A DNA stretch of 64,000 bases from Anaerolineales bacterium (GCA_020634615.1 JACKBI010000001.1:459261-523260); one strand, 5' to 3'. Positions 1 to 64,000 are shown, numbered from the stretch's first letter. Notes: a model not told the origin generated them from the sequence alone. Made by a program: numbers and translations.

Positions 1-25
1 CGGCGGTCTGGAACACTGGCAAAAG

Positions 26-1981
26 GTGCGCCGGCAGTGCGAGGACAAGTTCGGCGCCGACCAGATCGACGTGCTGTTCCCCGACTCTGCCTACCAGCTG
101 ACCCACAACGCGTTCTTCCCCAAGGACTGCATCCACGTCGAGAACCTGGGCGGCAGGATCGGCGCGCCGGAGTTGCAGAACCGGCGGCTGACGCTGGGCG
201 TTCCCGTGGCTCTTCAAGGGCGGCGAGGCAGCATTCTGCCGCGCGGTCGGGTTCGTAGAAGACTGATGTCCAGCGTACACGAAATCCGCCGCGGCGTCTA
301 TTACGACTCCGTCGTGTTGATGCAGTTGCAGCGCGCGTTGGCGGCCCTGCCCGAGGTGGAGGACGCGGCGGTGGTCATGGCGACGCCTTCCAACCGCGAC
401 GTGCTGGCATCCACCGGTTTCGATGTTACGGGTATCGAAGCCAAGCCAGAGGACCTGCTGATCGTGGTTAAGGCCAGCAGCCAGCAGGCCGCCGAAGCAG
501 CCCTGGCGCAGGTCGACGCCTTGCTGATCCGCAAGCAGTCCAGCGCCGGCAGCGATTATCGGCCGCGCAGTCTGCGCGCCGCGGCATCGGCGCTGCCCGA
601 CGCCAACTGGGTGCTGATCTCCGTGCCGGGCCGCTACGCCGCCGGCGTGGCGCAGGAAGCGCTGAACCTTGGCAAGCACGTCTTCCTTTATAGCGACAAC
701 GTCACACTGGCCGACGAAATCAAGCTCAAGCAGCAGGCGCGCGCCAGAGGGCTGCTGGTTATGGGGCCAGACTGCGGCACCGCGATCGTCAACGGCGTCG
801 GGCTGGGCTTCGCCAATCGCGTGCGCCGCGGCAAGGTCGGCATCGTCGCAGCGTCGGGTACCGGCCTTCAGGCCGTCAGCAGCGCCGTCCACGAGCTGGG
901 TGCGGGCGTCTCGCAGGCCTTTGGCACCGGCGGCCGCGACCTGAAGGCTGACGTGGGCGGCATCACCGCCTTGCAAGGGCTGGACCTGCTGGCCCGTGAC
1001 CCGCAGACCAAAGTCATTGTGCTGGTCTCCAAGCCGCCGGCCGCGGGCGTCGCCACGACGCTGCTGAACGCCGCCCAATCGACGGGCAAGCCGGTGGTCG
1101 TCAACTTCATCGGCTATCCGCCGCCCGCGCGCCGCCTGGACAATCTGCACTTCGCCGTCAACCTCGATGAAGCAGCTCAACTTGCAGTGGCGCTAAGCGC
1201 AGATTTGCCAAGCATTTCGCCAAGTGCCCAATCTACCAATCTACCAACCTACCAATCTCCCTCCTACCTGCGCGGCCTCTTCTCCGGCGGTACGCTGGCC
1301 GTTGAGGCGTTGCTGGGCTTGCAGGCGACCCTATCGCCGCTTTACTCCAATGTGCCCTTGCACCCGGAGCAGCGGCTGGCCGACAGCTTCCACAGCCAGG
1401 CGCACACGATCCTGGATCTGGGCGAGGACGAGTTCACCCAGGGCCGGCTGCACCCGATGATGGACAACGATCTGCGGCTGCGGCGTATGCGCCAGGAGGC
1501 CGCTGATCCAGAGGTCGGTCTGATCCTGCTGGACGTGGTGCTGGGCGAAGGTTCGCATCCCGACCCGGCCGGCGAGCTCGCCCCGGCCATCGCGCAGATC
1601 AAGGAGAACCGGCCGGAGTTGGAAATCGTAGCGACCGTTGTCGGCACCGACCTGGATCCGCAGGACACTGACGGGCAGGTTGGCAGGCTGGCCGAGGCCG
1701 GTGCGACTGTTTTCCGCACCACCAGCGACGCAGTGGCCTTCATCAGCCAACGGCTGCGCCAGCCGTACAGTTACGACTACCCGGCCCTGCCGCTGGCCCA
1801 TTTTGGCGACAGTCTGGCAGCCATCAACGTCGGGCTGGAAAGCTTCCGCGACAGCCTGGTTGCGCAGAACGCGTCGACCATCCAGGTCGACTGGCGACCG
1901 CCGGCCGGCGGGAACGAATCGATGATGGCCATTCTCGCCAGGATGAAGGGCGGGAAATCACCCGAAGGGAAAGCATCATGA
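26..1981 (+). CDS. fdrA: FdrA-like acyl-CoA synthetase/CoA-binding domain protein. The frame is open to the window start; a probable internal start is at 266 (MSSVHEIRRGVYYDSVVLMQ).
   Basis: Family recall of motifs VRRGVYYDSVVLMQ and a succinyl-CoA-synthetase-alpha-like Gly-rich region. 266..1981 gives 571 aa, about FdrA length. TGA overlaps the ATG of the next gene. Confidence 0.6.
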   Translation: MRRQCEDKFGADQIDVLFPDSAYQLTHNAFFPKDCIHVENLGGRIGAPELQNRRLTLGVPVALQGRRGSILPRGRVRRRLMSSVHEIRRGVYYDSVVLMQLQRALAALPEVEDAAVVMATPSNRDVLASTGFDVTGIEAKPEDLLIVVKASSQQAAEAALAQVDALLIRKQSSAGSDYRPRSLRAAASALPDANWVLISVPGRYAAGVAQEALNLGKHVFLYSDNVTLADEIKLKQQARARGLLVMGPDCGTAIVNGVGLGFANRVRRGKVGIVAASGTGLQAVSSAVHELGAGVSQAFGTGGRDLKADVGGITALQGLDLLARDPQTKVIVLVSKPPAAGVATTLLNAAQSTGKPVVVNFIGYPPPARRLDNLHFAVNLDEAAQLAVALSADLPSISPSAQSTNLPTYQSPSYLRGLFSGGTLAVEALLGLQATLSPLYSNVPLHPEQRLADSFHSQAHTILDLGEDEFTQGRLHPMMDNDLRLRRMRQEAADPEVGLILLDVVLGEGSHPDPAGELAPAIAQIKENRPELEIVATVVGTDLDPQDTDGQVGRLAEAGATVFRTTSDAVAFISQRLRQPYSYDYPALPLAHFGDSLAAINVGLESFRDSLVAQNASTIQVDWRPPAGGNESMMAILARMKGGKSPEGKAS

Positions 1982-3225
1982 TTGACATCGAACGAGCCAA
2001 CGAAATAGCGGTCGAGCGCATGACCTCGGCGCGGCCGATACTGACCGGCGTTGCCTCGGCGCGCGACGTAATTCCCGGCATGCGCGACAACCTGCTGCTG
2101 CACGCCGGCCCGCCCATCACCTGGGACCGGGCGTCCGGTCCGCTGCGCGGCGCAATCATCGGCGCACTGATTTTCGAAGGACTGGCCACCGACGAGGCCA
2201 GCGCCGAGGCGCTGGTGCGTTCTGGCGAGGTGACGCTGGAGCCGTGCCACGAGCACGACTCGGTTGGTCCCATGGCCGGCGTGACCTCGGCGTCGATGAT
2301 GGTCAACGTGGTCGAGAATGTCTCCGGCGGCAACCGCGCCTTCTGCAACCTCAACGAGGGTTACGGCAAGGTGCTGCGCTACGGCGCCTACAGCCCCGAG
2401 GTGATCGCCAAGCTGCGCTGGATGAACGATGTGCTGGGATCGGTGCTGGCCGAGGCGCTGGCGCTGACCGGCGAGGGCGTGGACATGCGTGCCCTGCTGG
2501 CCGAGTCGCTGCAGATGGGCGACGAGGGCCACAACCGCAACAAGGCCGGCTCGATCCTGTTCACCGCCAAGCTGGCGCCCTCCATCGTGCGCACCCGTGC
2601 CAGCAAGGAGGAGATCGGCCAGGTCTTGCAGTTCATGGTCGACAACGCGCTGATCGTGCTCAACCCGGTGATGGCGGCGTGCAAGGCGATGGCCGACGCC
2701 GGCCACGGCGTCGAGGGCAGCACCATCATGACCGCGATGGCCAGGAACGGCACCGACCTGGGCATTCGCGTCAGCGGGCTGGGGAACCGTTGGTTCACCG
2801 GCCCGTCGCAGGTGCCCGACGGCCTCTACTTCCCCGGTTTCACCAGCGCCGACGCTAACCCCGACATCGGCGACAGCACCATCACCGAGACGGCCGGGAT
2901 CGGCGCGTTCGCGATGGCCGGCGCGCCCGCGATTGTCTCCTTCGTCAGCGGCACGCCGCAGGACGCGGTCAACACGACGCTGGAGATGTACGAGATCACC
3001 ACCGCCGAGCATCCTTTCTTCAAGATGCCCGCGCTGGACTTCCGCGGCACGCCGGTGGGCGTGGACATCCGCAAGGTGATCGAACTTGGCATCTTGCCGC
3101 GCATCAACACCGGCATCGCCCACCGCGAGGCGGGCGTCGGCCAGGTCGGCGCCGGACTCGCGCTGCCGCCGGTGGAGGCGTTCGAGAAGGCGCTGATGGC
3201 GTACGCGGAGATGTATCTGGCGTGA
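1978..3225 (+). CDS. DUF1116 (YlbE-like) protein
   Basis: ATGA overlap with the upstream fdrA-like gene, mirroring the E. coli fdrA-ylbE order. LLHAGPPI motif recalled from this family. Confidence 0.6.
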   Translation: MIDIERANEIAVERMTSARPILTGVASARDVIPGMRDNLLLHAGPPITWDRASGPLRGAIIGALIFEGLATDEASAEALVRSGEVTLEPCHEHDSVGPMAGVTSASMMVNVVENVSGGNRAFCNLNEGYGKVLRYGAYSPEVIAKLRWMNDVLGSVLAEALALTGEGVDMRALLAESLQMGDEGHNRNKAGSILFTAKLAPSIVRTRASKEEIGQVLQFMVDNALIVLNPVMAACKAMADAGHGVEGSTIMTAMARNGTDLGIRVSGLGNRWFTGPSQVPDGLYFPGFTSADANPDIGDSTITETAGIGAFAMAGAPAIVSFVSGTPQDAVNTTLEMYEITTAEHPFFKMPALDFRGTPVGVDIRKVIELGILPRINTGIAHREAGVGQVGAGLALPPVEAFEKALMAYAEMYLA

Positions 3226-3345
3226 CTCGTGAACCTGGAAGCGTGCGCTGAGTTCTGCGTACGCCTCCAGGTTTCGATGGTCTCGGTTCACCTCAAAGGG
3301 TGGGGTCTTGGCGTCGCGCATCGGAAGCGAAGAAAGAGAGCTGCC

Positions 3346-3693
3346 ATGAAACGACAACGGATAGCCAGTCTTGCCAGCTTGAGACCAACTGCAACGGTTC
3401 TCGGACTCTTGATTGCCGGCGTGGCAGTTGCTGCTTGCTTTGCGCCGTCAGAAGTCACATCACGACCTACGGCTGTTGTTGCTGTTGCAACAGACACAGA
3501 TGACTCGCATGCTGATGCAGCGACTGTAGTACCGGTTGCCGACGCAGACCCTGTAAGAGCCGTGATGCCGACCTCGGTCATCACGGCCAACGCTTCAACA
3601 GACTTCAACATCCTTGCGGGAACCTGGGGGTCAGAGGACTACTTCACGCCGATTATCGAGATCGATGCAACCGGCGCCTTCACATCCACTTAG
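3346..3693 (+). CDS. hypothetical lipoprotein or secreted protein
   Basis: Start MKRQRIASLASL follows a GAAAGAGAG RBS-like run. Hydrophobic signal ending ...VAVAAC (lipobox-like). GC is lower than the flanks. Confidence 0.4.
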   Translation: MKRQRIASLASLRPTATVLGLLIAGVAVAACFAPSEVTSRPTAVVAVATDTDDSHADAATVVPVADADPVRAVMPTSVITANASTDFNILAGTWGSEDYFTPIIEIDATGAFTST

Positions 3694-3766
3694 GCCAACG
3701 CAGGAAAATGTTTATACGGGTGTGAACACGAATAGAAGGATTTACCAGTGTGACAACACTCGTCGA

Positions 3767-4522
3767 ATGTGTTCTTGTATACTTAGATTCGTGCATTGGC
3801 CTTACAACTTTGATAAAATAGTTGATCCTGATGTGGAGTATCCAAGCTTGGTGTTCACGGGCGTAATATGGATTGAAGACGGCCAGTATCTCGTGAACGC
3901 TCCTTTCACCACATCGTTGATCCCTCAGGCAAACCTGCTGCTGGTCGACGGCTACTTCGACTATGTCATGCACAAAGGTGAGGCTGACGGCGGCTTTCAG
4001 CCCTATGACCCCGCCAACGCGACAAGACTGCCTCCTGTTGAATCCAGTACCGTCATCTCGGCTTCCATCGTCGACTTCTGGACTGGCCTATCGCCGCTCG
4101 CGCCAGTTGAGTCGCAGTACGAGTTGCACGCCGCGGAAGAAGGGCTCGTGGGAATGGCATTCTTCTCGGTAGCCGGATATGAAAACCCAATTACGGCAAC
4201 CACAGCTATCAGTGTGCCGCCGGCAGTTTGGCAAGAAGCTCTCGCAGTCGTTGCTGACATGCCTCTTGAAACCGGCCCTTATCTGCCGGCCTTCTACGTT
4301 ACTGACGACTATCCTTCGGTCGCGCTAGTCATCAAGACCGCTGACAACGAGTTTCGTTTCGAGTCACAATCTCAGGGTCAGGATTACGTGCCATGGAAGG
4401 TGTTAGTCAATGACCAGGAATTCGTGACCTATTCAGACTATCCCGCCAAGGCATTGCAGGTGCTCGAACCCTATCTGGCACGCCAGGTCTTGGAAGGACT
4501 CAAGGAACAAGCCTGGCCGTAG
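3767..4522 (+). CDS. hypothetical protein (start uncertain)
   Basis: Long ORF in a lower-GC patch. The first ~150 nt of the ORF-track frame is an AT-rich probable promoter region, so a later Met was chosen. Confidence 0.35.
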   Translation: MCSCILRFVHWPYNFDKIVDPDVEYPSLVFTGVIWIEDGQYLVNAPFTTSLIPQANLLLVDGYFDYVMHKGEADGGFQPYDPANATRLPPVESSTVISASIVDFWTGLSPLAPVESQYELHAAEEGLVGMAFFSVAGYENPITATTAISVPPAVWQEALAVVADMPLETGPYLPAFYVTDDYPSVALVIKTADNEFRFESQSQGQDYVPWKVLVNDQEFVTYSDYPAKALQVLEPYLARQVLEGLKEQAWP

Positions 4523-4694
4523 ATCTGTCGATGTCGTGATTCAGTGACTGCCAATCCGCCACTTCCACGAAAGCGGAAATCCAGATCTATGGCCTGTGTT
4601 TCTTGCTTCGGCGCATGCCGTCGCTAGGCATGGGGAACTTGGCGGGAATGACAGGTGGGCGTTGTCAAACACAAATAGTCGTGAGGATGTAGTG

Positions 4695-4925
4695 ATGGAA
4701 ACAATGACGTTAGATCAGGTGCCCGACGCCGCGATGGAACTGTCGTTTGACCAGCGGGAGATGCTGCTGGAGATTATCCTCAGCCGGCAGATCGATACAC
4801 GCCGCAGCGAAATCGTGACTGATGCCGAGACGTCCCTGGCCGAGTACCGTGCCGGCAAGCTTAAGCCCCAGATGGCGGAAGAGGTCATCAACAAGTTGCG
4901 TCGGGAGCTTGAAGACTCTGAATGA
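4695..4925 (+). CDS. small addiction-module-component-like protein (tentative)
   Basis: 76 aa charged helical protein (…LSFDQREMLLEIILS…AEYRAGKLK…). GAGGATG RBS 6 nt upstream. Its stop overlaps the next start. Confidence 0.3.
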   Translation: METMTLDQVPDAAMELSFDQREMLLEIILSRQIDTRRSEIVTDAETSLAEYRAGKLKPQMAEEVINKLRRELEDSE

Positions 4926-5446
4926 GAGGACCCAACATGCCAAGAGTAGCCCCTGTATTGGACCACACCCTCCACATGATCGAAGACCTGCGCGGGCAGG
5001 TGCGTGACCTGATTGCTGACCTGCCGGCGGAGGCGTTGAACTGGCTGCCGCTGCCGGAGGCGGAGGACCACTCGATGAACTCGCTGGCCGTCATGGCCGC
5101 GCACGTAGCCGGCGCGGAGCATTTCTGGATCGCCGAGGTGATCGGCGGCTACCCGGCCACGCGCGACCGGCCCGCCGAGTTCGTCACCGAGGTGGACGGG
5201 CCGGACAGCCTGCTGGCCCGGCTGGACGAAGTTGGCGCGGAGACGCGCGAGGTCTTCGCGCGCCTGACCGCCGCGGATCTGGACGAGATCCGCCAGGCGC
5301 ACGAGCGGGCGGTGACGACGCGCTGGGCCATTCTGCACGTCATCGACCACACGGCGCTGCATCTGGGCCACATGCAGATCACCTACCAACTGTGGATGGG
5401 CGGCGGCAGCAAGCCCTCGCCGCGCTGGTACGAGCGTTTGCCGTAA
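4922..5446 (+). CDS. DinB/DUF664 (DinB_2) family metal-dependent protein
   Basis: His-containing helices (AAHVAGAEHFW, HVIDHTALHLGH) typical of the DinB_2 four-helix-bundle family. ATGA coupling to the upstream small ORF. Confidence 0.55.
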   Translation: MRGPNMPRVAPVLDHTLHMIEDLRGQVRDLIADLPAEALNWLPLPEAEDHSMNSLAVMAAHVAGAEHFWIAEVIGGYPATRDRPAEFVTEVDGPDSLLARLDEVGAETREVFARLTAADLDEIRQAHERAVTTRWAILHVIDHTALHLGHMQITYQLWMGGGSKPSPRWYERLP

Positions 5447-5468
5447 TCAATAAGGAGACCCTGCCGGC

Positions 5469-6317
5469 ATGACCCAACACATCTATTGGCACGCTCCAGT
5501 CTGGGAAGTGCTGCTCTTGGGGTTGACCGGCTTGGCGCTTCTGGCGTGGCTGGTGTGGCGTGCTGTGCGTCGTCCTCATCCGTCAGCGGCACTCTCGGCC
5601 ATCGATCCCGCGCTGAACGACCAACCCCTTTTCTTCTTCGACCGGGTACATGGCATCGTGGCTCTCAACGATGGCGCCCAACAGGTGTTGAATACACTGT
5701 CTGCATCTCAAGATTCGCACTCTCTGGACATTCTAACTGATGCACTGCTGGAGGCGCAGGAAGAATCGCGCCTTGTCCAGCAGGCAGGATGGCCGAAGCC
5801 GGGCTATAGTCTGATAGCAGCTCCCGTTGCCGGCCAGGCGGGGAGCGTCACCGGCGTCTTCGCGTTGGTCGCGCCGGAACCGCCCCTTCTGCCGGCAGAG
5901 CGCCGTATCGATGAGCCGGCCATGCCGGCGACGGACTGGATCGAGATCGGCGCGACGTTGCGACTGCACCGGCAGCGGCCTGCGGTGCGCGTCGAGCGGA
6001 TCGATCCCACGACGACGGGGCAAGCAGCCATGGCCTGGCAGGAAAACCAGATCAGCCCCACGGAAGAGGCGCTATTGCGGCACTTGCTAACGCATTCCAA
6101 TGAAGTGCAGGCTGCGGAAGCGTTGTTTAGCGCTGTATGGCCCGACGATGAAGTGGGCACGTTCGGCTTGCGTCCTGACCAGAAGGACCGCCTACGCCGT
6201 CTGGTCTTTCAACTGCGCCAGCACGTGGAACCCGACCCGCGCGCGCCACGCTACGTGCGAACGGCTCACGGCGCGGGCTACGTGCTGTATTCGAATGGGG
6301 AGCTGGCTCTCCCATGA
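5469..6317 (+). CDS. membrane-anchored transcriptional regulator with a C-terminal OmpR/PhoB-type winged-helix DNA-binding domain
   Basis: N-terminal TM helix (VLLLGLTGLALLAWLVW). C-terminus LTHSNEVQAAEALFSAVWPDDEV…RLRRLVFQLRQHVEPDPRAPRYVRTAHGAGYVL matches the trans_reg_C pattern. Confidence 0.6.
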   Translation: MTQHIYWHAPVWEVLLLGLTGLALLAWLVWRAVRRPHPSAALSAIDPALNDQPLFFFDRVHGIVALNDGAQQVLNTLSASQDSHSLDILTDALLEAQEESRLVQQAGWPKPGYSLIAAPVAGQAGSVTGVFALVAPEPPLLPAERRIDEPAMPATDWIEIGATLRLHRQRPAVRVERIDPTTTGQAAMAWQENQISPTEEALLRHLLTHSNEVQAAEALFSAVWPDDEVGTFGLRPDQKDRLRRLVFQLRQHVEPDPRAPRYVRTAHGAGYVLYSNGELALP

Positions 6318-7870
6318 AACGCTCCAGACGTTGGCTCTCGCTGGCCGGATCGCGCCGGCTGATCGTTAGTCTCACGCTGGTTTGGCTGATGCTCATGCTG
6401 GGCTGGCTGGCGGCGCGCAGCGATGGGGTGGGCGGGCGACCGCTGGTCATCGTGTGGGGTGCCGATCCGGGCAGCTACGACCCGCAGCAGACGTCGAATC
6501 CGGTGGCTCAGGACGTTTTTCGCCACGTCTGCCAGCCCTTGTTCTATGAGGACGAGGGCGGGGCGGTGCGCGGGTTGCTGGCGGAGGATGGGTTTCAATA
6601 CAGCGATGACGGGCGGCGGCTGAGCATTCAACTACGGCCGGACATCACCTTTCACGACGGCGCCGCGCTGACCGCCGAAGTGGTGCAGTCCAGCTTTGAA
6701 CGCTTGCAGCGATTGAGCGTTTCACCCCTGCTCGCCGATCTGCGCGGTGTCGCGGTGACGGCGCAGCCCGACGGACGCACCGTGTTGTTTGACCTGCCGT
6801 CGCCCGACTTCGATTTCGTACGACTGGTGCTGGCCAATCCCTACGCAGCTATCGTGTCGCCGCTGACTCAGGAAACAAATGGACCAGGCTTCGTCGCTTG
6901 CACTGGTCCGTACCAGTTTGCAGCCAGCCTCTATCGTCCCGGCCATTCGTTGACGCTGGTGCGCTTCGCCGATTATCGTTGGCCGCCGGCGCTGTTCGCG
7001 AACCGGAGCGCGCCGCGCATCGCCCGTATTCGCTTTGACTTCATTGCCGATCGCGCTGAACGCCTCGATGCGCTGGTCGACGGCCAAGGCTGTGTCTTAA
7101 GTCTGAGCGCAGAGGATGTGAAGCAGGTAGCGGATATCCCCCGGTTTCGACTCTACGAGGCCACGGGAGGCGTCACCTATCTGGGCTTCAACTTCCAACG
7201 GGGCCGCTGGCAGGATGTGCGGGCGCGTCAAGCTGTCGCCATGGCATTGGATAAAGCCAGCCTGGCGGGTGACGGCCCTTTCCTGGTAGCTGACACGCCG
7301 CTGACGCCCAACACCGTCGGCTACGACCCCAGTGTAGCAGTTGCCGGCTATGGCTATGCTCCAGAGCGAAGTCGGAAGCTGCTGGCTGAGGCCGGTTTCG
7401 ACAGCGACGCCGAGGTGGTGCTGCTGATCCCCGAAAGCAGCACCTATCGCCAACTGGCCGCCGCCGTGCAGCAGCAGTTGCAGGCTATTGGGTTGAGCCA
7501 GATCCGGCTGCGTGAGGTTGCGCGCTCCGATATCTTGACACAGCGCCAGGATTTCGATCTGCTGTTGTTCGATTACGCCTGGGGAGACTATACAGCGTTG
7601 GGCATCTTCCTCGGCCCGGGGCCGCGCAACCTGCTCAACTACTCCGGCGGTGACGTGGCTCACCTGGTGAACCAGGCGCGCCTGACAGCGGATCTCAACC
7701 TGCGCCAGCAATACGTGAACGAGGCGCAACGGGCTGTGCTGGAACAGGCCGTCTGGCAGCCATTGCTGGTGCGGCAGATCACCTTCGCCGTGGATGGCGA
7801 GTGCGTGCAGGGCGAGCGCCAGTCTCCTTATGGAGAACTCCTCTTCTACGATGCTGACACTGCTCCCTGA
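6314..7870 (+). CDS. ABC transporter substrate-binding protein, family 5 (oligopeptide/nickel type)
   Basis: N-terminal signal/TM then a typical SBP_bac_5 architecture (…LVIVWGADPGSYDPQQTSN…, ~518 aa). ATGA overlap with the upstream regulator gene. Confidence 0.6.
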   Translation: MKRSRRWLSLAGSRRLIVSLTLVWLMLMLGWLAARSDGVGGRPLVIVWGADPGSYDPQQTSNPVAQDVFRHVCQPLFYEDEGGAVRGLLAEDGFQYSDDGRRLSIQLRPDITFHDGAALTAEVVQSSFERLQRLSVSPLLADLRGVAVTAQPDGRTVLFDLPSPDFDFVRLVLANPYAAIVSPLTQETNGPGFVACTGPYQFAASLYRPGHSLTLVRFADYRWPPALFANRSAPRIARIRFDFIADRAERLDALVDGQGCVLSLSAEDVKQVADIPRFRLYEATGGVTYLGFNFQRGRWQDVRARQAVAMALDKASLAGDGPFLVADTPLTPNTVGYDPSVAVAGYGYAPERSRKLLAEAGFDSDAEVVLLIPESSTYRQLAAAVQQQLQAIGLSQIRLREVARSDILTQRQDFDLLLFDYAWGDYTALGIFLGPGPRNLLNYSGGDVAHLVNQARLTADLNLRQQYVNEAQRAVLEQAVWQPLLVRQITFAVDGECVQGERQSPYGELLFYDADTAP

Positions 7871-7958
7871 CACCATGGATCGATTGGCCATAGATCAACA
7901 GCAGGCCTATATCTTGTGGTGTTGGCGAAAAGAACTCTGTATATCGCGTAATACCTTT

Positions 7959-8063
7959 GGGGTAGCCGCCGGAAATCACAAACAATCATGAAAAATCACA
8001 AAGTATCATGAAATCTGGGGCGGTTTTGTAGTATGGTGGAGAAGCCACCGAGGCGTTCGGTGA
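7959..8063. promoter_or_regulatory. conserved upstream element, copy A: tandem 20-bp direct repeats AATCACAAACAATCATGAAA / AATCACAAAGTATCATGAAA, then TTTTGTAGTATGGTGGA and a conserved leader
   Basis: Near-identical sequence also at 8676-8826 and 14764-14915. Each copy ends 27-35 bp before an AGGAGG RBS and the ATG of a secreted-protein gene. Confidence 0.5.
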
Positions 8064-8093
8064 ACGGAGCTTGGAAATAGAGGAGGTTTCACT

Positions 8094-8498
8094 ATGTTGA
8101 AGCGAGGCATTGGGTTGGTCGTCGTGTTTGCGCTGTTGGGCGTGTTGTTCGTGGCTGCCATAGCGTCTGCCCAGGACGGTGAAGAAGGCCCCATCCAGCC
8201 ATGGGAGATTGCACAGAAGGGCGGATACAACGTCATCGCGATTCACGAGGAAGTAGGCATAGACACATTGGACCGTGTTCATGCCTTGTTGACACAGGAA
8301 TATGGCGACAAGGTGCTGTACTGGACGGTTCAAGAAATTGATGGTGTCCAACATGTTTATGCCTACCCATACAGAGAGGGGGAAGACGCCAAGACATTCG
8401 TTGAGCTAATCGAGAGAACTGTGAATGACGATTTGGCTGTGACGTACTGGAAGCGACTACACCTTCCTGCTTGCACCAGGAGTTCTATGCGCTGCTAA
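8094..8498 (+). CDS. secreted hypothetical protein, first of two homologous ~75 aa domains. Frame ends prematurely (…VTYWKRLHLPACTRSSMRC*).
   Basis: AGGAGG RBS at 8081-8086. Signal peptide MLKRGIGLVVVFALLGVLFVAAIASAQD. Domain 1 (…LTQEYGDKVLYWTVQEIDGVQHVYAYPY…) is homologous to the product of the overlapping downstream ORF. Confidence 0.45.
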   Translation: MLKRGIGLVVVFALLGVLFVAAIASAQDGEEGPIQPWEIAQKGGYNVIAIHEEVGIDTLDRVHALLTQEYGDKVLYWTVQEIDGVQHVYAYPYREGEDAKTFVELIERTVNDDLAVTYWKRLHLPACTRSSMRC

Positions 8499-8728
8499 AC
8501 AATCGTTTCGGCGAGAAGTTGTTGACATGGAGCGTCCAGGAATTGGATGCTCTACACTATGTCTATGCATTTCCCCCCTATCCTGATCGTGATCAGAACA
8601 TGGCGTTCGCGGAGGAACTGGAGAGTTTCGTGGAGGGCTACGCCGAAGATACAACTTGCAGCAGGATAGAGGACTTCGACGCTCACTTTCCGATGATCGA
8701 CAACACGCAGGGATCACTTGGGCAGTAG
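8471..8728 (+). CDS. second homologous domain (TTG-start ORF in a shifted frame). Probably the frameshifted 3' part of the same gene.
   Basis: LLNNRFGEKLLTWSVQELDALHYVYAFPPYPD aligns with domain 1. No own signal peptide and no RBS. Overlaps the upstream ORF by 28 nt. Confidence 0.35.
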   Translation: MHQEFYALLNNRFGEKLLTWSVQELDALHYVYAFPPYPDRDQNMAFAEELESFVEGYAEDTTCSRIEDFDAHFPMIDNTQGSLGQ

Positions 8729-8826
8729 CCGCCGAAAATCACAAACAATCATGAAAAATCACAAAGTCTCATGAAATCTGAGGTGGTTTTGTAGTATGAT
8801 GAATGTGTCGCCGAGGAGTTCGGTGG
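8676..8826. promoter_or_regulatory. conserved upstream element, copy B. Includes the 3' coding end …DAHFPMIDNTQGSLGQ* of the preceding ORF, the direct repeats and the TAGTAT box.
   Basis: About 88% identical to copy C across ~150 bp. Direct repeats at 8737-8776, TAGTAT at 8792-8797. Confidence 0.5.
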
Positions 8827-8857
8827 ATGTTGAATGCCTTACGCAGGAGGTAATGAA

Positions 8858-9637
8858 ATGAGACGAACAAAATTGGAAGCCGCGTTAGCCATCTTGCTGG
8901 CGCTAACTGTGCTTCTTCAAGGTGTACAGCAAGCGTCGGCGAGCGATACGAAGCCGGGGTCTTCCTTGACACAGTATACGGTTGAAACCATAACAACCGA
9001 GTTCAGGAGACTGGATCCCTTTGTTTCCTCCGGGGATGGGAAACAGGTGTTAGATATAGAAGAAGCTAAGAAAGCTGGTTTTTCTGACACCATTCTTGCT
9101 CTCGCAGGTGAGGTGATTGATTATCAGAATGAGGTGCGTGAAATTGCCCAACAAGGCGAAAAAGCAGATGTGCGGCAAATTGATATTCCAGTGACAGGCT
9201 ATCCGTTACTTACGGAGTTTGAAGCTATGTTGAGCCGCTATCAGCCCGTCGACCAGGGAGCAACTAGAGCCCCTGACACTCACGCTTGCGGGACGTATGC
9301 CCATCCAGTTCCAAATTATACCCCTCCTCGCTCTCCCATGGGATGGTATCCTAATGCGCACAACACTTTGTTGAGCTGGGGCTTTCATCAAACGGCAGGG
9401 TATGCATGTGGAGGCGATCCCTTCGTCCCATGCGAGCGAGATTACACACGAGGACGGGGATACTCTAGCCAATACGGTTATTGCGATTCCCCCCGTTTTC
9501 GCGATCACGGAACTCGGGATGCGGCAAATCATGACATATGGATTCAATATGGAGAACCAAATCCTGAGATATTTTCCTATGGGTGGCCCTATTGGGACTG
9601 GGGATGGTATGCAGAGTGGTGGCATGACACTTACTAG
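8858..9637 (+). CDS. secreted hypothetical protein with a Trp/Tyr-rich C-terminus (…YGWPYWDWGWYAEWWHDTY)
   Basis: GGAGG RBS 7 nt upstream. Signal peptide MRRTKLEAALAILLALTVLLQGVQQASA. Cys-containing mid region (HACGTYAHP…YACGGDPFVPCERDY…GYCDSP). Confidence 0.55.
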   Translation: MRRTKLEAALAILLALTVLLQGVQQASASDTKPGSSLTQYTVETITTEFRRLDPFVSSGDGKQVLDIEEAKKAGFSDTILALAGEVIDYQNEVREIAQQGEKADVRQIDIPVTGYPLLTEFEAMLSRYQPVDQGATRAPDTHACGTYAHPVPNYTPPRSPMGWYPNAHNTLLSWGFHQTAGYACGGDPFVPCERDYTRGRGYSSQYGYCDSPRFRDHGTRDAANHDIWIQYGEPNPEIFSYGWPYWDWGWYAEWWHDTY

Positions 9638-9785
9638 TACAGCCGGGCGTAAGCAAGGTGAGGGTTGCCCGCACGATGTTATGCCTTCGACTGGCTCAGG
9701 CCAGGACTGAACGGGTCTAACACGAAAACTCGCTAGGAAACGAGGGTTATTGCTGTCAATCCAGCATCCATTCGAGCATCCAACA

Positions 9786-9829
9786 TCAGTGAAGCATCTC
9801 GCCTCACATGCGCAGCGAGATGCTTCACT
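9786..9829 (+). terminator. perfect 16-bp stem hairpin (CAGTGAAGCATCTCGC … GCGAGATGCTTCACTG) downstream of the 8858..9637 gene
   Basis: Inverted repeat seen directly, followed by a T-containing tract (ACGTATCTTGT). Confidence 0.5.
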
Positions 9830-9931
9830 GACGTATCTTGTCGTAAGGGTTGTGTACTCTCGACCCGTTTAGCATGGCAACTGTCTGGGTATTTACGCCC
9901 ACAAGTCGCTGACCAAGTTTACTGGCTTCAA

Positions 9932-10330
9932 GTGAATCATACGACTATGAATCGCAGAAAAAATGCTATCATCCTTATCGTTGTTTTCTTGATGATAGGT
10001 TGCGCCAGCGGTTTGATACTGGCAAACAGCAGAGTTGTCAAGAGACTGTTCGTAAATAACGTTTACGATAATAGGGAGCACTTTCTCAGTTGCGAAGAAC
10101 TACCTTCTCAGACCGAAGTAATGAAAATAGTAGAGGAGCACAAAGATGTAATCCGCGCAATCGAGCAAGTCCATCCAGGATTTGTCGATATAGAAATTGA
10201 CACCGCGAGTTGTCCAGGAAAAGCAGATATTGGAATCTGGTATCCGTCTCATCGAGATAGACTGGCTATTGAAGAACTCATTGACGGCGATACTTTCTTT
10301 GGAATACCGTACAGGTTACGAAATTACTAA
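9932..10330 (+). CDS. hypothetical membrane-anchored or lipoprotein-like protein
   Basis: Low-GC ORF with an N-terminal hydrophobic segment (AIILIVVFLMIGCASG). An alternative start is at 9947. Confidence 0.4.
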   Translation: MNHTTMNRRKNAIILIVVFLMIGCASGLILANSRVVKRLFVNNVYDNREHFLSCEELPSQTEVMKIVEEHKDVIRAIEQVHPGFVDIEIDTASCPGKADIGIWYPSHRDRLAIEELIDGDTFFGIPYRLRNY

Positions 10331-10561
10331 CGACGTAACCGATTTTGTCCTGTCAAGCATGATTTGATAGAAATAAATCCCCTTTCGCTTTGCCGTTTCT
10401 CCTGCTTGGCGGTTTGCTTTTCCGTGCTGCCCGACTAAAGAGAGGGTAGGCGAATTGCTACTACTGGTGTTCGCCGAGACATGAACATTATCTTTGGAAT
10501 AACACTTCTGCCGAAGTTCTTCCAGCAACTTGTACGTAATGAGGACGGCCAAAAGGGAGAA

Positions 10562-11251
10562 ATGACCATGAGAAGAAAGATCATCGTCCTATGTACAGTA
10601 TTGTCAGTGGCCATAGGAAGCACGCTGATTGTCAAAGGTCTAGAGGAAATTGCTGGTGCGGCATCCACAGCCTCGGTGTCACCTAACGAGTGGCCTTCAT
10701 TTACGATGGTGTACGAGGATTGGAGGCTTGGTTCCAACGACGAGCAGCCCCAAGTGCAAGCCGTCAAGCTGATCTACCACGACAAACGGCATTGGAAGAC
10801 TGAGCTACTAGCTCACAACGATGCCGTGGACGTCGTTGGGACATGGGCAGAATATCATGGCGCGGAAATGCGTAGCTTTGACCCGCGTACCGGAGAGCTG
10901 CGTGTGGATCAACAGGATATTCCTGAAGATGCTGTGTATGTTCCCGAGCAGTGGCTCATTCCGGGTACCATTCCCAGGTTGCTCACGCAACAAAATGCTG
11001 AGCAACTCTCCGGATCGAGTGGAGGGCTGGCTGTATTGGTGCTTGAGGAGAATTTGCCGTGTCAGGCGCCTACAGAGGCAATGTTCCGCGCTGGTATACA
11101 GCCTTGTGATAGCGAATATCGAGTATCTCGACGCGAGATCACCTATCGCGAATCTGATTTCTTGCCGGTTGGGATTGTCGATAGCCTTGATGGCGTAGAG
11201 GTTCATAGGGTAACTGTAACCGAGTTGGTCATGAAGAACGGGGAGGAGTAA
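10562..11251 (+). CDS. hypothetical secreted or membrane-anchored protein
   Basis: GGGAG RBS. Signal-anchor MTMRRKIIVLCTVLSVAIGSTLIV. Confidence 0.45.
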   Translation: MTMRRKIIVLCTVLSVAIGSTLIVKGLEEIAGAASTASVSPNEWPSFTMVYEDWRLGSNDEQPQVQAVKLIYHDKRHWKTELLAHNDAVDVVGTWAEYHGAEMRSFDPRTGELRVDQQDIPEDAVYVPEQWLIPGTIPRLLTQQNAEQLSGSSGGLAVLVLEENLPCQAPTEAMFRAGIQPCDSEYRVSRREITYRESDFLPVGIVDSLDGVEVHRVTVTELVMKNGEE

Positions 11252-11257
11252 TGCTTA

Positions 11258-12193
11258 ATGTCTATGCTTACCCATACAGAAAGAGGGACACTACTGTGCG
11301 ATTGCGAAAGCGAAGCTGCACAATTGGATAACAATAACGTGGCTTACAGCTTCAACCGTTGGTGGCTATTGCTGATCGGCATCGGCTTGGCTGCCATCCT
11401 GTTGCTTGCATTGCCCGCTTCCCAGATGCCTGAGGTGGATGCATGGTCGTTGGTCAACAAAACGCCAGACGGGTCCGCCTTTCTAGTGGATGCTGACCAT
11501 GTGGGCTATGCACGAGCTACTGTCTATCGACGTGCGAATCCCGATCAACAGGAGCCTGCCGATTCATATCACAGTCCCGTTCTTCCTCTCTCTTCCGACA
11601 CCTTTCTTTCTGAAACCTGGGCTCGCGGCGGCAACACTGGCCAAACACGAGCTACCTTTCGGGATAAAGAATCGGGGCGTTTGATTTCAATGATGATCGA
11701 CACTGGGGAGAGTGTGTTCCTTTTTGATGAAACGACTGAAAACGGGATGTGGATACCGTCGTCAGGCGCCGCTGGAGCGGACGGGCAGCGGGGGCCATCG
11801 TCTGAAGTGCCGTTGGCTGAAGGAGAAAGGGAAGGATATGCGGTGACGGACGTGGTTATCTCTTCCTGGGGGCGGCCAGCCTGGGTGGTACAACACCGCT
11901 TTGATCCTGCCTCAATGGAGGCGGACCGGCCAGGACCCAATTTCCCTTCCGACCTGGATATTCAGGCCCTCGAAACCAGGTGGGTAGTAGACAAGGAGAC
12001 CGGGCAGTTTGTTCGAACAGAACAATGGGCCAATACGCCCGCCGGCTCCGTGCTTCTCGAACGTGTCGAAACCGAGCCGTTGGAGATCTTGCCGCTGGAT
12101 AGCCTGCCCGCTACATGGCTTGAAGCGCCTGAAGATGTGCCCCAGGCCACACTGCCGGCGCTGGTGGCGCCCACCATACGCAGCGCAAACTGA
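11258..12193 (+). CDS. hypothetical single-pass membrane protein
   Basis: TM helix WWLLLIGIGLAAILLLAL after a ~35 aa cytoplasmic N-terminus. Abuts the stop of the upstream gene. Confidence 0.45.
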   Translation: MSMLTHTERGTLLCDCESEAAQLDNNNVAYSFNRWWLLLIGIGLAAILLLALPASQMPEVDAWSLVNKTPDGSAFLVDADHVGYARATVYRRANPDQQEPADSYHSPVLPLSSDTFLSETWARGGNTGQTRATFRDKESGRLISMMIDTGESVFLFDETTENGMWIPSSGAAGADGQRGPSSEVPLAEGEREGYAVTDVVISSWGRPAWVVQHRFDPASMEADRPGPNFPSDLDIQALETRWVVDKETGQFVRTEQWANTPAGSVLLERVETEPLEILPLDSLPATWLEAPEDVPQATLPALVAPTIRSAN

Positions 12194-12241
12194 ATCAACC
12201 TCAAGTTGGTGATTGTATGCAGACCTATCTGAGGAGCAACG

Positions 12242-12496
12242 ATGCAAGAATCAACCAGACATATACGTGATTCGATAAATATAGAACAGCATTGGGCGTC
12301 TCTGACCAGGCGCGAGCGTGAGGTGTTGGCGCTGGTAGCGCAAGGCAAGAGCAATCGAGAAATTGCTCAGAAACTTAGCATTACTGACAAGACGGCGGGG
12401 CATCATGTTGGTCATATCTTGAGGAAGTTGGAAGTGTCGTCCAGAACCCAAGCCGCCTTATGGGCGATCTGGACAGGTACAGCAGAAATGGGATAG
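12242..12496 (+). CDS. LuxR/GerE-family HTH transcriptional regulator (stand-alone DNA-binding domain)
   Basis: LTRREREVLALVAQGKSNREIAQKLSITDKTAGHHVGHILRKLEVSSRTQA is the classic LuxR-type HTH signature. Confidence 0.6.
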   Translation: MQESTRHIRDSINIEQHWASLTRREREVLALVAQGKSNREIAQKLSITDKTAGHHVGHILRKLEVSSRTQAALWAIWTGTAEMG

Positions 12497-12623
12497 GGAC
12501 AAGTCCCTATAGAAATAGGGAATTCTCCCGATGACAGCCCAAAGCAGAAGTGCTACAATATTGGCATCGGTGGAAAGTCCTACGAGTAAATCACCAAATA
12601 TGGTCGTAAAAGGAGCATATACG

Positions 12624-13277
12624 ATGAAATCCACAAAGTTCGTTTCCCTCTTGGTCCTTCTGGCATTGCTGACCATGGGGATCCAACCAACGTTCGCCCA
12701 CGTAATCGGTCCTAACTCGCCAATTTCGCACATCCCCCTTGCAGACGAACCAATAGTCGATGAGCCCGTAATCAGCACCGTAGAAACCCAAGAGTGGGTG
12801 CAAGGACCAGGTGAACTGGGAGGCAGATACGTAACAGTTACAAAGGTGCTGTTGTCTCAGACCGCGACTGTGCGTGTGCCTCAACCAGGATTGCCTGCAA
12901 TCCAAACTAACGTACAACCTGATTGGGTTGTTTATTCCGGGGACTACGTTATGACAATGGAGAGGTGGCTGCGAAATTCCCCTGATTGGCTAGGTAGACC
13001 TTGGGTAGATGCAGGTGGCTCCACGGCCACCAACGTCACTGCACAGGAGATACGCGTCTCTGGAACCCACTGGTATGGCGGAAGTGGTTGCAATAGCCAA
13101 GGCCCCAACTTTAGTGGGACCAATTACAACACTACCTCAGTTTCGGCACAGACGGCTCAGAATTTGTTTGGTGGCAATCAGTATCACTGCGTTAAATCAG
13201 GTACACACCAGGCAAAGATCAACGGTTCTTGGCCATTCTGGGTAACAGGTCAAGAAGGGCCCACTGCTTATTGGTAG
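12624..13277 (+). CDS. secreted hypothetical protein
   Basis: AAAAGGAGC RBS. Signal peptide MKSTKFVSLLVLLALLTMGIQPTFA. Confidence 0.5.
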   Translation: MKSTKFVSLLVLLALLTMGIQPTFAHVIGPNSPISHIPLADEPIVDEPVISTVETQEWVQGPGELGGRYVTVTKVLLSQTATVRVPQPGLPAIQTNVQPDWVVYSGDYVMTMERWLRNSPDWLGRPWVDAGGSTATNVTAQEIRVSGTHWYGGSGCNSQGPNFSGTNYNTTSVSAQTAQNLFGGNQYHCVKSGTHQAKINGSWPFWVTGQEGPTAYW

Positions 13278-13435
13278 CCTGAATTCACGAAAGACAAGTC
13301 TCGGCACGATGCAGTAGATAAAGTAGAGACGCTACCAGGGTATCGAAACTCAGGTCGAATGGTTGTGCAACGTATTAGAAATCGCTGGACTTGCTTGCTC
13401 AAAGTTCTTACGTGAGTTTGGCAATGTGTCTTCGA

Positions 13436-13470
13436 GAATGTACCAGGCAGTTGCACCGCCTGGTACATTC
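13436..13470 (+). terminator. rho-independent-like terminator hairpin (GAATGTACCAGGC…GCCTGGTACATTC, then ATTT)
   Basis: Perfect 13-bp inverted repeat with a 9-nt loop, downstream of the 12624..13277 gene. Confidence 0.5.
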
Positions 13471-13548
13471 ATTTGGTAGGCTACTATCCGCAGAGTTTTG
13501 GCCGAGTGAACCTATTGTTGTGACAAAACTTCCTCAAGGTGTATATCA

Positions 13549-14757
13549 ATGGCGCTACTGTCACCTGACAAACTCTCTGGCAAGGTAGTTATCTTGTTTA
13601 TCCTGATAGCTTCTTCATTGGGGGTCGTATTGTTGGATGATTTGGTTCTCTCGAAAAACTGTACTGGCCCCTATGTTCTTTCTCGCAGAGATTGCATGTT
13701 ACTGCGTTCTCCGTTGATATGGCTCGCGCCCGACCGTACAGTTGTATTCGCAGAGCCCGAAATTCTGCCGACGCCGGTCATTCCTATAGGGGTCAATCCA
13801 ACAGAGATTAAGGAGAATAGCCCTGAGGAGCAAATGGAAGTTGTAGGAATAGCGCAAACGAATGAAGGAGGCTATGTCAGTCTTCAAGGAACCTGGTTGG
13901 AGCAAGGAAGCGGTGATAACGCACTCTACGTCGTCGAAAACGGAGCACCGTTTATCGGGCAGCTAGAACTTGGATCTTTTGAGTCCAAACCTCGCTCTTA
14001 TATCATCAATTGCTTGATCGACTTCATCCAGTTGCCATGCGGCCCGGCGGCGCCGCTCCTACAGTTCATCACACTAGATTATGGCCAAGTCGTCAAGATA
14101 CCCATCCATATCACTGGACTAGAACCTGGGCTGCACGACCTCACGGTGGTCTTTGATCAAGATTTGGGTGTAGATCGCGACAATCCGCAGGCCGAGGCAC
14201 GTTTGCTTTCCAAAGTAATGGCAATTCGTGCAAGCATAGCTGTTGGTCGTGATACAACCCCTATCGCCCGATCGTTCCAAAGCTTGCCCATACCGCTTCA
14301 TACAACTGGTCTGGATGGGCTGGCGGTGAGTACGAAGATAATGCCGTGGGATCGGTACGGTGGGATACAGCAGAAGACGTTTCTTCAAGCTGACCCTGGG
14401 CAGAAGATCACCCTGTATCTCCACCTCTCGAATAGTCAGCCCGTCCAGGTTGATTATGCACTGTCTGCGTTTTTGGATCATCAGCAGATCCCTCTGGTCC
14501 GTCGCGGCCAAGGCCATGTACCGCTGTATGTCTCCGCCAAGTCGCAAGCGCTGTATGTGATTCCTATTGAGTTTACGTCTCCTTCCCAGCCTGGTCATTA
14601 CGAATTCGTCGTTTACGGCGAGCCATTTCCCCAGGCGCGAATGGATCTGACGAGGCAAACGTTTGAAGGACAATTAGACTACGGCCTGGGGATCGACATG
14701 TGGTCATCGTCTAAGATCTATCTCGATGTGAACGACCACAAATTGCCGCGTGAGTAA
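13549..14757 (+). CDS. hypothetical membrane-anchored protein
   Basis: Long ORF with an N-terminal hydrophobic segment (VVILFILIASSLGVVLL). No recognisable family. Confidence 0.45.
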   Translation: MALLSPDKLSGKVVILFILIASSLGVVLLDDLVLSKNCTGPYVLSRRDCMLLRSPLIWLAPDRTVVFAEPEILPTPVIPIGVNPTEIKENSPEEQMEVVGIAQTNEGGYVSLQGTWLEQGSGDNALYVVENGAPFIGQLELGSFESKPRSYIINCLIDFIQLPCGPAAPLLQFITLDYGQVVKIPIHITGLEPGLHDLTVVFDQDLGVDRDNPQAEARLLSKVMAIRASIAVGRDTTPIARSFQSLPIPLHTTGLDGLAVSTKIMPWDRYGGIQQKTFLQADPGQKITLYLHLSNSQPVQVDYALSAFLDHQQIPLVRRGQGHVPLYVSAKSQALYVIPIEFTSPSQPGHYEFVVYGEPFPQARMDLTRQTFEGQLDYGLGIDMWSSSKIYLDVNDHKLPRE

Positions 14758-14763
14758 GAGGTT

Positions 14764-14915
14764 TTGACGCTCACTTTCCTATGATCGACAGCACGCGGGG
14801 ATCACATGGGCAGCAACCGCCGAAAATCACAAACAATCATGAAAAATCACAAAGTCTCATGAAATCTGGGGCGGTTTTGTGGTATGGTGGATGTGTCGCT
14901 GAGGAGTTTGGCGAT
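14764..14915. promoter_or_regulatory. conserved upstream element, copy C (direct repeats at 14825-14864, TGGTAT box, conserved leader)
   Basis: About 88% identity to copy B, including the non-coding remnant DAHFPMIDSTRGSHGQ. Precedes the AGGAGG RBS and ATG of 14950. Confidence 0.5.
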
Positions 14916-14949
14916 GAATCTATCAGCCTAATTTGCGAGGAGGATCAAG

Positions 14950-16395
14950 ATGGCAAAACGCGCGATTTCTGGACTGTTATTGGTCTTAATTGTAGTTGCC
15001 TCGGCCCGCTCGGTCGCGGCTTCTCCCGCAGCTCAACCGATACCACCACATTGGCAATTGTCCGGTTGGTATTCTCCTGGGTTCTGGGACAACACGGTTC
15101 CAAATGGCCAGTACGCTCCTACAGGGTATCGCCACGGCCATTGGTTCTACGATGGAGGTGGCCCTCCCGAGTACGTCTTTGGCAGCATTATGGACTGGAC
15201 TCAAGCCAGAGCAGATAACGTCAGATACTACAGCAACAATCTGCGGTTCTGGTGGTGTGATTTGGTCTACATGTATTACACCCATGACCACACTGACATG
15301 AGCGGGAAACTGAATGGAGTGGGAGCCGGGACCAATATGCCCAATCCTACGTTTGATCGAGATGATGACGCACCGGCGGATGGCAGATATGAGGAATACG
15401 AGGTCGTTAGTGTCAACCAATCGTTCCCTCAGAGTAGTCCATTCTTCTATTCGTTTGTCTCATATTACGAGAAGCAAGTTTCTGGACCCGGCTACCTTTT
15501 GGAGACTCCTGCGCTTTCTGCAAAGCCGTGGTGTATGAGCGAATACAACACCTGGCGCTATGATGATCATCCTCAAAGGCTGGACTACAATGACGTAGAA
15601 CTGGGAATGGTATTGGACAGAGATACTGATAGTGTTGCTCAAACACAAAGCAATTTGTATCCGATCAGTCCTGTTAGTGGGACTATCTCTGCTGGTCCAA
15701 TACAGTTGCATACAGTAACCGATTATAGAGTACCACGTATTCTGATTGGAGCCGCATATCCTGTGAGCACCAGAAGCGATCTCGATGCCTATGTCGACTT
15801 TGTGAAGTCTGGCTTGATGACACCGTTGCGTCACGAAGATGTAAACAACGTGCTGACAATTGTGACTTTCAATGAGCCCGTGTCTCGAAAAGTTCTTGAA
15901 GAAATACTCGGCCTATCAGACGCATCTCAAATCGAGATGATCAAGGCAGTGTATTCTGACGTGAATGATCCAAACTCGGCCACTAATACCTGGACCTTGG
16001 AAGCTCATCCCGAAGGAAATTCAAACTACACTGACGGCTTAAGTACACTGGCATCAAGCATCAGTTCTATGGAATTGATGCCAAACCGAGAGGAAGCTGC
16101 CGATACTCTTGGTGAGGTTCCATTGTCACCTCGCCTGGAGATGATTGGCTTTGTCGCGATCGAACTCTGGCTTCCCATCGAACAAATTGATTATCTTAAT
16201 GAACACGAGATGATCTTCCTGGCTGATCCCCTACCAACCTATGCTCGCATGCTCGTATCTCATACAGATGAGGCTGTTCGCATCCGATCGATGAATGATG
16301 ACCTATATCAGCTGCCAGACGGCATCGAAGCATTCATCATTGCTGATTTCACCGATCTCTATTCAGAGATGCAATTCCTTTCACAAGAAAGGTAG
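14950..16395 (+). CDS. secreted hypothetical protein (481 aa)
   Basis: GAGGAGG RBS. Signal peptide MAKRAISGLLLVLIVVASARSVAASPAAQP. Confidence 0.55.
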   Translation: MAKRAISGLLLVLIVVASARSVAASPAAQPIPPHWQLSGWYSPGFWDNTVPNGQYAPTGYRHGHWFYDGGGPPEYVFGSIMDWTQARADNVRYYSNNLRFWWCDLVYMYYTHDHTDMSGKLNGVGAGTNMPNPTFDRDDDAPADGRYEEYEVVSVNQSFPQSSPFFYSFVSYYEKQVSGPGYLLETPALSAKPWCMSEYNTWRYDDHPQRLDYNDVELGMVLDRDTDSVAQTQSNLYPISPVSGTISAGPIQLHTVTDYRVPRILIGAAYPVSTRSDLDAYVDFVKSGLMTPLRHEDVNNVLTIVTFNEPVSRKVLEEILGLSDASQIEMIKAVYSDVNDPNSATNTWTLEAHPEGNSNYTDGLSTLASSISSMELMPNREEAADTLGEVPLSPRLEMIGFVAIELWLPIEQIDYLNEHEMIFLADPLPTYARMLVSHTDEAVRIRSMNDDLYQLPDGIEAFIIADFTDLYSEMQFLSQER

Positions 16396-16445
16396 ATACT
16401 GCTTCAAATCGGCCTCGGCAGCTATACAGCCCGATACATATACAA

Positions 16446-16474
16446 GGAGCGAGGCCACAATGTGTGGCCTCGCT
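16446..16474 (+). terminator. palindromic hairpin GAGCGAGGCCACA-AT-TGTGGCCTCGCTC
   Basis: Perfect 13-bp inverted repeat about 50 bp after the stop of the 14950..16395 gene. Confidence 0.45.
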
Positions 16475-16698
16475 CGCGATCTTAAGGTAACAACTCCTAA
16501 GCCAGAGACTGCATACACCTATGAGAGAACCAAATGCAACTCTCGACATCATCGCAGTAACCGGCAAACTCCCCCTGATTCTGAGAACCTCGAACTACTT
16601 ACCTGGGCATTTGCCAGGCAAGACCGAGGCACAAAACTGGCGCGAATGATCTTCTTTGTCTTCCATGATCGCAACATCCTTGGTCTGGGAAAGGCGAT

Positions 16699-17220
16699 TT
16701 GATCGGACCAACAGGTCTTAGGAGTTCCACAGTGAGCAAACGACGTTCCGTTGCACTAACGCTTGCATTGGTCACGATTGCGGCCGGCTATCTGGCAGTG
16801 CTCTTTATTGTCTCCCAGATCTACTACAGCTCGTCCATCGGAATCGATCCTCGCAGCGCTGCTTCCTTCGCGGTTTCCCTCGTCATCTTGCCCTACGTGG
16901 TTGGGGGCGTCTTTCTGGGTCTGTTCAGCAAGAGCTATGATCCCAAACTGGCGCTGGCCGCCGGCCTGATCGCCACCATCGGCGAACGGCTGCTGATTCT
17001 GGGGTTGGCGGCCTGGACGCTGGGCGGTTTTCGCCAGCTGAACTCCGCCGGAGAGGTCTACTACGTGGAGGGCGGGCCGGACCTGCTGGGAGCCATCCAA
17101 TCTGAAGCCCTCCCCTACTTTACCTGGGTCTACATCCTGCTGGGCATCCTCGTGAGCATTCTGGCCCTGCTGGTTGCTTACAAGGCCGTGGCGTGGTTGA
17201 GGCAGCGACAGCGGGGATAG
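16699..17220 (+). CDS. hypothetical integral membrane protein (4 predicted TM helices)
   Basis: Hydrophobic segments (LTLALVTIAAGYLAVLFIV; FAVSLVILPYVVGGVFLGLF; LIATIGERLLILGLAAW; WVYILLGILVSILALLVAY). Confidence 0.4.
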   Translation: MIGPTGLRSSTVSKRRSVALTLALVTIAAGYLAVLFIVSQIYYSSSIGIDPRSAASFAVSLVILPYVVGGVFLGLFSKSYDPKLALAAGLIATIGERLLILGLAAWTLGGFRQLNSAGEVYYVEGGPDLLGAIQSEALPYFTWVYILLGILVSILALLVAYKAVAWLRQRQRG

Positions 17221-17271
17221 CAAGGTAACCAGACGATTGCCCTACCGTTGTACTCATGCTACAATGCCCCC

Positions 17272-17595
17272 ATGAAGCCGATACCGATCAACGAGAAGCT
17301 GGTCTGGGATTACGACATCCCGGAGGATGCGCAGGAGAACGAGGCGTTTCGCCGGTGGTACCTGGCGCGGGTGTTGTCACATGGCGGTGACGCTGATCTG
17401 CGAGCGATCGGCTTCCAGACCATCCATGATTATCTTCCCGAACTCAACCTGCCCCGCGAGATCAGGGAATTCTGGTATTGGTACTTCGGCCAGCCGCACG
17501 CCAGGGAACGCTATGGCGAGCTTGACTCCACTCAAGTTGACTATGGTTATCGAACCAGCGAGTTGATGCAAGACGTGACCCATCCTAGAACGTAG
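17272..17595 (+). CDS. hypothetical protein
   Basis: ORF with the start MKPIPINEKLVWDYDIPEDAQ. No family assignable. Confidence 0.35.
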   Translation: MKPIPINEKLVWDYDIPEDAQENEAFRRWYLARVLSHGGDADLRAIGFQTIHDYLPELNLPREIREFWYWYFGQPHARERYGELDSTQVDYGYRTSELMQDVTHPRT

Positions 17596-17627
17596 CGAGG
17601 GCAAGCAACGCGACGGAGAGTCAAAAC

Positions 17628-17656
17628 GGCCGGGAACTGTACGACAGTTCCTGGCC
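17628..17656 (+). terminator. hairpin GGCCGGGAACTGT-ACG-ACAGTTCCTGGCC after the 17272..17595 gene
   Basis: 13-bp near-perfect inverted repeat in a convergent intergenic region. A second hairpin lies at 17681-17700. Confidence 0.4.
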
Positions 17657-17764
17657 GTTACGCGTAGCGGCCCCATGTAAGGCGGCTTGGGAAAGCCGCC
17701 GGCTCCTCACCGGCAGACAGCGCGCCGGCAACCACTGCCTGTTGGCCCCAATTGCGTTGCCAGC

Positions 17765-17867
17765 TTCGACGCCGGTTCGCATCGGAGGATGCGAACTCCG
17801 CGGGGTCGTCTTTGCAGGTCTTCGACATCGCAGCCGGTTCGCATCGGAGGATGCGAACTCCGCGGGG
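17765..17867. repeat. two ~41-bp direct repeats (CTTCGAC…GCCGGTTCGCATCGGAGGATGCGAACTCCGCGGGG), each with an internal 9-bp stem GTTCGCATC/GATGCGAAC, separated by ~17 bp
   Basis: Seen directly. Located between convergent genes (17595 end and 17899 end). Confidence 0.5.
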
Positions 17868-17898
17868 CGCTACCACACTATCGAACTACCGCACTAAC

Positions 17899-18774
17899 TC
17901 ACCCCTTCACATACGGCTCGCCCAGCGCTTCCGGTTTGGCTGATCCCCATTTGGCGCGGAACCACTTGGTTGACATCACCAGCAGCACCAGCAACGTGAT
18001 GACGAAGGGGACGGTGCGCCAGATGTAGCGCGAGAAGACGCCCGGCAGGAAGAGCTGCGGGTTGAGCGAAAGCTGCCAGAGGAAGCCGAAGAGCAGCGAT
18101 CCGCCCAGCAAAATCCAGGGGTTCCACAGCGAGAAGAAGACCAGCGCCAGCGCGATGAAGCCCCAGCCCATCAGGAAGTTGTAGTTCCAGACCGGGTTGT
18201 AGTCCAGTGAGTAGACCGCGCCAGCGAAGCCCATCAACATGCCGCCGACCACCACGCACATGTAGCGCGTCCGGGCGACGTTGATGCCCGACACCTCGGC
18301 TACCGATGGATTCTCGCCGACTGAGCGGATGCGCAGCCCGAGGCTCGTCTTCGCCAGCACGAACCACATCACTGCCACCAGGACGACGCTCAGGATGAAG
18401 AAGGGGGAAAAACCGGCGATCGTCGGTATCCGGTCCATTCCCAGCGGCCCGGTGTAGGGGTTGCCGATGAAGGTGGTCAGGCCAAAGCCCAGAATCCAGA
18501 TGCCCATGCCGCTGACCACCTGATCGACGCCCAGCGTGATGGAGAAGAAGCCGTGCAATGATCCCAGCAGCGCGCCGACCAGGATGGCGACCGCGAAGCC
18601 GACCGCGTAGCTGTCGCTGTTCTGCGCGGCCATGAAGCCAAAGGTCGCGCCGAACAGCATGATCCCCTCGATGCCGACGTTGAGGATGCCTGACCGCTGG
18701 CCCAGCAGCTCACCCAGGGCAGCCAGGGTGAAAATCGTCGAAGCCTCAAGACTCCGGGCTATGAACTCCCACAT
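17899..18774 (-). CDS. ABC transporter permease (BMP/nucleoside-type, YufQ-like)
   Basis: Multi-TM protein. Operon partner of a BMP-family SBP and a two-domain ATPase. Confidence 0.7.
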   Translation of the reverse strand: MWEFIARSLEASTIFTLAALGELLGQRSGILNVGIEGIMLFGATFGFMAAQNSDSYAVGFAVAILVGALLGSLHGFFSITLGVDQVVSGMGIWILGFGLTTFIGNPYTGPLGMDRIPTIAGFSPFFILSVVLVAVMWFVLAKTSLGLRIRSVGENPSVAEVSGINVARTRYMCVVVGGMLMGFAGAVYSLDYNPVWNYNFLMGWGFIALALVFFSLWNPWILLGGSLLFGFLWQLSLNPQLFLPGVFSRYIWRTVPFVITLLVLLVMSTKWFRAKWGSAKPEALGEPYVKG

Positions 18775-19896
18775 CTAAGCTCTCCTCCTTGGACGACTCC
18801 CGGTTGCTCTTCAGCACGATCTGGTTGTTATAGAAATACTGGAACCCCACCAGGGTGATCATCAGCACGCCCAGCAGCGCGTAGTCCACGCCAAAACTCA
18901 TGTGCAGCTTGCCCTGGATGTAGCGGCCGCCGATGGACAGCCCGCCAAACAGCAGCGCCACCGGGATCGAAGCGATGGGATTGCCCATGGCGATCAGGCC
19001 GCAGATGATGCCGTAGAAGGCCAGATCGCCGTAATAGCCGTAGTTGCCCGTGATCTTGTAGACGCCCGGCACCGCGGCGAAGTAGTGATAGCCAGCCAGG
19101 CCGGCCATGATGCCGCCCAGCGCGAACACCAGGATTGGCAGCCGCACCGGGTTGATGCCGGCATAGCGGGCCGCCGCCGGACTCTTGCCGTAGGCCCTGA
19201 TCTGAAAGCCGAGCTTGGTGCGTGCGAACATGAAGTTAAGCAGCAACGCCAGACCCAGCGCCACGAAGAGCGTGAAGGGAACGCCGGCAATCAGCGGCGC
19301 ATTGATGTTCGCAGGCAACTGGAAGCTCTCGCCCTCGCCGCCGCGCCCCATAAACGCGCCGCCTTCCTTGATCATGAACGACACCAGCCAGAAGGCGATG
19401 AAGTTCATGATCATGGTGATCACGATCTCGTTGATGTTGTACTTGCCCTTCAGCCCGCCGGCAATGGCTGCGTAGGCCGCGCCGCCCGCGGCGGCTACCA
19501 CCAGCAGGATGGGAATGACAACCAGCGGCGGCACGGCCACCGCGCCGTTGCGTCTCGCGCCCAGCAGCGCCAGCACACCGAACACAGCCAGCGCGCCCAT
19601 GTAAAGCTGGCCGGTCATGCCGATGTTCCACAGGCCGGCGCGGTAGGGAATGATGAACGCGTTGGTGCACAGCAACAGAAAGATGAAGCGGTTGATCGTC
19701 AGCGGCAGGCCGAACTGGTTGAGGAACGCGTAGGAGATGATGCCTTTATAGGCTTCCAGCGGATCGACCCCGGACACGATGAACAGGATGCTGAACAGCA
19801 GCAGGGCCACCAGCAGCGCGGCGATGGAGATCAGCGCCGCATGCCAGCCGGAGAGCGACGGGCGTTTTTCTACCTTGAGTTCGCGTGCGCCGATCT

Positions 19897-19900
<4 letters not shown>
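18746..19900 (-). CDS. ABC transporter permease (BMP/nucleoside-type, YufP-like)
   Basis: Multi-TM protein overlapping both neighbours by 4-29 nt. Confidence 0.7.
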
Positions 19901-21453
<1,553 letters not shown>

Positions 21454-21516
21454 GAGTGCTTCTTTTCCGGGATAGTTCGCCCGTCACGGGCGTTGGAGCG
21501 ATGAACGTGGAAAAAT

Positions 21517-21660
21517 GAGGCTCTCACCAAGGGAAACATATTCCGGTCGGTGAGAGCCTCGCTAACAGGATCCAGACTTCGGAAGTCGCCGGGTTCAGAA
21601 CCAGGGCTGGTTCGTTTGCTGCCAGCTAATTGTGACCGCCAACTGGCGACTTCCGAAGTC
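21517..21660. promoter_or_regulatory. intra-operon structured region: 12-bp stem-loop (GAGGCTCTCACC…GGTGAGAGCCTC), then a perfect 16-bp inverted repeat GACTTCGGAAGTCGCC … GGCGACTTCCGAAGTC
   Basis: Seen directly between the SBP stop (21674) and the ATPase start (21453). Confidence 0.4.
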
Positions 21661-21673
21661 TTTTCAAATCAAC

Positions 21674-22990
21674 CTACTCGAGGACGGTGGTGCCTTGCAG
21701 GTCGAAGCCGAACAGCGACAGCAGGAATGCGTCGGTCGGCACTTCACCAGCCGGCTTGACCTCGGTGCCAGCCGGGGGCACCGCCATGTCCGGCAGATCC
21801 AGACCAGTGCCGTTGCTGATGAATGCGTGCTCGGTGAAGGGGTCCCACTCGCCCGCCATCATCTGCTCGCGGCGCTGCTTGACCAGATCGACGATCTCCT
21901 GCGGGATCAACGGCAGCGCCTTGGGGCTGATGGCATCCACGCCGATCTTGCCGTCGTTCATGATGTCCACGGTGGCTTCTTCGGTGCCGTCGGCCAGCGT
22001 CATCGACTTGTCCATGCCGTAGTACAGCACAGGGTCAGTGGCCTTGCCGGCCATGCGATCCTGAATGATCTGGTCGTACAACACTTCCCAGCGAGTGTCG
22101 AAGGAGACGGCGACCGTGTCGGTGCTCGACCAGCCGTACTCGCCGACCACGTCCATGTCCTTGCCGACGTACCAGATGCCTTTCTCGGTCGCCACGTCCA
22201 GCGGCGAGCCAGAGTCGGTCTGCTGGGTCAGCACATCGACGTTGTACTGGTCGACCAAGGTCGTGGCAATTTCCCGCTCCTCGGGCGGCAGGAACCAGTC
22301 GCCGGCGTACTTGACGTAGACGTTGATGTCCTTGCCCAGGATCTCAGCGGCATCCTGCACACCCAGCACGAAGCCGGCGGTGCGCCGGATCACCTGTACC
22401 GTGGGGAAGGCCGACACGACGCCGATGTTGCCTGTCTCAGTCAACGCGCCGGCGATCAAGCCCTCCAGGTAGAGCGCCTGATACTGGCGCGGGAAGAGGC
22501 GGATGAAGTTTTCCTTGGTGCTCAGGTCGCTGGCGACGATGGACACGAAGTCAACATCGGGGTATTTGTCGGCGATGTCCTTGAGGGGCAGGCCCATGAA
22601 CTCGGCGTTGCCGACTACGATATCAGCGCCTTCGGAGATCATCTCTTCGGCATAGGGGACCGAAAGATCGGGGCTGACCTGCTCGCGATAGACGTAATCG
22701 ACGTTGGGGTACTTCTCAGCCAGCCGCTTGCCGGCCCGGTCATGCGCGCCGGACCAGGTGGTGCCTTCGATAATGCTGAAATGCTCGATGGCCAGTGTGA
22801 TGCTGTCATCGGCCGGCGCGGCATCAGCCGGCGCCTCGGCGGTTGGTTCTGCTGCCGGCTCGCTGTCAGCAGCGGCAGGCGCAGCGGTCGGTTCCGCGGC
22901 CGGGGCAGGCGCGGCGGCTGGCTGGCATGCCGTTGCCAGCATACTCGCAAGGATCAGCAGCACCAGCAGCAGACTGAGCTTCTTGTTCAT
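21674..22990 (-). CDS. BMP-family (PnrA-like) ABC transporter substrate-binding lipoprotein
   Basis: GGAG RBS. Signal plus lipobox MNKKLSLLLVLLILASMLATAC, then an Ala/Pro/Glu-rich linker and a BMP-type fold. Heads the operon. Confidence 0.7.
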   Translation of the reverse strand: MNKKLSLLLVLLILASMLATACQPAAAPAPAAEPTAAPAAADSEPAAEPTAEAPADAAPADDSITLAIEHFSIIEGTTWSGAHDRAGKRLAEKYPNVDYVYREQVSPDLSVPYAEEMISEGADIVVGNAEFMGLPLKDIADKYPDVDFVSIVASDLSTKENFIRLFPRQYQALYLEGLIAGALTETGNIGVVSAFPTVQVIRRTAGFVLGVQDAAEILGKDINVYVKYAGDWFLPPEEREIATTLVDQYNVDVLTQQTDSGSPLDVATEKGIWYVGKDMDVVGEYGWSSTDTVAVSFDTRWEVLYDQIIQDRMAGKATDPVLYYGMDKSMTLADGTEEATVDIMNDGKIGVDAISPKALPLIPQEIVDLVKQRREQMMAGEWDPFTEHAFISNGTGLDLPDMAVPPAGTEVKPAGEVPTDAFLLSLFGFDLQGTTVLE

Positions 22991-23375
22991 GGGGTCCTTC
23001 TCCTTTTCGTGGCGTGCAAATGGGTAGATCAACAACCGAACGATTATACCAAACTGCCGCGGAACGGGCTATCTCGCCGGGCACATTGAGAAAAGACCGT
23101 TTCGCTGCAATCGAGCCGAGGACAGGACGGGCCTTCGAAGCGTTCAGCGACAAGTGGCGGGGGACAGAGCGTGTGCAAGCCGACATTGACGCTGACGATA
23201 AGCCCCGAAGAAGGCAATGTGATTATAAGCAATCGCATAGAGGTTGTCAATCACGTTTCACAATGAATGAAGCAACCGTATAACCTCAGACTTCCGAAGT
23301 CTGCGGGAATGCAAACGCCCGCACACGTTGCAGTGTATGCGGGCGTTGTATGGCAACAACGTGTCGCAGCCAGGG

Positions 23376-23687
23376 CTAGCGTTCGCTGCTGGCGACCACT
23401 TCGAACATCTCGAACTGGTTGCGGCCGCTGTAAGCCTCCGGCGGCAAGCTGCCCGATCGGGCGTGGCCTTGCTTGAACGCGTCCGAACTGACCCAGGCGT
23501 CGAAATGTTCCCTGGACTCCCAGTAGGTCAGGACGACGTAGGGCGTATCAGGCGTGGCCGGGCGCAGCACATCGTTCGAGATGAAGCCGGGCATGGTGTC
23601 CACAAGGCCGGCGCGGTTGGCGAAACGGGCCTCAAAGGCCTCGGCGTATTCAGGGTTTACGGGAATGCGGTTGGCAGTAACTATCAT
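23376..23687 (-). CDS. antibiotic-biosynthesis-monooxygenase (ABM) domain protein
   Basis: ~100 aa protein with a ferredoxin-like ABM pattern (…VVLTYWESREHFDAWVSSDAFKQGH…). GGAGA RBS 5 nt upstream of the ATG. Confidence 0.5.
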   Translation of the reverse strand: MIVTANRIPVNPEYAEAFEARFANRAGLVDTMPGFISNDVLRPATPDTPYVVLTYWESREHFDAWVSSDAFKQGHARSGSLPPEAYSGRNQFEMFEVVASSER

Positions 23688-23753
23688 GTGGTCTCCTTCA
23701 TTCAATTCGACAATTACCGCTGCGGCCGGTCTTCGACCGCAGCGTGAGGGTGG

Positions 23754-24803
23754 CTAGTTCAACGCGCCGACTTCCTGCAGCAGCGTCAGCGTGCCTTGCA
23801 GGTCATCGAGATTGGTCAGGTCGATTCCCGGCGCGTTGATCTCGCTCAACGGCTTGACCGCCGGGTTCAGCGGGATGTCCTTGCCGGCCAGCGGATATTC
23901 ATAGGTCGTGCTGGCAAAGTAGTTCTGTGCCTCGTCCGACAGCAGGAAGGTCACGAATTGCTCGGCTGCAGCCTGGTTGTCGCTGGTATTGATGACGCCC
24001 GCGCCGGCGACGTTGACCAGATTGCCCGCGCCGCCCGCCGGGAAGTAGTAGTTCTGTGCGGGAAAATCATCGCCTTTTTCAGCTTTGAACTCCAACAGGT
24101 AGTAATGATTGACCAGTCCTGCGGGTATTTCACCGCTGCCAACGGCCGTCACGATAGAGTCGTTGTTGGGATAGGCTTTCACGTCATTGGCGAGCATCGC
24201 TGTCAGCCACTCGCGCGCCCGATCTTCACCTTCGATACGTCGCAGTGCGGTGACAAACGCCTGGAAGCTGCCATTGGTGGGCGCCCAGCCGATCTTGCCG
24301 CGCCACTGCTCTTCGGTCAGGCCCCAGATGTCAGCCGGCAGGTCTGCCTCGCTCAACTCATCGGTGTTGTACACCAACACACGCGCCCGCCCGCTAGAGC
24401 CGACCCACAGGTCATCGTCGCTGCGAAACCGGCTGTCGACGCGGTTGAGGATGTCGGCCGGCAGCTTGGCCAGCCGGCCTTCCTTGGCCAGTGCGCCCAG
24501 CGCGCCGGCATCCTGCCCGTAAAACACGTCGGCAGGCGAGTTGGCGCCCTCCTCAAGAATCGTCGACGCCATCTCAGCGGTCTCGCCGTAGCGCACTTGT
24601 ACGTCCTGGCCGGTGGACTCCCGGTACTGCTCGATCAGCGGCCCGACCAGATTCTCGTTGCGGCCGGAATATATCACCAGCGGCTTCGCGGCCGTGTCGC
24701 CGGATTGCTGGTTGTCAACCAGAACGGGGTCGCCTGCGCAGCCTGCCAGCGCGGCGAGAAAGAGAACTGAAACACTAAGCGTTAAGCGTTTCTTCAAGGT
24801 CAC
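23754..24803 (-). CDS. ABC-type substrate-binding lipoprotein, ferric-iron (FbpA/AfuA-like) family
   Basis: Lipobox LAALAGCAG. Typical SBP pattern (PLVIYSGRNENLVGPLIEQY…). Directly downstream of a DtxR-family regulator. Confidence 0.55.
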   Translation of the reverse strand: MTLKKRLTLSVSVLFLAALAGCAGDPVLVDNQQSGDTAAKPLVIYSGRNENLVGPLIEQYRESTGQDVQVRYGETAEMASTILEEGANSPADVFYGQDAGALGALAKEGRLAKLPADILNRVDSRFRSDDDLWVGSSGRARVLVYNTDELSEADLPADIWGLTEEQWRGKIGWAPTNGSFQAFVTALRRIEGEDRAREWLTAMLANDVKAYPNNDSIVTAVGSGEIPAGLVNHYYLLEFKAEKGDDFPAQNYYFPAGGAGNLVNVAGAGVINTSDNQAAAEQFVTFLLSDEAQNYFASTTYEYPLAGKDIPLNPAVKPLSEINAPGIDLTNLDDLQGTLTLLQEVGALN

Positions 24804-24954
24804 TGTGTGCGTCTCCTTAGTAGTGATGATGTGAGTTTGGTCTGTTAGCGCCGGTCGAGTGCAGGGTAACCCGGAGTGGCTTTGCAGGTTCGGGCGCCCC
24901 AGGTCTCATGCAGCAATCGACCACCAACGTAACGAATCGGTTTCAGTCAGGCCC

Positions 24955-25686
24955 TCATGAACTGAGATCGTCAGGTTCCGCTGGCTCAACCGGCGAATCT
25001 CCCGGTTCAGGCGGGCGGACACGGGTCACCTCGATCAGTTGCACCAGCTCGGCAGCCAGCGCGATCTGCCCGGTCGCCGCGTGCAACAACATCGAGCCGT
25101 CAGAGGCGGTTGCCAGCGTGCGCAAAATCACGCCGATGCTGATCCCTTGCATGCGCAGAAATGTGCGTGTCGTCTCGTCGCCGCCGATGCTGACGACCTG
25201 GCCGCAGTGGCCAGCCGGAATCTGCATCAACGCCATGCGCGGCCGGCGGACTGCTGACCCGACACTGGCCGGGATCGGCTCGCCTTGTGGACTGAGCGCC
25301 GGGTTGCCAAGATAGCCGGCCAGCCGCTCAGCCAGCAAATCGGGCGTGACATGTTCAAAGCGGCAGGCCATTTCCTCGGCCAGGTGCGGCTCCATGCCGA
25401 GCTTTTCTGCCAGGAAGACCTCCCATAGACGACGCTTGCGCAGGACCCGCAATGCGACCGCCTCGCCTTGCAGCGTCAACGTGACGCCGCGGTAGGGTTC
25501 GTAGGTCACAACGCCCCGGTCTGCCAGCTTACGGCACATCTGATTGGCAGAAACCGGCGATACAGCCAGTTCTTCGGCCAACGTGGAGATAGGAACTGGC
25601 TTATCGTCCTCCTGCAACAGAGCGATACGCAGCAAATACATCTCCACGCTCTCGCTCAACGGCTCAGATGTGTTATGGTCATCCAT
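24955..25686 (-). CDS. DtxR/IdeR/MntR-family metal-dependent transcriptional regulator with a C-terminal FeoA/SH3-like domain
   Basis: N-terminal HTH (ESVEMYLLRIALLQEDDKPVPISTLAEELAVSPVSANQMCRKLADRG). Metal-binding/dimerisation region. C-terminal …GHCGQVVSIGGDETTRTFLRMQGISIGVIL. Confidence 0.7.
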   Translation of the reverse strand: MDDHNTSEPLSESVEMYLLRIALLQEDDKPVPISTLAEELAVSPVSANQMCRKLADRGVVTYEPYRGVTLTLQGEAVALRVLRKRRLWEVFLAEKLGMEPHLAEEMACRFEHVTPDLLAERLAGYLGNPALSPQGEPIPASVGSAVRRPRMALMQIPAGHCGQVVSIGGDETTRTFLRMQGISIGVILRTLATASDGSMLLHAATGQIALAAELVQLIEVTRVRPPEPGDSPVEPAEPDDLSS

Positions 25687-26047
25687 AAAATAAGCACCTC
25701 AAGTGTTTAGGCTGGCCTTCATGTTACTGTCTTGTGCATTGTGTGTCAAATCTTGAGCGGATGAAACGAATGGCGGCGCTGATTGATTAGTCTGTAAGGT
25801 GTCCTTCGCCGCAGGATTTGCGGCCGGTGGCATGTCCATGGCCGGCCGGTGAACATTTGCGGCGCGGCAGGCATGTAAGAATCGGATGCACAACCGGCCG
25901 GTCCGCGCTGCCTTCAACGCAGCAAAAGTCGTCCCACACGCGCCCGGGCCACCGTTTGAGCAGCCGCATTTATTGAAACCGTTTGTTCGGGGCATTTGAA
26001 CCCTGCGAAGCCGGGCAAGCCGGCAACGCCCATAGGATTGGTGAACG

Positions 26048-28594
26048 ATGACAACCAACAGACCATTGTTCTATGTTCTGCTGATCGCCGCTTTCACTGT
26101 ACTCATCATCGCTGTCGCACTGGTCGGCTACAATCTGCTTTCGCTGGCGTTCGGCCAACCGCCGACGCCGACGCCCATCGCCACAGCGGCGCCCGGAGCG
26201 ACGCTGACTGCGACAGCTTCTATAACCGCTGTTCCCTCGACGACCGCGTTACCGGCGACTGTCACCCCTACCGCGTCGCCACTGCCTGGCACGCCCGATG
26301 TGCCGGCGGTGACGGTAGTCGCTGATCTGCTCAATGTGCGCTCGGGACCGGGCCTGACCTTCGACATCATCGCCACTGTGCCGGCTGGCACAGCTTTTCG
26401 CGCCGAGGGCCGGACGGAAGACGGTCTCTGGCTGCTGATCTGCTGCGTCGGCGAGCAATGGGGATGGGTGGCCAACACGGCAGAGACAGTTTCGATCAAT
26501 TTCAATCTGCTAAACCTGCCGGTGGTCACGTTCCCCGCGCCGATTGCCACCAATACGCCGCTGCCCATCTGGACCCCCGTCCCGCCGCCCTTGCCGACCT
26601 GGACGCCCATCCCGACGTGGACGCCGTGGCCGACTCCGACGCCGGTTCCACCACCTCAACCGACTGCGACGCCGGTTCCTGGCGGCGCATGGCTGGGCGA
26701 ATATTACAACAACAGCGACCTGCTCGGCGCGCCGGTGATGGTGCGCTACGATGCGGCGATTCGCTTCAACTGGGGTTTTGGCAGTCCCGCGCCCAACATC
26801 AATCCTGACTTCTTCAGCGTTCGCTGGACCACCAATCAGTGGTTCGACGCGGGCGATTACCTCTTCACGGCGCGCGTTGACGACGGCGTACGCGTTTTTG
26901 TGGACAACGTGCAGATCATCAACGCCTGGCAGGACGGCGGCGTCCGCAACGTTTCCGGGACACGCACCCTGGCTGCCGGCTGGCATGCCGTGCGTGTCGA
27001 GTACTACGAGCGAACCGGCGAGGCGCTGATCGACTTCTCCTGGCAGCGCCAGCAATATTTCCCTGAATGGAAGGGCGAGTATTACAGCAATCCTGATCTG
27101 GCCGGTGCGCCGACCGTGGTGCGCAACGATCTCGTGATTGCGTTCGATTGGGGCCTGGGCAGCCCGGCGCCCGGCATTCCAGTGGACAACTTCAGTGTGC
27201 GCTGGACGCGCAACTTCTACTTCCTGGAGTCCGCGACCTACCGCTTTGTGGTGCGCGTCGACGACGGCGCGCGTGTGCTGGTGGACGATGTCGTCGTTAT
27301 GAACGGCTGGACCGACGGGCCGGCGCGCGACTATGTTGTGGAGCGCTGGTACAACGCCGGCTGGCACAAGATCGAGGTGCAGTATTACGAACGTGTTGGC
27401 ACCGCGCTGATCTTCTTCAACTGGGCGTCGGTTCCGCCCACCGTCATGCCGGTGACTGCCACACCGACGGCGACCGCTGTGCGCACGGCGACGCCTGTGC
27501 CGACGTGGACTCCGACGCGGACGCCAACTCGCACACCGACACGCACTCCAACGGCTACACCGACCAGCACGGCAACCAGTACCGCCGTTGTTACTGCTAC
27601 CGCAACGCCAACCGCTACCGGAGGCGGCAGCGAGCCAACCGCGACACCAACGCCATCGGTAACCGCGACTGCAACAGCAACCAGTACCGCGACGCCAACC
27701 AACGTTCCCGGTGAGACAGCCACGCCGACGCCCACCGATGCTGGCAGCGAGCCCAGCGCGACGCCTACCGCCACTGCTACCGACGAACCAACCGGCACGC
27801 CAACCCCGACGCGCACCGCGACCGCAACCGTCACCGAGGAAGCGACGGCCACGGCTTCGCCAACGCTCACCACGACGGCAACCGCCACGGATGAGCCCAC
27901 CGCTACTGCGACGCCAACGCGCACGGCAACCGCAACTGCTACTGATGAACCCACCGCTACCGCGACGCGCACGGCGACTGCAACTGCCACGGAAGAGCCC
28001 ACTGCTACTGCGACGCCAACGCGCACGGCAACCGCAACTGCGACTGATGAACCCACCGCTACCGCGACGCGCACGGCGACTGCTACCTACGAGCCAACCG
28101 AGACGTCCACGCCGACACCGACGCGCACCCCAACTTCGACGCCCTTCATCACGACCCGACCAACCCGAACGCCGACGCCGGTCGTCAAGCCAACACAGCC
28201 CGCCATTCGCGCCAGCATAGCAATCTCACCGACCGCCGGCACTGTCGGCACATCGATCGTAGTGACCGGCACCAACTGGACGCCGCGTGACCGTATCGTC
28301 ATCACGATGGTGGCGGCAGATGCTGATACCACTGAACAACCGCCGGTCCTGGCTCGTGTAAGAAGTGATCGATCTGGCCGGTTCAGCGTGACCATCGTGG
28401 TGCCCAGAGACCGCAATCTGTTGAGCCAACGGCTGGTGTGGGTGGTGGCGACCAGCAGCACGGACCGCATGACCGCCACAGCGCCTTTTGCTATCCGTCA
28501 GGCCGGCGGCGGCGACGTGGCGCCGGTGGATACGCCGCCACCTGACAGCGGAATTCCGCCCGACAGCGAGCCGCCGACCTCGAGTGATGGCTAG
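26048..28594 (+). CDS. large secreted multidomain protein: signal anchor, SH3b domain, two PA14 domains, Thr/Ala/Pro-rich tandem-repeat region, C-terminal domain
   Basis: SH3_3-like ([40 protein letters not shown]). Two PA14-like blocks (GEYYNN/SNPDL…VRWT…VDDG…YYE). Repeats [18 protein letters not shown]. Confidence 0.6.
27870..28100 (+). repeat. in-frame tandem DNA repeats (~51-54 bp units) encoding [18 protein letters not shown]-type repeats
   Basis: At least 4 near-identical units visible in both DNA and protein. Confidence 0.5.
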
Positions 28595-28699
28595 ATCGGC
28601 AGGAAAGACAGGCCTGCCAGCGATTGTGATCAGTGAACAATTTCAAGCGAGAACTGACTGTCCTCGCTGAGCGAATTCGGCAAGAGTGAAATCGACAGA

Positions 28700-30247
28700 G
28701 TGAGTGCTATGCGACCAGCGAATATTGTACAACGAATTGGACTTGGTATTGCGGCAGCCAGCCTGCTGCTGATTGGCTTGAGCGCGGCCCCGGCCCGAGC
28801 GCAGGAACTAACGCCGCCCGCGGCCGCGGACATCGTGGCGGTTTCCCCTTCACAGCCTGAGGTTGCCTTTGCGGCCGCCGGTACAATGATCTATCGCACC
28901 GATGACGGCGGCATGACGTGGCAGGATGCCGGGCAGTTGGCCAGCCCGGCTCGCTCGCTGACGGTTACAGCCGGCGACGCACCTGCACTGCTGGCAGGAA
29001 CGGCCACCGCCGGTCTCTTTCGCAGTTTCGACGGCGGTGCTACCTGGCAGGCGGTGAACGATGGGCTGGGCATGACACCCGGCACGATCCTGGAGGTCAA
29101 CGCGTTGGGCGCGGACCCGCAAGACCCGCGCATCGTCTATGCAGCAACGGGCTACAGGCTGGGCACGTCCACGGTGCATTTCACACCCGTGGCGCTGCTG
29201 GTCAGTGTGGACAGCGGCGCATCCTGGCTCCCGCTGACCTCGCTGCCGCTCAACAGTCCGCGTTTCACCGATCTGCAAGCCGTGTCAGGCCAGCCGCTCA
29301 CTGTCGCGGCAACCAGCCAGGACGGCAACTCGTTGACCTATTCTGTTGATGGCGCTGTCCTGGCTACCATGCTGGAAACCACTGACACTTCCGCCGCACG
29401 GCAGGCTGCAGCCGCGCGCGCGTTGGGAATGTTGGGTGACACGAACGCTGTCCCGGCGTTGCTGACGGCGGCCCAGGGCAACGATCCACAGGTGGCGACT
29501 GCGGCTGTTGAGGCGCTGGGCGTCATGCGTGCGGACAGCGCGGTCCCGACCCTGGCCGGCTTGCTGATGGAGCCGCAGGCGGCTTCTCTGGCTACGGTCG
29601 CCGACGCGCTGGCGGCCATCGGCACGCCTGATGCGTTTGTTGCGCTGCATGTTGCTCTGGCCAGCGATGATCTGACTCCCGCCCGCCACGCGGCCATGGG
29701 CGCACTGGAACAACTGGGCAGCGCTGCTGTGCCTGGTCTGCTGGAGCAGGCCGGCAGCGAAAGCGCCGTGGTCCAGCGCAACGCCATCGAGATGCTGGGC
29801 TGGATCGCCGACCCGGCCGCGACCGACACGTTGGCGCTGGCCTTGCAGGCATCCGATCCGGCCGTGCGCTCACAGGCAGCCTGGGCGCTGGGTGAGACCC
29901 TGGCAACGATAACCGAGCCGGACGCGGTTCAGATCGCAGCCCAGCAGGCGCTGGCGGCTGCCGCTGTTGGCGACCTGAGCCCGGACGTGCGGCTGCACGC
30001 CACGCAGTCGCTGGCCCGCCTGCCGCAGCAGCCGGTAGTTGGAGTTGATACAGCAAACGTTGGTGCGGTAGCGACCGCCAATTACGCGCCGGTCGGACAG
30101 GAATCGGGTTTGCAGTTGCCAGGCTGGCTGGCCGCTGCCATGCCAGCGTTGCGATGGCTGGTGCTGGGCTTGGCGCTGGCGGCAATTGGTGCGCTGCCCT
30201 GGTTGCAGAACGTCCGCGACCACAGACGGCGCCGACGACAGAATTAA
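28700..30247 (+). CDS. secreted/membrane protein with BNR (Ycf48-like) repeats, HEAT/PBS-lyase-like repeats and a C-terminal TM anchor
   Basis: Signal peptide. BNR motifs DGGMTWQ, DGGATWQ, DSGASW. HEAT-like DPQVATAAVEALG / DPAVRSQAAWALG. C-terminal hydrophobic helix plus RRRRRQN. Confidence 0.5.
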   Translation: MSAMRPANIVQRIGLGIAAASLLLIGLSAAPARAQELTPPAAADIVAVSPSQPEVAFAAAGTMIYRTDDGGMTWQDAGQLASPARSLTVTAGDAPALLAGTATAGLFRSFDGGATWQAVNDGLGMTPGTILEVNALGADPQDPRIVYAATGYRLGTSTVHFTPVALLVSVDSGASWLPLTSLPLNSPRFTDLQAVSGQPLTVAATSQDGNSLTYSVDGAVLATMLETTDTSAARQAAAARALGMLGDTNAVPALLTAAQGNDPQVATAAVEALGVMRADSAVPTLAGLLMEPQAASLATVADALAAIGTPDAFVALHVALASDDLTPARHAAMGALEQLGSAAVPGLLEQAGSESAVVQRNAIEMLGWIADPAATDTLALALQASDPAVRSQAAWALGETLATITEPDAVQIAAQQALAAAAVGDLSPDVRLHATQSLARLPQQPVVGVDTANVGAVATANYAPVGQESGLQLPGWLAAAMPALRWLVLGLALAAIGALPWLQNVRDHRRRRRQN

Positions 30248-30260
30248 CGGCGTTCACGCG

Positions 30261-30301
30261 AAAAACGAGGCTCCTGGCACATGCGAGGAGCCTCGTTTTA
30301 T
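30261..30301. terminator. bidirectional rho-independent terminator (AAAAACGAGGCTCCT-loop-AGGAGCCTCGTTTTATTG) between convergent genes
   Basis: 12-bp perfect stem flanked by an A-tract and a T-tract. Confidence 0.65.
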
Positions 30302-30314
30302 TGTGAAACCGTTG

Positions 30315-32150
30315 TCAACTGTCCAGCTGGCCGTTGGGCAGACGAACACTGGGGGCAGCCAGACGCCTGCGCACCCGGGTGGTGAAGAGAATAAGTCCAA
30401 CCATGACCAGCAGGACCAATATGCCCAGACTGGCAGCGTAGGCAGGGAATGCCACGGCAAAGTCGCGCAGGATGCCCACTTCGGCGTTGATCGATGCCAC
30501 GATCTGGAAGTCGTGGTCGTGCAGATAATCATAGAGCAGCGCGATCCCGATCCCGATTAGCACCAGCCGGGCAATGCTGAAGAGCACGCTGAGGAAATAA
30601 GCAACCTTGGTTTGAGCACCCTGGAACATGATTGCCTGCCGGCGCAGACTGTCGGAGACGTAGGAGGCCGACTCGGTGATCTCGCTGGCTGAGTTGTAGA
30701 TCGTTCTGAACGCCTGTTTGCGCAACTGCGCCACTTTGCGCCGGGCGGCCTCACGGAAGTATCTGCGAGCGATCTTGTTGGGATTGGCGTTGCCCAACAG
30801 CGCGCTCACGTTGGCATCCATGGTGTTCAGCGAACGTGCAACCCGCAGGAATTGCCAGTTAGGGTTGACTTTGTATTTGCGGGCAATGTCGGAAAGCTGA
30901 ACGGCAGCGCCGCCGGTAAACGAGCGTTCGTAGTAACTCAGTCCTTCCAGATGGCTGCGTGCTTCCCATTCGCGCATCACTTCCACCATTTCGACCCGGT
31001 ATTCCGTCAGATCGAAGACGGGGATGGAGTCTGACAGTTGCAGATATGCATCCACCGCTTTGGTATATTCTCCCTGGGAGAAGAAGCGAACCAGCGTACC
31101 ATAGGTTCTGACAAAACGTGCTTCCAGATTGCCGATGGTGCCAAAGTCGATCAGACAAAAGCGGCTGTTGCGCAGCAAGATAATGTTGCCCGGATGGAGA
31201 TCGCCGTGGAACAGATTGTCCTCGAACAGTTGCCGGTAAAACGAGCGCATCAGGCGCGACCCAACGCGAAACGGCTTGACGTTGTTCTCTTTGCACCAGG
31301 CCTTCAGGCGAGCGGGATCGTCGCGATGGGCGCGTAGATAGTCGGTCATCAGGACGCCCGTGATGTATTCCATCGTCAGGATCCGCCGCGTGCTCGCCTT
31401 GCGGTAGATCTTTGGTACGTAGACCTTGTGATCTTTCAGCAGCTTGCGCATCCGCCGCAGGTTGGCCGTCTCGTAGCGGTAATCGACCTCTTCGGTCATC
31501 ATGCGTTCCAGCTCGCGGATCATGCCGTCCCAGGTGATGAAACCCAGGCCCGGCATTCGTTTCATCATGCGCAGGATCCGCGATATCAGCTTCAGGTCGC
31601 GCGCGAAGACCTGTTTGATCCCTGGCCGCTGCACTTTGACGGCTACCCAGACGCCGTTACTGCGCAGCCGGGCGCGATGGACCTGCGAAATCGACGCAGC
31701 TGCAAACGGATGCGCATCCCAGACGTCGAACACGTCTTCGATCGGCCGGCCGAGCTCGTCCTCGACGACCTGGCGCGCAATGTCGGGCTCAAACCCGTTC
31801 GTCAGGTAGGTAAGCTGGGAAAGTTCGTTGGCCATCTCGCGCGACAACAGGTCGGTGCGCAACGAGATAAGCTGGCCGGCTTTGATCCACATCCCGCCCA
31901 GGCTTTCCAGAAACTCGCGGGTTTGTACCGCCCGTTCAGCCGGTGTCCCGCGTCGCAGCAGATTGCCCCAGAACATTCCCATGGCAAAACCAAGCAGGCG
32001 CGCGACCAGGGTCAAGGACGAAAAACGCCCCAGCTTTTTGGTTGGAACGATGGTGATGGGGGAAACGCTGGCAGAGTCGACCAGCGGTGTTGGGATCAGT
32101 CGCGATTTCAGCATAGTGCAAAGAGGCGCGTGACAAGGGACGAGATGCAA
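30315..32150 (-). CDS. ubiB: UbiB/ABC1-family protein kinase (AarF domain)
   Basis: ABC1 signature region (…FEPDIARQVVEDELGRPIEDVFDVWDAHPFAAASISQVHRARL…VAVKVQRPGIKQ…DLHPGNIIL). C-terminal TM helices. The start may be the internal Met at ~32114. Confidence 0.7.
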   Translation of the reverse strand: MHLVPCHAPLCTMLKSRLIPTPLVDSASVSPITIVPTKKLGRFSSLTLVARLLGFAMGMFWGNLLRRGTPAERAVQTREFLESLGGMWIKAGQLISLRTDLLSREMANELSQLTYLTNGFEPDIARQVVEDELGRPIEDVFDVWDAHPFAAASISQVHRARLRSNGVWVAVKVQRPGIKQVFARDLKLISRILRMMKRMPGLGFITWDGMIRELERMMTEEVDYRYETANLRRMRKLLKDHKVYVPKIYRKASTRRILTMEYITGVLMTDYLRAHRDDPARLKAWCKENNVKPFRVGSRLMRSFYRQLFEDNLFHGDLHPGNIILLRNSRFCLIDFGTIGNLEARFVRTYGTLVRFFSQGEYTKAVDAYLQLSDSIPVFDLTEYRVEMVEVMREWEARSHLEGLSYYERSFTGGAAVQLSDIARKYKVNPNWQFLRVARSLNTMDANVSALLGNANPNKIARRYFREAARRKVAQLRKQAFRTIYNSASEITESASYVSDSLRRQAIMFQGAQTKVAYFLSVLFSIARLVLIGIGIALLYDYLHDHDFQIVASINAEVGILRDFAVAFPAYAASLGILVLLVMVGLILFTTRVRRRLAAPSVRLPNGQLDS

Positions 32151-32284
32151 CCCGCGGCAACGATGCGCGACCAGCGCAGCAAAAGCCGCTCAACCAACAA
32201 GGTGCTCGGTTACAGGAGGAAAACAAAGCGGCGAACACAGAATCGCCGCTTGCAAATCAATCCAGATCGTTGCCGCCGCCCGGC

Positions 32285-32614
32285 TCACCACACACTGATC
32301 TTCATGCGCTTGATCCCCTTGCGCTGAGCGCGCATCACGTTCTTGCCCAGATCGCGCACGGCGCCGTTCTTCTTGCGCCGGTTGGATCGTTCGTGGCGCT
32401 TGCGGTACTCAGTGGCGGCCGTTTCCTGCGCCTTGCTCATGCGAAAGAGCGCTTTGTCGAATTTGCGCCACTTCTTGGACACACGTCGCTTGCGTTTCGA
32501 GCCGCCAAGGACGGTTCGCGTGACGCTGCCATCGTCGGCAGTCTCGATTTTGGTCACCGAGCGGACCGGGAAACGCTTCTGGCCGCCGCTGGAATAAACG
32601 GTTCGTACTTCCAT
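32285..32614 (-). CDS. small highly basic hypothetical protein
   Basis: 109 aa, Lys/Arg-rich (…GGSKRKRRVSKKWRKF…RKRHERSNRRKKNG…). In tandem with another small basic ORF. Confidence 0.35.
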   Translation of the reverse strand: MEVRTVYSSGGQKRFPVRSVTKIETADDGSVTRTVLGGSKRKRRVSKKWRKFDKALFRMSKAQETAATEYRKRHERSNRRKKNGAVRDLGKNVMRAQRKGIKRMKISVW

Positions 32615-32657
32615 AAGTCTGTCTCCTTCAGCTATTCACTAACCTCTGGCGAAACGA

Positions 32658-32900
32658 TTACCACCAGCCGCGCTTGCGGTCCCGCTGCTTGACAACTACC
32701 ACCACCACCTGGCTGTTTTCGTCGATCTCGCCGTCAGCTTTGAGGTCTTCGATGGTGCTGTTGATCCGGTTCAACAACTTGCCGCGGCCCTTGCGCAGGC
32801 GGCGGACGTTCTTCTTGCTTTTGGTGCCGAGGTCGAGAAGCAGCATGCTCTTCTGCTCAACAACCGCAGTGCCATTTCCATTCTTGGTAGCTTCCGCCAT
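32658..32900 (-). CDS. small hypothetical protein (80 aa)
   Basis: ORF with …KNVRRLRKGRGKLLNRINSTIEDLKADGEIDEN…. Confidence 0.35.
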   Translation of the reverse strand: MAEATKNGNGTAVVEQKSMLLLDLGTKSKKNVRRLRKGRGKLLNRINSTIEDLKADGEIDENSQVVVVVVKQRDRKRGWW

Positions 32901-33297
32901 GGTAAAACCTCCTGGAGAATAGGGCCGTTGCTTGACATTGTGATTGGCCCACGGGAGTTAAGATTACACGACAAAGTATAATTGCTTTTGTAACGAAATG
33001 CAATCAAGAATCACGAATTTGACCGACCAACTGCAAAATTTGTACGATCAGCGGCTTTGATGCAAGCCGTGAGCGCCTGCTATCGATTCTTGTATGCGGC
33101 GATCCGAAGTGATATACTCGCCAAGCTAGTTTTTCCATTTTGCTGCAGATGTGGGGACACAAGGACAGCACAGTGACATCAACCGTATGTGACGTGCCGT
33201 CCTACGGGTTCTGCAAAATCGAAGAGGGTTGGTCATCGCTCGCTCAACAGCCCGAACCGTTGAGCAATTCTTTCGGTCGCGCAAGGAGAGTTTTTTT

Positions 33298-35328
33298 GTG
33301 AGAAAACACCTGTTTTTGGTAGTTCTGGGAGCCGCATTCGCTCTTCTCTCAGGGTTGTTCGTGTTGATGAGCCATGGCAGTGTGCTACCAGTGCATGCCG
33401 CTTCTGGTCCCGCCACCACGTTCACCATCGCACCTGGCGATGCTGAGCGTGTGCCGCTTGACCGCAACGACGGAGTCTGCACTTTGGCCGAAGCGGTGGA
33501 AGCCGCCAATGACCAGGGCGTCTCGAACCCGCCGCTCAATGACTGTGGCAGCGGCAGCCCGGGATTGAACATCATCGAGTTGCAGGCTGGCGACTACAAC
33601 TTGACCGCTCAGGTTGCTGTCATCAACGGCGGCAATACGGCAACGTTCAATGTCGTCACGCCAATCATCGTGCGCGGCGTTACCTCTGACACGACCACGA
33701 TACGCCGCGATCCATCTTCGCAAGATCAGTTCCGTTTCTTCCATGTGGGATCGAACGGCTTCCTGACCCTTGAGAACCTGGGGCTGGCTGGCGGCTACGC
33801 TAACGGTGGCACAGGCGGCGGCGCGGCCTACGTATCACCCAACGGTACGATGCTGGTGACACGCACGCAGATGCTGTCCAACACGGCCCGCTACGGCGGC
33901 GCGTTGTACAACGGCGGTTCGACCACCGTCATCGACAGCGCTTTCCTGGGCAACAGCGCCAGCGAGGACGACGCCAGCCAGGGTGGCGCCATCTACGCCA
34001 CCAACAATATGACCGTTACCGCTTCGTCGATTACGGCCAATGAAAGCACCGACAGCGGTGGCGGAATCTACGTCAGCGGCACCGGCAGCGGCGCTTTCTG
34101 GATTTCCCTGAGCAACATATCGACCAACGTTGCCAACTCCGATGTGGCCAACGGCGGCAGCGGCGGCGGCATCTATCACAGCAGCGGCGTTGTCACCAGC
34201 ACGCTAAACAGCATCACGCTGAATGCTGCGCTGCCCTCGGCGCCGATCGGCCACGGCTCGGCAGTGGCTGAAGGCGGCGGCGTCTATGCGGCTGACAAAA
34301 TGAACCTTTTCTTCACGCTGGTCGATGGCAACGCGGCGGAAAGCGGCGCGGGACTGTTCAACAGTCCTGCCGCCAGTACAACCGTTACTTCGACGCTGTT
34401 CATCGGCAACCTCGCTTCGGCGACCGGCGCCGGCATCGCAAACCGAGGTGCGCTCGATTTGTACAACGCGATCCTCTGGGCCAATGTGGCAGAAGGCAAC
34501 GGCGGCGGTCTGTACAACGAGACGCTCAGCGGCGCATCCGCCAACGTCCGCAACAGCACGATCGTCCAGAACCAGTCACTGGCAGGCGACGGCGGCGGCG
34601 TCTTCAACCTGACCGGCTCCAGTGCCTGGACGGCGCTGAGCAATGTCACGGTAGCCAGCAACAATGCCAACGGTGACGGCGGCGGCATCGCCAACGGCAA
34701 CGACGGCCAGATTGTCGTCGCCAGTTCGACGCTCGCCAACAACACCGCAGGCGGCAACGGCGGCGGCATTGCCAGCTCTGATCCGATCACCAATCATGTC
34801 CGAATCCGCAACACGATCCTGACGGAGAACAACGGCGGCAACGTCGAGACCACAGAAAACTGTAGCGGCGCGCTGACGTCCCAGGGGTACAACCTGGACA
34901 GCGGCACGGGCTGCGCGTTCGTTGAGCCGGGCGACATCAGCGGCGGCAACGCGGCGCTGGACTCGCTGGCGCCGGCCGATCCGCTCCAGGTGCTGCAAGG
35001 CAACATCACGCCGGCCTATGACCTGCTGCCCGACAGCCAGGCCATCAACGCCGCCAATCCAACCGCTTGCTACGACGCCCGCAACGTCAACAACAACGGG
35101 ATGCCGCTGGAAACTGACCAGTGGGGCGAGGCGCGCGTCAAGCAACTGCGCTGTGACATCGGCGCCATCGAGACCGACAACACACCGACCGCAGTGACGC
35201 TGACCGGTCTCGTCGCATCGTCACCAACCCATACTGCGCTTCCGGCCGGATTGGTCGCTGCGTTTGCGCTGCTTGCACTGCTGGCAGCAATAGCCGGAGC
35301 GCGGCGTCTCGTCAGTCCGATGAAGTAA
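33298..35328 (+). CDS. secreted right-handed beta-helix repeat protein with an N-terminal CSLREA-type module and a C-terminal TM anchor
   Basis: GTG start after a CAAGGAGAG RBS. Signal peptide. CTLAEAVEAANDQGVSNPPLNDCGSGSPGLNIIELQAGDYNL. Many G-rich pectin-lyase-like repeats (GGGIY…, NGGGL…). C-terminal …LVAAFALLALLAAIAGARRLV. Confidence 0.5.
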   Translation: MRKHLFLVVLGAAFALLSGLFVLMSHGSVLPVHAASGPATTFTIAPGDAERVPLDRNDGVCTLAEAVEAANDQGVSNPPLNDCGSGSPGLNIIELQAGDYNLTAQVAVINGGNTATFNVVTPIIVRGVTSDTTTIRRDPSSQDQFRFFHVGSNGFLTLENLGLAGGYANGGTGGGAAYVSPNGTMLVTRTQMLSNTARYGGALYNGGSTTVIDSAFLGNSASEDDASQGGAIYATNNMTVTASSITANESTDSGGGIYVSGTGSGAFWISLSNISTNVANSDVANGGSGGGIYHSSGVVTSTLNSITLNAALPSAPIGHGSAVAEGGGVYAADKMNLFFTLVDGNAAESGAGLFNSPAASTTVTSTLFIGNLASATGAGIANRGALDLYNAILWANVAEGNGGGLYNETLSGASANVRNSTIVQNQSLAGDGGGVFNLTGSSAWTALSNVTVASNNANGDGGGIANGNDGQIVVASSTLANNTAGGNGGGIASSDPITNHVRIRNTILTENNGGNVETTENCSGALTSQGYNLDSGTGCAFVEPGDISGGNAALDSLAPADPLQVLQGNITPAYDLLPDSQAINAANPTACYDARNVNNNGMPLETDQWGEARVKQLRCDIGAIETDNTPTAVTLTGLVASSPTHTALPAGLVAAFALLALLAAIAGARRLVSPMK

Positions 35329-35472
35329 TACCGGTCCATCGAAACCTGAACTGAAAACGGGCCGCTGTGCAGGTGCACAACGGCCCGTTTTTCATTTTCG
35401 AATTGGAACGCGGCGTGGATTAGCTGCCGCGATGGATAGATTGCGCCGCAGACGCACAGCTGATTGTGTCGA

Positions 35473-35955
35473 TCAGGCGGTCTGCGCGGTGGCGTTTGAT
35501 TCTGTGGAGGCTACGTCGGTTCGGGCAACCGCCAGAGCCGGGTGGTAGTAGGTTGCAGCCAGAGCCAGGAGCGCACCGAAGGCCAGAATGCCGGGCGCCA
35601 GCATCGGACTGGCGCCCTTGAGGGCATCCAGTAAGACATCCGCAGCAACGGCGTTCGGCCGGATATCCAGCTCGAAGGCCATGTTGTTGGCCAGGTGCTC
35701 GTAGATGCCCAGCAGACTGCCCAGTATGATCACGACCGCCGCGCCGCGCAGGCCGATTATCGTTCCCCGCCGCGGCGCCAGCAAGACCAACACCACAGCG
35801 ATCAAGCCCAGCGCACAGAGAACAAAGGGTATGAACTGGACCGGCGTGTCGAAATGTTCGGTCAGCCATAGCTCTACCGGCGTGACGAGGAAGACCAGGC
35901 CGGCCAGCGCCAACAGGAACAGGCGCAAGCGTCGAAGTATCGTGCTGTCGTTCAT
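35473..35955 (-). CDS. hypothetical integral membrane protein (4 TM)
   Basis: Hydrophobic helices (LRLFLLALAGLVFLV; FIPFVLCALGLIAVVLVLLA; AAVVIILGSLLGIY; ILAFGALLALAATYY). Confidence 0.4.
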   Translation of the reverse strand: MNDSTILRRLRLFLLALAGLVFLVTPVELWLTEHFDTPVQFIPFVLCALGLIAVVLVLLAPRRGTIIGLRGAAVVIILGSLLGIYEHLANNMAFELDIRPNAVAADVLLDALKGASPMLAPGILAFGALLALAATYYHPALAVARTDVASTESNATAQTA

Positions 35956-36024
35956 GATGCGTTTCCGGTGGCGGGCACTGCCGGGCCCGCATTCTGCCGG
36001 CAGTGCCATCGCTATTTCAACGCC

Positions 36025-36699
36025 CTATTGCGCCTGCAAGTAGCCGGCAGCTGCCGCAGCGTCATCGGCGGAGACCAGTTGCGTCAACTGCGCCAGGAAC
36101 GCTTCGTTGGAGTCGTACGGCCGGCCGGCGATCAGATCGGCAGCGACGGCATCGTCTACTCCCGACAACTGCATCAGCGAGTCGGCGTCAGACTGATTGA
36201 CGTCCACCGGCACGTAGACATACTGCTCGTAGCCAGCGACGGTCGCATCGTCCACATATTTGCCGATCTCGCGGCGGAACTGCTGGATGCTGACGTAAGG
36301 GCGGTATTCCTGAAATTCGCGCACCATGCGGCTGCTGAAGCCGGGGATCATGCTGGTGAGTTCATCGGCGGTCACGGTGTTCAGGTTGAGCTTCGTGTTG
36401 GCAACCGCGACCGGCGCTGCTGCATTCGTATCGCTCACGGTTGGTTCTGTCGCCGTCGCTTCTGTTGGTGCAGACGTCGGCTGTTCGACGACCTCTGTCG
36501 GCTGCGCAGGCTCAGCGGTTGGCTGGACGTTAGCCTCGGCGGCCGGTGCGGTCGTCGCAGTCGGTTGCGCAACCGGCACACTGGTTGCCTGAGCGGCTGT
36601 CGCCTGCGGTGCTGCCGATTGGGTCGCACCCCCGCACGCGGCTACTATCAGCGCGGAAACAAGGACTGTGGCGAATAATACAAATCTCTTCATATTCAA
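36025..36699 (-). CDS. ComEA-like helix-hairpin-helix DNA-binding lipoprotein
   Basis: Lipobox LIVAACGG. Pro/Thr/Ala-rich linker. HhH-type segments (LNLNTVTADELTSMIPGFSSRMVREFQEYRPYVSIQQF; …LMQLSGVDDAVAADLIAGRPYDS). Confidence 0.5.
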   Translation of the reverse strand: MNMKRFVLFATVLVSALIVAACGGATQSAAPQATAAQATSVPVAQPTATTAPAAEANVQPTAEPAQPTEVVEQPTSAPTEATATEPTVSDTNAAAPVAVANTKLNLNTVTADELTSMIPGFSSRMVREFQEYRPYVSIQQFRREIGKYVDDATVAGYEQYVYVPVDVNQSDADSLMQLSGVDDAVAADLIAGRPYDSNEAFLAQLTQLVSADDAAAAAGYLQAQ

Positions 36700-36975
36700 T
36701 GGTCATTCCTTCTCGTTTGGTTTCGTCAAGACAGCGTTAGTGTAAATCATTGATGTTCAGAAGATGTTAAGATACGCTTTGGATTTGGTTGGGGGAGAAG
36801 GGTGAAACCCGACCCGGATGGTCGTGCTGATGGGCATCGCGATTGCAAGGGCTGACCCGACCATGTCGTCCCCCGGCGATAAACGAGATGTAGACGGCGA
36901 TGCCGGCTGTTCGATCAAACAAAACGGCGCCGGTTCAGGTGCTGAACCGACGCCGTTCATCCAAATCAACGCACT

Positions 36976-38169
36976 CTACTTGTCGTCCAGCGCTGCCACG
37001 CCGGGCAGTTCCTTGCCTTCCAGGTATTCCAGGCTCGCGCCGCCGCCGGTGCTGATGTGGCTCATCTTGTCGGCCAGACCGGACTGGTGCACCGCGGCTG
37101 CCGAATCGCCGCCGCCGATGATGGTGATGGCATCGAGGCCGGCCAGAATGTCGGCCACGGCAAAGGTGCCCTTGGCGAACGCCGGGAACTCGAAGACGCC
37201 CATCGGACCGTTCCACACCACGGTTTTTGCGGCTGCCAGGCGGTTGGCGAAGTGGGCTACGGTGGCCGGCCCGATGTCCAGCACCCGCCAGCCTGGCTCC
37301 ACTTCATCCGCACCGACGACCTTGCTGGGCGCGTCGGCTCCGAATGTGTTGGCCACCACCACATCTACCGGCAGGACCAACTTGTCGCTGCCCTGCGCCA
37401 ACAGTTCCCTGGCGGTGTCCACGCTGCTCTCTTCCACCAGCGAGTCGCCCATTTCGTAGCCCTGCGCCTTGAAGAAGGTATTGGCCATGCCGCCGCCGAT
37501 GAGCAGACTGTCCACCTTGGTCAGCAGGTTCTGAATGACGCCGATCTTGTCGGAGACCTTCGCGCCGCCCAGGATCGCGACGAAGGGTCGCTCGGGGTTC
37601 TCGACTGCGCCGCCCAGGAACTGGATCTCTTTTTCCATCAGGAAGCCGGCGACCGAAGGCCGCCCATGCGAGCGCATCACCGCGGGCACACCGGCCACGC
37701 TGGCATCGGCCCGGTGCGCGGTGCCGAAAGCGTCATCGACGTAAACATCCATCCAGTGGGCCAGTTGCACGGCGAACGCGTGATCGCCCTTTTTCTCGGC
37801 GTCATGGAAACGCAGATTCTCCAGCACCAGCACCTGGCCAGGCTTCATTTCCGTCTTCATGTCGTTGACGGCTTCACCTACACAGTCGAACGCCATGAAA
37901 ACCATGTTGCTGTCCAGCAGCTCTTGCAGGCGATTGGCGACCGGCTCCAGGCTGAACTTCGGATCGCGCCCGCCCTTCGGCCGGCCGAGATGCGACGCCA
38001 GAACCACTGCCGCGCCTTCGTCCAACAAATGCTGGATCGTGGGCAAAGCCGCCTGGATGCGGGTGTCGTCGGTGATCTGCTGATTTTCATCCAGCGGCAC
38101 GTTGAAATCGACGCGCACAAAGACGCGCTTGCCTTCCACGTTGATGTCGTGCAGGGTTTTCTTGTTCAT
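36976..38169 (-). CDS. pgk: phosphoglycerate kinase
   Basis: Unmistakable PGK sequence ([28 protein letters not shown]…ASHLGRPKG…, ~397 aa). Confidence 0.9.
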
Positions 38170-38297
38170 CGAATGCTCCTCAAAAAACGTGATGCGTGAT
38201 GCGCAAAACGTGACCGGAAATCAGAAGTGATCTTGGTCACGTTTCACGTTTCACGCATCACGAAGCGATGCTCGCCGGGAGGCAAGAGTCGGTGCGG

Positions 38298-39386
<1,089 letters not shown>

Positions 39387-39451
39387 TTACTTGTTACCAC
39401 AAGCTCAAGTATATCATAAATGCCGCCGAATCGCATATGATGCAGCGCATG

Positions 39452-40747
39452 TTATACAACCGGTTCAGCGTAGATGTCCAGTATGACCTTGGCCAGCTTG
39501 GCCGAGTCGTGGCGCCATGGTCGCGCCTCGTCGATCACATCCGCAGTAAGCAGCGTGTAATCGGTGGGAGACTGGGGCGGCAGGGCAACCGGCTTGAGGT
39601 GCGCTTGTTCACCGGTGCTGGCGATGATCCGGTCGTTGGCCAGCACTTCGGGGAAGAGATTGCCGACGTGCCGCTGCAGCGCCCGGACATGGTCTTCGAC
39701 ATCGAAGTCCTCGGTTTCTCCCGGCTGTGTCGCCACGTTGCAGATATAGAGCTTGCGTGCAGTTGAGGCACGAATGGCAGCCGCAACGCTGGGCACCAGC
39801 ACGTTGGGCAGCACACTGGTGAACAGGCTGCCCGGACCGGCGACAATGAAGTCAGCCTGCAAGATCGCTTTGATCGCCTCCGGGTAGGCTGGCACCGACT
39901 CCGGTTCCAGATAGACCCGCTCGATGCGGCTGCGGGCGGCCGGTATCGCCGACTCACCCACTACCCGCTGCCAGCCATAGCCGTTGGTTTCCGACTCGAC
40001 CCGCACATCGGCTGCCAGCGTGACATCTTTCAGCGTGGAAGGAATCACGCGGCCGCGCACGGCCAGAACCCGGCTGGACTCGACGACACCCTGCTCGAAA
40101 CTGCCGGTGATTTCAGCCATGGCGGCGATGAACAGGTTGCCAAAGTTGTGGCCCGCCAGCCCGTACTCATCGGAGAAGCGATACTGAAACAGGTGTCCCG
40201 TGAGGTTTTCAGCCTCGGACAGAGCGACCAGGCATTGGCGGATATCGCCCGGCGGCGGCATGCCAGTTGCCTGTCGCAGCCTGCCCGAACTGCCGCCGTC
40301 ATCGGCAACCGATACGATGGCGGTGATGTTATCGGAATGAACTTTGAGCCCTCGCAGCAGGGTGGACAACCCGGTGCCGCCGCCCATCACCACGATCCGC
40401 GGCCCGCGCCGCCGCTGGTGATGGCGAAAAACCCGCTCGCCGACGTTCTCCTGATTGGGCGCGAGAAAGGGGCGCAGCAGCGACTGGTTGATCTTCAGCA
40501 TGGCCAGCACGATCAATCCGATGCCGAAGCTGCCCAACAACACCGCGCGCGCGGGCCGGCTGATGAACTGCAACGTCAGCCAATAAGAGATCGTGGGAAA
40601 AGTCAGGTCGCTGTAGAGATGCCGCAGCAGGTATGCCAGCCCCAAGCTGACCAGCACGATGCCGAGAATCAGGACAAACAGCCACCGTTTGACGTGCATA
40701 CCTGGCCGCAGCCAGATGAGTGGGGAATTCTGTCCGGGATTGCTCAT
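39452..40747 (-). CDS. YvcK/CofD-like gluconeogenesis factor (UPF0052) with an N-terminal TM extension
   Basis: VVMGGGTGLSTLLRGLK…ITAIVSVADDGGSSGRLR… hallmark. Two hydrophobic helices precede the domain. The start Met was chosen at 40747. Confidence 0.6.
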   Translation of the reverse strand: MSNPGQNSPLIWLRPGMHVKRWLFVLILGIVLVSLGLAYLLRHLYSDLTFPTISYWLTLQFISRPARAVLLGSFGIGLIVLAMLKINQSLLRPFLAPNQENVGERVFRHHQRRRGPRIVVMGGGTGLSTLLRGLKVHSDNITAIVSVADDGGSSGRLRQATGMPPPGDIRQCLVALSEAENLTGHLFQYRFSDEYGLAGHNFGNLFIAAMAEITGSFEQGVVESSRVLAVRGRVIPSTLKDVTLAADVRVESETNGYGWQRVVGESAIPAARSRIERVYLEPESVPAYPEAIKAILQADFIVAGPGSLFTSVLPNVLVPSVAAAIRASTARKLYICNVATQPGETEDFDVEDHVRALQRHVGNLFPEVLANDRIIASTGEQAHLKPVALPPQSPTDYTLLTADVIDEARPWRHDSAKLAKVILDIYAEPVV

Positions 40748-41122
40748 TGACGCCTCCCACTCGAATGTCGAGGGTTCTGGCAGGATTATAGCCGATGCCA
40801 GAGGGCAAGTCAAAGACAATTGTGAGAACCGGTACGGGCCAGCTATAATGAGCGAATGGCGACCGCCAAGGCAACGATTGATGAAAGTTCAGAGTCAATT
40901 TCGGAATTCCGTCGTTCCCGCGCAGACGGGAACCCAGGACGGTGAAGAGTAGATTCCCGCCTACGCGGCGCAAAGCGTGACGAACCACGCCTCCTATCCG
41001 AGTTAAATGCTTAAGGTGTAAGCAGCGTACTTTGAGTGCCATACACCGACACTTGCACATGCGGCGCACGTGCAAGTGTTTCAATCGGTGGATACGGCCA
41101 GAGACCATCCGAACACGAACCT

Positions 41123-41665
41123 ATGCTCCCCACCGGACACGTTGAATTTACCTGGGCTGCGCTGAACGCGATGCAACGCAGCGCCGGGCTTTTCGAAGAT
41201 GTTGACTATCGCCTGATGGCACTCTGCGCAGTGCTACCCGACGCGATCGACAAACCGCTGGCGACCTTTGTGATGACCGACTCTGAAGCCGCGCTGCTAT
41301 TCGGCCACACGGCGCTGCTGCATGGTGGTGTCTGGCTGGCCGTGGCGGCTACCGGTCAGTTGCCGCGTGCTCTGCCCTATCTGCTGGCTTTCTCCGGCCA
41401 TCTGCTGGCCGACCGGATGTGGAGTTTCTCGCAGACGCTGCTGTGGCCGCTGCGTGGCCGCCGGTTTCACCACTGGAAGCATGTCGGATCGCCGTCAGCG
41501 ATCCTGAACGCGTATCTGAAGGTCATCCGCGACGAACCGCTGCTGGTGACGTTCGAAGTTATCGGCGCGGGCTTGCTGGCCTGGTTTGTCATCGACCGCC
41601 AGCTTTGGCAAGCAGAGCAGGTGGCGGAACTGGTGAAAAGCGGGCGCGTGAACGGAAGGAAATGA
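41123..41665 (+). CDS. putative membrane-associated metal-dependent hydrolase (YdjM/DUF457-like, tentative)
   Basis: Spaced His residues (TGHVEFTW, FGHTALLHGG, FSGHLLADRMW) and hydrophobic stretches. Family assignment is by recall only. Confidence 0.35.
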   Translation: MLPTGHVEFTWAALNAMQRSAGLFEDVDYRLMALCAVLPDAIDKPLATFVMTDSEAALLFGHTALLHGGVWLAVAATGQLPRALPYLLAFSGHLLADRMWSFSQTLLWPLRGRRFHHWKHVGSPSAILNAYLKVIRDEPLLVTFEVIGAGLLAWFVIDRQLWQAEQVAELVKSGRVNGRK

Positions 41666-41717
41666 GAGAAATGAGAGAAAGAAGGGGAACTTCGGCAAGC
41701 GAGAGTTCGTTGGATGG

Positions 41718-42305
41718 TTGGCTATGCGGGTGATTGCCGGCACGGCTAAGGGGCGGTCGCTGCTGAGTGTGCCGGGCGACTCGACTCGCCCCATCACCGA
41801 CCGAGTCAAGACGGCGGTGTTCAGCATCCTCGTGTCACAGGGTGTCGTTGTTGGCACGCGCTGGCTGGATCTGTTCGGCGGCACCGGCGCAGTGGGCATC
41901 GAGGCGCTCAGCCGCGGCGCGGCCGAGGTTGTCTTTGTGGAACGCAGCAACCAGGCCATTCGCGTCCTTGGGCAGAACCTGAGCCAAACCGGCGTCTCCG
42001 ACCGCTCCCATGTCGTCCGTGGCGACGCATTCGACTACCTGCGCAAACCCGCCCTCGCGCCCTTCGACCTGATCTACGTTGCGCCACCCCAGTATCAATC
42101 ACTTTGGCAAAAGGCCTTGCTGCTGATCGACAGCCGGCCCGACCTGCTGACGGCAGGCGGGCAGGTGGTGGTGCAGATCCACCCCAAAGAAGATGACCCT
42201 GAGCTGTCGCTGATCAATCTGGTGCGCTACGATGAGCGGCAGTACGGCTCGACCCGACTGATGTTTTACGAACCGGCACAGGAAGGCAGCCAACTACCAG
42301 ATTGA
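41718..42305 (+). CDS. rsmD: 16S rRNA (guanine966-N2)-methyltransferase RsmD
   Basis: MRVIAGTAKGRSL…DRVKTAVFSIL…LDLFGGTGAVGIEALSRGA…VFVERS… is a typical RsmD sequence of ~190 aa. Confidence 0.7.
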   Translation: MAMRVIAGTAKGRSLLSVPGDSTRPITDRVKTAVFSILVSQGVVVGTRWLDLFGGTGAVGIEALSRGAAEVVFVERSNQAIRVLGQNLSQTGVSDRSHVVRGDAFDYLRKPALAPFDLIYVAPPQYQSLWQKALLLIDSRPDLLTAGGQVVVQIHPKEDDPELSLINLVRYDERQYGSTRLMFYEPAQEGSQLPD

Positions 42306-42577
42306 CCCACATTTGGTAGACTGAGAATTGCTTCTGCTTCCCTTGTGCGCGGCAGTCAGGCTATTTATGGCCTGGCTGCCGTGTGTTTTGTTGGCCAGCA
42401 ACCTCGCTGCGCCGCTCCAGCAAGACCACATCACGCCAGACACCGGCTATTTGCCCCAGGCGCGCGCGAACGCCGCCTGACCGCTGGCAACTCCCTCCGA
42501 ATGTATTACCCTGACCGCAGGCCGGTCCTCTGGACAGTGAATACGCGTGACGATCACGGGGTGAAATCGGTGCGTGA

Positions 42578-42973
42578 CTATGCAGGCGCCTCGGACTCAA
42601 CAGCCTGATCATCGAATGGGTTGATGACATCAAGATTTTGTATCCACGCGAAATCAGAAATATTGCGAGTTAGCAACGGCACGGCCTGCTTCAGCGCCGT
42701 TGCTGCAATCAGAGAATCAGCTAGTCCCATCTTGCGCTGCTGGCGAAGTGCAATGGCAAGCTCAATTATGGGCGGCGTCACAGGAATCTGATGTATGACG
42801 TCGAAGACACCCTGGAACATGTCCTGTTCAGCGGACGTAAGCCTGTGGTATCCCAACACTTCCAGCTTGGTGATGACAGAGACAGATACAGAGCGATCCA
42901 GCATCATATCGCGAATAAACGCATTCTCTGGTTGAGCGGCATAGATCACGATGTTGGAGTCGAGAAGCATCAT
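42578..42973 (-). CDS. vapC: PIN-domain toxin VapC
   Basis: MMLLDSNIVIY… with conserved acidic residues (D5, E, D near the C-terminal NISDF). 4-nt overlap with the upstream antitoxin gene. Confidence 0.65.
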   Translation of the reverse strand: MMLLDSNIVIYAAQPENAFIRDMMLDRSVSVSVITKLEVLGYHRLTSAEQDMFQGVFDVIHQIPVTPPIIELAIALRQQRKMGLADSLIAATALKQAVPLLTRNISDFAWIQNLDVINPFDDQAVESEAPA

Positions 42974-43239
42974 GTGTCTTCGCGCCCCGGCAGCGGTCTG
43001 TCGCTCCGCTGACCACGCTGCCAGGCTACAGGATCTTCAATGCTCGCAATGCCACCAGCCTCCGCCATTTGCTGAAGCAACCTGGCTAACTCTGTGCCGT
43101 TGGACGCCACGTCTCGCCAATTCCCATTCTCTTCGATAGGCACTATGGTAACCTCGACCTGTCGATCCATGAATTCGACCGGCACTGGAATCGTAACCGT
43201 ATCACCGGTCACCGTAGTGAAAGTTGTTAGTGCTACCAT
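42970..43239 (-). CDS. vapB: AbrB/MazE-type antitoxin VapB
   Basis: 89 aa with a swapped-hairpin-like N-terminus (TVTIPVPVEFMDRQVEVTIVPIEE). ATGA overlap with vapC. Confidence 0.5.
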   Translation of the reverse strand: MVALTTFTTVTGDTVTIPVPVEFMDRQVEVTIVPIEENGNWRDVASNGTELARLLQQMAEAGGIASIEDPVAWQRGQRSDRPLPGREDT

Positions 43240-43357
43240 CTATTGCCTCCATCAAGATCTCACGAAGTGTCGATGACAACCAGGCAGAATCTTACCGTAA
43301 TTGGCCGAAAATGCCAAGCATTGCGGCTTTCGTACCGCTGGTTGTTGGTCACACAAG

Positions 43358-44149
43358 TTATCGCCCGCGCCACCAATCTTTGCGTGAGCGGGGATCCATG
43401 AATGTGCCCGAGTCGCGGATGGCTACGCCAATGGCTGTCGAGGCTGCACGGGCGAAGGGCTGTCCCGGCCGCAAAGCTGGCAGGCGACTGCGCCCCGCGG
43501 CATCCATCGTCTCGTAAAGCGTCAACAGCTCCGGGTCAACACAGATGTCTTCCAGGTGCAGCGTAAATCCGTGAACCACGTTGTCATTGCGCGTGTACTT
43601 GAGCGTTATGCGCTCCGGCGTCGCGTAGAGAACCAGCACTTCGTAGCCGCTGCCGATGGTATAGCCAGAGTCAGGGACACGGATCAACTCGCCGGGCACG
43701 GTTGCCAGCTCGGCCAGCGTTACCGGCGGGTAGGCCAGCAGATCGCCGCGGCAGTTGCATGCCCAGTTCCAGTCGTAGACGCGGTGCAGGCTGGTGAATT
43801 CCCCCGTGCGCTGGTCGCTGAACAGGCCGTAAAGCTGCGGCGCGAGCGGGTCTGTGGCTCCGCCGTAGTCCACCAGACCCAGCGCGCCGCTGGTCGGCGC
43901 GTAGCTGCGCAGCGCCAGGTTGAGGTCGGCGTGCTCGGCGGCCGGCCGGTCGGTCGGCGGCGGCTCAACGGTGATGGCGGCATAGCTTTCGCCCGTGTCA
44001 GCCGGGCAGCGAGTCGAAGTGGTGATCAGCGGCAGGAAAAGCTGTGGTGGGAGGACTTCCTGCGCACGAATGCTGCCGGGACTTGGGATGATAAGCAGCA
44101 GGAAGACAGCCAGAGCAGCTCGCCGGCGTGTCACCCTCAATCGTCCCAC
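43358..44149 (-). CDS. secreted hypothetical protein
   Basis: Signal peptide (RRRAALAVFLLLIIPSPGSIRAQE). Cys-containing mature region. No family recognised. Confidence 0.45.
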   Translation of the reverse strand: MGRLRVTRRRAALAVFLLLIIPSPGSIRAQEVLPPQLFLPLITTSTRCPADTGESYAAITVEPPPTDRPAAEHADLNLALRSYAPTSGALGLVDYGGATDPLAPQLYGLFSDQRTGEFTSLHRVYDWNWACNCRGDLLAYPPVTLAELATVPGELIRVPDSGYTIGSGYEVLVLYATPERITLKYTRNDNVVHGFTLHLEDICVDPELLTLYETMDAAGRSRLPALRPGQPFARAASTAIGVAIRDSGTFMDPRSRKDWWRGR

Positions 44150-44910
44150 TCCTCGTCGCCCTCGTCCTCGTCGTCTTCGTCGTCCTCCCAGTCCGCGTAT
44201 TGCGGTGGTGCTTCGCCGATCGCTTCCACGATACGCGGATATTCGACGCCTGGCTCACCCTCGTCGTTGATCTTGTGTACTTTCACCTCGAACCGCCACT
44301 CATCGCCGTAATCGAACAGATACATGAATGACTGGCCAGGAACAAGTTCCAGCGAAGCCACAGTGGCTTCACGCGCATCGCCCTGGATGTCCTCATCGTC
44401 ATCGAACATGCCTTCCAGCATGCCTTCGGGCAGCATTCCCATCAACGAGTCGGCGTTCTTGAGCATCATGTCGGCCATCAATGCAGGGATGCCGGTCTGC
44501 TCGGACATCAGTTTCACCATCTGCCCGCGCAGCTCAGCGTTGGTGCTGATCATGCTGAGCATCTCCTCAAACGACTGCGGAGGTGGTGTGTCGCCCAGCG
44601 ACTTGCGCAGGGCTTCAGCAGCCTCAGCATCGATCTCAGCTTCGAAGTCGTCATACTCTTCGTCGGGATCGATGGTCTCGGTCTCATCAGGGGAATCGAC
44701 TTCGAAGGCATCTTCCGGCAGTGAATATTCGCTGGAGCGATCCCAGGCTTTGCCACTCATAAAGAACGAGTAGAGGTGGTCCCCGTCAAAGTCGAACGCT
44801 TCCTGGATCGCCCAGTGCAGGTCATCGAGGGTCTGGCCCTCGGCGACCTCGATCTTGCGCCATACGCGTCCGGTGCCGGGAATGCTGACGTGGAAGGTGT
44901 AGGTTTTCAT
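44137..44910 (-). CDS. pRiA4b ORF-3-like (PF07929-like) protein with a long acidic insert and tail
   Basis: N-terminal YTFHVSIPGTGRVWRKIEVAEGQTLDDLHWAIQEAFDFDGDHLYSFF and C-terminal LVPGQSFMYLFDYGDEWRFEVKVHKI fit the split PRiA4_ORF3 fold. Poly-acidic C-terminus. Confidence 0.45.
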   Translation of the reverse strand: MKTYTFHVSIPGTGRVWRKIEVAEGQTLDDLHWAIQEAFDFDGDHLYSFFMSGKAWDRSSEYSLPEDAFEVDSPDETETIDPDEEYDDFEAEIDAEAAEALRKSLGDTPPPQSFEEMLSMISTNAELRGQMVKLMSEQTGIPALMADMMLKNADSLMGMLPEGMLEGMFDDDEDIQGDAREATVASLELVPGQSFMYLFDYGDEWRFEVKVHKINDEGEPGVEYPRIVEAIGEAPPQYADWEDDEDDEDEGDEEWDD

Positions 44911-45004
44911 CGCGTTCCTCGTGTATGTGAATCAAAGAGACGAGACACGTCTCCCATGAGATGTCTCGCCTCCTGTTATACTGAATTTGACGCGCTGGTC
45001 AAAC

Positions 45005-45850
45005 TTACCGCTCGATGGGAACTCCCACCAGATTGCCCCACTCGGTCCAGCTCCCGTCGTAGTTGCGCACGTTGGGGTAGCCCAGCAGGTAGGTCAACAC
45101 GAACCAGGTGTGGCTGGAGCGCTCGCCAATGCGGCAGTAGGCCACGACGTTGTCATCGTGATGCAAGCCCTGCTCCTCTTCATAGATCGCGCGCAGCTCG
45201 TCGGCCGACTTGAAGGTGCCATCGGCGTTGGCAGCCCGACTCCAGGGAACGCTCTTCGCGCCGGGGATGTGCCCGCCGCGCATCGCGCCTTCCTGCGGAT
45301 AGTTGGGCATGTGCAGCATCTCGCCGCTGTACTCGCCCGGCGAACGGACATCCACCAGCGGCTGGCCGGCCAGCACGTGCGCCATGACCTGATCACGGAA
45401 GGCGCGGATCTTGTAATCGGCGCGCGCCTGGGCATGGTAGGAAGCAGCGGGGTAGCTGGGCACGTCCTTGACCATGGGACGCCCTTCGGCTTCCCATTTG
45501 GCGCGCCCACCGTCCATCACCTTGGCGTTGACATGGCCGAAGAGGTTGAACACCCAGAACGCATAGCAAGCCCACCAGTTGTTTTTATCGCCGTAGAACA
45601 CGACCGTGGTGTCGTTGCCGATGCCGTTTGCCGACAACAGCGCTTCGAACTTCTCGCGTGTCAGGTAGTCTCGTCGGACGGCGTCGTTGAGATCCTTCTG
45701 CCAGTCGATCTGCACCGCGCCGGGGATGTGCCCAATGTCATACAGTAAGATGTCTTCGTTGGACTCAACGATACGAACCGACGGATCCTTCAGGTGTTCG
45801 GCGACCCAATCGGTCGTCACCAGCACCTCGGGATGAACGTAACCCTTCAT
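45005..45850 (-). CDS. sseA: thiosulfate/3-mercaptopyruvate sulfurtransferase (tandem rhodanese domains)
   Basis: Two rhodanese modules with the catalytic [11 protein letters not shown] motif. 281 aa. Confidence 0.7.
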
Positions 45851-45874
45851 TCTTACACTCCCTTTTCTCGGAAA

Positions 45875-46004
45875 GTAATCGGTAATCAGTGATCAGTAAC
45901 AAGCAATCTGTGATCAGCAACCGGACATCCACAATCTCCGTCAGCTTGCCGCTAATCACTGGCTACTGGTTACTGATCACCGATCACTGATTACCGATCA
46001 CCGG
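45875..46004. repeat. heptamer tandem arrays in inverted orientation (GTAATCG GTAATCA GTGATCA GTAACAA… and …GTTACTG ATCACCG ATCACTG ATTACCG ATCACCG) flanking a ~45 bp spacer
   Basis: 7-bp periodicity and arm complementarity seen directly, between the rhodanese gene start and the sufD stop. Confidence 0.5.
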
Positions 46005-46005
46005 T

Positions 46006-47327
46006 CTACATGTGGATCTTGCGCGCGATGACTTGTTCGAGCTTGCGCCGCACGCCTTCGACCGGCACGCGGTTGAGCACTTCCTCGAAGAAGCCGGTGA
46101 CGATCATCTGCTCGGCCTGGAACTTGCTCAGCCCGCGCGCCATAAGATAGAAAAGGTACTCCGGTTCGATCTTGCTGATAGTCGCGCCGTGCGTACAGCG
46201 CACGTCGTCAGCTTCGATCTCCAAACCGGGGATGCTGTCGGCGCGCGCACGCCGGTCCAAAACCAGATTGTTGTTCTTCTGGTATGCATCGGTCTTCTGG
46301 GCATGCGGCCAGACCTTGATGCTCCCTGAGTAAACCGAGCGAGCACGGTCGCGCAGCGCGCCCTTGAAGAGCAGGTCGCTGGTGCAGTGGTCGGCGAAGT
46401 GGTTCTGCATGGTGTGGTGGTCGATGTGCTGGCGCCCGCTGGGGAAGTAAAGTCCCAGCAACTCGCCGTGCCCCCCGCGCTCCAGCATCTGCATCTCCAG
46501 GTTGATCTTGCTGAGCTTGCTGCCCCAGGAGCTGAGAATCCAGGTCAACTGGGCGTCGCGCAACATCTGCGCCTGCTGGGTGCTGAAGTGCCACGTGTTG
46601 GTATTCCAGTCCTGACCGTGCATGTAGCGCACGACTGCACCGGGGCGGGCGAAGATCTCGACCACGCCGCTGTGGAAAGCTGCGCCGTTGTCCTTGCTGA
46701 TCAGGTCATCGACGTAGGTGACCTGGCTGTTTTCTTCGGCGATGATGAGCGTGTGCGCAAAGTCTGCCACACCGCTGCTGATCGAGGTGACGCCATGAAA
46801 TGGCAGTTCGATCTGCACATTGCGCGGCACGTAGAGCACCGTCCGCCGGTGACCGGCGCGGCATGCAGTGCAGTGAACTTGTTCACGTCCACCGCGACAT
46901 TGTCAGTCATGAAATGCTTCTGGATCAGCTCAGGATGCTGACGAATGGCGGTGTCGAGGTCGGTGAAGATGACACCCTTGGCCGTCAGCTCGTTGTCGAT
47001 ACCGTGGTAGCGCACGGCGCCGTCTTCGGTCACCAGCGCCGCGGCAGCGTTGATCGACTCAAGCTCTTCCCGCAGCGCAGGCGTCAGATCAGCGACATCA
47101 CCGCGCATGTCGTCAGCGGTGGCTGCCAGCTTGAATTTGGCGATGTCCAGCCCGGTCAGCCGGGTGCGCCGCCATTCCTCTTCCTCGCCGGTCGGCCACG
47201 GAATCTCTTCAAAGAAACGCCAGGCGCGATGACGAAGGTCAGTGAACCAGATCGGTTCCTGTTTCTGCTGCGAGAGCGAGCCAACGGCCGCCGCGCTGTC
47301 CAGTCCGATCTCACTCTTAGTTAGCAC
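46006..47327 (-). pseudogene. sufD: Fe-S cluster assembly protein SufD, disrupted by a frameshift near 46845
   Basis: Two overlapping ORF fragments (47327-46701 and 46839-46006) both match SufD. The junction …ALHAAPVTGG / VLYVPRNVQIELPFHG needs 1 nt restored at GGCGGAC-GGTG. Confidence 0.6.
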
Positions 47328-47361
47328 TTGTAGCAGTCATATCTGTATCTCAAATGGGCAA

Positions 47362-47466
47362 GGAATGGAAGTGGACGGGTAGACAGGTGAACAAGTAAAC
47401 AGGTTTACAGGTCGCTTCTCGGTTTCCCTGTCTACCTGTTTACTTCCGTTTCCTTGTTTCCTTTTT
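47362..47466. repeat. octamer tandem arrays in inverted orientation (GGTAGACA GGTGAACA AGTAAACA GGTTTACA … CCTGTCTA CCTGTTTA CTTCCGTT TCCTTGTT)
   Basis: 8-bp periodicity seen directly, in the sufB-sufD intergenic spacer. Confidence 0.45.
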
Positions 47467-47472
47467 CCAATA

Positions 47473-48877
47473 CTACCTTCCATCTGCTGGCTGGATCAGC
47501 CGGTTCATCTCGACCGCGTATTCCATGGGCAGTTCCTTGACCATCGGCTCGATGAAGCCGCTGACGATCATGGTGGCCGCCTCTTCCTCGTTCAGGCCGC
47601 AGCTCATCAGGTAGAAGATCTGCTCTTCGTTGACCTTGCTGACGCTGGCCTCGTGGCCGACTTGCACGTCCTGCTCGTCGATCTCGATATACGGGTAGGT
47701 GTCGGAGCGGCTGTGGTCATCCAGCAGCAGCGCGTCGCAGACGACCGTCGACTTGGAGCCGGTGGCGCCCTTGGCGACCTTCAGCAGGCCGCGATAGCTG
47801 GCCCGCCCGCCGTTCTTGCTGATCGACTTGGAATGATCTTGGACGAGGTGTCCAGGCGCGCCGTGCACCACCTTGCCGCCGGCGTCCGGGTCTGGCCCTG
47901 GCCGGCGAACGCGATGGACAGGATCTCACCATGGGCGCGGCCCCATCATGTAGACTGCCGGGTACTTCATGGTCACCTTGGGCCCAGATTGGCATCGATC
48001 CACTCCATGGTCGCGTCCTCATAGGCCATGGCGCGCGGTCACCAGATTGTTGTAAACGTTGTTGGACCAGTTCTGAATGGTCGAGTAGCAGCAGCGCAAC
48101 CGCCTTTTTGACCACGATCTCGACGACGGCGCTGTGCAGCGAGTCGCTGGCGTAGATCGGCGCGGTGCAGCCTTCGACGTAGTGGACGTTGGCGCCCTCT
48201 TCGACGATGATCAGCGTGCGCTCGAACTGGCCCATGTTTCTGGGCGTTGATGCGGAAGTAGGCCTGCAAGGGGGAATGTCAACCGTCACGCTTTCGGCAC
48301 GTAGACAGAAGCTGCCACCCGACCAGACGGCCGAATTCAGCGCTGCAAACTTGTTGTCTGACGGCGGGATGATCGAGCCAAAGTACTCGCGGAAGATGTC
48401 TTCATGTTCGCGCAGGCCACTGTCGGTGTCCAGGAAGATGACGCCCAGATTGGTCCACACTTCCTGCAGCGAGTGGTAAACCACTTCGGACTCGTACTGC
48501 GCCAACGCCGGCCAGGAAGTTGCGCTCCGCTTCGGGAATGCCCAGACGCTCAAAGGTGTTCTTCATGCTGTCTGGCATGTCATCCCAGCTCGTGCCAGCC
48601 TTTTCGGTGGGCTTGAGGTAATAGTAGATGTCGTCGAACTGGATCTCGCTCAGGTCAGCGCCCCACGTGGGCATTGGCTTGGACAAGAAGATGTCCAGCG
48701 AGCGGTGGCGAAGTCACGCATCCACTCCGGTTCATTCTTCATGACCGAAATCTGATCCACGATCTCGTGATCGAGACCCCTGCGCGACTTGAAGACGTAC
48801 TCCTCCGGCATGCTGAAGCCGTACATGTACTCGTCTTTTACGCCAGCCAGTGCTTCGCGGTCACTTGTTGTTGCCAT
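47473..48877 (-). pseudogene. sufB: Fe-S cluster assembly protein SufB, fragmented into at least 4 ORF pieces by multiple frameshifts
   Basis: Fragments carry the SufB N-terminus (…YGFSMPEEYVFKSRRGLDHEIVDQISVMKNEPEWM…), middle (…[29 protein letters not shown]…) and C-terminus (…DEQDVQVGHEASVSKVNEEQIFYLMSCG…), with nonsense stretches between them. Confidence 0.65.
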
Positions 48878-48938
48878 GGTGTTCTCCTATGGAATCAGGC
48901 CCGGTTTGTGCGGCGCCTGGATTACTCGTCGTGTGTCG

Positions 48939-49047
48939 CCAGTAAACAGTGAACAGTGTCCAGTAAACAGTTTTCAGAAGATCTCTTGCAAAACAGTGAC
49001 CTCTGGTTCCGGTCACCGATTACTGATCACTGGTTACCGATTACCGT
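48939..49047. repeat. heptamer tandem arrays (CAGTAAA CAGTGAA CAGTGTC CAGTAAA CAGTTTT … TCACCG ATTACTG ATCACTG GTTACCG ATTACCG) in the sufC-sufB spacer
   Basis: Same repeat family as 45875-46004 (shared TTACCGATTAC / TGATCAC modules). Confidence 0.5.
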
Positions 49048-49048
49048 C

Positions 49049-49874
49049 CTACGCCGCCACCAGCTCCGGCTCGCCAAACTCATCGCGCACCGACTGGTAG
49101 CCCTGGGCTTCCAGTTCGTGAGCAACTTCGATACCGCCGCTCTTGACGATGCGGCCGTTGTAGAAGACGTGGACGAAGTGCGGCTGCACATAGTTCAGGA
49201 TCTGCTGATAATGGGTGATCAGCAGAATGCCGAGGTTCGGTCCGGCCAGCTTGTTGACCCCCATCAGAGACAACACGCAGCGCGTCGGATGTCCAGCCCG
49301 CTGTCGGTCTCGTCCATGATGGCGATCTTGGCTGAAGCATGGCCATCTGCGGGGATCTCGACCCGTTTCTTCTCCGCCGCCGCTGAACCCTTCGTTCAGG
49401 TAGCGCTTGGCGAAGTCGCGATCGACGTGGAACTCGTCCATCTTGTCCAGCAGCTCGCGGCGAAAATCGCGCATCGGCATCAAATTGGAACCGATGACAC
49501 CCTGGCGGCCATCGCCGTCGGCAGGCTTGTCGGTGAAACCGCGCATGTTGCTGACAGCAGTGCGCAGGAAGTTGGCCATGCTGACGCCAGGGACGGCGAC
49601 AGGGTACTGGAACGCCAGAAACAGGCCCTTGCGCGCCCGCTCGTTAGGCTCCATATCCAGAACGCTTTCACCGTCCAGCAGAATATCGCCCTCGGTCACT
49701 GTGTAATGGGGTGACCCATGATAGCGTAGGACAGGGTACTCTTGCCGGAACCATTGGGACCCATCAATGCGTGGATCTCGCCCTGGCGGACGGTCAGATT
49801 GACGCCCTTCAACACTTCCTTCCGCCGTCGTTGACCGCCACGTGAAGGTTCTGAATAACTAGCTCACTCGTCAT
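49049..49874 (-). pseudogene. sufC: Fe-S cluster assembly ATPase SufC with several frameshifts
   Basis: The true N-terminus [18 protein letters not shown]… is out of frame with Walker [12 protein letters not shown], with …[13 protein letters not shown]… and with MAMLQP…DALRVVS. Each shift falls at a C- or G-homopolymer. Confidence 0.65.
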
Positions 49875-49939
49875 GGAAACGTATCTCCTTGAAAAAATTT
49901 TGTCTTGCTTACCTGGTAGATTGAAATTTGGTAGATCGG

Positions 49940-50627
49940 TTACGTGGCAGGCTGGAAGCTCGTCGCGTGGCGATTGCCGCCTGCCGCAGGAATTGCGTTG
50001 ACCACGAACTGACAACTGTTGTGGCCGTCGTGGATGCAGTTGCCCAATGTCACATCCGCTCCCAACACCTGGGAGAACGTGTCACGCTCCATCTCGCATA
50101 CGTCACGGTGCACAGAAGACAGGTCGTGATACGGGCAGTTGTACTCGTGCAGGATCATGACCCCGTTGGCATCCTCGATGTCGGCGCGGATGCCGCGGCG
50201 ATCCAGCAGGACCGAAAGTTCGGGAATCCTGTCGCCCAGAGCAACGCCCTTGATCTGACGGCTGTACTGCATCGCCAGTTTGTCGCCCACCCGGCTCAGC
50301 AGGTAGCGCAGCTTGGCCGTGCCCTCGGTCTCCAGCAGCTCGTGGATCAGGTCCAGCGCCAGCTCATCGGAATAGCAGGCAAACAGGCTCTGCGACCGTT
50401 CGGTGAGCTTGTAGACGTTGCGTGGGCGGCCAACGCCCTGTCGCTCTCTGGTCATGATAACCAGGCCTTCGGCCGACAGGCTGGCCAGTTGCTGGCACAG
50501 CGGTCGCGGTGACGCCCAACATGTCTTCCAGGTCTTTGATGCCAGCGGTTGTGTTGCGCAGGAGGTATTCGAGAATTTGCCCAGCGGGGGTTGAACTGTT
50601 TTGAATGCCCTGAGTCGCCATGGTCAC
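49940..50627 (-). pseudogene. sufR: SufR-like ArsR-family HTH regulator, frameshifted
   Basis: N-terminal HTH fragment (…AGQILEYLLRNTTAGIKDLEDMLGVTATAV…) and C-terminal fragment (IMTRERQGVGRPRNVYKLTE… with CPYHD…C…C Cys ligands) lie in different frames. Confidence 0.5.
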
Positions 50628-50667
50628 TTACTCTTTCAATAAATCGTCGTTCCGGCTAACAAGTGGA

Positions 50668-50715
50668 AGTATATGCCAGCAAAGTAATTTTGTCAAATTA
50701 ATCTGCGAAAATTAC
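50668..50715 (-). promoter_or_regulatory. near-consensus sigma70-type promoter for the sufR operon (-35 TTGACA, 17-bp spacer, -10 TATACT on the minus strand), overlapped by the inverted repeat GTAATTTT-N16-AAAATTAC
   Basis: Hexamers and spacing read from the sequence. The inverted repeat at 50684-50715 overlaps the -35. Confidence 0.45.
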
Positions 50716-51181
50716 CAATATGCCAACCACCCCAACGAAGTCCGGCTTTGCAGCAAAGCCGGACTTCTGGCTGTTACGCGTGCCGTTCATGAAAACAGAA
50801 GCTCACCTTTGCCGAAAAAGTCGAGCTTCTTATAAAACGTTGCCGGACACGTCCAACTCAAAGCGCCGAACCTGTGGGCAGATCCGGCGTTTCTTCAGTC
50901 AATCTCGTGTGACGTTAGCTGATGCGCATCCGCTTCACATCCACGAAGCCGGCCAGCACATTTCGCCCAGAGCTTTTCAAAAGTCGAGATCAAGCTCATC
51001 TCGGTCACCCGGAACGGGTCTGACGAACAACCTGCGCAGGCATTCGAGGCAGGTGAAGGGTCTCTCATGGAGTACGCGAGATGTCTCGCTGCGCAATGTG
51101 AACGTGCTTGTTGCCTTATCGAGCCGCTCAACATGACACATGCGGGACTTATGAGAAGCCCTGCATTTCGCCTTGCTGAGA

Positions 51182-51210
51182 TTGACCGCGTCTATCTCCG
51201 GTGGTATAGT
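51182..51210 (+). promoter_or_regulatory. sigma70-type promoter (TTGACC, 17-bp spacer, TATAGT) for the gene starting at 51245
   Basis: Hexamers and spacing seen directly. GGAG RBS 7 nt before the ATG. Confidence 0.45.
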
Positions 51211-51244
51211 AGTTCTTCGCACTACCATACCGTCTGGAGTCAAC

Positions 51245-52396
51245 ATGCCCGAAAACACCGCGATGGACACAATGCGTGATGAATACGAAATTGACACCTT
51301 GATCGAGCAGGCGACGCCGATATTGCGCCGCTACATCCTGACGCTGGAACAGGAAAACGCGCGCCTGCGGCAGGAACTGATGGATGCGCAAGGCACGGCG
51401 GCACGGCGGGAGCGCGCCGCGTTGGCCCGCGAAAGCCGCGAGCCGTCGGCCAACACCAGTGTGCCCACGCCGCGTTACGGCGACGATGTGATGGTGATCA
51501 CCGTCACTGCTCAGGGGCTGTGCAAGCGCACACCAGTCAACGAATACTCGGCACAGCGGCGGGGCGGCGTGGGCGTCTTCGACATCCAGACCAGCCGTGA
51601 TGACCAGGTGGCGCATGTGCTGGTCGCGCGCGAGGCCGCTGCCCTGCTGGTATTGAGCAGCCGCGGGCGCGCGTTTCGCGTCCCGGTCGAGACGTTGCCG
51701 CTGACAGAGATCCGCGGCCGTGGCGCCTCATTGCCCGAGCGTCTGATGTTCACCGGCGGTGAGACCATTGGCGCGCTGTTGGCGCTGGACGAGGAGCAGG
51801 ATGATCGCCCCAACGTACTGATCGCCACAGCCAGCGGCTTGCTGCGCTCGTTCCATCGCAACTACGTCGGTCCCCGCCTGCAACCCGGCACGTTGTTGGT
51901 TGAACCGGCCCGGGGCGGCTCACCGGCCGCGGCAACCCTGTCCCATGGCGGCGGCGACGTGCTGGTCGCGCTGCGCAGCGGCGTCGCCTACCGCTTCGCC
52001 GAGCAGCTGATTCGCCGGGAGGGGGTGCGCGGCATCCAGGTCCGCCCGGACGACGCAGTGGTCGGTCTGGCCGTCCTCGCGGCCGATGGCAGCGATGCCA
52101 TCTTCCTGGCCAGCGGCGAAGGACTGGGCACCCGCCGCGGCGATGATACTTTCTCCGCCAACAAATCGCCGGGCGGGCAAGGCAAGGTCATCATGAAGAC
52201 CGACGCACTGGCCGGACTTGCTGCCGTCACAGAGCAGAGTGAAGTGTTCTGCGTCAGCGGCCTTGGCAAGATCATCCGTTTTGCCGTGGCTGAAGTGCCG
52301 CCCAAGGCCGGCAATGTTCAAGGTGTCAACATCATGGATTGCCGCGGCGACCAACTGACCGCCATCACTGTCAGCACGCCACCTGCCCAGGATTGA
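51245..52396 (+). CDS. stand-alone DNA gyrase A C-terminal-domain (beta-pinwheel) like protein with an N-terminal coiled coil
   Basis: GyrA-box-like QRRGGVGV, then repeated blades (…GRGASLPE…, …PGGQGKVIMKT…, …GNVQGVNIM…). ~80 aa charged helical N-terminus (…LTLEQENARLRQELMDAQ…). Confidence 0.5.
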   Translation: MPENTAMDTMRDEYEIDTLIEQATPILRRYILTLEQENARLRQELMDAQGTAARRERAALARESREPSANTSVPTPRYGDDVMVITVTAQGLCKRTPVNEYSAQRRGGVGVFDIQTSRDDQVAHVLVAREAAALLVLSSRGRAFRVPVETLPLTEIRGRGASLPERLMFTGGETIGALLALDEEQDDRPNVLIATASGLLRSFHRNYVGPRLQPGTLLVEPARGGSPAAATLSHGGGDVLVALRSGVAYRFAEQLIRREGVRGIQVRPDDAVVGLAVLAADGSDAIFLASGEGLGTRRGDDTFSANKSPGGQGKVIMKTDALAGLAAVTEQSEVFCVSGLGKIIRFAVAEVPPKAGNVQGVNIMDCRGDQLTAITVSTPPAQD

Positions 52397-53196
52397 TGCC
52401 CATGTCTGCTACACCACACAGCGCGTTGGTACGTCCACCTGACCTCTCGTTTGTCGATGCGTTGGGACAGGTCGAGGGCGCACCCGCGATCGATTTCGAA
52501 TTGGCGTTGGCGCAACACCGCCTGTATGTGGCGGCGCTGGAGGCAGCGGGTCTTTCGGTTACGGTATTGCCGCCCGCAGAGGGCTTGCCCGATGCTTGCT
52601 TTGTGCAGGATGTCGCGCTGGTGCTGCCGGAACTGGTCTTGCTGGCCCGTCCGGCCATGCCGTCGCGGCAGGCGGAGATTGCCGCGATTCGAGCGTATTT
52701 GCCTCCCGACCGGCCGGTGGCAGCGGTCGAGGAGCCGGGCACGCTGGAGTGGGGCGACGTGTTGCGCATCGGCAACACGCTGTATGTTGGTCTGTCGGAG
52801 CGCACCAATGCGGCCGGTGCAGAGCAAGTGCGCGCTGCCGTGACGCCGCTGGGGATGGACGTTGAAACGGTTCCCGTGCCGGCCGGCTTGCATCTGCTCA
52901 GCGGGCTAAACTACCTGGGACGCTCGCCGCGCAACGCCGACGGCCCCGGGGTCGTTCTGGCGTGGCCGGCATACCGCGACCTGCCGATACTGGCCGGGCT
53001 GGATGTGATCGTCGTGCCGGAGAGCGAAGGCCCGGCCGCCAACGTACTGGCCCTTGGTGAAACGGTGCTCGTTCCTGCAGTGTACCCGCGCACCGCGGCC
53101 GAGCTTTGGCATCGCGGCTGGCGCGTGTTGTCGGTGCCCATCAGCGAGTTTGCCAAAGCGGATGGCGGCCTGACCTGTCTCAGCCTGCTGATGTGA
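52396..53196 (+). CDS. N(G),N(G)-dimethylarginine dimethylaminohydrolase / amidinotransferase-superfamily protein
   Basis: Start overlaps the upstream stop (TGATG). DDAH-like N-terminus …ALVRPPDLSFVDAL… and catalytic-Cys-type C-terminus …DGGLTCLSLLM. Confidence 0.6.
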   Translation: MPMSATPHSALVRPPDLSFVDALGQVEGAPAIDFELALAQHRLYVAALEAAGLSVTVLPPAEGLPDACFVQDVALVLPELVLLARPAMPSRQAEIAAIRAYLPPDRPVAAVEEPGTLEWGDVLRIGNTLYVGLSERTNAAGAEQVRAAVTPLGMDVETVPVPAGLHLLSGLNYLGRSPRNADGPGVVLAWPAYRDLPILAGLDVIVVPESEGPAANVLALGETVLVPAVYPRTAAELWHRGWRVLSVPISEFAKADGGLTCLSLLM

Positions 53197-53302
53197 AAGG
53201 CTGATTGGCCGTTTGAAGTCGGTTGTTCCTTCGCACTCGACCTGCTCTGACCAACCAGCTTTCGACACACCGACCTGAAACCTTGATACCATTGGAGGAG
53301 CT

Positions 53303-53944
53303 ATGCCGCGCGATCCATTGATCGATCGCAGCCAGGCCGCGCGTCTGGCCTTTTTTGAACAGGAACGGGATCTGTTTCACGATCTGGTGACCCACGGGCA
53401 GTCGCCAGAGGCGCTGCTGATCGCGTGCAGCGATTCGCGCATCGTCGGCGCCGGGCTGCTGGGGACACTGCCAGGTGAGGTCTTCGTGGTGCGGACGGTA
53501 GGCGCTGTTGTGCCGCCCTATGGCATCGGCCAACGATCGGTAGGCGCGGCGCTGGAGTTTGCGCTCGACAAACTGCGCGTGCGTCATGTGATCGTCTGCG
53601 GCCACACCGACTGCGGCGCGATCGAGGCGCTGGACGCGACCGTGGACATGCAGAAAACGCCGAACCTGGCACTGTGGCTGGAGAATCTGCGGCCGGCCAA
53701 GACCTCGGTCGACGCGCACCAGACATTTGCTGACCCCTATGCGCGCCAGCTTGCCATCCTCCAACAGAGCGTGCTGCTGCAGATGCGCAATCTCGAAACT
53801 TATCCGGTCGTACAATACGCCCTGAAGAATCAGACTGTCAGCCTCCACGGCTGGGTATACAGCCTGGAAAGCGGGCGCTTGAGCTACTACGATTCGGACG
53901 CAGGACGGTTCGTCGTGGAAGACGCTCAAGACAGGCAACCGTAA
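53303..53944 (+). CDS. can: beta-class carbonic anhydrase
   Basis: CSDSRIV … HTDCGAI zinc-ligand motifs. ~213 aa. Confidence 0.75.
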   Translation: MPRDPLIDRSQAARLAFFEQERDLFHDLVTHGQSPEALLIACSDSRIVGAGLLGTLPGEVFVVRTVGAVVPPYGIGQRSVGAALEFALDKLRVRHVIVCGHTDCGAIEALDATVDMQKTPNLALWLENLRPAKTSVDAHQTFADPYARQLAILQQSVLLQMRNLETYPVVQYALKNQTVSLHGWVYSLESGRLSYYDSDAGRFVVEDAQDRQP

Positions 53945-54263
53945 GCAAGCGCAAGACGCATCCGGGCGCCCTGCGCCTGCCGGACGGACGGAATGGGGTG
54001 GCGTAGCCAGCGGGCCGACTTTCCGGTAAGGGAAGCGTCGGCGCGCTGGCTTGCAGACTGGGAAAATCGTATTGAGGAAATGCGGCCTGCTCGCTGGATA
54101 CCCTGTCTGCGGGGGCTATGACAGTGTAGTGCGTACGCGCAGAAGTGCGCACCGACGCACTGGCATTTCCTCATTTGACCGTTTTTCTGACCCTCTTTTC
54201 ACCAAATTCTCCAATTTATCGCGTAGTCTTCGTGAAATTTCTATCAGGGGTACCAAAGTACTA

Positions 54264-54293
54264 TTGACCGCGCCTGTTCTTCCCCACTAAAAT
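54264..54293 (+). promoter_or_regulatory. candidate sigma70-type promoter (TTGACC, 17-18 bp spacer, TAAAAT) in the AT-rich 700-bp leader upstream of the giant-protein genes
   Basis: Hexamers seen directly. No experimental support. Confidence 0.3.
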
Positions 54294-54414
54294 AGGTTTG
54301 TTAGACCTTCGAATCGCCATCAACGCAGCCAGATTGTTTCCAATTTCAAATCGTTTTTCGTCCAGCAACCGGATCAGGTTTTCGATCAGGGGTGCAGTAA
54401 AAGGACAGGCTTTT

Positions 54415-54657
54415 ATGGATCGCTTGGGATCAGCGCACCTTTTTCCTACCACGTCCCGCCGCCAGATGGCGCAGAACGAGGTGCTGCTGGCTGCCCGGGT
54501 GACATGTTGGGCTGGCGCGCGCTGCCAGTGTCGGGGCGGCGCCATTGGCGGACGGACGTTTAGTCGCAATGCAGTCGTCTATGGGAACGGCGAGGCCAAG
54601 GCAATCAGCTCCTGGCCTCGCTTTTTCGATGCCAGGGAGCAAGAGGAGTTTTCATGA
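54415..54657 (+). CDS. small Cys-containing ORF (80 aa) translationally coupled (ATGA) to the giant gene; possible leader peptide
   Basis: High-GC coding-like codon usage. The stop overlaps the ATG at 54654. Contains CWAGARCQC. Confidence 0.25.
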   Translation: MDRLGSAHLFPTTSRRQMAQNEVLLAARVTCWAGARCQCRGGAIGGRTFSRNAVVYGNGEAKAISSWPRFFDAREQEEFS

Positions 54658-57600
54658 ACCGCGTTAAACAGGCAATCTTCAAGACATGTCCGAAATCGGG
54701 TAAGGTCGTGGGCCTGCGCCGGCCAGAAGGTTGGCGCCGGATATTCATTCCGCTGATTGGTTTTGCGGCGCTGGTGTGGTTTCTCGTGCGAGTGGTTCCC
54801 AAACCGAGCCGGGCTGCCTATCCCTGCCAGCGGGTTGCGATGCCACTGGCGTCCGGGTTCGTTCTCTGGCTTGCAGGCATGGCCGGGGCAACCGTTGCGT
54901 TTGGAAAGGCGCGCAATCGCTTCCAGCAGGCGCGGTTCGCGACCGGCGCTCTGGCAGTGGTGGTCGCTGTCGTGGGTGTTGGTTGGGGCGTATTGACGTT
55001 GCAGGCGCCGGCAGCGGCTGAAACGGTTGCGTATACGGCCCATCCGGCCAACCAACCCATCGGTGTTGCCAAGGGATTGGCGCCCGGTCGTGTGGTCTGG
55101 GTCCATGACCCTGATCTGACCGACTGGGCCGGACCGGGAACCGGCGAGCGGTGGTGGCAGCACGTCAGCCAGTCGGTTGCGAATCAGGTGATGTCGCAGG
55201 CGCTGCGCAGCTATGCCAACACTACGTCCGACGCCGCGGCCTGGGATGCAATCTTCCGCAGTTACAACGGCGGCGCTCCCTACCAATCCAACCAGAAAAT
55301 CGCCATCAAGATCAATCTGACGACTTCGAACGCTGGCTCAGGCACTGCCAACATCGACAGCAACTACAACTGGGTTCCAGGCGGCGGTCTGAACTACGAC
55401 GCGATCGGTGAGTCGCCGCAGTTGATGCACGCGCTGCTGGATCAACTCGTGAACAAGGCCGGTGTGCCACAGGCCAACATCACTATCGGTGATCCGACCG
55501 GTCTGTGGATCAACGAGTTGTACGTGCCGCTGCACAACGATTTCCCCAACGTGGTTTACCTGGACAACTATGGTCAGCAGGGGCGAACTCGGGCCTCGTT
55601 CAGCTCAGTTCCGATGTACTGGAGCACTTCTGAGGCCAACGGCAAGACGCAGGACTATGTGCCGAACTATTTTGCCCAGGCTGACTATATGATCAATCTG
55701 GCGATCCTGAAGACCCACGATCGCAACGGCATTACTCTGACCGCCAAGAATCACTTCGGCTCGATGCTGCGAACGCCGGTGGCGCAACTGCGCGGCGTGA
55801 GCGGCAACTGGCTGGAGTTGCACCACTTGCTGCCCAGCGCGCCCTCGGCCAGTGAACCCAAGGTGCCGACCATGGGCAACTACCGGCCTCTGGTGGATCT
55901 CAACGGCAACCGAAACCTGGGCGGCAAGACTCTTCTCTATATGGTAGATGGCATCTTTGGCGGCAAGAACTGGAACTCCACGCCGTACACCTGGGCGATG
56001 ACTCCGTTCAACGGCGACTGGCCGTCCAGCCTCTTCCTTTCCATGGACCAGGTGGCCATCGACTCGGTGGGTTTCGACTTCCTGAGCCAGCAATGGCCTG
56101 ATCAGGCGCTGGTCAATGAGGGTGTGCAGGACTATCTGCACGAGATGGCGCTGGCCAATAACCCACCTTCGGGCACATGTTACGATCCGGAACACGATCA
56201 GACGTGCCAGCAGAGCATGGGCGTCCACGAACACTGGAACAACCCGATTGACAAGCAGTATACCCGCAATCTCGGCACGGGCAACGGCATCGAATTGATG
56301 TACATCAATCCGTTGACACCGACGCCTACACCAACGGCAGTGCCGCCGACTGCCACCAATACACCGGTGCCACCCACGGCCACCAACACAGCAGTGCCGC
56401 CGACCAACACGCCAGTGCCACCGACGGCCACCAACACAGCCGTGCCGCCAACCAATACACCGGTGCCGCCGACGGCCACCAACACAGCGGTGCCGCCGAC
56501 CAACACGCCAGTGCCACCGACAGCTACCAACACAGCAGTGCCGCCGACCAACACGCCAGTGCCACCAACGGCTACCAACACAGCAGTGCCGCCAACCAAT
56601 ACACCGGTGCCACCGACGGCCACCAACACAGCAGTGCCGCCGACCAATACGCCGGTGCCGCCGACGAGCACACCGGTGCCACCCACCGCGACGCCGACAC
56701 AATCGGTCTGCGGCGTACAGACCGTGCTGTTCGTTGGTTCCACCAATCCGCTGCCGGCCCGCGATCAGGTCCTGGTGAATCGTCTTACCGGGCAGGGCTA
56801 CGCGGTGGTTGTGCGCAGTGAGAGCCAGGCGGTGTCGTCCGATGCCAGCGGCAAGGCGCTGGTGATCATCTCGGATTCGGTCACTTCTGGCAATGTCAAC
56901 ATCAAGTTCCGCGATGTGGCGGTGCCTGTGATGACCTGGGAACCCGCTTTGCTGGACGACATGATGATGACCGGGACAGCCTACGGAACCAACAGCGGCG
57001 ATGCATCGAACCAGACGCAACTGGTCGTTAACAGCGGCCATCCGCTGGCAGCCGGCCTCAGTGGAACGGTGACGACCAGCAACGCCGCGCAGATGTACTT
57101 CTGGGGCGTACCCTCGGCCAGCGCTGATATCATCGCGACGATCGTCGGTCAGTCGGGACATGCGGCAATCTTTGCCTACGAGCCGGGCGACGCGATGATC
57201 GGCTTGACGGCGCCGGCCCGCCGGCTTGGCTATTACAATGGCTACGGCGCCGACTTTACCGCCGCCGGCTGGGGGCTGTGGGACGCCGCGGTGACATGGA
57301 TGGTTAACTGCCAGGCGCCGACCGCTACTCCGATCCCGACTAATACACCTGTGCCGCCGACAGCGACTCCGACCTACACGCCGACGCGGACACCAACCGC
57401 CACGCCGGTGCCGCCCACTGCGACGCCGATCCCGACCAATACACCGGTGCCGCCGACAGCCACTCCGACCTACACGCCAACGCGGACACCAACCAATACG
57501 CCGGTGCCGCCCACTGCGACGCCGATCCCGACCAATACGCCAGTGCCACCGACAGCGACTCCGACCTACACGCCGACGCGGACACCAACCGCCACGCCGG

Positions 57601-59216
57601 TGCCGCCAACTGCCACGCCGCTTCCAACTAACACCCCGGTGCCGCCAACAGCGACTCCGCTTCCAACCAACACACCAGTTCCGCCAACAGCGACTCCGGT
57701 GACCGTTGATGGTGTCGTGCTGCGCACCGATCTTGCGCCGGTAATCGACGGAACAATCGACCCGGTCTGGAGCGGCGCCAACCAGTATCCCATCCAGAAC
57801 GTGATCATCGGCAGTGCTGTGCCGGCGGCTGATCTTTCAGCTTCCTACCGGGCGCTATACGACGCCACCAACCTCTACCTGCTGGTGACCGTCAGCGATG
57901 AGACACTGATCAACGACAGCGGAACTTCCTGGTATTTCGATGACGGCGTCGAGCTATTCGTGGACGGCGATCACAGCCAGGGCGCCAGCTATGATGCCAA
58001 CGACTTCCAGTTTGGTGTGCGCTGGAGCGATGGCAACACGATCATTGCCGGCGCGAACTCAGCGCCGGTGCCCACTGGCGCGGTGGCCAGCCTGGCTTCT
58101 GCGCCCGGCGGTTACCGGCTCGAGATGCGGCTGCCTCTGTCGGGGCTGTCCATCAACCCGACGGCTGGCTACCAGTTTGGACTGGAAGTGCAGGTCAACG
58201 ATGACGATGACGGTGGAGATCGGGACACCAAGATCTCCTGGCACAGCCTGGATGACAACACCTGGATGTATCCAAGCCAGTTCGGAAGCGTAGCGCTCAG
58301 CAGCAGTACGGTACCAACACCGGTGCCGCCAACTGCCACCAACACACCAGTGCCGCCGACAGCAACACCTGTGCCGCCGACAGCGACGCCAGTCCCGCCG
58401 ACAGCGACGCCAGTGCCGCCGACACCCACACCGACTACACCTCCTCCCACAACCAACATGATGTACGTCAGTTCGACCACGGCTGGCAATGTTGGCGGGG
58501 TGGCGTTCAACGACGAGGATATCCTGGCATACAACAAGACGACCGGAGCATGGAGCATGCTGTGGGACGGCTCAGACGTTGGCATCACTGCCGATGTGAT
58601 CGCTTACTCGGTGCGGACTGACAACTCCATTCTGATGAGCTTCGCCAGCGCCATCACTGTATCCGGCCTCGGTACCGTGGATGACTCCGACATCGTGCGC
58701 TTCGTGCCCACGTCGTTGGGAACAAACACGGCTGGCAGCTTTGAGTTCTACTTCGACGGTTCCGACGTTGGACTGTCCAACAGCAGTGAGGACATCGACG
58801 CCATCACCTTCACGGCTGACGGTAAGCTGGTCATCAGCACGGCCGGATCGTACAGCGTGCCGGGTGTGTCCGGCGCCGATGAGGACTTGCTGGTCTTCAC
58901 TGCTTCCCAGCTTGGCCAGACTACCAGCGGAACCTGGGCGATGTACTTCGACGGATCTGACGTTGGCCTGAGCCAGTCATCGTCTGAGGATGTCAACGGC
59001 GCCTGGTTGGACGTGACCACTGGCAAGCTCTATCTGACGACCGTCGGAGCTTTTTCGGTGACCGGCGTGAGCGGTGACGGCGCAGATATCTTCATCTGCA
59101 CGCCGACATCCCTGGGATCGAACACCGCCTGCACGTACGGCCCTGGTCTCTATTGGGACGGTTCGGCCAACGGCTTCGCCGGCGAGATAGTTGATGGGTT
59201 TACCATCGTCCCATAA
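54654..59216 (+). CDS. giant cell-surface multidomain protein (1520 aa): N-terminal 3-TM anchor, DUF362-like domain, PT-repeat linker, class-I-glutamine-amidotransferase/ThuA-like domain, PT linker, CBM9-like domain, PT linker, C-terminal YFDGSDVGL-repeat domain
   Basis: N-terminal 550 aa is ~65% identical to the product of 59301..62375. Motifs AIKINLTT, AILKTHDRNGITLTAKNHFGS. CBM9-like block (…LYLLVTVSDETL…FDDGVELFVDGDH…). 4 internal repeats of (F/Y)xDGSDVGL. Confidence 0.65.
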   Translation: MNRVKQAIFKTCPKSGKVVGLRRPEGWRRIFIPLIGFAALVWFLVRVVPKPSRAAYPCQRVAMPLASGFVLWLAGMAGATVAFGKARNRFQQARFATGALAVVVAVVGVGWGVLTLQAPAAAETVAYTAHPANQPIGVAKGLAPGRVVWVHDPDLTDWAGPGTGERWWQHVSQSVANQVMSQALRSYANTTSDAAAWDAIFRSYNGGAPYQSNQKIAIKINLTTSNAGSGTANIDSNYNWVPGGGLNYDAIGESPQLMHALLDQLVNKAGVPQANITIGDPTGLWINELYVPLHNDFPNVVYLDNYGQQGRTRASFSSVPMYWSTSEANGKTQDYVPNYFAQADYMINLAILKTHDRNGITLTAKNHFGSMLRTPVAQLRGVSGNWLELHHLLPSAPSASEPKVPTMGNYRPLVDLNGNRNLGGKTLLYMVDGIFGGKNWNSTPYTWAMTPFNGDWPSSLFLSMDQVAIDSVGFDFLSQQWPDQALVNEGVQDYLHEMALANNPPSGTCYDPEHDQTCQQSMGVHEHWNNPIDKQYTRNLGTGNGIELMYINPLTPTPTPTAVPPTATNTPVPPTATNTAVPPTNTPVPPTATNTAVPPTNTPVPPTATNTAVPPTNTPVPPTATNTAVPPTNTPVPPTATNTAVPPTNTPVPPTATNTAVPPTNTPVPPTSTPVPPTATPTQSVCGVQTVLFVGSTNPLPARDQVLVNRLTGQGYAVVVRSESQAVSSDASGKALVIISDSVTSGNVNIKFRDVAVPVMTWEPALLDDMMMTGTAYGTNSGDASNQTQLVVNSGHPLAAGLSGTVTTSNAAQMYFWGVPSASADIIATIVGQSGHAAIFAYEPGDAMIGLTAPARRLGYYNGYGADFTAAGWGLWDAAVTWMVNCQAPTATPIPTNTPVPPTATPTYTPTRTPTATPVPPTATPIPTNTPVPPTATPTYTPTRTPTNTPVPPTATPIPTNTPVPPTATPTYTPTRTPTATPVPPTATPLPTNTPVPPTATPLPTNTPVPPTATPVTVDGVVLRTDLAPVIDGTIDPVWSGANQYPIQNVIIGSAVPAADLSASYRALYDATNLYLLVTVSDETLINDSGTSWYFDDGVELFVDGDHSQGASYDANDFQFGVRWSDGNTIIAGANSAPVPTGAVASLASAPGGYRLEMRLPLSGLSINPTAGYQFGLEVQVNDDDDGGDRDTKISWHSLDDNTWMYPSQFGSVALSSSTVPTPVPPTATNTPVPPTATPVPPTATPVPPTATPVPPTPTPTTPPPTTNMMYVSSTTAGNVGGVAFNDEDILAYNKTTGAWSMLWDGSDVGITADVIAYSVRTDNSILMSFASAITVSGLGTVDDSDIVRFVPTSLGTNTAGSFEFYFDGSDVGLSNSSEDIDAITFTADGKLVISTAGSYSVPGVSGADEDLLVFTASQLGQTTSGTWAMYFDGSDVGLSQSSSEDVNGAWLDVTTGKLYLTTVGAFSVTGVSGDGADIFICTPTSLGSNTACTYGPGLYWDGSANGFAGEIVDGFTIVP
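56344..56690 (+). repeat. in-frame 48-bp tandem repeat (about 6.5 units) encoding TNTPVPPTATNTAVPP
   Basis: Near-identical DNA units seen directly inside the giant gene. Confidence 0.6.
57321..57700 (+). repeat. in-frame 96-bp tandem repeat (about 3.5 units) encoding [32 protein letters not shown]
   Basis: Seen directly. A second Pro/Thr linker of the giant gene. Confidence 0.55.
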
Positions 59217-59227
59217 GCGACAATTTC

Positions 59228-59264
59228 CCGGTCCCGGATGGCCGATATGGCCATCCGGGACCGG
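59228..59264 (+). terminator. perfect 16-bp palindromic hairpin (CCGGTCCCGGATGGCC-GATAT-GGCCATCCGGGACCGG) between the two paralogous giant genes
   Basis: Seen directly, 12 bp after the stop of the first gene. No U-tract. Confidence 0.45.
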
Positions 59265-59300
59265 CTAACTGGCGATGAAGATCGCCTTGGAAGGTGAACG

Positions 59301-62300
59301 ATGAACGAGATCAAGAACAAGGTGTTCAAGGTCTGTCCCAAGACGGGAAGGGTTATTGCTGTGCGCCGGCCAGAGGGTTGGCGCCGGGTTTTTCTGCCGC
59401 TTGTGGGATTTCTGGCGCTGGTATGGTTTCTGATCCGCGTCGTGCCAAAGCCTGCCCGCGCGGCCTATCCCTGCCAGCGCGTTGCAGCGCCACTGGCGTC
59501 AGGGTTCGTCCTGTGGCTGGCAGGCATGGCCGGTGCGTCAGTTGCCTTCAGGCACGCACGTGGCCGCTTCCAGCAAGCCCGCTACCTGACCGGCGCGCTG
59601 GCGGTGTTGATCGCACTGATCGGTGTTGGCTGGGCAGCCGCAACCCTGCCACAAGGCGCGCAGGCCGGGCAGGCCCCCGAACATATCGAGTATACGCCAC
59701 ATCCAGCCAACCAGCCCATCGGCGTCGCCAAAGGCCTGTCACCGGGCCGCGTAGCCTGGTCCTATGATCCTCCTGTCACCGTTTGGAACGGTACCAGCAC
59801 GACAGCCGGCCAGCGCTGGTATGACCAGATCAGCCAGCCGAAGGCCAATGAAATGATGGAGTGGGCGCTGACCGGTTACGCTGGCGCGGGTACCAGCAGC
59901 TCAGCCTGGGATGCGATCTTCCGCTATTTCAACGGCGGCGCGCCCTACCAGGCCGGCGAAAAGGTGTTCATCAAGATCAACCTGACCACGTCCTATTCCA
60001 ACAGTTGTGCCGACAGCAACTACAACTGGACCATCAGCTGCATTGGCTCATCGCCGACAAGCTGGACCTACATCGGGCAATCGCCGCAACTGATGATCGC
60101 CTTATTGAATCAGCTGGTCAACGTCGCGGGGGTCGCCCAGGCCAACATCACTATCGGCGACTCGACCGGCCTGTGGGTCAACGAGCTGTACAACCCGGTC
60201 CATACTGCATTTCCCAACGTTCACTACATGGACGCGCGCGGCACGCTGGGTCGCACAGCGGCCGCCAGAAGCAACGTGCCGCTTTACTGGAGCACCAGCG
60301 AGGCCAACGGCAAAAACCAGGACTACATCCTGCAAGCCATTGCCGACGCGAAGTACGTGATCGACTTTGCCATCCTCAAGGTGCATGAACGCAACGGCAT
60401 TACAGTCACTGCCAAGAACCACTTCGGCTCGCTCAGCGGCGGCAACTCCGATGAGCGCAAACCGCCCACGACCAACTACTACAATATTCATCTGCGGCTG
60501 CCGCTGGAGACCGATTCCAACGCCTGGCCGCAGCGCGGCCAGATGGCGCAATACCGGCCGCTGGTAGACCTCAACGGCCACCAGCAGATGGGCGGCAAAA
60601 CGCTGCTGTACATGATAGACGGCATCTATGGCGGCAAGGGATGGAATGGTGTGCCGTCCAAGTGGGCCATGGCGCCATTCAACGGCCAGTGGCCGGCCAG
60701 CCTGTTCCTGTCCATGGACCAGGTGGCCATCGACTCGGTGGCCTTCGACTTCCTCAGCCAGCAGTGGCCCGATCTGGCCCTGGCCAACGAAGGCGTGCAG
60801 GACTACATGCACGAAATGGCGCTGGCCGACAACCCGCCATCTGGAACATTCTATGACCCAGAGCACGATGGTGTGCGTATGACCAGCCAGGGCGTGCATG
60901 AACACTGGAACAACCCGGTAGACAAGCAGTACACGCGCAATCTGGGGACCGGCAACGGCATCGAGTTGGTCAGAGTTCAGCAGTCTGAAGCATGCGGCCA
61001 ACAGACGGTGCTCTTCATCGGCAGTACAAACCCGCTGGAGAATCGCGATCAGATCCTTGTCAACCACCTTGCCACATCCGGTTACGGGATTACTGTGCGC
61101 AGCCAAACCCAGGCCACTGCTGCCGATGCCCTCGACGCTGACCTGATCATCATCTCAGATTCGGTCGATTCTACCAATGTCAACACGAAGTTTCGCGACT
61201 TAAGTATCCCCGTGATGGTTTGGGAGTCCTCGCTATTTGATGACATGAACATGACGGGCACTGTGAGCAATACGGACTACGGTAGCCAGGCCAGCCAGAC
61301 ACAGGTCAATATCGTGAGTTCCGGGCATCCACTGGCGGCTGGTCTGCCAGCCGGGCTGGTGACGACAACCGCCGCATCCCAGTCCTACCTGTGGGGCAAG
61401 CCGTCCGCCACGGCAGCCGTCGCCGCCCGCATCGCCGGCTCCCCCGACCACGCCGCAATCTTCGGATATGACGCAGGCGATTCTATGGTAGGCATGAAAG
61501 CGCCGGCACGCCGGGTAGGCTTCTTCAACGGCTACGGTTCCGACTTCACAGCAAACGGCTGGGCGCTCTACGACGCGGCTGTCAAATGGGCGCTGGAATG
61601 CGGATCGGTCAGCGGCGGCTTCTCGGTGGTCAACGCCGACACCGGTGAGGTCGTACGATCCCTCAACAACGGCGACACGCTGGAACTGACGACGTTGCCG
61701 GCCAACATCGCTTTCCGGGCCAACACCGATCCGGCGGTCACCGGCAGTGTCGTCTTCAACTTCGACGGAAGCTCGTCCACCGACAACAGCGCGCCTTACC
61801 AGTACGGCGCGGTGCCGCTAGAATGGACTCCGGACGTTGGACAACATACGATCAGCGCCCAACCCTTCTCAGCAGCTGACGGCGGCGGAACGGGAGGCGA
61901 GGCCCTGAGCCTCAGCTTCACTGTCACTAACACGCCGCTGGCCGTCGCGTTGGCTGGCTTCGATGCAACACCGGCCGGGGATCACGTGCTTGTCACGTGG
62001 GAAACCGTGTCGGAGATCGACAATGCCGGCTTCAACCTCTATCGCAGCGCGACTGATGTCGCACCAGAGGAACTTCTGGTCAACATGCCCAGCCAGGCGC
62101 CCGGCAGTGCTCAGGGTGCGCACTACACCTATCAAGACTTCGCCGTTCAGAACGGCCAGAGTTGGTACTACTGGCTGGAAGCCGTCGACCTGCAAGGCGG
62201 CACGTCGTTGCACGGTCCGGTGAACGCGACCGTACAAACGCCGACGGCCGTCACGATCCGTGACCTGCAGGCCGGCGTTGAGCCGCAACCCACTGGCGGA

Positions 62301-62375
62301 CTCTGGCTCGCGGCGCTGGCCGCACTGGTAGTGCTGGCTGGCGCAGTATGGCAAGGCCGACGCAAGCTCACTTGA
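59301..62375 (+). CDS. paralogous giant surface protein (1024 aa): the same 3-TM anchor, DUF362-like and GATase1-like domains, then a distinct C-terminal module ending in a hydrophobic helix plus RRK (sorting-signal-like)
   Basis: N-terminus MNEIKNKVFKVCPKTGRVIAVRRPEGWRRVFLPLVGFLALVWFLIRVVPKPARAAYPCQRV… is nearly identical to the upstream paralog. C-terminus …EPQPTGGLWLAALAALVVLAGAVWQGRRKLT. Confidence 0.65.
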   Translation: MNEIKNKVFKVCPKTGRVIAVRRPEGWRRVFLPLVGFLALVWFLIRVVPKPARAAYPCQRVAAPLASGFVLWLAGMAGASVAFRHARGRFQQARYLTGALAVLIALIGVGWAAATLPQGAQAGQAPEHIEYTPHPANQPIGVAKGLSPGRVAWSYDPPVTVWNGTSTTAGQRWYDQISQPKANEMMEWALTGYAGAGTSSSAWDAIFRYFNGGAPYQAGEKVFIKINLTTSYSNSCADSNYNWTISCIGSSPTSWTYIGQSPQLMIALLNQLVNVAGVAQANITIGDSTGLWVNELYNPVHTAFPNVHYMDARGTLGRTAAARSNVPLYWSTSEANGKNQDYILQAIADAKYVIDFAILKVHERNGITVTAKNHFGSLSGGNSDERKPPTTNYYNIHLRLPLETDSNAWPQRGQMAQYRPLVDLNGHQQMGGKTLLYMIDGIYGGKGWNGVPSKWAMAPFNGQWPASLFLSMDQVAIDSVAFDFLSQQWPDLALANEGVQDYMHEMALADNPPSGTFYDPEHDGVRMTSQGVHEHWNNPVDKQYTRNLGTGNGIELVRVQQSEACGQQTVLFIGSTNPLENRDQILVNHLATSGYGITVRSQTQATAADALDADLIIISDSVDSTNVNTKFRDLSIPVMVWESSLFDDMNMTGTVSNTDYGSQASQTQVNIVSSGHPLAAGLPAGLVTTTAASQSYLWGKPSATAAVAARIAGSPDHAAIFGYDAGDSMVGMKAPARRVGFFNGYGSDFTANGWALYDAAVKWALECGSVSGGFSVVNADTGEVVRSLNNGDTLELTTLPANIAFRANTDPAVTGSVVFNFDGSSSTDNSAPYQYGAVPLEWTPDVGQHTISAQPFSAADGGGTGGEALSLSFTVTNTPLAVALAGFDATPAGDHVLVTWETVSEIDNAGFNLYRSATDVAPEELLVNMPSQAPGSAQGAHYTYQDFAVQNGQSWYYWLEAVDLQGGTSLHGPVNATVQTPTAVTIRDLQAGVEPQPTGGLWLAALAALVVLAGAVWQGRRKLT

Positions 62376-62573
62376 GCCTGCCGATTCAGCCCATCGGTGT
62401 CGGGTGAGCAGCAGTCGCCGGAGCATGACTCCGGCGACTGCGCGCCTCGTGCGACCTGGAAATTGATCTTGTGTTTGACGACGTCTGTGCGCGATAATCC
62501 CGACAATCGCCAGCCGGTTTCCTGACATTGATTTTCGGACAGGATAACAATTGATATTTACTGTGGAGGACTC

Positions 62574-64000
62574 ATGAGAGCGTTGAAGTGGTCGGTTTTG
62601 TTGGCAGTTCTGTTTGTTCTGATTGCTGTTTCCATGGCCAGAATCGCGGGAGCCAGCGGCGGCGGGCGAGTTGGTTTTTCGGGCAACCCGGCCACCAACG
62701 CCGGGCAAAACTGCACGTCATGTCACACTGCGGGCGCCGCCACGCCCGCAGTCGTTATCGCGGGACCGGCGGTAGTGAATGCCGGCGCCACCAACAGCTA
62801 CGTCGTGACCATCACCGGCGGGCCGGGCGTGACCGGCGGGTTCAATGCGTCAACCAGCGGATTTCTGGGCCAGTTCAGCACGGTCGATGCTGAGACCGAG
62901 GTGCTGGCAGGCGAGATCACGCACAACGATCCCAAGTTCTTCAGCGGTGGGCAGGTGCAGTTCACCTTTGACTGGACCGCGCCAGCCAGCGATAGCGTCG
63001 TGACCATGTACGCGGCCGGCAACTCGACCAACGGCGGGGGCAACACGGCCGGCGATGGCGTCAACACCACGTCCATGGCGATCACGGTGCAGAACGGCAA
63101 CCCCAACCCGACCCCCACACCGCCGCCGCCGCCCTCGTCCATCTCTTTGCAGCAAGTGGCCAGCGGTCTGTCGCAGCCGGTAGTGATCACCAACGCCTTC
63201 GACAAGCGGCTTTTCGTCGTCGAGCGCGCCGGGCGGATCCGTATCATCGACGCCAATGGAACGCTGCTGGGGACGCCGTTCCTGAATATCACCGGCCAGG
63301 TCGATAGCACTGAAGGCGAGCAAGGGCTGCTGGGGCTGGCTTTTCATCCCAACTACGTCAACAACGGCTACTTCTACGTCTATTACACCTACGATCCGCC
63401 GGGGACTAATCTGGATCGCACGCGTATCTCGCGCTTTACCCGCAGCGCCGGCAACGCGAACCTGGCCAACGCTGCCAGCGAGCTGATCCTGATGGAATAC
63501 GAGCAGCCCTTTGGCAACCACAACGCGGGTGACATGCACTTTGGCGAAGACGGCTACCTCTACATCGCCTCCGGCGACGGCGGCGGGTCCTACTGGGCCA
63601 GCGTCGGCCAGGTGCCGCCGATGATGTTTAGCCAGGGACCGGGCGATCTGCTGGGCAAGATATTGCGCATCGATGTCAATACGCCGGCCGGTCCTGATAC
63701 CGGTCCCGACTGCACCATCGCCGGCGGGACGAATTACAGTATCCCGCCCGGCAACGCATTCAGCAACGGGACGGGCAACGGCTGCGACGAGATCTGGGCC
63801 TTTGGCGTGCGCAACCCCTGGCGTTTCAGCTTCGACCGCGCCGACGGTTCCGGCTGGATCGCAGACGTGGGGCAGAGCCAGTGGGAGGAGGTGAATCGCT
63901 TCGCCGCCGGCACGGTGGGCGGACTGAACTACGGCTGGTCATGTTTCGAAGGCACGCACGCCACTGCCGAATACTACAACTATTTCGATAACACGGCCTG
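62574..64000 (+). CDS. PQQ-dependent (soluble glucose/sorbosone dehydrogenase-like) sugar dehydrogenase, partial at the window end, with an N-terminal signal and a Cys-containing extension
   Basis: GGAGGA RBS. Signal peptide MRALKWSVLLAVLFVLIAVSMA. GSDH-family blocks (…LLGLAFHPNYVNNGYFYVYYT…NHNAGDMHFGEDGYLYIASGDGG…GKILRIDV…EIWAFGVRNPWRFSFD…). The ORF is open to position 64000. Confidence 0.6.
   Translation, partial: MRALKWSVLLAVLFVLIAVSMARIAGASGGGRVGFSGNPATNAGQNCTSCHTAGAATPAVVIAGPAVVNAGATNSYVVTITGGPGVTGGFNASTSGFLGQFSTVDAETEVLAGEITHNDPKFFSGGQVQFTFDWTAPASDSVVTMYAAGNSTNGGGNTAGDGVNTTSMAITVQNGNPNPTPTPPPPPSSISLQQVASGLSQPVVITNAFDKRLFVVERAGRIRIIDANGTLLGTPFLNITGQVDSTEGEQGLLGLAFHPNYVNNGYFYVYYTYDPPGTNLDRTRISRFTRSAGNANLANAASELILMEYEQPFGNHNAGDMHFGEDGYLYIASGDGGGSYWASVGQVPPMMFSQGPGDLLGKILRIDVNTPAGPDTGPDCTIAGGTNYSIPPGNAFSNGTGNGCDEIWAFGVRNPWRFSFDRADGSGWIADVGQSQWEEVNRFAAGTVGGLNYGWSCFEGTHATAEYYNYFDNTA

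What the first reader, a model, noticed from the sequence alone, without database searches (positions are those of the whole stretch)
51245..52396. Stand-alone GyrA C-terminal-domain (beta-pinwheel) homologue with a coiled-coil N-terminus
The protein has no topoisomerase catalytic domains but contains a GyrA-box-like QRRGGVGV followed by several ~45-aa blades with G-x-G/K-V-I motifs, as in the DNA-wrapping CTD of GyrA/ParC. About 80 N-terminal residues are a charged helix. A free DNA-wrapping pinwheel could act as a nucleoid-associated protein or a topoisomerase modulator. Its stop overlaps the DDAH-like gene.
Basis: partly seen in the sequence, partly recalled or inferred. Interest (0 to 1): 0.55.

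Follow-up and report, generated by a model that had tools for sequence, protein, structure and literature searches.

The report
Free-standing gyrase-tail pinwheel protein family
This gene encodes only the DNA-wrapping "tail" of gyrase subunit A, behind a short, probably pairing, helix; it belongs to a conserved, apparently undescribed protein family of Anaerolineae (Chloroflexota), and in this branch it always sits directly in front of a dimethylarginine-hydrolase-type enzyme gene.

Summary
Window 51245-52396 (+) encodes a 383-aa protein that matches PF03989 (E 5e-22). Its AlphaFold model (pLDDT 87) has an N-terminal helix, a disordered linker and a six-bladed beta-pinwheel. The pinwheel superposes on solved GyrA C-terminal domains (CTDs), best on the Borrelia one (TM 0.87, rmsd 2.9 A).

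It is neither a gyrA fragment nor a pseudogene:
- 183 non-redundant relatives, all from Chloroflexota (where classified further, Anaerolineae orders such as Caldilineales, Anaerolineales and Ardenticatenales), are free-standing ORFs of 330-445 aa.
- dN/dS among close orthologues is 0.06-0.14.
- The gene has its own promoter-like site and ribosome-binding site.

The family sits apart from real gyrase CTDs: 27% median identity to them, against 39% among GyrA CTDs. Its signatures are a GyrA box QRRGG[M/V/I]G, an invariant blade-5 motif NKSPGxxGK, and a conserved N-terminal PxVxxYIxxLE zipper-like helix that shows no similarity to GyrA.

In the window's clade a true DDAH-fold gene follows in 18 of 18 distinct loci, with overlapping or near-abutting stop and start codons, while the other neighbours change.

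Most likely function (inferred, not shown): a probably dimeric DNA-bending or DNA-wrapping protein, analogous to Borrelia Gac.

Not resolved: whether the host GyrA keeps its own CTD, and why the DDAH gene is linked. I rate it a new variant of a known kind, of moderate interest.

The parts
51182..51210 (+). Promoter-like site: TTGACC, 17-nt spacer, TATAGT, with TG upstream of the -10
   Evidence: 10 of 12 consensus matches; 4 sites found in the region against 0.8 expected. It lies 35 nt upstream of the ATG. This is a consensus match only.
51236..51239 (+). Shine-Dalgarno-like GGAG, 5 nt before the start codon
   Evidence: Sequence read.
51245..52396 (+). CDS of the free-standing GyrA-CTD-like protein (383 aa plus stop)
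   Evidence: An identical protein (P0001) occurs on 49 contigs. dN/dS is 0.06-0.14.
51317..51436 (+). Long N-terminal helix (residues 25-64). It carries the family-wide motif P25-x-[LV]-x-x-Y30-I31-x-x-L34-E35-x-E37-[N/L]38-x-x-L41 and leucine-zipper-like heptads.
   Evidence: No similarity to GyrA or to any Pfam family.
51437..51487 (+). Low-confidence, probably flexible linker (residues 65-81)
   Evidence: pLDDT about 43-57. Length varies across the alignment.
51488..51637 (+). Pinwheel blade 1 (residues 82-131), including the GyrA box
51554..51574 (+). GyrA-box variant QRRGGVG (residues 104-110)
   Evidence: Family consensus is Q-R-R-G-G-[M/V/I]-G in 183 members, and position 6 is not K or R among the residues tallied. 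The canonical consensus is Q(R/K)RGG(R/K)G (PMC8216471).
51638..51808 (+). Pinwheel blade 2 (residues 132-188). Ala180 occupies the position of E. coli GyrA Pro636.
   Evidence: The role of P636 is from PMC2896533.
51809..51952 (+). Pinwheel blade 3 (residues 189-236)
51953..52093 (+). Pinwheel blade 4 (residues 237-283). Its loop is 5 residues shorter than in E. coli or S. Typhi GyrA.
52094..52237 (+). Pinwheel blade 5 (residues 284-331)
52151..52186 (+). Family-signature motif FSANKSPGGQGK in blade 5 (F-x-A-N-K-S-P-G-x-x-G-K)
   Evidence: G310, G313 and K314 are present in 183 of 183 members.
52238..52375 (+). Pinwheel blade 6 (residues 332-377). Only 6 residues follow it, so there is no acidic C-terminal tail.
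52402..53196 (+). Downstream DDAH-fold gene (264 aa), conserved partner in the window's clade. The start lies 5 nt after the pinwheel gene's stop, and AGGA at 52389-52392 could serve as its ribosome-binding site.

Best explanation
The gene encodes a separately encoded, diverged paralogue of the DNA-wrapping C-terminal domain of gyrase subunit A.

**Shown:**
- It has a closed six-bladed beta-pinwheel with a retained GyrA-box clasp motif.
- Conserved basic residues occur in five of the six blades' strands and loops, with a mostly basic position in blade 3.
- A strongly conserved zipper-like helix and a flexible linker precede the pinwheel.
- It has no ATPase or DNA-cleavage domain.
- It is an independent gene under purifying selection, in a family seen only in Chloroflexota, mainly Anaerolineae.

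**Inferred mechanism:**
- The N-terminal helix pairs two chains.
- Each pinwheel binds DNA around its rim and bends it, so the dimer bends, bridges or constrains writhe in duplex DNA.
- It cannot change linking number by itself.
- It would thus act as a nucleoid-associated or regulatory DNA-architectural protein, as Gac (the free GyrA CTD of Borrelia burgdorferi) does.

In the window's clade it is co-transcribed and probably translationally coupled with a DDAH-type hydrolase. The reason is unknown.
For: **Identity and fold**
- PF03989 E 5.3e-22.
- The GyrA equivalog HMM aligns at 144 bits, against 34-57 bits for the ParC models.
- A family profile hits solved GyrA CTDs at E 1e-49 to 1e-33, and the best ParC CTD only at 1e-22.
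- AF2 models of the window protein and of a distant family member have pLDDT 87 and 88. Both show a helix plus six blades.
- Foldseek ranks GyrA CTDs and full-length gyrase chains first (E about 1e-19 to 1e-24, probability 1.00). The closest superposition is 1suu, TM 0.87 and rmsd 2.9 A.

**Conserved DNA-facing elements**
- The Q-R-R-G-G-x-G motif is almost invariant in 183 members.
- Invariant or near-invariant basic residues: K94/R95, R105/R106, R142/R145, R157/R159, R244/R250, R298, K307, K314, K318, K342/R345, K354, R367.

**Independent, functional gene**
- All 86 loci carry ORFs of 330-445 aa and none is fused.
- dN/dS is 0.06-0.14.
- The gene has its own promoter-like site and SD.

**Precedent**
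- Free Gac wraps DNA into 180-220 degree bends, partly replaces HU, and represses ospC (PMC10127594).

**Dimerisation**
- Heptad a/d pattern L27, I31, L34, N38, L41, L45.
- P25, Y30, I31, L34 and E35 are as conserved as the GyrA box.
Against:
- The pinwheel is nearly neutral: net charge +1 in the window protein and a family median of +2. E. coli GyrA CTD is +5 and diverse GyrA CTDs have a median of +9.
- By the pairwise alignment, the positions of the S. Typhi arginines mapped (R612, R716, R766, R817; PMC7210945) are not arginines here (R716 falls in a 5-residue deletion), and R667 aligns to L211 with R210 adjacent; basic residues lie 1-2 positions away in the blade 2, 5 and 6 loops.
- GyrA-box position 6 is hydrophobic, not basic.
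- The tilt-inducing proline (E. coli P636) is Ala in the window protein.
- Dimerisation is inferred from sequence only.
- The conserved DDAH partner is not explained by a pure nucleoid-protein role.
Confidence: 0.5

Rival explanations
1. Topoisomerase accessory or subunit. The pinwheel works in trans with gyrase or topo IV. It could supply the wrapping domain to a CTD-less GyrA or ParC (a split gyrase), or it could modulate supercoiling by competing for wrap sites or docking onto the enzyme through its conserved N-terminal helix.
For: - The GyrA box, the gyrase-specific signature, is retained across the whole family.
- The protein is positionally equivalent to GyrA from its last pre-CTD helix onward: HMM alignments run from GyrA residue about 440.
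- The N-terminal motif is highly conserved, which fits a fixed partner.
- I could not obtain a GyrA from any family-bearing genome to show that it keeps its own CTD.
Against: - The family is an outlier among gyrase CTDs. Median identity to GyrA CTDs is 27% (maximum 34%), against 39% among GyrA CTDs from different 50% clusters. Profile scores drop from at least 290 bits to about 200 bits.
- The N-terminal 76 residues alone have no detectable similarity to the GyrA coiled coil: HMM scores are at most 5, no better than against reversed sequences.
- No topoisomerase gene lies next to the gene in the clade-1 loci or in the recurrent clade-2 neighbourhood.
- From general knowledge, gyrA (TIGR01063) is a near-universal single-copy bacterial gene that includes its CTD.
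Confidence: 0.2
2. Non-DNA scaffold or partner of the DDAH-type enzyme. The pinwheel and its helix serve protein-protein interaction: they regulate, localise or present substrate to the co-translated hydrolase. DNA binding has been lost or is secondary.
For: - The DDAH-fold gene lies directly downstream in 18 of 18 distinct clade-1 pairs, with an ATGA or TGATG overlap or a 5-19 nt gap.
- The two genes' identities to the window copies correlate at r = 0.90, while all other neighbours differ.
- The pinwheel is near-neutral.
- ParC CTDs are known protein-binding modules: the MukB complex 4mn4 is among the structural hits.
Against: - The larger clade 2 of the family (35-48% identity) has no DDAH gene within 6 kb, yet keeps the same motifs and fold.
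- A DDAH homologue at 50% identity lacks the partner.
- The DDAH-like protein keeps all residues that P. aeruginosa DDAH uses for catalysis and for holding a free amino acid (the residue roles are from general knowledge). It therefore looks like an ordinary small-molecule enzyme.
- GyrA-box and rim basic residues remain invariant.
Confidence: 0.15
3. Artefact: a gyrA gene fragment, a pseudogene or a mis-assembly.
For: JGI annotation calls many family members 'DNA gyrase subunit A'.
Against: - The identical protein occurs on 49 contigs from several sources.
- There are 183 non-redundant full-length relatives of consistent length.
- dN/dS is 0.06-0.14.
- The family has its own N-terminal module, and neither the ORF list nor the gene calls of the identical loci show a gyrA-like ORF upstream.
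Confidence: 0.01

Closest known systems
Gac, the naturally synthesised GyrA C-terminal domain of Borrelia burgdorferi (PDB 1suu)
   Same: It is a free six-bladed GyrA-type beta-pinwheel of about 35 kDa without a topoisomerase core. It is the best structural superposition of both models (TM 0.86-0.87, rmsd 2.9 A). It has no acidic C-tail. Gac bends and wraps DNA and acts as a nucleoid-associated protein and repressor (PMC10127594).
   Different: Gac is translated from an internal start inside gyrA, so by construction it has the sequence of that gyrase's own CTD. The window protein is a separate gene with its own expression signals. It is only 20% identical to 1suu and 27% (median) to any GyrA CTD. 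It also has an extra conserved N-terminal helix and, in its clade, a DDAH partner gene.
Canonical GyrA C-terminal domain (PF03989; e.g. E. coli 1zi0, Xanthomonas 3l6v, S. Typhi 5ztj, M. tuberculosis 3uc1)
   Same: Homologous over all six blades (E 1e-22 to 1e-28 with the single sequence). The GyrA box sits in blade 1, and each blade has the degenerate G-x-x-[KR] and G-x-x-G loop motifs.
   Different: It is not attached to the breakage-reunion domain. GyrA-box position 6 is hydrophobic. Ala replaces the tilt-inducing P636. The blade-4 loop is 5 residues shorter. It lacks the acidic tail and has a lower net positive charge.
ParC (topo IV) C-terminal domain
   Same: The same beta-pinwheel superfamily. 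ParC CTDs can also act as protein-binding modules (MukB).
   Different: ParC CTDs lack the GyrA box, are open C-shaped and have a variable number of blades (PMC8216471). ParC models score much lower here (34-57 bits against 144), and E. coli ParC structures fit poorly (TM 0.3-0.5).
HU/IHF-type nucleoid-associated proteins (functional analogy only)
   Same: Small dimeric DNA-bending proteins. Gac can partly substitute for HU (PMC10127594).
   Different: Unrelated fold. No evidence here of abundance or of DNA binding.

Membership tests
GyrA C-terminal domain superfamily (PF03989 beta-pinwheel) | Significant match to the DNA_gyraseA_C repeat model | tested here: met
   E 5.3e-22, 77.4 bits against a cut-off of 27, in 4 stretches.
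GyrA C-terminal domain superfamily (PF03989 beta-pinwheel) | Six-bladed closed beta-pinwheel fold | tested here: met
   In silico only. The AF2 model has pLDDT 87 with six three-to-four-strand units. The top Foldseek hits are all GyrA CTDs or full-length gyrase chains at probability 1.00. A distant family member gives the same result.
Canonical gyrase CTD (as part of DNA gyrase) | GyrA box Q(R/K)RGG(R/K)G in blade 1 | tested here: inconclusive
   QRRGGVG matches 6 of 7 positions. Position 6 is M, V, I, T or L in 179 of 183 family members, with no K or R among the residues tallied. The consensus is from PMC8216471.
Canonical gyrase CTD (as part of DNA gyrase) | Covalent continuity with the GyrA breakage-reunion domain (PF00521) | tested here: not met
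   No PF00521 match. The score against the GyrA equivalog HMM is 144 bits against a cut-off of 902. All 86 loci have ORFs of at most 445 aa.
Canonical gyrase CTD (as part of DNA gyrase) | Beta-strand-bearing proline of blade 2 (E. coli P636) that gives the spiral, chirally wrapping shape | tested here: not met
   Ala180 aligns with P636. Pro occupies this position in 81 of 183 family members. The feature is defined in PMC2896533. It is also absent from the B. burgdorferi and M. tuberculosis gyrases.
Canonical gyrase CTD (as part of DNA gyrase) | Chiral DNA wrapping that supports negative supercoiling | not testable with these tools
   Needs a topoisomerase-I read-out or supercoiling assay.
Gac-type free CTD (B. 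burgdorferi) | Protein consists of the CTD alone, free of the topoisomerase core | tested here: met
   An extra 81-residue N-terminal module is present.
Gac-type free CTD (B. burgdorferi) | Made from an internal promoter, RBS and start codon within the gyrA ORF | tested here: not met
   It is a separate gene. The upstream neighbour is a divergent SufR-like gene, with about 600 nt of spacer by the gene calls. The gene has its own promoter-like site and SD.
Gac-type free CTD (B. burgdorferi) | DNA bending or wrapping and HU-like activity | not testable with these tools
   Reported for Gac in PMC10127594.
ParC (topo IV) CTD | No GyrA box; open C-shaped ring; variable number of blades | tested here: not met
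   A GyrA box is present and six blades are predicted. ParC HMMs score 14-57 bits against 144 for GyrA. E. coli ParC CTD fits at TM 0.33-0.49.

The most novel reading that the evidence does not exclude
The pinwheel and the DDAH-type enzyme form a functional two-gene module, in which guanidino-group chemistry is coupled to a DNA-wrapping protein. For example, the enzyme might modify arginines of the pinwheel (GyrA box or rim) to switch DNA binding. Alternatively, the pinwheel might sense or control a methylarginine- or arginine-derived signal. The strict, translationally coupled pairing amid otherwise changing neighbours does not exclude this. The DDAH protein's intact free-amino-acid binding site makes it unlikely.
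Probability: 0.08. Interest if true: 0.8.

Novelty: new variant of a known kind. Interest (0 to 1): 0.5.

Why it matters
The only documented natural free GyrA tail is Borrelia Gac, which is made from inside gyrA. Its authors state that it is unknown whether anything similar exists elsewhere (PMC10127594).

A current review proposes that gyrase arose when an independent DNA-wrapping pinwheel protein fused to a type IIA topoisomerase core (PMC8216471).

This finding supplies a separately encoded, selectively maintained pinwheel family with a preserved GyrA box in a whole bacterial class. It gives a natural system to test three questions:
- What does a gyrase tail do on its own?
- How do the GyrA box and blade loops work outside gyrase?
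- Can such proteins act as nucleoid organisers or supercoiling modulators in filamentous Chloroflexota?

The invariant link to a DDAH-type enzyme in one clade is an additional unexplained lead.

Tried and rejected
1. **Is the N-terminal helix the GyrA coiled-coil return helix?** The HMM alignments that start at GyrA residue about 440-477 suggested so. An HMM of residues 1-76 alone scores at most 5 bits on 166 full-length GyrAs, no better than on reversed sequences. Pfam finds nothing. Homology is not supported.

2. **Finding a GyrA from a family-bearing lineage to test the split-gyrase idea.**
   - The best full-length GyrA hit (P0131) is from Abyssubacteria or Hydrogenedentota.
   - The window has no second PF03989-like ORF.
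   - A literature search gave nothing useful.
   - The question remains unresolved.

3. **Two copies in one MAG (L071, L081).** The two contigs are 96% identical over 12.9 kb. This is strain redundancy, not paralogy.

4. **Defence-system membership.** No PADLOC hit for either gene.

5. **Functional clues from clade-2 neighbours.** The recurrent neighbours are an SLT transglycosylase, an unknown 467-aa protein and pyruvate kinase. None relates to DNA topology.

6. **Net charge as a test for DNA binding.** The result is ambiguous: the family median is +2, which overlaps the low tail of real CTDs (E. coli +5).

7. **Flat versus spiral shape.** Both models fit the flat Borrelia CTD best. The clade-2 model does so although, from the alignment text, that protein appears to have a Pro at the P636 position. 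This may therefore be a modelling default.

9. **Literature.** Searches for stand-alone pinwheel proteins found only the Gac and gyrase papers.

Full report
**What is at the coordinates**

The ORF 51245-52396 (+) encodes 383 aa. ATG 51245 is the start:
- every homologue begins at the aligned Met;
- GGAG lies 5 nt upstream;
- a TTGACC-17-TATAGT site with an extended -10 lies at 51182-51210, inside the alternative TTG-extended ORF.

Pfam gives one family, PF03989 DNA_gyraseA_C (E 5.3e-22, four stretches), and no topoisomerase core. The NCBIfam GyrA equivalog models align to residues 16-370 at 137-144 bits. That is far below their cut-offs of about 900, as expected for a C-terminal-only protein. 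ParC models score only 14-57 bits.

**Fold**

An AlphaFold2 model built on 30 family sequences has pLDDT 87.2 and pTM 0.78. It shows:
- short helices at 5-13 and 16-21;
- a long helix at 25-64;
- a low-confidence linker at 65-81;
- six units of three to four strands from 82 to 377.

The six units align with each other, sharing the G-x-x-x-[RK] strand and the G-x-x-G loop.

Foldseek against the PDB ranks only GyrA CTDs or full-length gyrase chains first (E about 1e-19 to 1e-24). The tightest superposition is on the Borrelia burgdorferi CTD 1suu (TM 0.87, rmsd 2.9 A). The fit is looser on the spiral E. coli, Xanthomonas and M. tuberculosis CTDs (rmsd 5-6.5 A) and poor on E. coli ParC.

A second model, of a 38%-identical family member (P0084), gives the same picture.

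**A real, free-standing gene family**

- The identical protein is on 49 contigs, and 94 clusters at 90% identity were found, nearly all of 345-392 aa.
- A scan of one genome per species found relatives in 174 stretches. The best 80 are all Chloroflexota MAGs. Those classified below phylum are mostly Anaerolineae lineages: Caldilineales, Anaerolineales, Ardenticatenaceae, Promineifilaceae, Thermoflexales.
- In all 86 loci the maximal ORF is 330-445 aa and is never fused to a core domain. The window holds no second copy.
- dN/dS between close orthologues is 0.06-0.14.
- An apparent double copy in one MAG is strain redundancy.

Against 1.84 billion representatives, family members score 290-620 bits. 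The scores then drop to about 200 bits, where ordinary GyrAs begin. The best-scoring GyrAs come from unrelated phyla.

Pinwheel-to-pinwheel identity is 27% (median; maximum 34%) between the family and GyrA CTDs. Among GyrA CTDs of different 50% clusters it is 39%. The family is thus a distinct, diverged branch of the GyrA-CTD superfamily, not a displaced gyrase tail.

**Family signatures, over 183 non-redundant members**

1. GyrA box Q-R-R-G-G-[M/V/I]-G. The published consensus is Q(R/K)RGG(R/K)G (PMC8216471). Position 6 is not basic in any tallied member.
2. An invariant blade-5 motif F-x-A-N-K-S-P-G-x-x-G-K, at the blade where M. tuberculosis gyrase has its second GyrA box (PMC8216471).
3. 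An N-terminal motif P25-x-[LV]-x-x-Y30-I31-x-x-L34-E35-x-E37-[N/L]38-x-x-L41, as conserved as the GyrA box.

In the window protein the a/d heptad positions are L27, I31, L34, N38, L41, L45 and A48, which is Leu in most long-form (clade-1) members. This is a short leucine-zipper-like pattern with Asn at an 'a' position.

This helix has no detectable similarity to the GyrA coiled coil or to any Pfam family. The apparent alignment from GyrA residue 440 is only envelope extension.

Ala180 sits at the position of E. coli P636, the proline that tilts blade 1 and promotes chiral wrapping (PMC2896533). Pro occupies it in 44% of the family. There is no acidic C-tail.

**Context**

Upstream lies a divergent SufR-like gene and a suf operon. 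Downstream lie a DDAH-fold gene and a beta-carbonic anhydrase.

The DDAH-like gene follows directly in every locus whose pinwheel is at least 57% identical (20 of 20), and in three more loci reached from DDAH homologues of 49-64% identity. This makes 18 distinct pairs.

In these pairs the junction is an ATGA or TGATG overlap, or a gap of 5-19 nt. The identities of the two genes to the window copies correlate at r = 0.90. The other neighbours differ between loci: SufR, a Zn-peptidase, a methyltransferase, an acetyltransferase or an M36 peptidase upstream; carbonic anhydrase or dodecin downstream.

The partner is a true DDAH homologue (E 4.5e-42 to P. aeruginosa DDAH 1h70). Its catalytic Cys, His and Glu and its substrate-holding Asp and Arg residues are conserved (the residue roles are from general knowledge).

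The larger second clade (35-48% identity, shorter N-terminus beginning M..ERPDL) has no DDAH gene within 6 kb. Within it, a subset of 22 loci, mostly Caldilineaceae, Caldilinea and Litorilinea MAGs, shares an SLT transglycosylase upstream and an unknown protein and pyruvate kinase downstream. One DDAH homologue at 50% identity lacks the pinwheel partner.

**How it most likely works**

*Shown:* the fold, the retained GyrA box and blade basic residues, the conserved N-terminal helix, gene independence, purifying selection and the operon structure.

*Inferred:*
- The helix dimerises the protein.
- Each pinwheel bends DNA around its rim.
- The dimer acts as a DNA-architectural or regulatory protein that can constrain, but not create, supercoils. 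This is what is known for Gac, which wraps DNA by 180-220 degrees, partly replaces HU and represses ospC (PMC10127594).

I put this at about 0.5.

*Caveats:*
- The pinwheel is almost neutral (+1; family median +2), against +5 for E. coli and a median of +9 for diverse GyrA CTDs.
- The positions of the S. Typhi arginines I mapped (R612, R716, R766, R817) are not arginines by alignment, R716 falling in a 5-residue deletion, and R667 aligns next to R210.

*Rivals:*
- A trans-acting topoisomerase subunit or modulator (0.2). I could not retrieve a host GyrA to exclude a CTD-less enzyme.
- A protein-interaction partner of the DDAH-type enzyme (0.15).
- An artefact (0.01).

**Comparison and novelty**

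It works like, and folds like, Gac and gyrase CTDs. It is a member of the PF03989 superfamily. It fails two defining features of a gyrase CTD (attachment to the core and the P636 proline) and one of Gac (internal expression from gyrA). It is not ParC-like.

Searches of the open literature found no description of separately encoded GyrA-CTD families. Databases label the members 'hypothetical protein' or, wrongly, 'DNA gyrase subunit A'.

I therefore rate it a new variant of a known kind, with interest 0.5. It is a natural test case for what a gyrase tail does alone, and for the proposal that gyrase arose by fusion of such a protein to a topoisomerase core (PMC8216471). It also carries an unexplained, strictly conserved link to a DDAH-type enzyme.

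Noticed in passing
window 8000-16500: A low-GC island (GC 0.50, against 0.60-0.65 elsewhere). It holds six same-strand ORFs of 248-481 aa (8834-9637, 10481-11251, 11258-12193, 12531-13277, 13549-14757, 14950-16395). None has a Pfam, PHROGs or PADLOC hit at E <= 1e-3. It looks like a horizontally acquired cassette of unknown function.
   Followed up: partly
window 52402-53196 and L004, L007-L020, L087-L091: A bona fide DDAH-fold gene is translationally coupled to the pinwheel gene in every clade-1 locus while all other neighbours change. There is no known connection between methylarginine or guanidino metabolism and DNA-wrapping proteins.
   Followed up: partly
window 54654-59216 and downstream; L001-L003: Giant secreted-looking proteins carry DUF362 and CBM9 domains joined by long Pro/Thr-rich tandem linkers (TNTPVPPTA repeats). 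The repeat number differs between metagenome assemblies of the same locus: 1440 against 1520 aa, and the region is called differently in one assembly (L001, where only an 846-aa CBM9 gene is called).
   Followed up: no
window 53331-53357 (+): A terminator-like GC-rich hairpin followed by a T-run lies inside the 5' end of the beta-carbonic-anhydrase ORF (53303-53944), about 135 nt after the DDAH-like stop. It may be chance, or an attenuator between the two-gene module and the carbonic anhydrase gene. The carbonic anhydrase is conserved only in the closest relatives.
   Followed up: no
window 49940-50700 (-): A SufR-like regulator (TIGR02702, E 1e-14) heads a sufBCD-type operon on the minus strand. 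A strong promoter-like site (TTGACA-17-TATACT, 11 of 12 matches) is at 50696-50668. It is divergent from the pinwheel gene across an intergenic region of about 600 nt.
   Followed up: no
whole window: No tRNA or tmRNA gene and no Rfam family at gathering threshold in 64 kb.
   Followed up: yes
proteins P0133, P0138, P0186, P0191, P0214 and others (listed): Many metagenomic 'proteins' of 370-440 aa are GyrA CTDs that start at the internal Met of the conserved GyrA motif MRLxRLTGLE. Most are probably truncated gene calls. They would also be what Gac-like internal-start products look like, so they may deserve a systematic check.
   Followed up: no

What the first reader, a model, noticed from the sequence alone, without database searches (positions are those of the whole stretch)
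54654..62375. Tandem pair of giant paralogous surface proteins with a shared 3-TM, DUF362-like, GATase1-like N-terminal half and different C-terminal modules
Genes 54654..59216 (1520 aa) and 59301..62375 (1024 aa) share a near-identical N-terminus: a conserved cytoplasmic stretch MxxxKxxIFKxCPKxGKVxxxRRPEGWRR, three hydrophobic helices, then a ~430-aa domain with DUF362-like motifs (IKINLTT, AILKTHDRNGITLTAKNHFGS). A flavodoxin/GATase1 (ThuA-like) domain follows, starting CGxQTVLFxGSTNPL. The first adds CBM9-like and a novel 4x (F/Y)xDGSDVGL repeat domain, separated by Pro/Thr linkers built from 48- and 96-bp tandem DNA repeats. The second ends with a fibronectin/Ig-like region and the tail …EPQPTGG-LWLAALAALVVLAGAVW-QGRRKLT, which resembles a sortase/exosortase-type C-terminal sorting signal. 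A strong palindromic hairpin separates them. I know no described system with this architecture. The CBM9 and ThuA-like parts point to polysaccharide interaction at the cell surface, and the DUF362-like domain has no known function.
Basis: partly seen in the sequence, partly recalled or inferred. Interest (0 to 1): 0.8.

Follow-up and report, generated by a model that had tools for sequence, protein, structure and literature searches.

The report
Membrane-anchored LarA-fold surface protein pair
Two neighbouring giant genes of an uncultured Chloroflexota bacterium encode cell-surface proteins whose shared head is a membrane-anchored enzyme-like domain of unknown function (DUF362, lactate-racemase-like fold); they sit in a conserved cluster with two sugar dehydrogenases that carry the same sugar-binding and anchoring modules, which points to an unstudied way of processing polysaccharide chain ends outside the cell.

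Summary

New findings:
- The DUF362 ectodomain has a LarA (lactate racemase) fold.
- The 3-TM + DUF362 head is a large family across four phyla (at least 1,293 clusters at 50% identity). Its membrane-loop motif and H-x3-G-x5-K motif are nearly invariant.
- The pair belongs to a conserved cluster with two PQQ-type GSDH dehydrogenases (C, D) that carry the same tails: two heads × two tails.
- The "novel" 4-repeat domain is a widespread Chloroflexota C-terminal module.
- The "PTGG" sorting motif is not conserved in orthologs.

DUF362-CBM9 fusions were noted in 2017, and no DUF362 protein has a known function in the literature searched. My best reading is a set of extracytoplasmic enzymes that process carbohydrate chain ends. 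The chemistry is unknown.

The parts
54654..59216 (+). Gene A, 1520 aa: 3-TM + DUF362 head, PT linker, GATase1-like domain, PT linker, CBM9, PT linker, 250-aa C-terminal domain
   Evidence: ORF; Pfam; paralogy to B
54654..54998 (+). A residues 1-115: short cytoplasmic segment (FKxCPKxGK) and three TM helices with the invariant loop motif W..RV.PKP.R..YPCQ
   Evidence: Alignments A2 and A3; helices taken from the AF2 model of paralog B; motif about 94-100% conserved in 87 members from 4 phyla
55023..56312 (+). A residues 124-553: extracytoplasmic DUF362 domain with LarA-like fold (IKINL, LKTH-x3-G-x5-KN motifs)
   Evidence: Pfam PF04015 40.9 bits; fold shown for paralog B
56340..56674 (+). Pro/Thr linker 1, built from 48-bp (144-bp) tandem repeats
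   Evidence: TRF; 64% P+T
56703..57314 (+). A residues 684-887: GATase1/ThuA-like fold domain (APARR motif, no Cys/His triad)
   Evidence: 60% identical to the B domain, 81% to the gene D domain; fold from the B model
57316..57698 (+). Pro/Thr linker 2, built from 96-bp and 39-bp tandem repeats
   Evidence: TRF
57744..58301 (+). A residues 1031-1216: CBM9 carbohydrate-binding module
   Evidence: Pfam CBM9_1 E=3.7e-45; 1i82 E=1e-24 with Trp71/Trp175 equivalents conserved
58344..58432 (+). Pro/Thr linker 3 (21-bp repeats)
   Evidence: TRF
58446..59213 (+). A residues 1265-1520: 4-repeat C-terminal domain, a widespread Chloroflexota C-terminal module with no Pfam model
   Evidence: 1,382 homologs; the domain ends within 5 aa of the C-terminus in 115 of 120
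59228..59264 (+). Intergenic perfect hairpin (16-bp stem, 5-nt loop) with no U-tract
   Evidence: hairpins of different sequence at the same place in orthologous loci
59301..62375 (+). Gene B, 1024 aa: 3-TM + DUF362 head, GATase1-like domain, Ig-like region, FN3-like (GFNLYR) region, hydrophobic/Arg tail
   Evidence: ORF; 100% identical to an NCBI MAG Anaerolineales protein
59301..59645 (+). B residues 1-115: cytoplasmic segment and 3 TM helices (27-47, 57-89, 94-115)
   Evidence: AF2 model; profile search
59682..60980 (+). B residues 128-560: DUF362 ectodomain with LarA-like fold; H362-x3-G366-x5-K372
60990..61607 (+). B residues 564-769: GATase1/ThuA-like fold domain
61608..62240 (+). B residues 770-980: Ig-like region (weak Big_7) followed by an FN3-like 'WETxSExDNxGFNLYR' region
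   Evidence: Big_7 E=0.017, below cut-off; 51% identical to the gene C tail; boundaries by sequence reading
62241..62372 (+). B tail: PTAVTIRDLQAG..PTGG, 17 hydrophobic residues, QGRRKLT
   Evidence: only the hydrophobic + basic pattern is conserved
62411..62441 (+). Second hairpin (13-bp stem) after gene B
62574..64000 (+). 5' part of gene C (1248 aa in identical contigs): signal peptide, choice-of-anchor V domain with CxxCH, GSDH (PQQ-type dehydrogenase), CBM9, GATase1-like domain, Ig, FN3-like, TM/RRRR tail
   Evidence: the window part is identical to L001

Best explanation
A and B are two paralogous, modular, extracytoplasmic proteins of an Anaerolineales (Chloroflexota) bacterium.

Shown: each starts with a deeply conserved head made of a short cytoplasmic segment, three TM helices and an outward-facing DUF362 domain with the LarA (lactate racemase) fold. 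Each then has a GATase1/ThuA-fold domain without a catalytic triad, followed by retention and targeting modules. A carries long Pro/Thr linkers, a CBM9 with an intact sugar clamp and a 250-aa C-terminal domain that many Chloroflexota surface proteins share. B carries Ig-like and FN3-like regions and a hydrophobic/Arg tail. The next two genes, C and D, are PQQ-type GSDH dehydrogenases that carry the same two kinds of tail. The cluster is therefore two heads (3TM-DUF362, GSDH) crossed with two tails. The order A-B-C is kept in other genomes at about 70-82% identity.

Inferred: the DUF362 heads are enzymes, not mere binders. They work at the same place and on the same substrate as the GSDH heads, namely chain ends of plant-type polysaccharides (CBM9 prefers reducing ends). 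One copy is held close to the membrane (B, C). The other is pushed outward on Pro/Thr stalks and fixed in the wall or sheath by the C-terminal domain (A, D).

Speculative: GSDH oxidises the reducing-end aldose to an aldonolactone or aldonate, and the LarA-like DUF362 head then acts on that 2-hydroxy-acid end or on the sugar itself. The invariant TM-loop motif takes part in catalysis or in supplying a cofactor or substrate, rather than only anchoring.
For: Paralogy and domains.

Enzyme-like conservation: K225, N227, D287, H362, G366, K372, N373, H397, D473, E505, E534 and H535 are essentially invariant in 87 members from four phyla at 42-75% identity. The H-x3-G-x5-K spacing equals LarA H174-x3-G178-x5-K184 (LarA sequence verified against 5huq).

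Head as a unit: the TM-module profile finds 1,293 clusters at 50% identity, always N-terminal. All 59 hits of at least 450 aa also carry the DUF362 module. At least 586 loci occur in species-representative genomes.

Carbohydrate context: CBM9 hits 1i82 at E=1e-24 with both clamp Trp aligned, and the reducing end is the preferred CBM9 ligand (PMC8280721). Family members carry dockerin, CBM9, DUF1349 and PKD tails. Planctomycete neighbours include sulfatases, Tat-Gfo/Idh/MocA oxidoreductases and Laminin_G_3 proteins.

Cluster logic: C and D contain GSDH + CBM9 + the same GATase1-like domain. Heads A-B are 63% identical and C-D 76%. Tails A-D are 81% identical and B-C 51% over 430 aa. A-B-C is conserved in L005, L006 and L095.

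ThuA is part of the ThuAB sugar dehydrogenase (PMC8121099).
Against: No DUF362 protein has a demonstrated activity, and no biochemical characterisation turned up. Sequence-level similarity to LarA is not significant (hhalign prob 0.18). The residue equivalences rest on motif spacing, not on a superposition I could inspect. LarA chemistry needs the nickel-pincer nucleotide made in the cytoplasm, and a Sec-type TM-anchored ectodomain has no obvious way to receive it. The GSDH partnership appears only in the Chloroflexota orthologs: 2 of 84 other loci in the tblastn scan (L005, L006), plus L095. It cannot explain the family as a whole. Another tandem DUF362 pair lacks GSDH. The AF2 model of the head is only moderately confident (pLDDT 76), and its C-terminal 50 residues and residues 115-138 are poorly modelled.
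Confidence: 0.5

Rival explanations
1. Envelope-biogenesis enzyme. The 3-TM + DUF362 head acts on a membrane-embedded, probably lipid-linked, substrate or modifies the cell's own wall or sheath polymer. The invariant, positively charged TM1-TM2 loop (RV.PKP.R..YPCQR) would bind a phosphate-bearing lipid carrier. The C-terminal modules would only position the enzyme.
For: The TM loop is as conserved as the putative active site across four phyla, which is unusual for a simple anchor. The TM module is never found without DUF362. Short family members have no CBM at all. Many tails are adhesin or sheath-type modules such as DUF11, SdrD_B neighbours and Flg_new_2.
Against: Fusions to CBM9 with an intact plant-glycan clamp, to dockerins and to DUF1349, and neighbours such as sulfatases, point to foreign polysaccharides. 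No glycosyltransferase or flippase is a recurrent neighbour in 80 loci.
Confidence: 0.2
2. True LarA-type enzyme. The DUF362 head binds a nickel-pincer nucleotide (or a related tethered cofactor) on K372 and epimerises the C2 of aldonate chain ends made by the GSDH partners.
For: LarA fold. The H-x3-G-x5-K motif has LarA spacing and is invariant. The product of an aldose dehydrogenase at a reducing end is a 2-hydroxy acid, the substrate class of the LarA superfamily (PMC11770544). GSDH genes share the same tails.
Against: LarA H108 has no His counterpart (D287 sits at the topologically matching place, by my reading of the sequence). hhalign is not significant. There is no route for loading the cofactor outside the cell. 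larB/C/E were not looked for. Most family members have no GSDH neighbour.
Confidence: 0.1
3. Non-catalytic surface scaffold or adhesin. The DUF362 and GATase1-like domains are binding modules, and the proteins only tether the cell or other enzymes to polysaccharide.
For: The GATase1-like domain has no catalytic triad. Its stand-alone relatives are small secreted proteins or lipoproteins encoded next to TonB-dependent receptors, as ligand-binding partners would be. Tails are adhesin-like.
Against: About 25 invariant polar residues (His, Lys, Asp, Glu, Asn) in the DUF362 domain at 42% overall identity are typical of an active site. The head occupies the position that catalytic modules take in CBM- or dockerin-bearing proteins.
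Confidence: 0.1
4. B (and C) are substrates of a dedicated C-terminal sorting enzyme (sortase, exosortase or rhombosortase-like) that cleaves the tail and links the protein to the wall.
For: The tail has the tripartite look of G/P/A-rich spacer, about 17 hydrophobic residues and an Arg cluster in B, in all 10 orthologs and in C. The N-terminal domain of C is a 'choice-of-anchor V' domain, a family defined by its varied C-terminal anchors.
Against: No conserved signature motif: PTGG occurs in this protein only. There are only sub-threshold hits, and to different models (GPS-CTERM 18.3 against 28; JDVT-CTERM 13.7 against 27; no LPXTG). No sorting enzyme appears in the parts of the window annotated. 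A plain C-terminal TM anchor explains the same pattern.
Confidence: 0.12

Closest known systems
LarA / lactate racemase superfamily (DUF2088, PF09861; PDB 5huq, 7s91, 9eia)
   Different: No significant sequence match. Extracytoplasmic and held by three TM helices instead of cytoplasmic and soluble. Fused to CBM, dockerin or surface modules. LarA His108 is not matched. No evidence for the nickel-pincer cofactor.
DUF362 (PF04015), including the DUF362-CBM9(-dockerin) proteins noted by Wong et al. 2017 (PMC5742341)
   Same: Both proteins pass the Pfam threshold. A has the DUF362 + CBM9 combination already reported in beaver and moose enrichment metagenomes and in Sorangium.
   Different: Pfam describes DUF362 as found in iron-sulphur proteins, and there are no Fe-S cysteine clusters here. 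The obligatory 3-TM module, the GATase1-like insert and the pairing with GSDH genes do not appear in the literature I could search.
ThuA-like / GATase1-like proteins (PDB 1t0b, 4jqs, 3rht); ThuA of the ThuAB 3-keto-disaccharide-forming dehydrogenase
   Different: No PF06283 hit. 11-15% identity. No Cys-His-Glu triad. Its own invariant APARR motif. Forms its own unannotated family of ~230-250-aa secreted proteins next to TonB-dependent receptors in Proteobacteria.
CBM9-2 of Thermotoga maritima Xyn10A (PDB 1i82/1i8a)
   Same: Clear sequence homology (E=1e-24). Both clamp tryptophans and Glu77, Gln96 and Gln151 equivalents are conserved, so reducing-end binding is expected.
   Different: Appended to a DUF362 or GSDH head, not to a glycoside hydrolase. 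The Arg98 equivalent is not conserved.
Fungal PQQ-dependent pyranose dehydrogenase (AA12 with AA8 cytochrome and CBM1) - analogy from my own knowledge
   Same: Genes C and D combine a GSDH-type PQQ dehydrogenase with a CxxCH-containing domain and a CBM, the same logic of a carbohydrate-targeted extracellular sugar dehydrogenase.
   Different: Bacterial. The domain types differ (choice-of-anchor V, CBM9). They are cell-anchored and paired with DUF362 proteins. Not tested here.
C-terminal sorting or retention domains (T9SS CTD, PEP-CTERM/MYXO-CTERM type signals, SLH domains) - analogy
   Same: The 250-aa domain of A is always at the extreme C-terminus of diverse passenger proteins. The B/C tails look like tripartite signals.
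   Different: No sequence match to any curated model. No cognate machinery identified. Function untested.

Membership tests
DUF362 (PF04015) | Match to the Pfam HMM above the gathering score (24 bits) | tested here: met
   A 40.9 bits (255-474); B 39.0 bits (263-483)
LarA superfamily (DUF2088 / Lar_N) | Significant sequence or profile match to LarA | tested here: not met
   No Lar_N hit in Pfam at E<=0.1; the A2 profile finds no LarA chain in the PDB; hhalign prob 0.18
LarA superfamily (DUF2088 / Lar_N) | LarA two-domain alpha/beta fold | tested here: met
LarA superfamily (DUF2088 / Lar_N) | Cofactor-tethering Lys184 and catalytic/Ni-binding His108, His174, His200 | tested here: inconclusive
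   H362-x3-G-x5-K372 mirrors H174-x3-G-x5-K184, and H397 is invariant. However, D287 sits where H108 would be, and no residue-level superposition was available
LarA superfamily (DUF2088 / Lar_N) | Nickel-pincer nucleotide cofactor and larB/larC/larE genes in the genome | not testable with these tools
   Only 64 kb of the genome is available; no cofactor assay is possible
ThuA (PF06283) | Match to the Pfam HMM | tested here: not met
   No family at E<=10 for the isolated domain
ThuA / class I glutamine amidotransferase-like fold | Flavodoxin-like GATase1 fold | tested here: met
Class I glutamine amidotransferase (catalytic) | Conserved Cys-His-Glu catalytic triad | tested here: not met
   No conserved Cys or His among 107 homologs; invariant residues are A172, R175 and R176
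CBM9 | Pfam CBM9_1 match and aromatic clamp (Trp71, Trp175 of TmCBM9-2) | tested here: met
   154.5 bits; 1i82 E=1e-24 with W aligned to W at both positions; clamp residues as given in PMC8280721
Sortase substrate (LPXTG-type signal) | LPXTG-like motif conserved before the hydrophobic stretch; match to the LPXTG anchor model | tested here: not met
   No LPXTG model hit at E<=10; 'PTGG' is absent from all 10 orthologs
GPS-CTERM / other curated C-terminal sorting domains | Score above the NCBIfam cut-off | tested here: not met
   GPS-CTERM 18.3 bits against 28; MYXO-CTERM 7.8 against 20; JDVT-CTERM 13.7 against 27 for gene C
Any sorting system | Cognate sorting enzyme encoded in the genome | not testable with these tools
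   Whole genome not available; none seen in the annotated parts of the window
Intrinsic terminator | GC-rich hairpin followed by a U-tract | tested here: not met
   The hairpin is present, but the 3' flank is GCUAACUGG with no U-run
Iron-sulphur DUF362 proteins | 4Fe-4S cysteine clusters | tested here: not met
   No ferredoxin-type Pfam hit; only two conserved Cys (C12, C58), and they lie on opposite sides of TM1

The most novel reading that the evidence does not exclude
The 3-TM + DUF362 head is a new class of extracytoplasmic enzyme with LarA-type chemistry: hydride-transfer epimerisation or isomerisation at a carbon next to a carboxylate or carbonyl. Its invariant membrane loop (RV.PKP.R..YPCQR) supplies or holds a cofactor across the membrane. 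Together with the co-encoded PQQ dehydrogenases that carry the same CBM9, GATase1-like and anchor tails, it would form a previously unknown oxidise-then-isomerise pathway for polysaccharide reducing ends at the cell surface of Chloroflexota. Relatives would do related chemistry in the periplasm of Planctomycetota and Verrucomicrobiota.
Probability: 0.12. Interest if true: 0.85.

Novelty: new variant of a known kind. Interest (0 to 1): 0.55.

Why it matters
DUF362 is an old, large Pfam family without a single known activity. The subfamily found here is abundant in the main uncultured polysaccharide degraders of soils, sediments and digesters: Anaerolineae, Phycisphaerae/Sedimentisphaerales, Pirellulales and Verrucomicrobiota. 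It is repeatedly fused to CBM9 and dockerins, the hallmark of carbohydrate-active enzymes. This window adds three concrete handles: a LarA-type fold with an invariant His/Lys motif to mutate, an obligatory conserved membrane module, and a natural 'two heads × two tails' cluster that names a probable partner enzyme (a PQQ sugar dehydrogenase) and a probable substrate feature (reducing ends). That makes the function directly testable. If the head proves catalytic, it would define a new CAZy-type family and possibly the first LarA-like chemistry outside the cytoplasm. The analysis also brings out two unannotated domain families: the GATase1-like APARR domain and the 250-aa Chloroflexota C-terminal domain.

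Tried and rejected
- Pfam and NCBIfam on the isolated middle domain, the TM region and the C-terminal domain gave nothing above threshold. The only hits were a weak DUF4984 and a weak Big_7.
- Sequence-profile searches of the PDB with the head (A2) and with the C-terminal domain (A4) found nothing.
- hhalign of the head profile against LarA was not significant, so I do not claim residue-level homology.
- I tested whether the GSDH partnership is general. It holds only in the Chloroflexota orthologs, so I rejected it as a family-wide rule.
- I searched for other copies of the hairpin arm in the window to test for a REP-like element. There are none beyond chance.
- The Fe-S redox reading suggested by the Pfam text is rejected because there are no Cys clusters.
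- A Tat signal is rejected. The 'RRPEGWRR' pair is not conserved (family consensus GLRxxxxxxxxLFP), and two more TM helices follow.
- A third structure prediction, for the C-terminal domain, was not possible. The afdb50 fold library was unavailable.
- The window could not be searched for sortase or exosortase genes comprehensively. The gene lists for about 3.5-30 kb and 44-64 kb show none.


Full report
**1. The observation**

The ORF listing returns exactly the two ORFs described: 54654..59216 (1520 aa, gene A) and 59301..62375 (1024 aa, gene B), both on the + strand. BLASTP of A against B gives 63% identity over the first ~560 residues (E=0) and 60% over a second block, A686-886/B565-767 (E=3e-65). 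The paralogy is far beyond chance, although 'near-identical' overstates it.

Pfam assigns DUF362 to both proteins (40.9 and 39.0 bits, cut-off 24) and CBM9_1 to A1031-1216 (154.5 bits). NCBIfam has no model for either protein.

Tandem Repeats Finder confirms that the Pro/Thr linkers are built from DNA repeats: 48 bp x6.5 at 56355-56666, 96 bp x3.6 at 57316-57659, plus 39- and 21-bp arrays. The linkers are 64-74% Pro+Thr.

The intergenic hairpin is a perfect 16-bp stem with a 5-nt loop at 59228-59264 (dG -48.5 kcal/mol, z -7.1, 0 of 200 shuffles as stable). It has no U-tract and is not a repeated element in the window. A second hairpin follows B at 62411-62441. Orthologous loci have equally strong hairpins of unrelated sequence at the same A-B junction, so this is a position-conserved mRNA feature.

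**2. Origin**

B is 100% identical to an NCBI protein named 'MAG: DUF362 domain-containing protein [Anaerolineales bacterium]'. Full-length orthologs at 70-82% identity come from Caldilineae and Anaerolineae MAGs. The window is therefore from an uncultured Chloroflexota bacterium.

**3. The head (residues 1-560)**

An alignment of 43 relatives (A2) shows that the most conserved stretch is not in the DUF362 domain. It lies in and after the first hydrophobic helix: L40, W42, R46, V47, P49, K50, P51, R53, Y56, P57, C58 and Q59 are invariant.

The AlphaFold model (pLDDT 76, pTM 0.71) has three long helices at 27-47, 57-89 and 94-115, then a well-modelled alpha/beta domain.

A profile of the first ~125 residues was searched against 1.84 billion representative proteins. 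It finds 1,293 clusters at E<=1e-3 (928 at 1e-10), always at the N-terminus. All 59 hits of at least 450 aa also contain the DUF362 module. The TM module and this DUF362 subfamily therefore form one unit.

They occur in Chloroflexota and even more in Planctomycetota (Phycisphaerae, Sedimentisphaerales, Pirellulales), and also in Verrucomicrobiota and Acidobacteriota. All are MAGs.

Across 87 of these proteins (42-75% identical) the TM-loop motif is essentially invariant. So are about 25 polar ectodomain residues: K225, N227, D287, H362, G366, K372, N373, H397, D473, E505, E534, H535 and others. That pattern is what an active site looks like, not a lectin or an anchor.

**4. Fold of the head**

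This agrees with Pfam placing DUF362 and DUF2088/LarA in one clan (PMC11770544).

Read directly from the sequences, the invariant 'LK(S/T)H-x3-G-x5-KN' of the family has the same spacing as LarA His174-x3-Gly178-x5-Lys184. These are the catalytic histidine and the lysine that tethers the nickel-pincer nucleotide; the residue roles come from my knowledge of the LarA literature, and the LarA sequence was verified against 5huq. hhalign places H362 on H174, but the alignment is not significant (prob 0.18). I therefore treat this as a lead, not as proof. LarA His108 has no histidine counterpart.

The literature searches turned up no biochemical characterisation of any DUF362 protein. Wong et al. 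2017 already listed DUF362-CBM9-dockerin as a recurrent architecture and a candidate new carbohydrate-active family (PMC5742341).

**5. The middle domain**

It has no Pfam or NCBIfam hit even at E<=10. It does have 131 homologs. Most are stand-alone proteins of 230-250 aa described as secreted proteins or lipoproteins, from Paraburkholderia, Sphingomonas, Dyella, Duganella and Pedobacter. Some carry T9SS tails.

There is no conserved Cys or His. The invariant residues are A172, R175 and R176 (motif APARR), with D21, S57, E80 and Y161 nearly invariant. It is therefore not a glutaminase.

In Sphingomonas and Paraburkholderia the stand-alone gene lies immediately downstream of a TonB-dependent receptor gene. 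In Paraburkholderia an ECF sigma/FecR pair lies upstream. That suggests a ligand-binding role. ThuA itself is part of the ThuAB dehydrogenase that makes 3-keto-disaccharides (PMC8121099).

**6. The tails**

A's CBM9 matches T. maritima Xyn10A CBM9-2 directly (1i82, E=1e-24). Tryptophans align with both clamp residues, Trp71 and Trp175, and the Glu77, Gln96 and Gln151 equivalents are kept. The clamp residues and the preference of CBM9 for reducing ends are described in PMC8280721.

A's last 255 residues, the '4x (F/Y)xDGSDVGL' domain, are not novel to this protein. There are 1,382 hits at 57-73% identity. In 115 of the 120 listed, the domain ends within five residues of the C-terminus. It follows Pro/Thr linkers behind many different passengers: proprotein-convertase P domain, PKD, cadherin-like, FN3 and Big_7. 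It has no Pfam model and no PDB relative by sequence. The most economical reading is a Chloroflexota-wide C-terminal retention or sorting domain.

B's tail was examined in ten orthologs and in gene C. What is conserved is 'HGPV..PTAV(T)L..(L/F).A', a G/A/P-rich spacer, about 17 hydrophobic residues and an Arg cluster. The PTGG of this protein is not conserved. Curated sorting-signal models give only sub-threshold hits, and to different families (GPS-CTERM 18.3 against 28; JDVT-CTERM 13.7 against 27). There is no LPXTG hit. A plain C-terminal membrane anchor explains this as well as a sorting signal does.

**7. The context changes the picture**

A third large gene starts at 62574 and runs off the window. 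In identical contigs it is 1248 aa (gene C). It consists of a signal peptide, a choice-of-anchor V domain with a CxxCH motif (NF041895, 142 bits), GSDH (PQQ-type glucose/sorbosone dehydrogenase), CBM9, the same GATase1-like domain, and the same Ig-like + FN3-like + hydrophobic/RRRR tail as B.

A fourth gene (D, at least 1353 aa, cut by the contig end) has the same N-terminus and GSDH, two CBM9 modules, Pro/Thr linkers and a GATase1-like domain.

Pairwise identities sort the four proteins cleanly:
- Heads: A-B 63%, C-D 76%.
- GATase1-like domain: A-D 81%, A-B 60%, A-C 44%.
- B-C tail: 51% over 430 residues.

The cluster is therefore two kinds of head crossed with two kinds of tail. The order (DUF362-CBM9 protein, B-type protein, GSDH-CBM9 protein) recurs in three other lineages: L005, L006 and L095.

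Elsewhere in the family the neighbours differ. 18 of 80 loci carry two or more family ORFs. In Planctomycetota the recurrent neighbours are a ~350-aa beta-propeller-like protein immediately downstream (14 loci), Laminin_G_3 proteins (10), Tat-type Gfo/Idh/MocA oxidoreductases (9) and sulfatases (8). Another Chloroflexota tandem pair has no GSDH.

**8. How it most likely works**

Shown: both proteins place a conserved LarA-fold domain outside the cytoplasmic membrane on a conserved 3-TM base. They add a triad-less GATase1-fold domain and then either a stalked CBM9 plus a wall or sheath-type C-terminal domain (A) or a compact Ig/FN3 tail with a second membrane anchor (B). PQQ-type sugar dehydrogenases are built on the same two chassis next door.

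Inferred: heads that share chassis act on the same substrate in the same two layers of the envelope, membrane-proximal for B and C and distal for A and D. The substrate is a plant-type glycan chain end recognised by CBM9. The DUF362 head is catalytic.

Speculative: the dehydrogenase turns the reducing end into a lactone or aldonate, that is, a 2-hydroxy acid, and the LarA-like head acts on it. The invariant, positively charged TM1-TM2 loop with its single cysteine takes part in catalysis or in cofactor or substrate supply.

The main difficulties:
- No DUF362 activity is known.
- The LarA cofactor is made in the cytoplasm.
- The GSDH link is lineage-specific.

I put 0.5 on the general statement (an extracytoplasmic, carbohydrate-directed enzyme pair partnered with the dehydrogenases) and about 0.1 on the specific LarA-type chemistry.

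**9. Comparison with known systems, and novelty**

Membership in DUF362 and CBM9 is met. Membership in LarA/DUF2088 and in ThuA is not met at sequence level but is met at fold level. The catalytic GATase triad, LPXTG-type signals and curated CTERM signals were tested and are not met.

The sequences are public and annotated as DUF362 proteins, and the DUF362-CBM9 association has been published, so this is not categorically new. I did not find the following in the literature searched:
- The LarA-fold assignment of this extracytoplasmic subfamily with its invariant His/Lys motif.
- The obligatory conserved 3-TM module.
- The GATase1-like APARR domain family.
- The 250-aa C-terminal domain family.
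- The two-heads × two-tails cluster with PQQ dehydrogenases.

I rate it a new variant of a known kind, interest 0.55. It is a good, testable lead for a new carbohydrate-active family, not a surprise that overturns anything.

Noticed in passing
window 62574-64000 (+), continued in L001:13274-17020 and L003:17268-21328: Two further giant genes follow B. C (1248 aa) and D (at least 1353 aa) each have a signal peptide, a choice-of-anchor V domain with a single CxxCH motif, GSDH (PQQ-type dehydrogenase), CBM9 (x1 or x2) and the same GATase1-like domain and tails as B and A. A bacterial, cell-anchored counterpart of CBM-bearing PQQ sugar dehydrogenases.
   Followed up: partly
window 56340-56674, 57316-57698; variants: Gene A occurs in different assemblies as 1376, 1408, 1440, 1472, 1520 and 1552 aa, and is broken in two assemblies. 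The steps of 32 or 48 aa equal whole 96-bp or 48-bp repeat units. This is either real copy-number variation of the Pro/Thr linkers or assembly collapse.
   Followed up: partly
proteins P0046, P0063, P0079, P0085, P0091, P0097, P0100, P0102 and others: Many short members of the 3-TM DUF362 family, and other Chloroflexota proteins, end in a short C-terminal motif (Y/F)(L/I)PL(V/I)(L/V)R at or within a few residues of the C-terminus. It looks like an undescribed C-terminal signal.
   Followed up: no
L091:3827-6714, L093:3511-6762: Stand-alone homologs of the GATase1-like APARR domain in Sphingomonas and Paraburkholderia are encoded directly downstream of (in Sphingomonas overlapping) a TonB-dependent receptor gene. 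In Paraburkholderia an ECF sigma/FecR pair lies upstream, suggesting a receptor-associated ligand-binding lipoprotein.
   Followed up: partly
window ~8000-16500: A low-GC island (50% against ~61% elsewhere) carries about ten + strand ORFs with no Pfam hit. One of its proteins (13549-14757) is listed in 96 blocks of the public collection (23 contigs read), so the island may be mobile or widespread.
   Followed up: partly
window 54415-54657 (+): An 80-aa ORF is called in all assemblies. Its stop overlaps the ATG of gene A (ATGA). It has no Pfam hit and an Arg/Ala-rich composition, so it is probably not a real gene, but it lies in the 700-bp leader. A sigma-70-like site (TTGACC-18-TAAAAT) is at 54264-54293.
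   Followed up: no
L058:2944-4014 and 13 other Planctomycetota loci: A ~350-aa secreted protein with BNR/Kelch-like beta-propeller signatures (weak Beta-prop_BT_1020 hit) lies immediately downstream of the 3-TM DUF362 gene in 14 of 80 loci. In four of these the ORF is about twice as long (668-676 aa). It is the most frequent conserved neighbour outside Chloroflexota.
   Followed up: partly
window 26048-28594 (+): An 848-aa protein with no Pfam domain sits next to an iron-dependent repressor gene and ABC-transporter genes.
   Followed up: no
window 51173-53944: The genes upstream of the pair look unrelated to it: a GyrA C-terminal-repeat-only protein (383 aa), a DDAH/ADI-like protein and a beta-carbonic anhydrase. 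The upstream neighbours differ in orthologous loci, where prolyl-tRNA synthetase genes are found instead.
   Followed up: partly
L094:19169-23575: Next to another tandem DUF362-CBM9 pair (P0013 + P0062) lie genes for a Rieske protein, a di-haem CCP/MauG peroxidase and a copper amine oxidase-like protein. This is another redox neighbourhood for the family.
   Followed up: no
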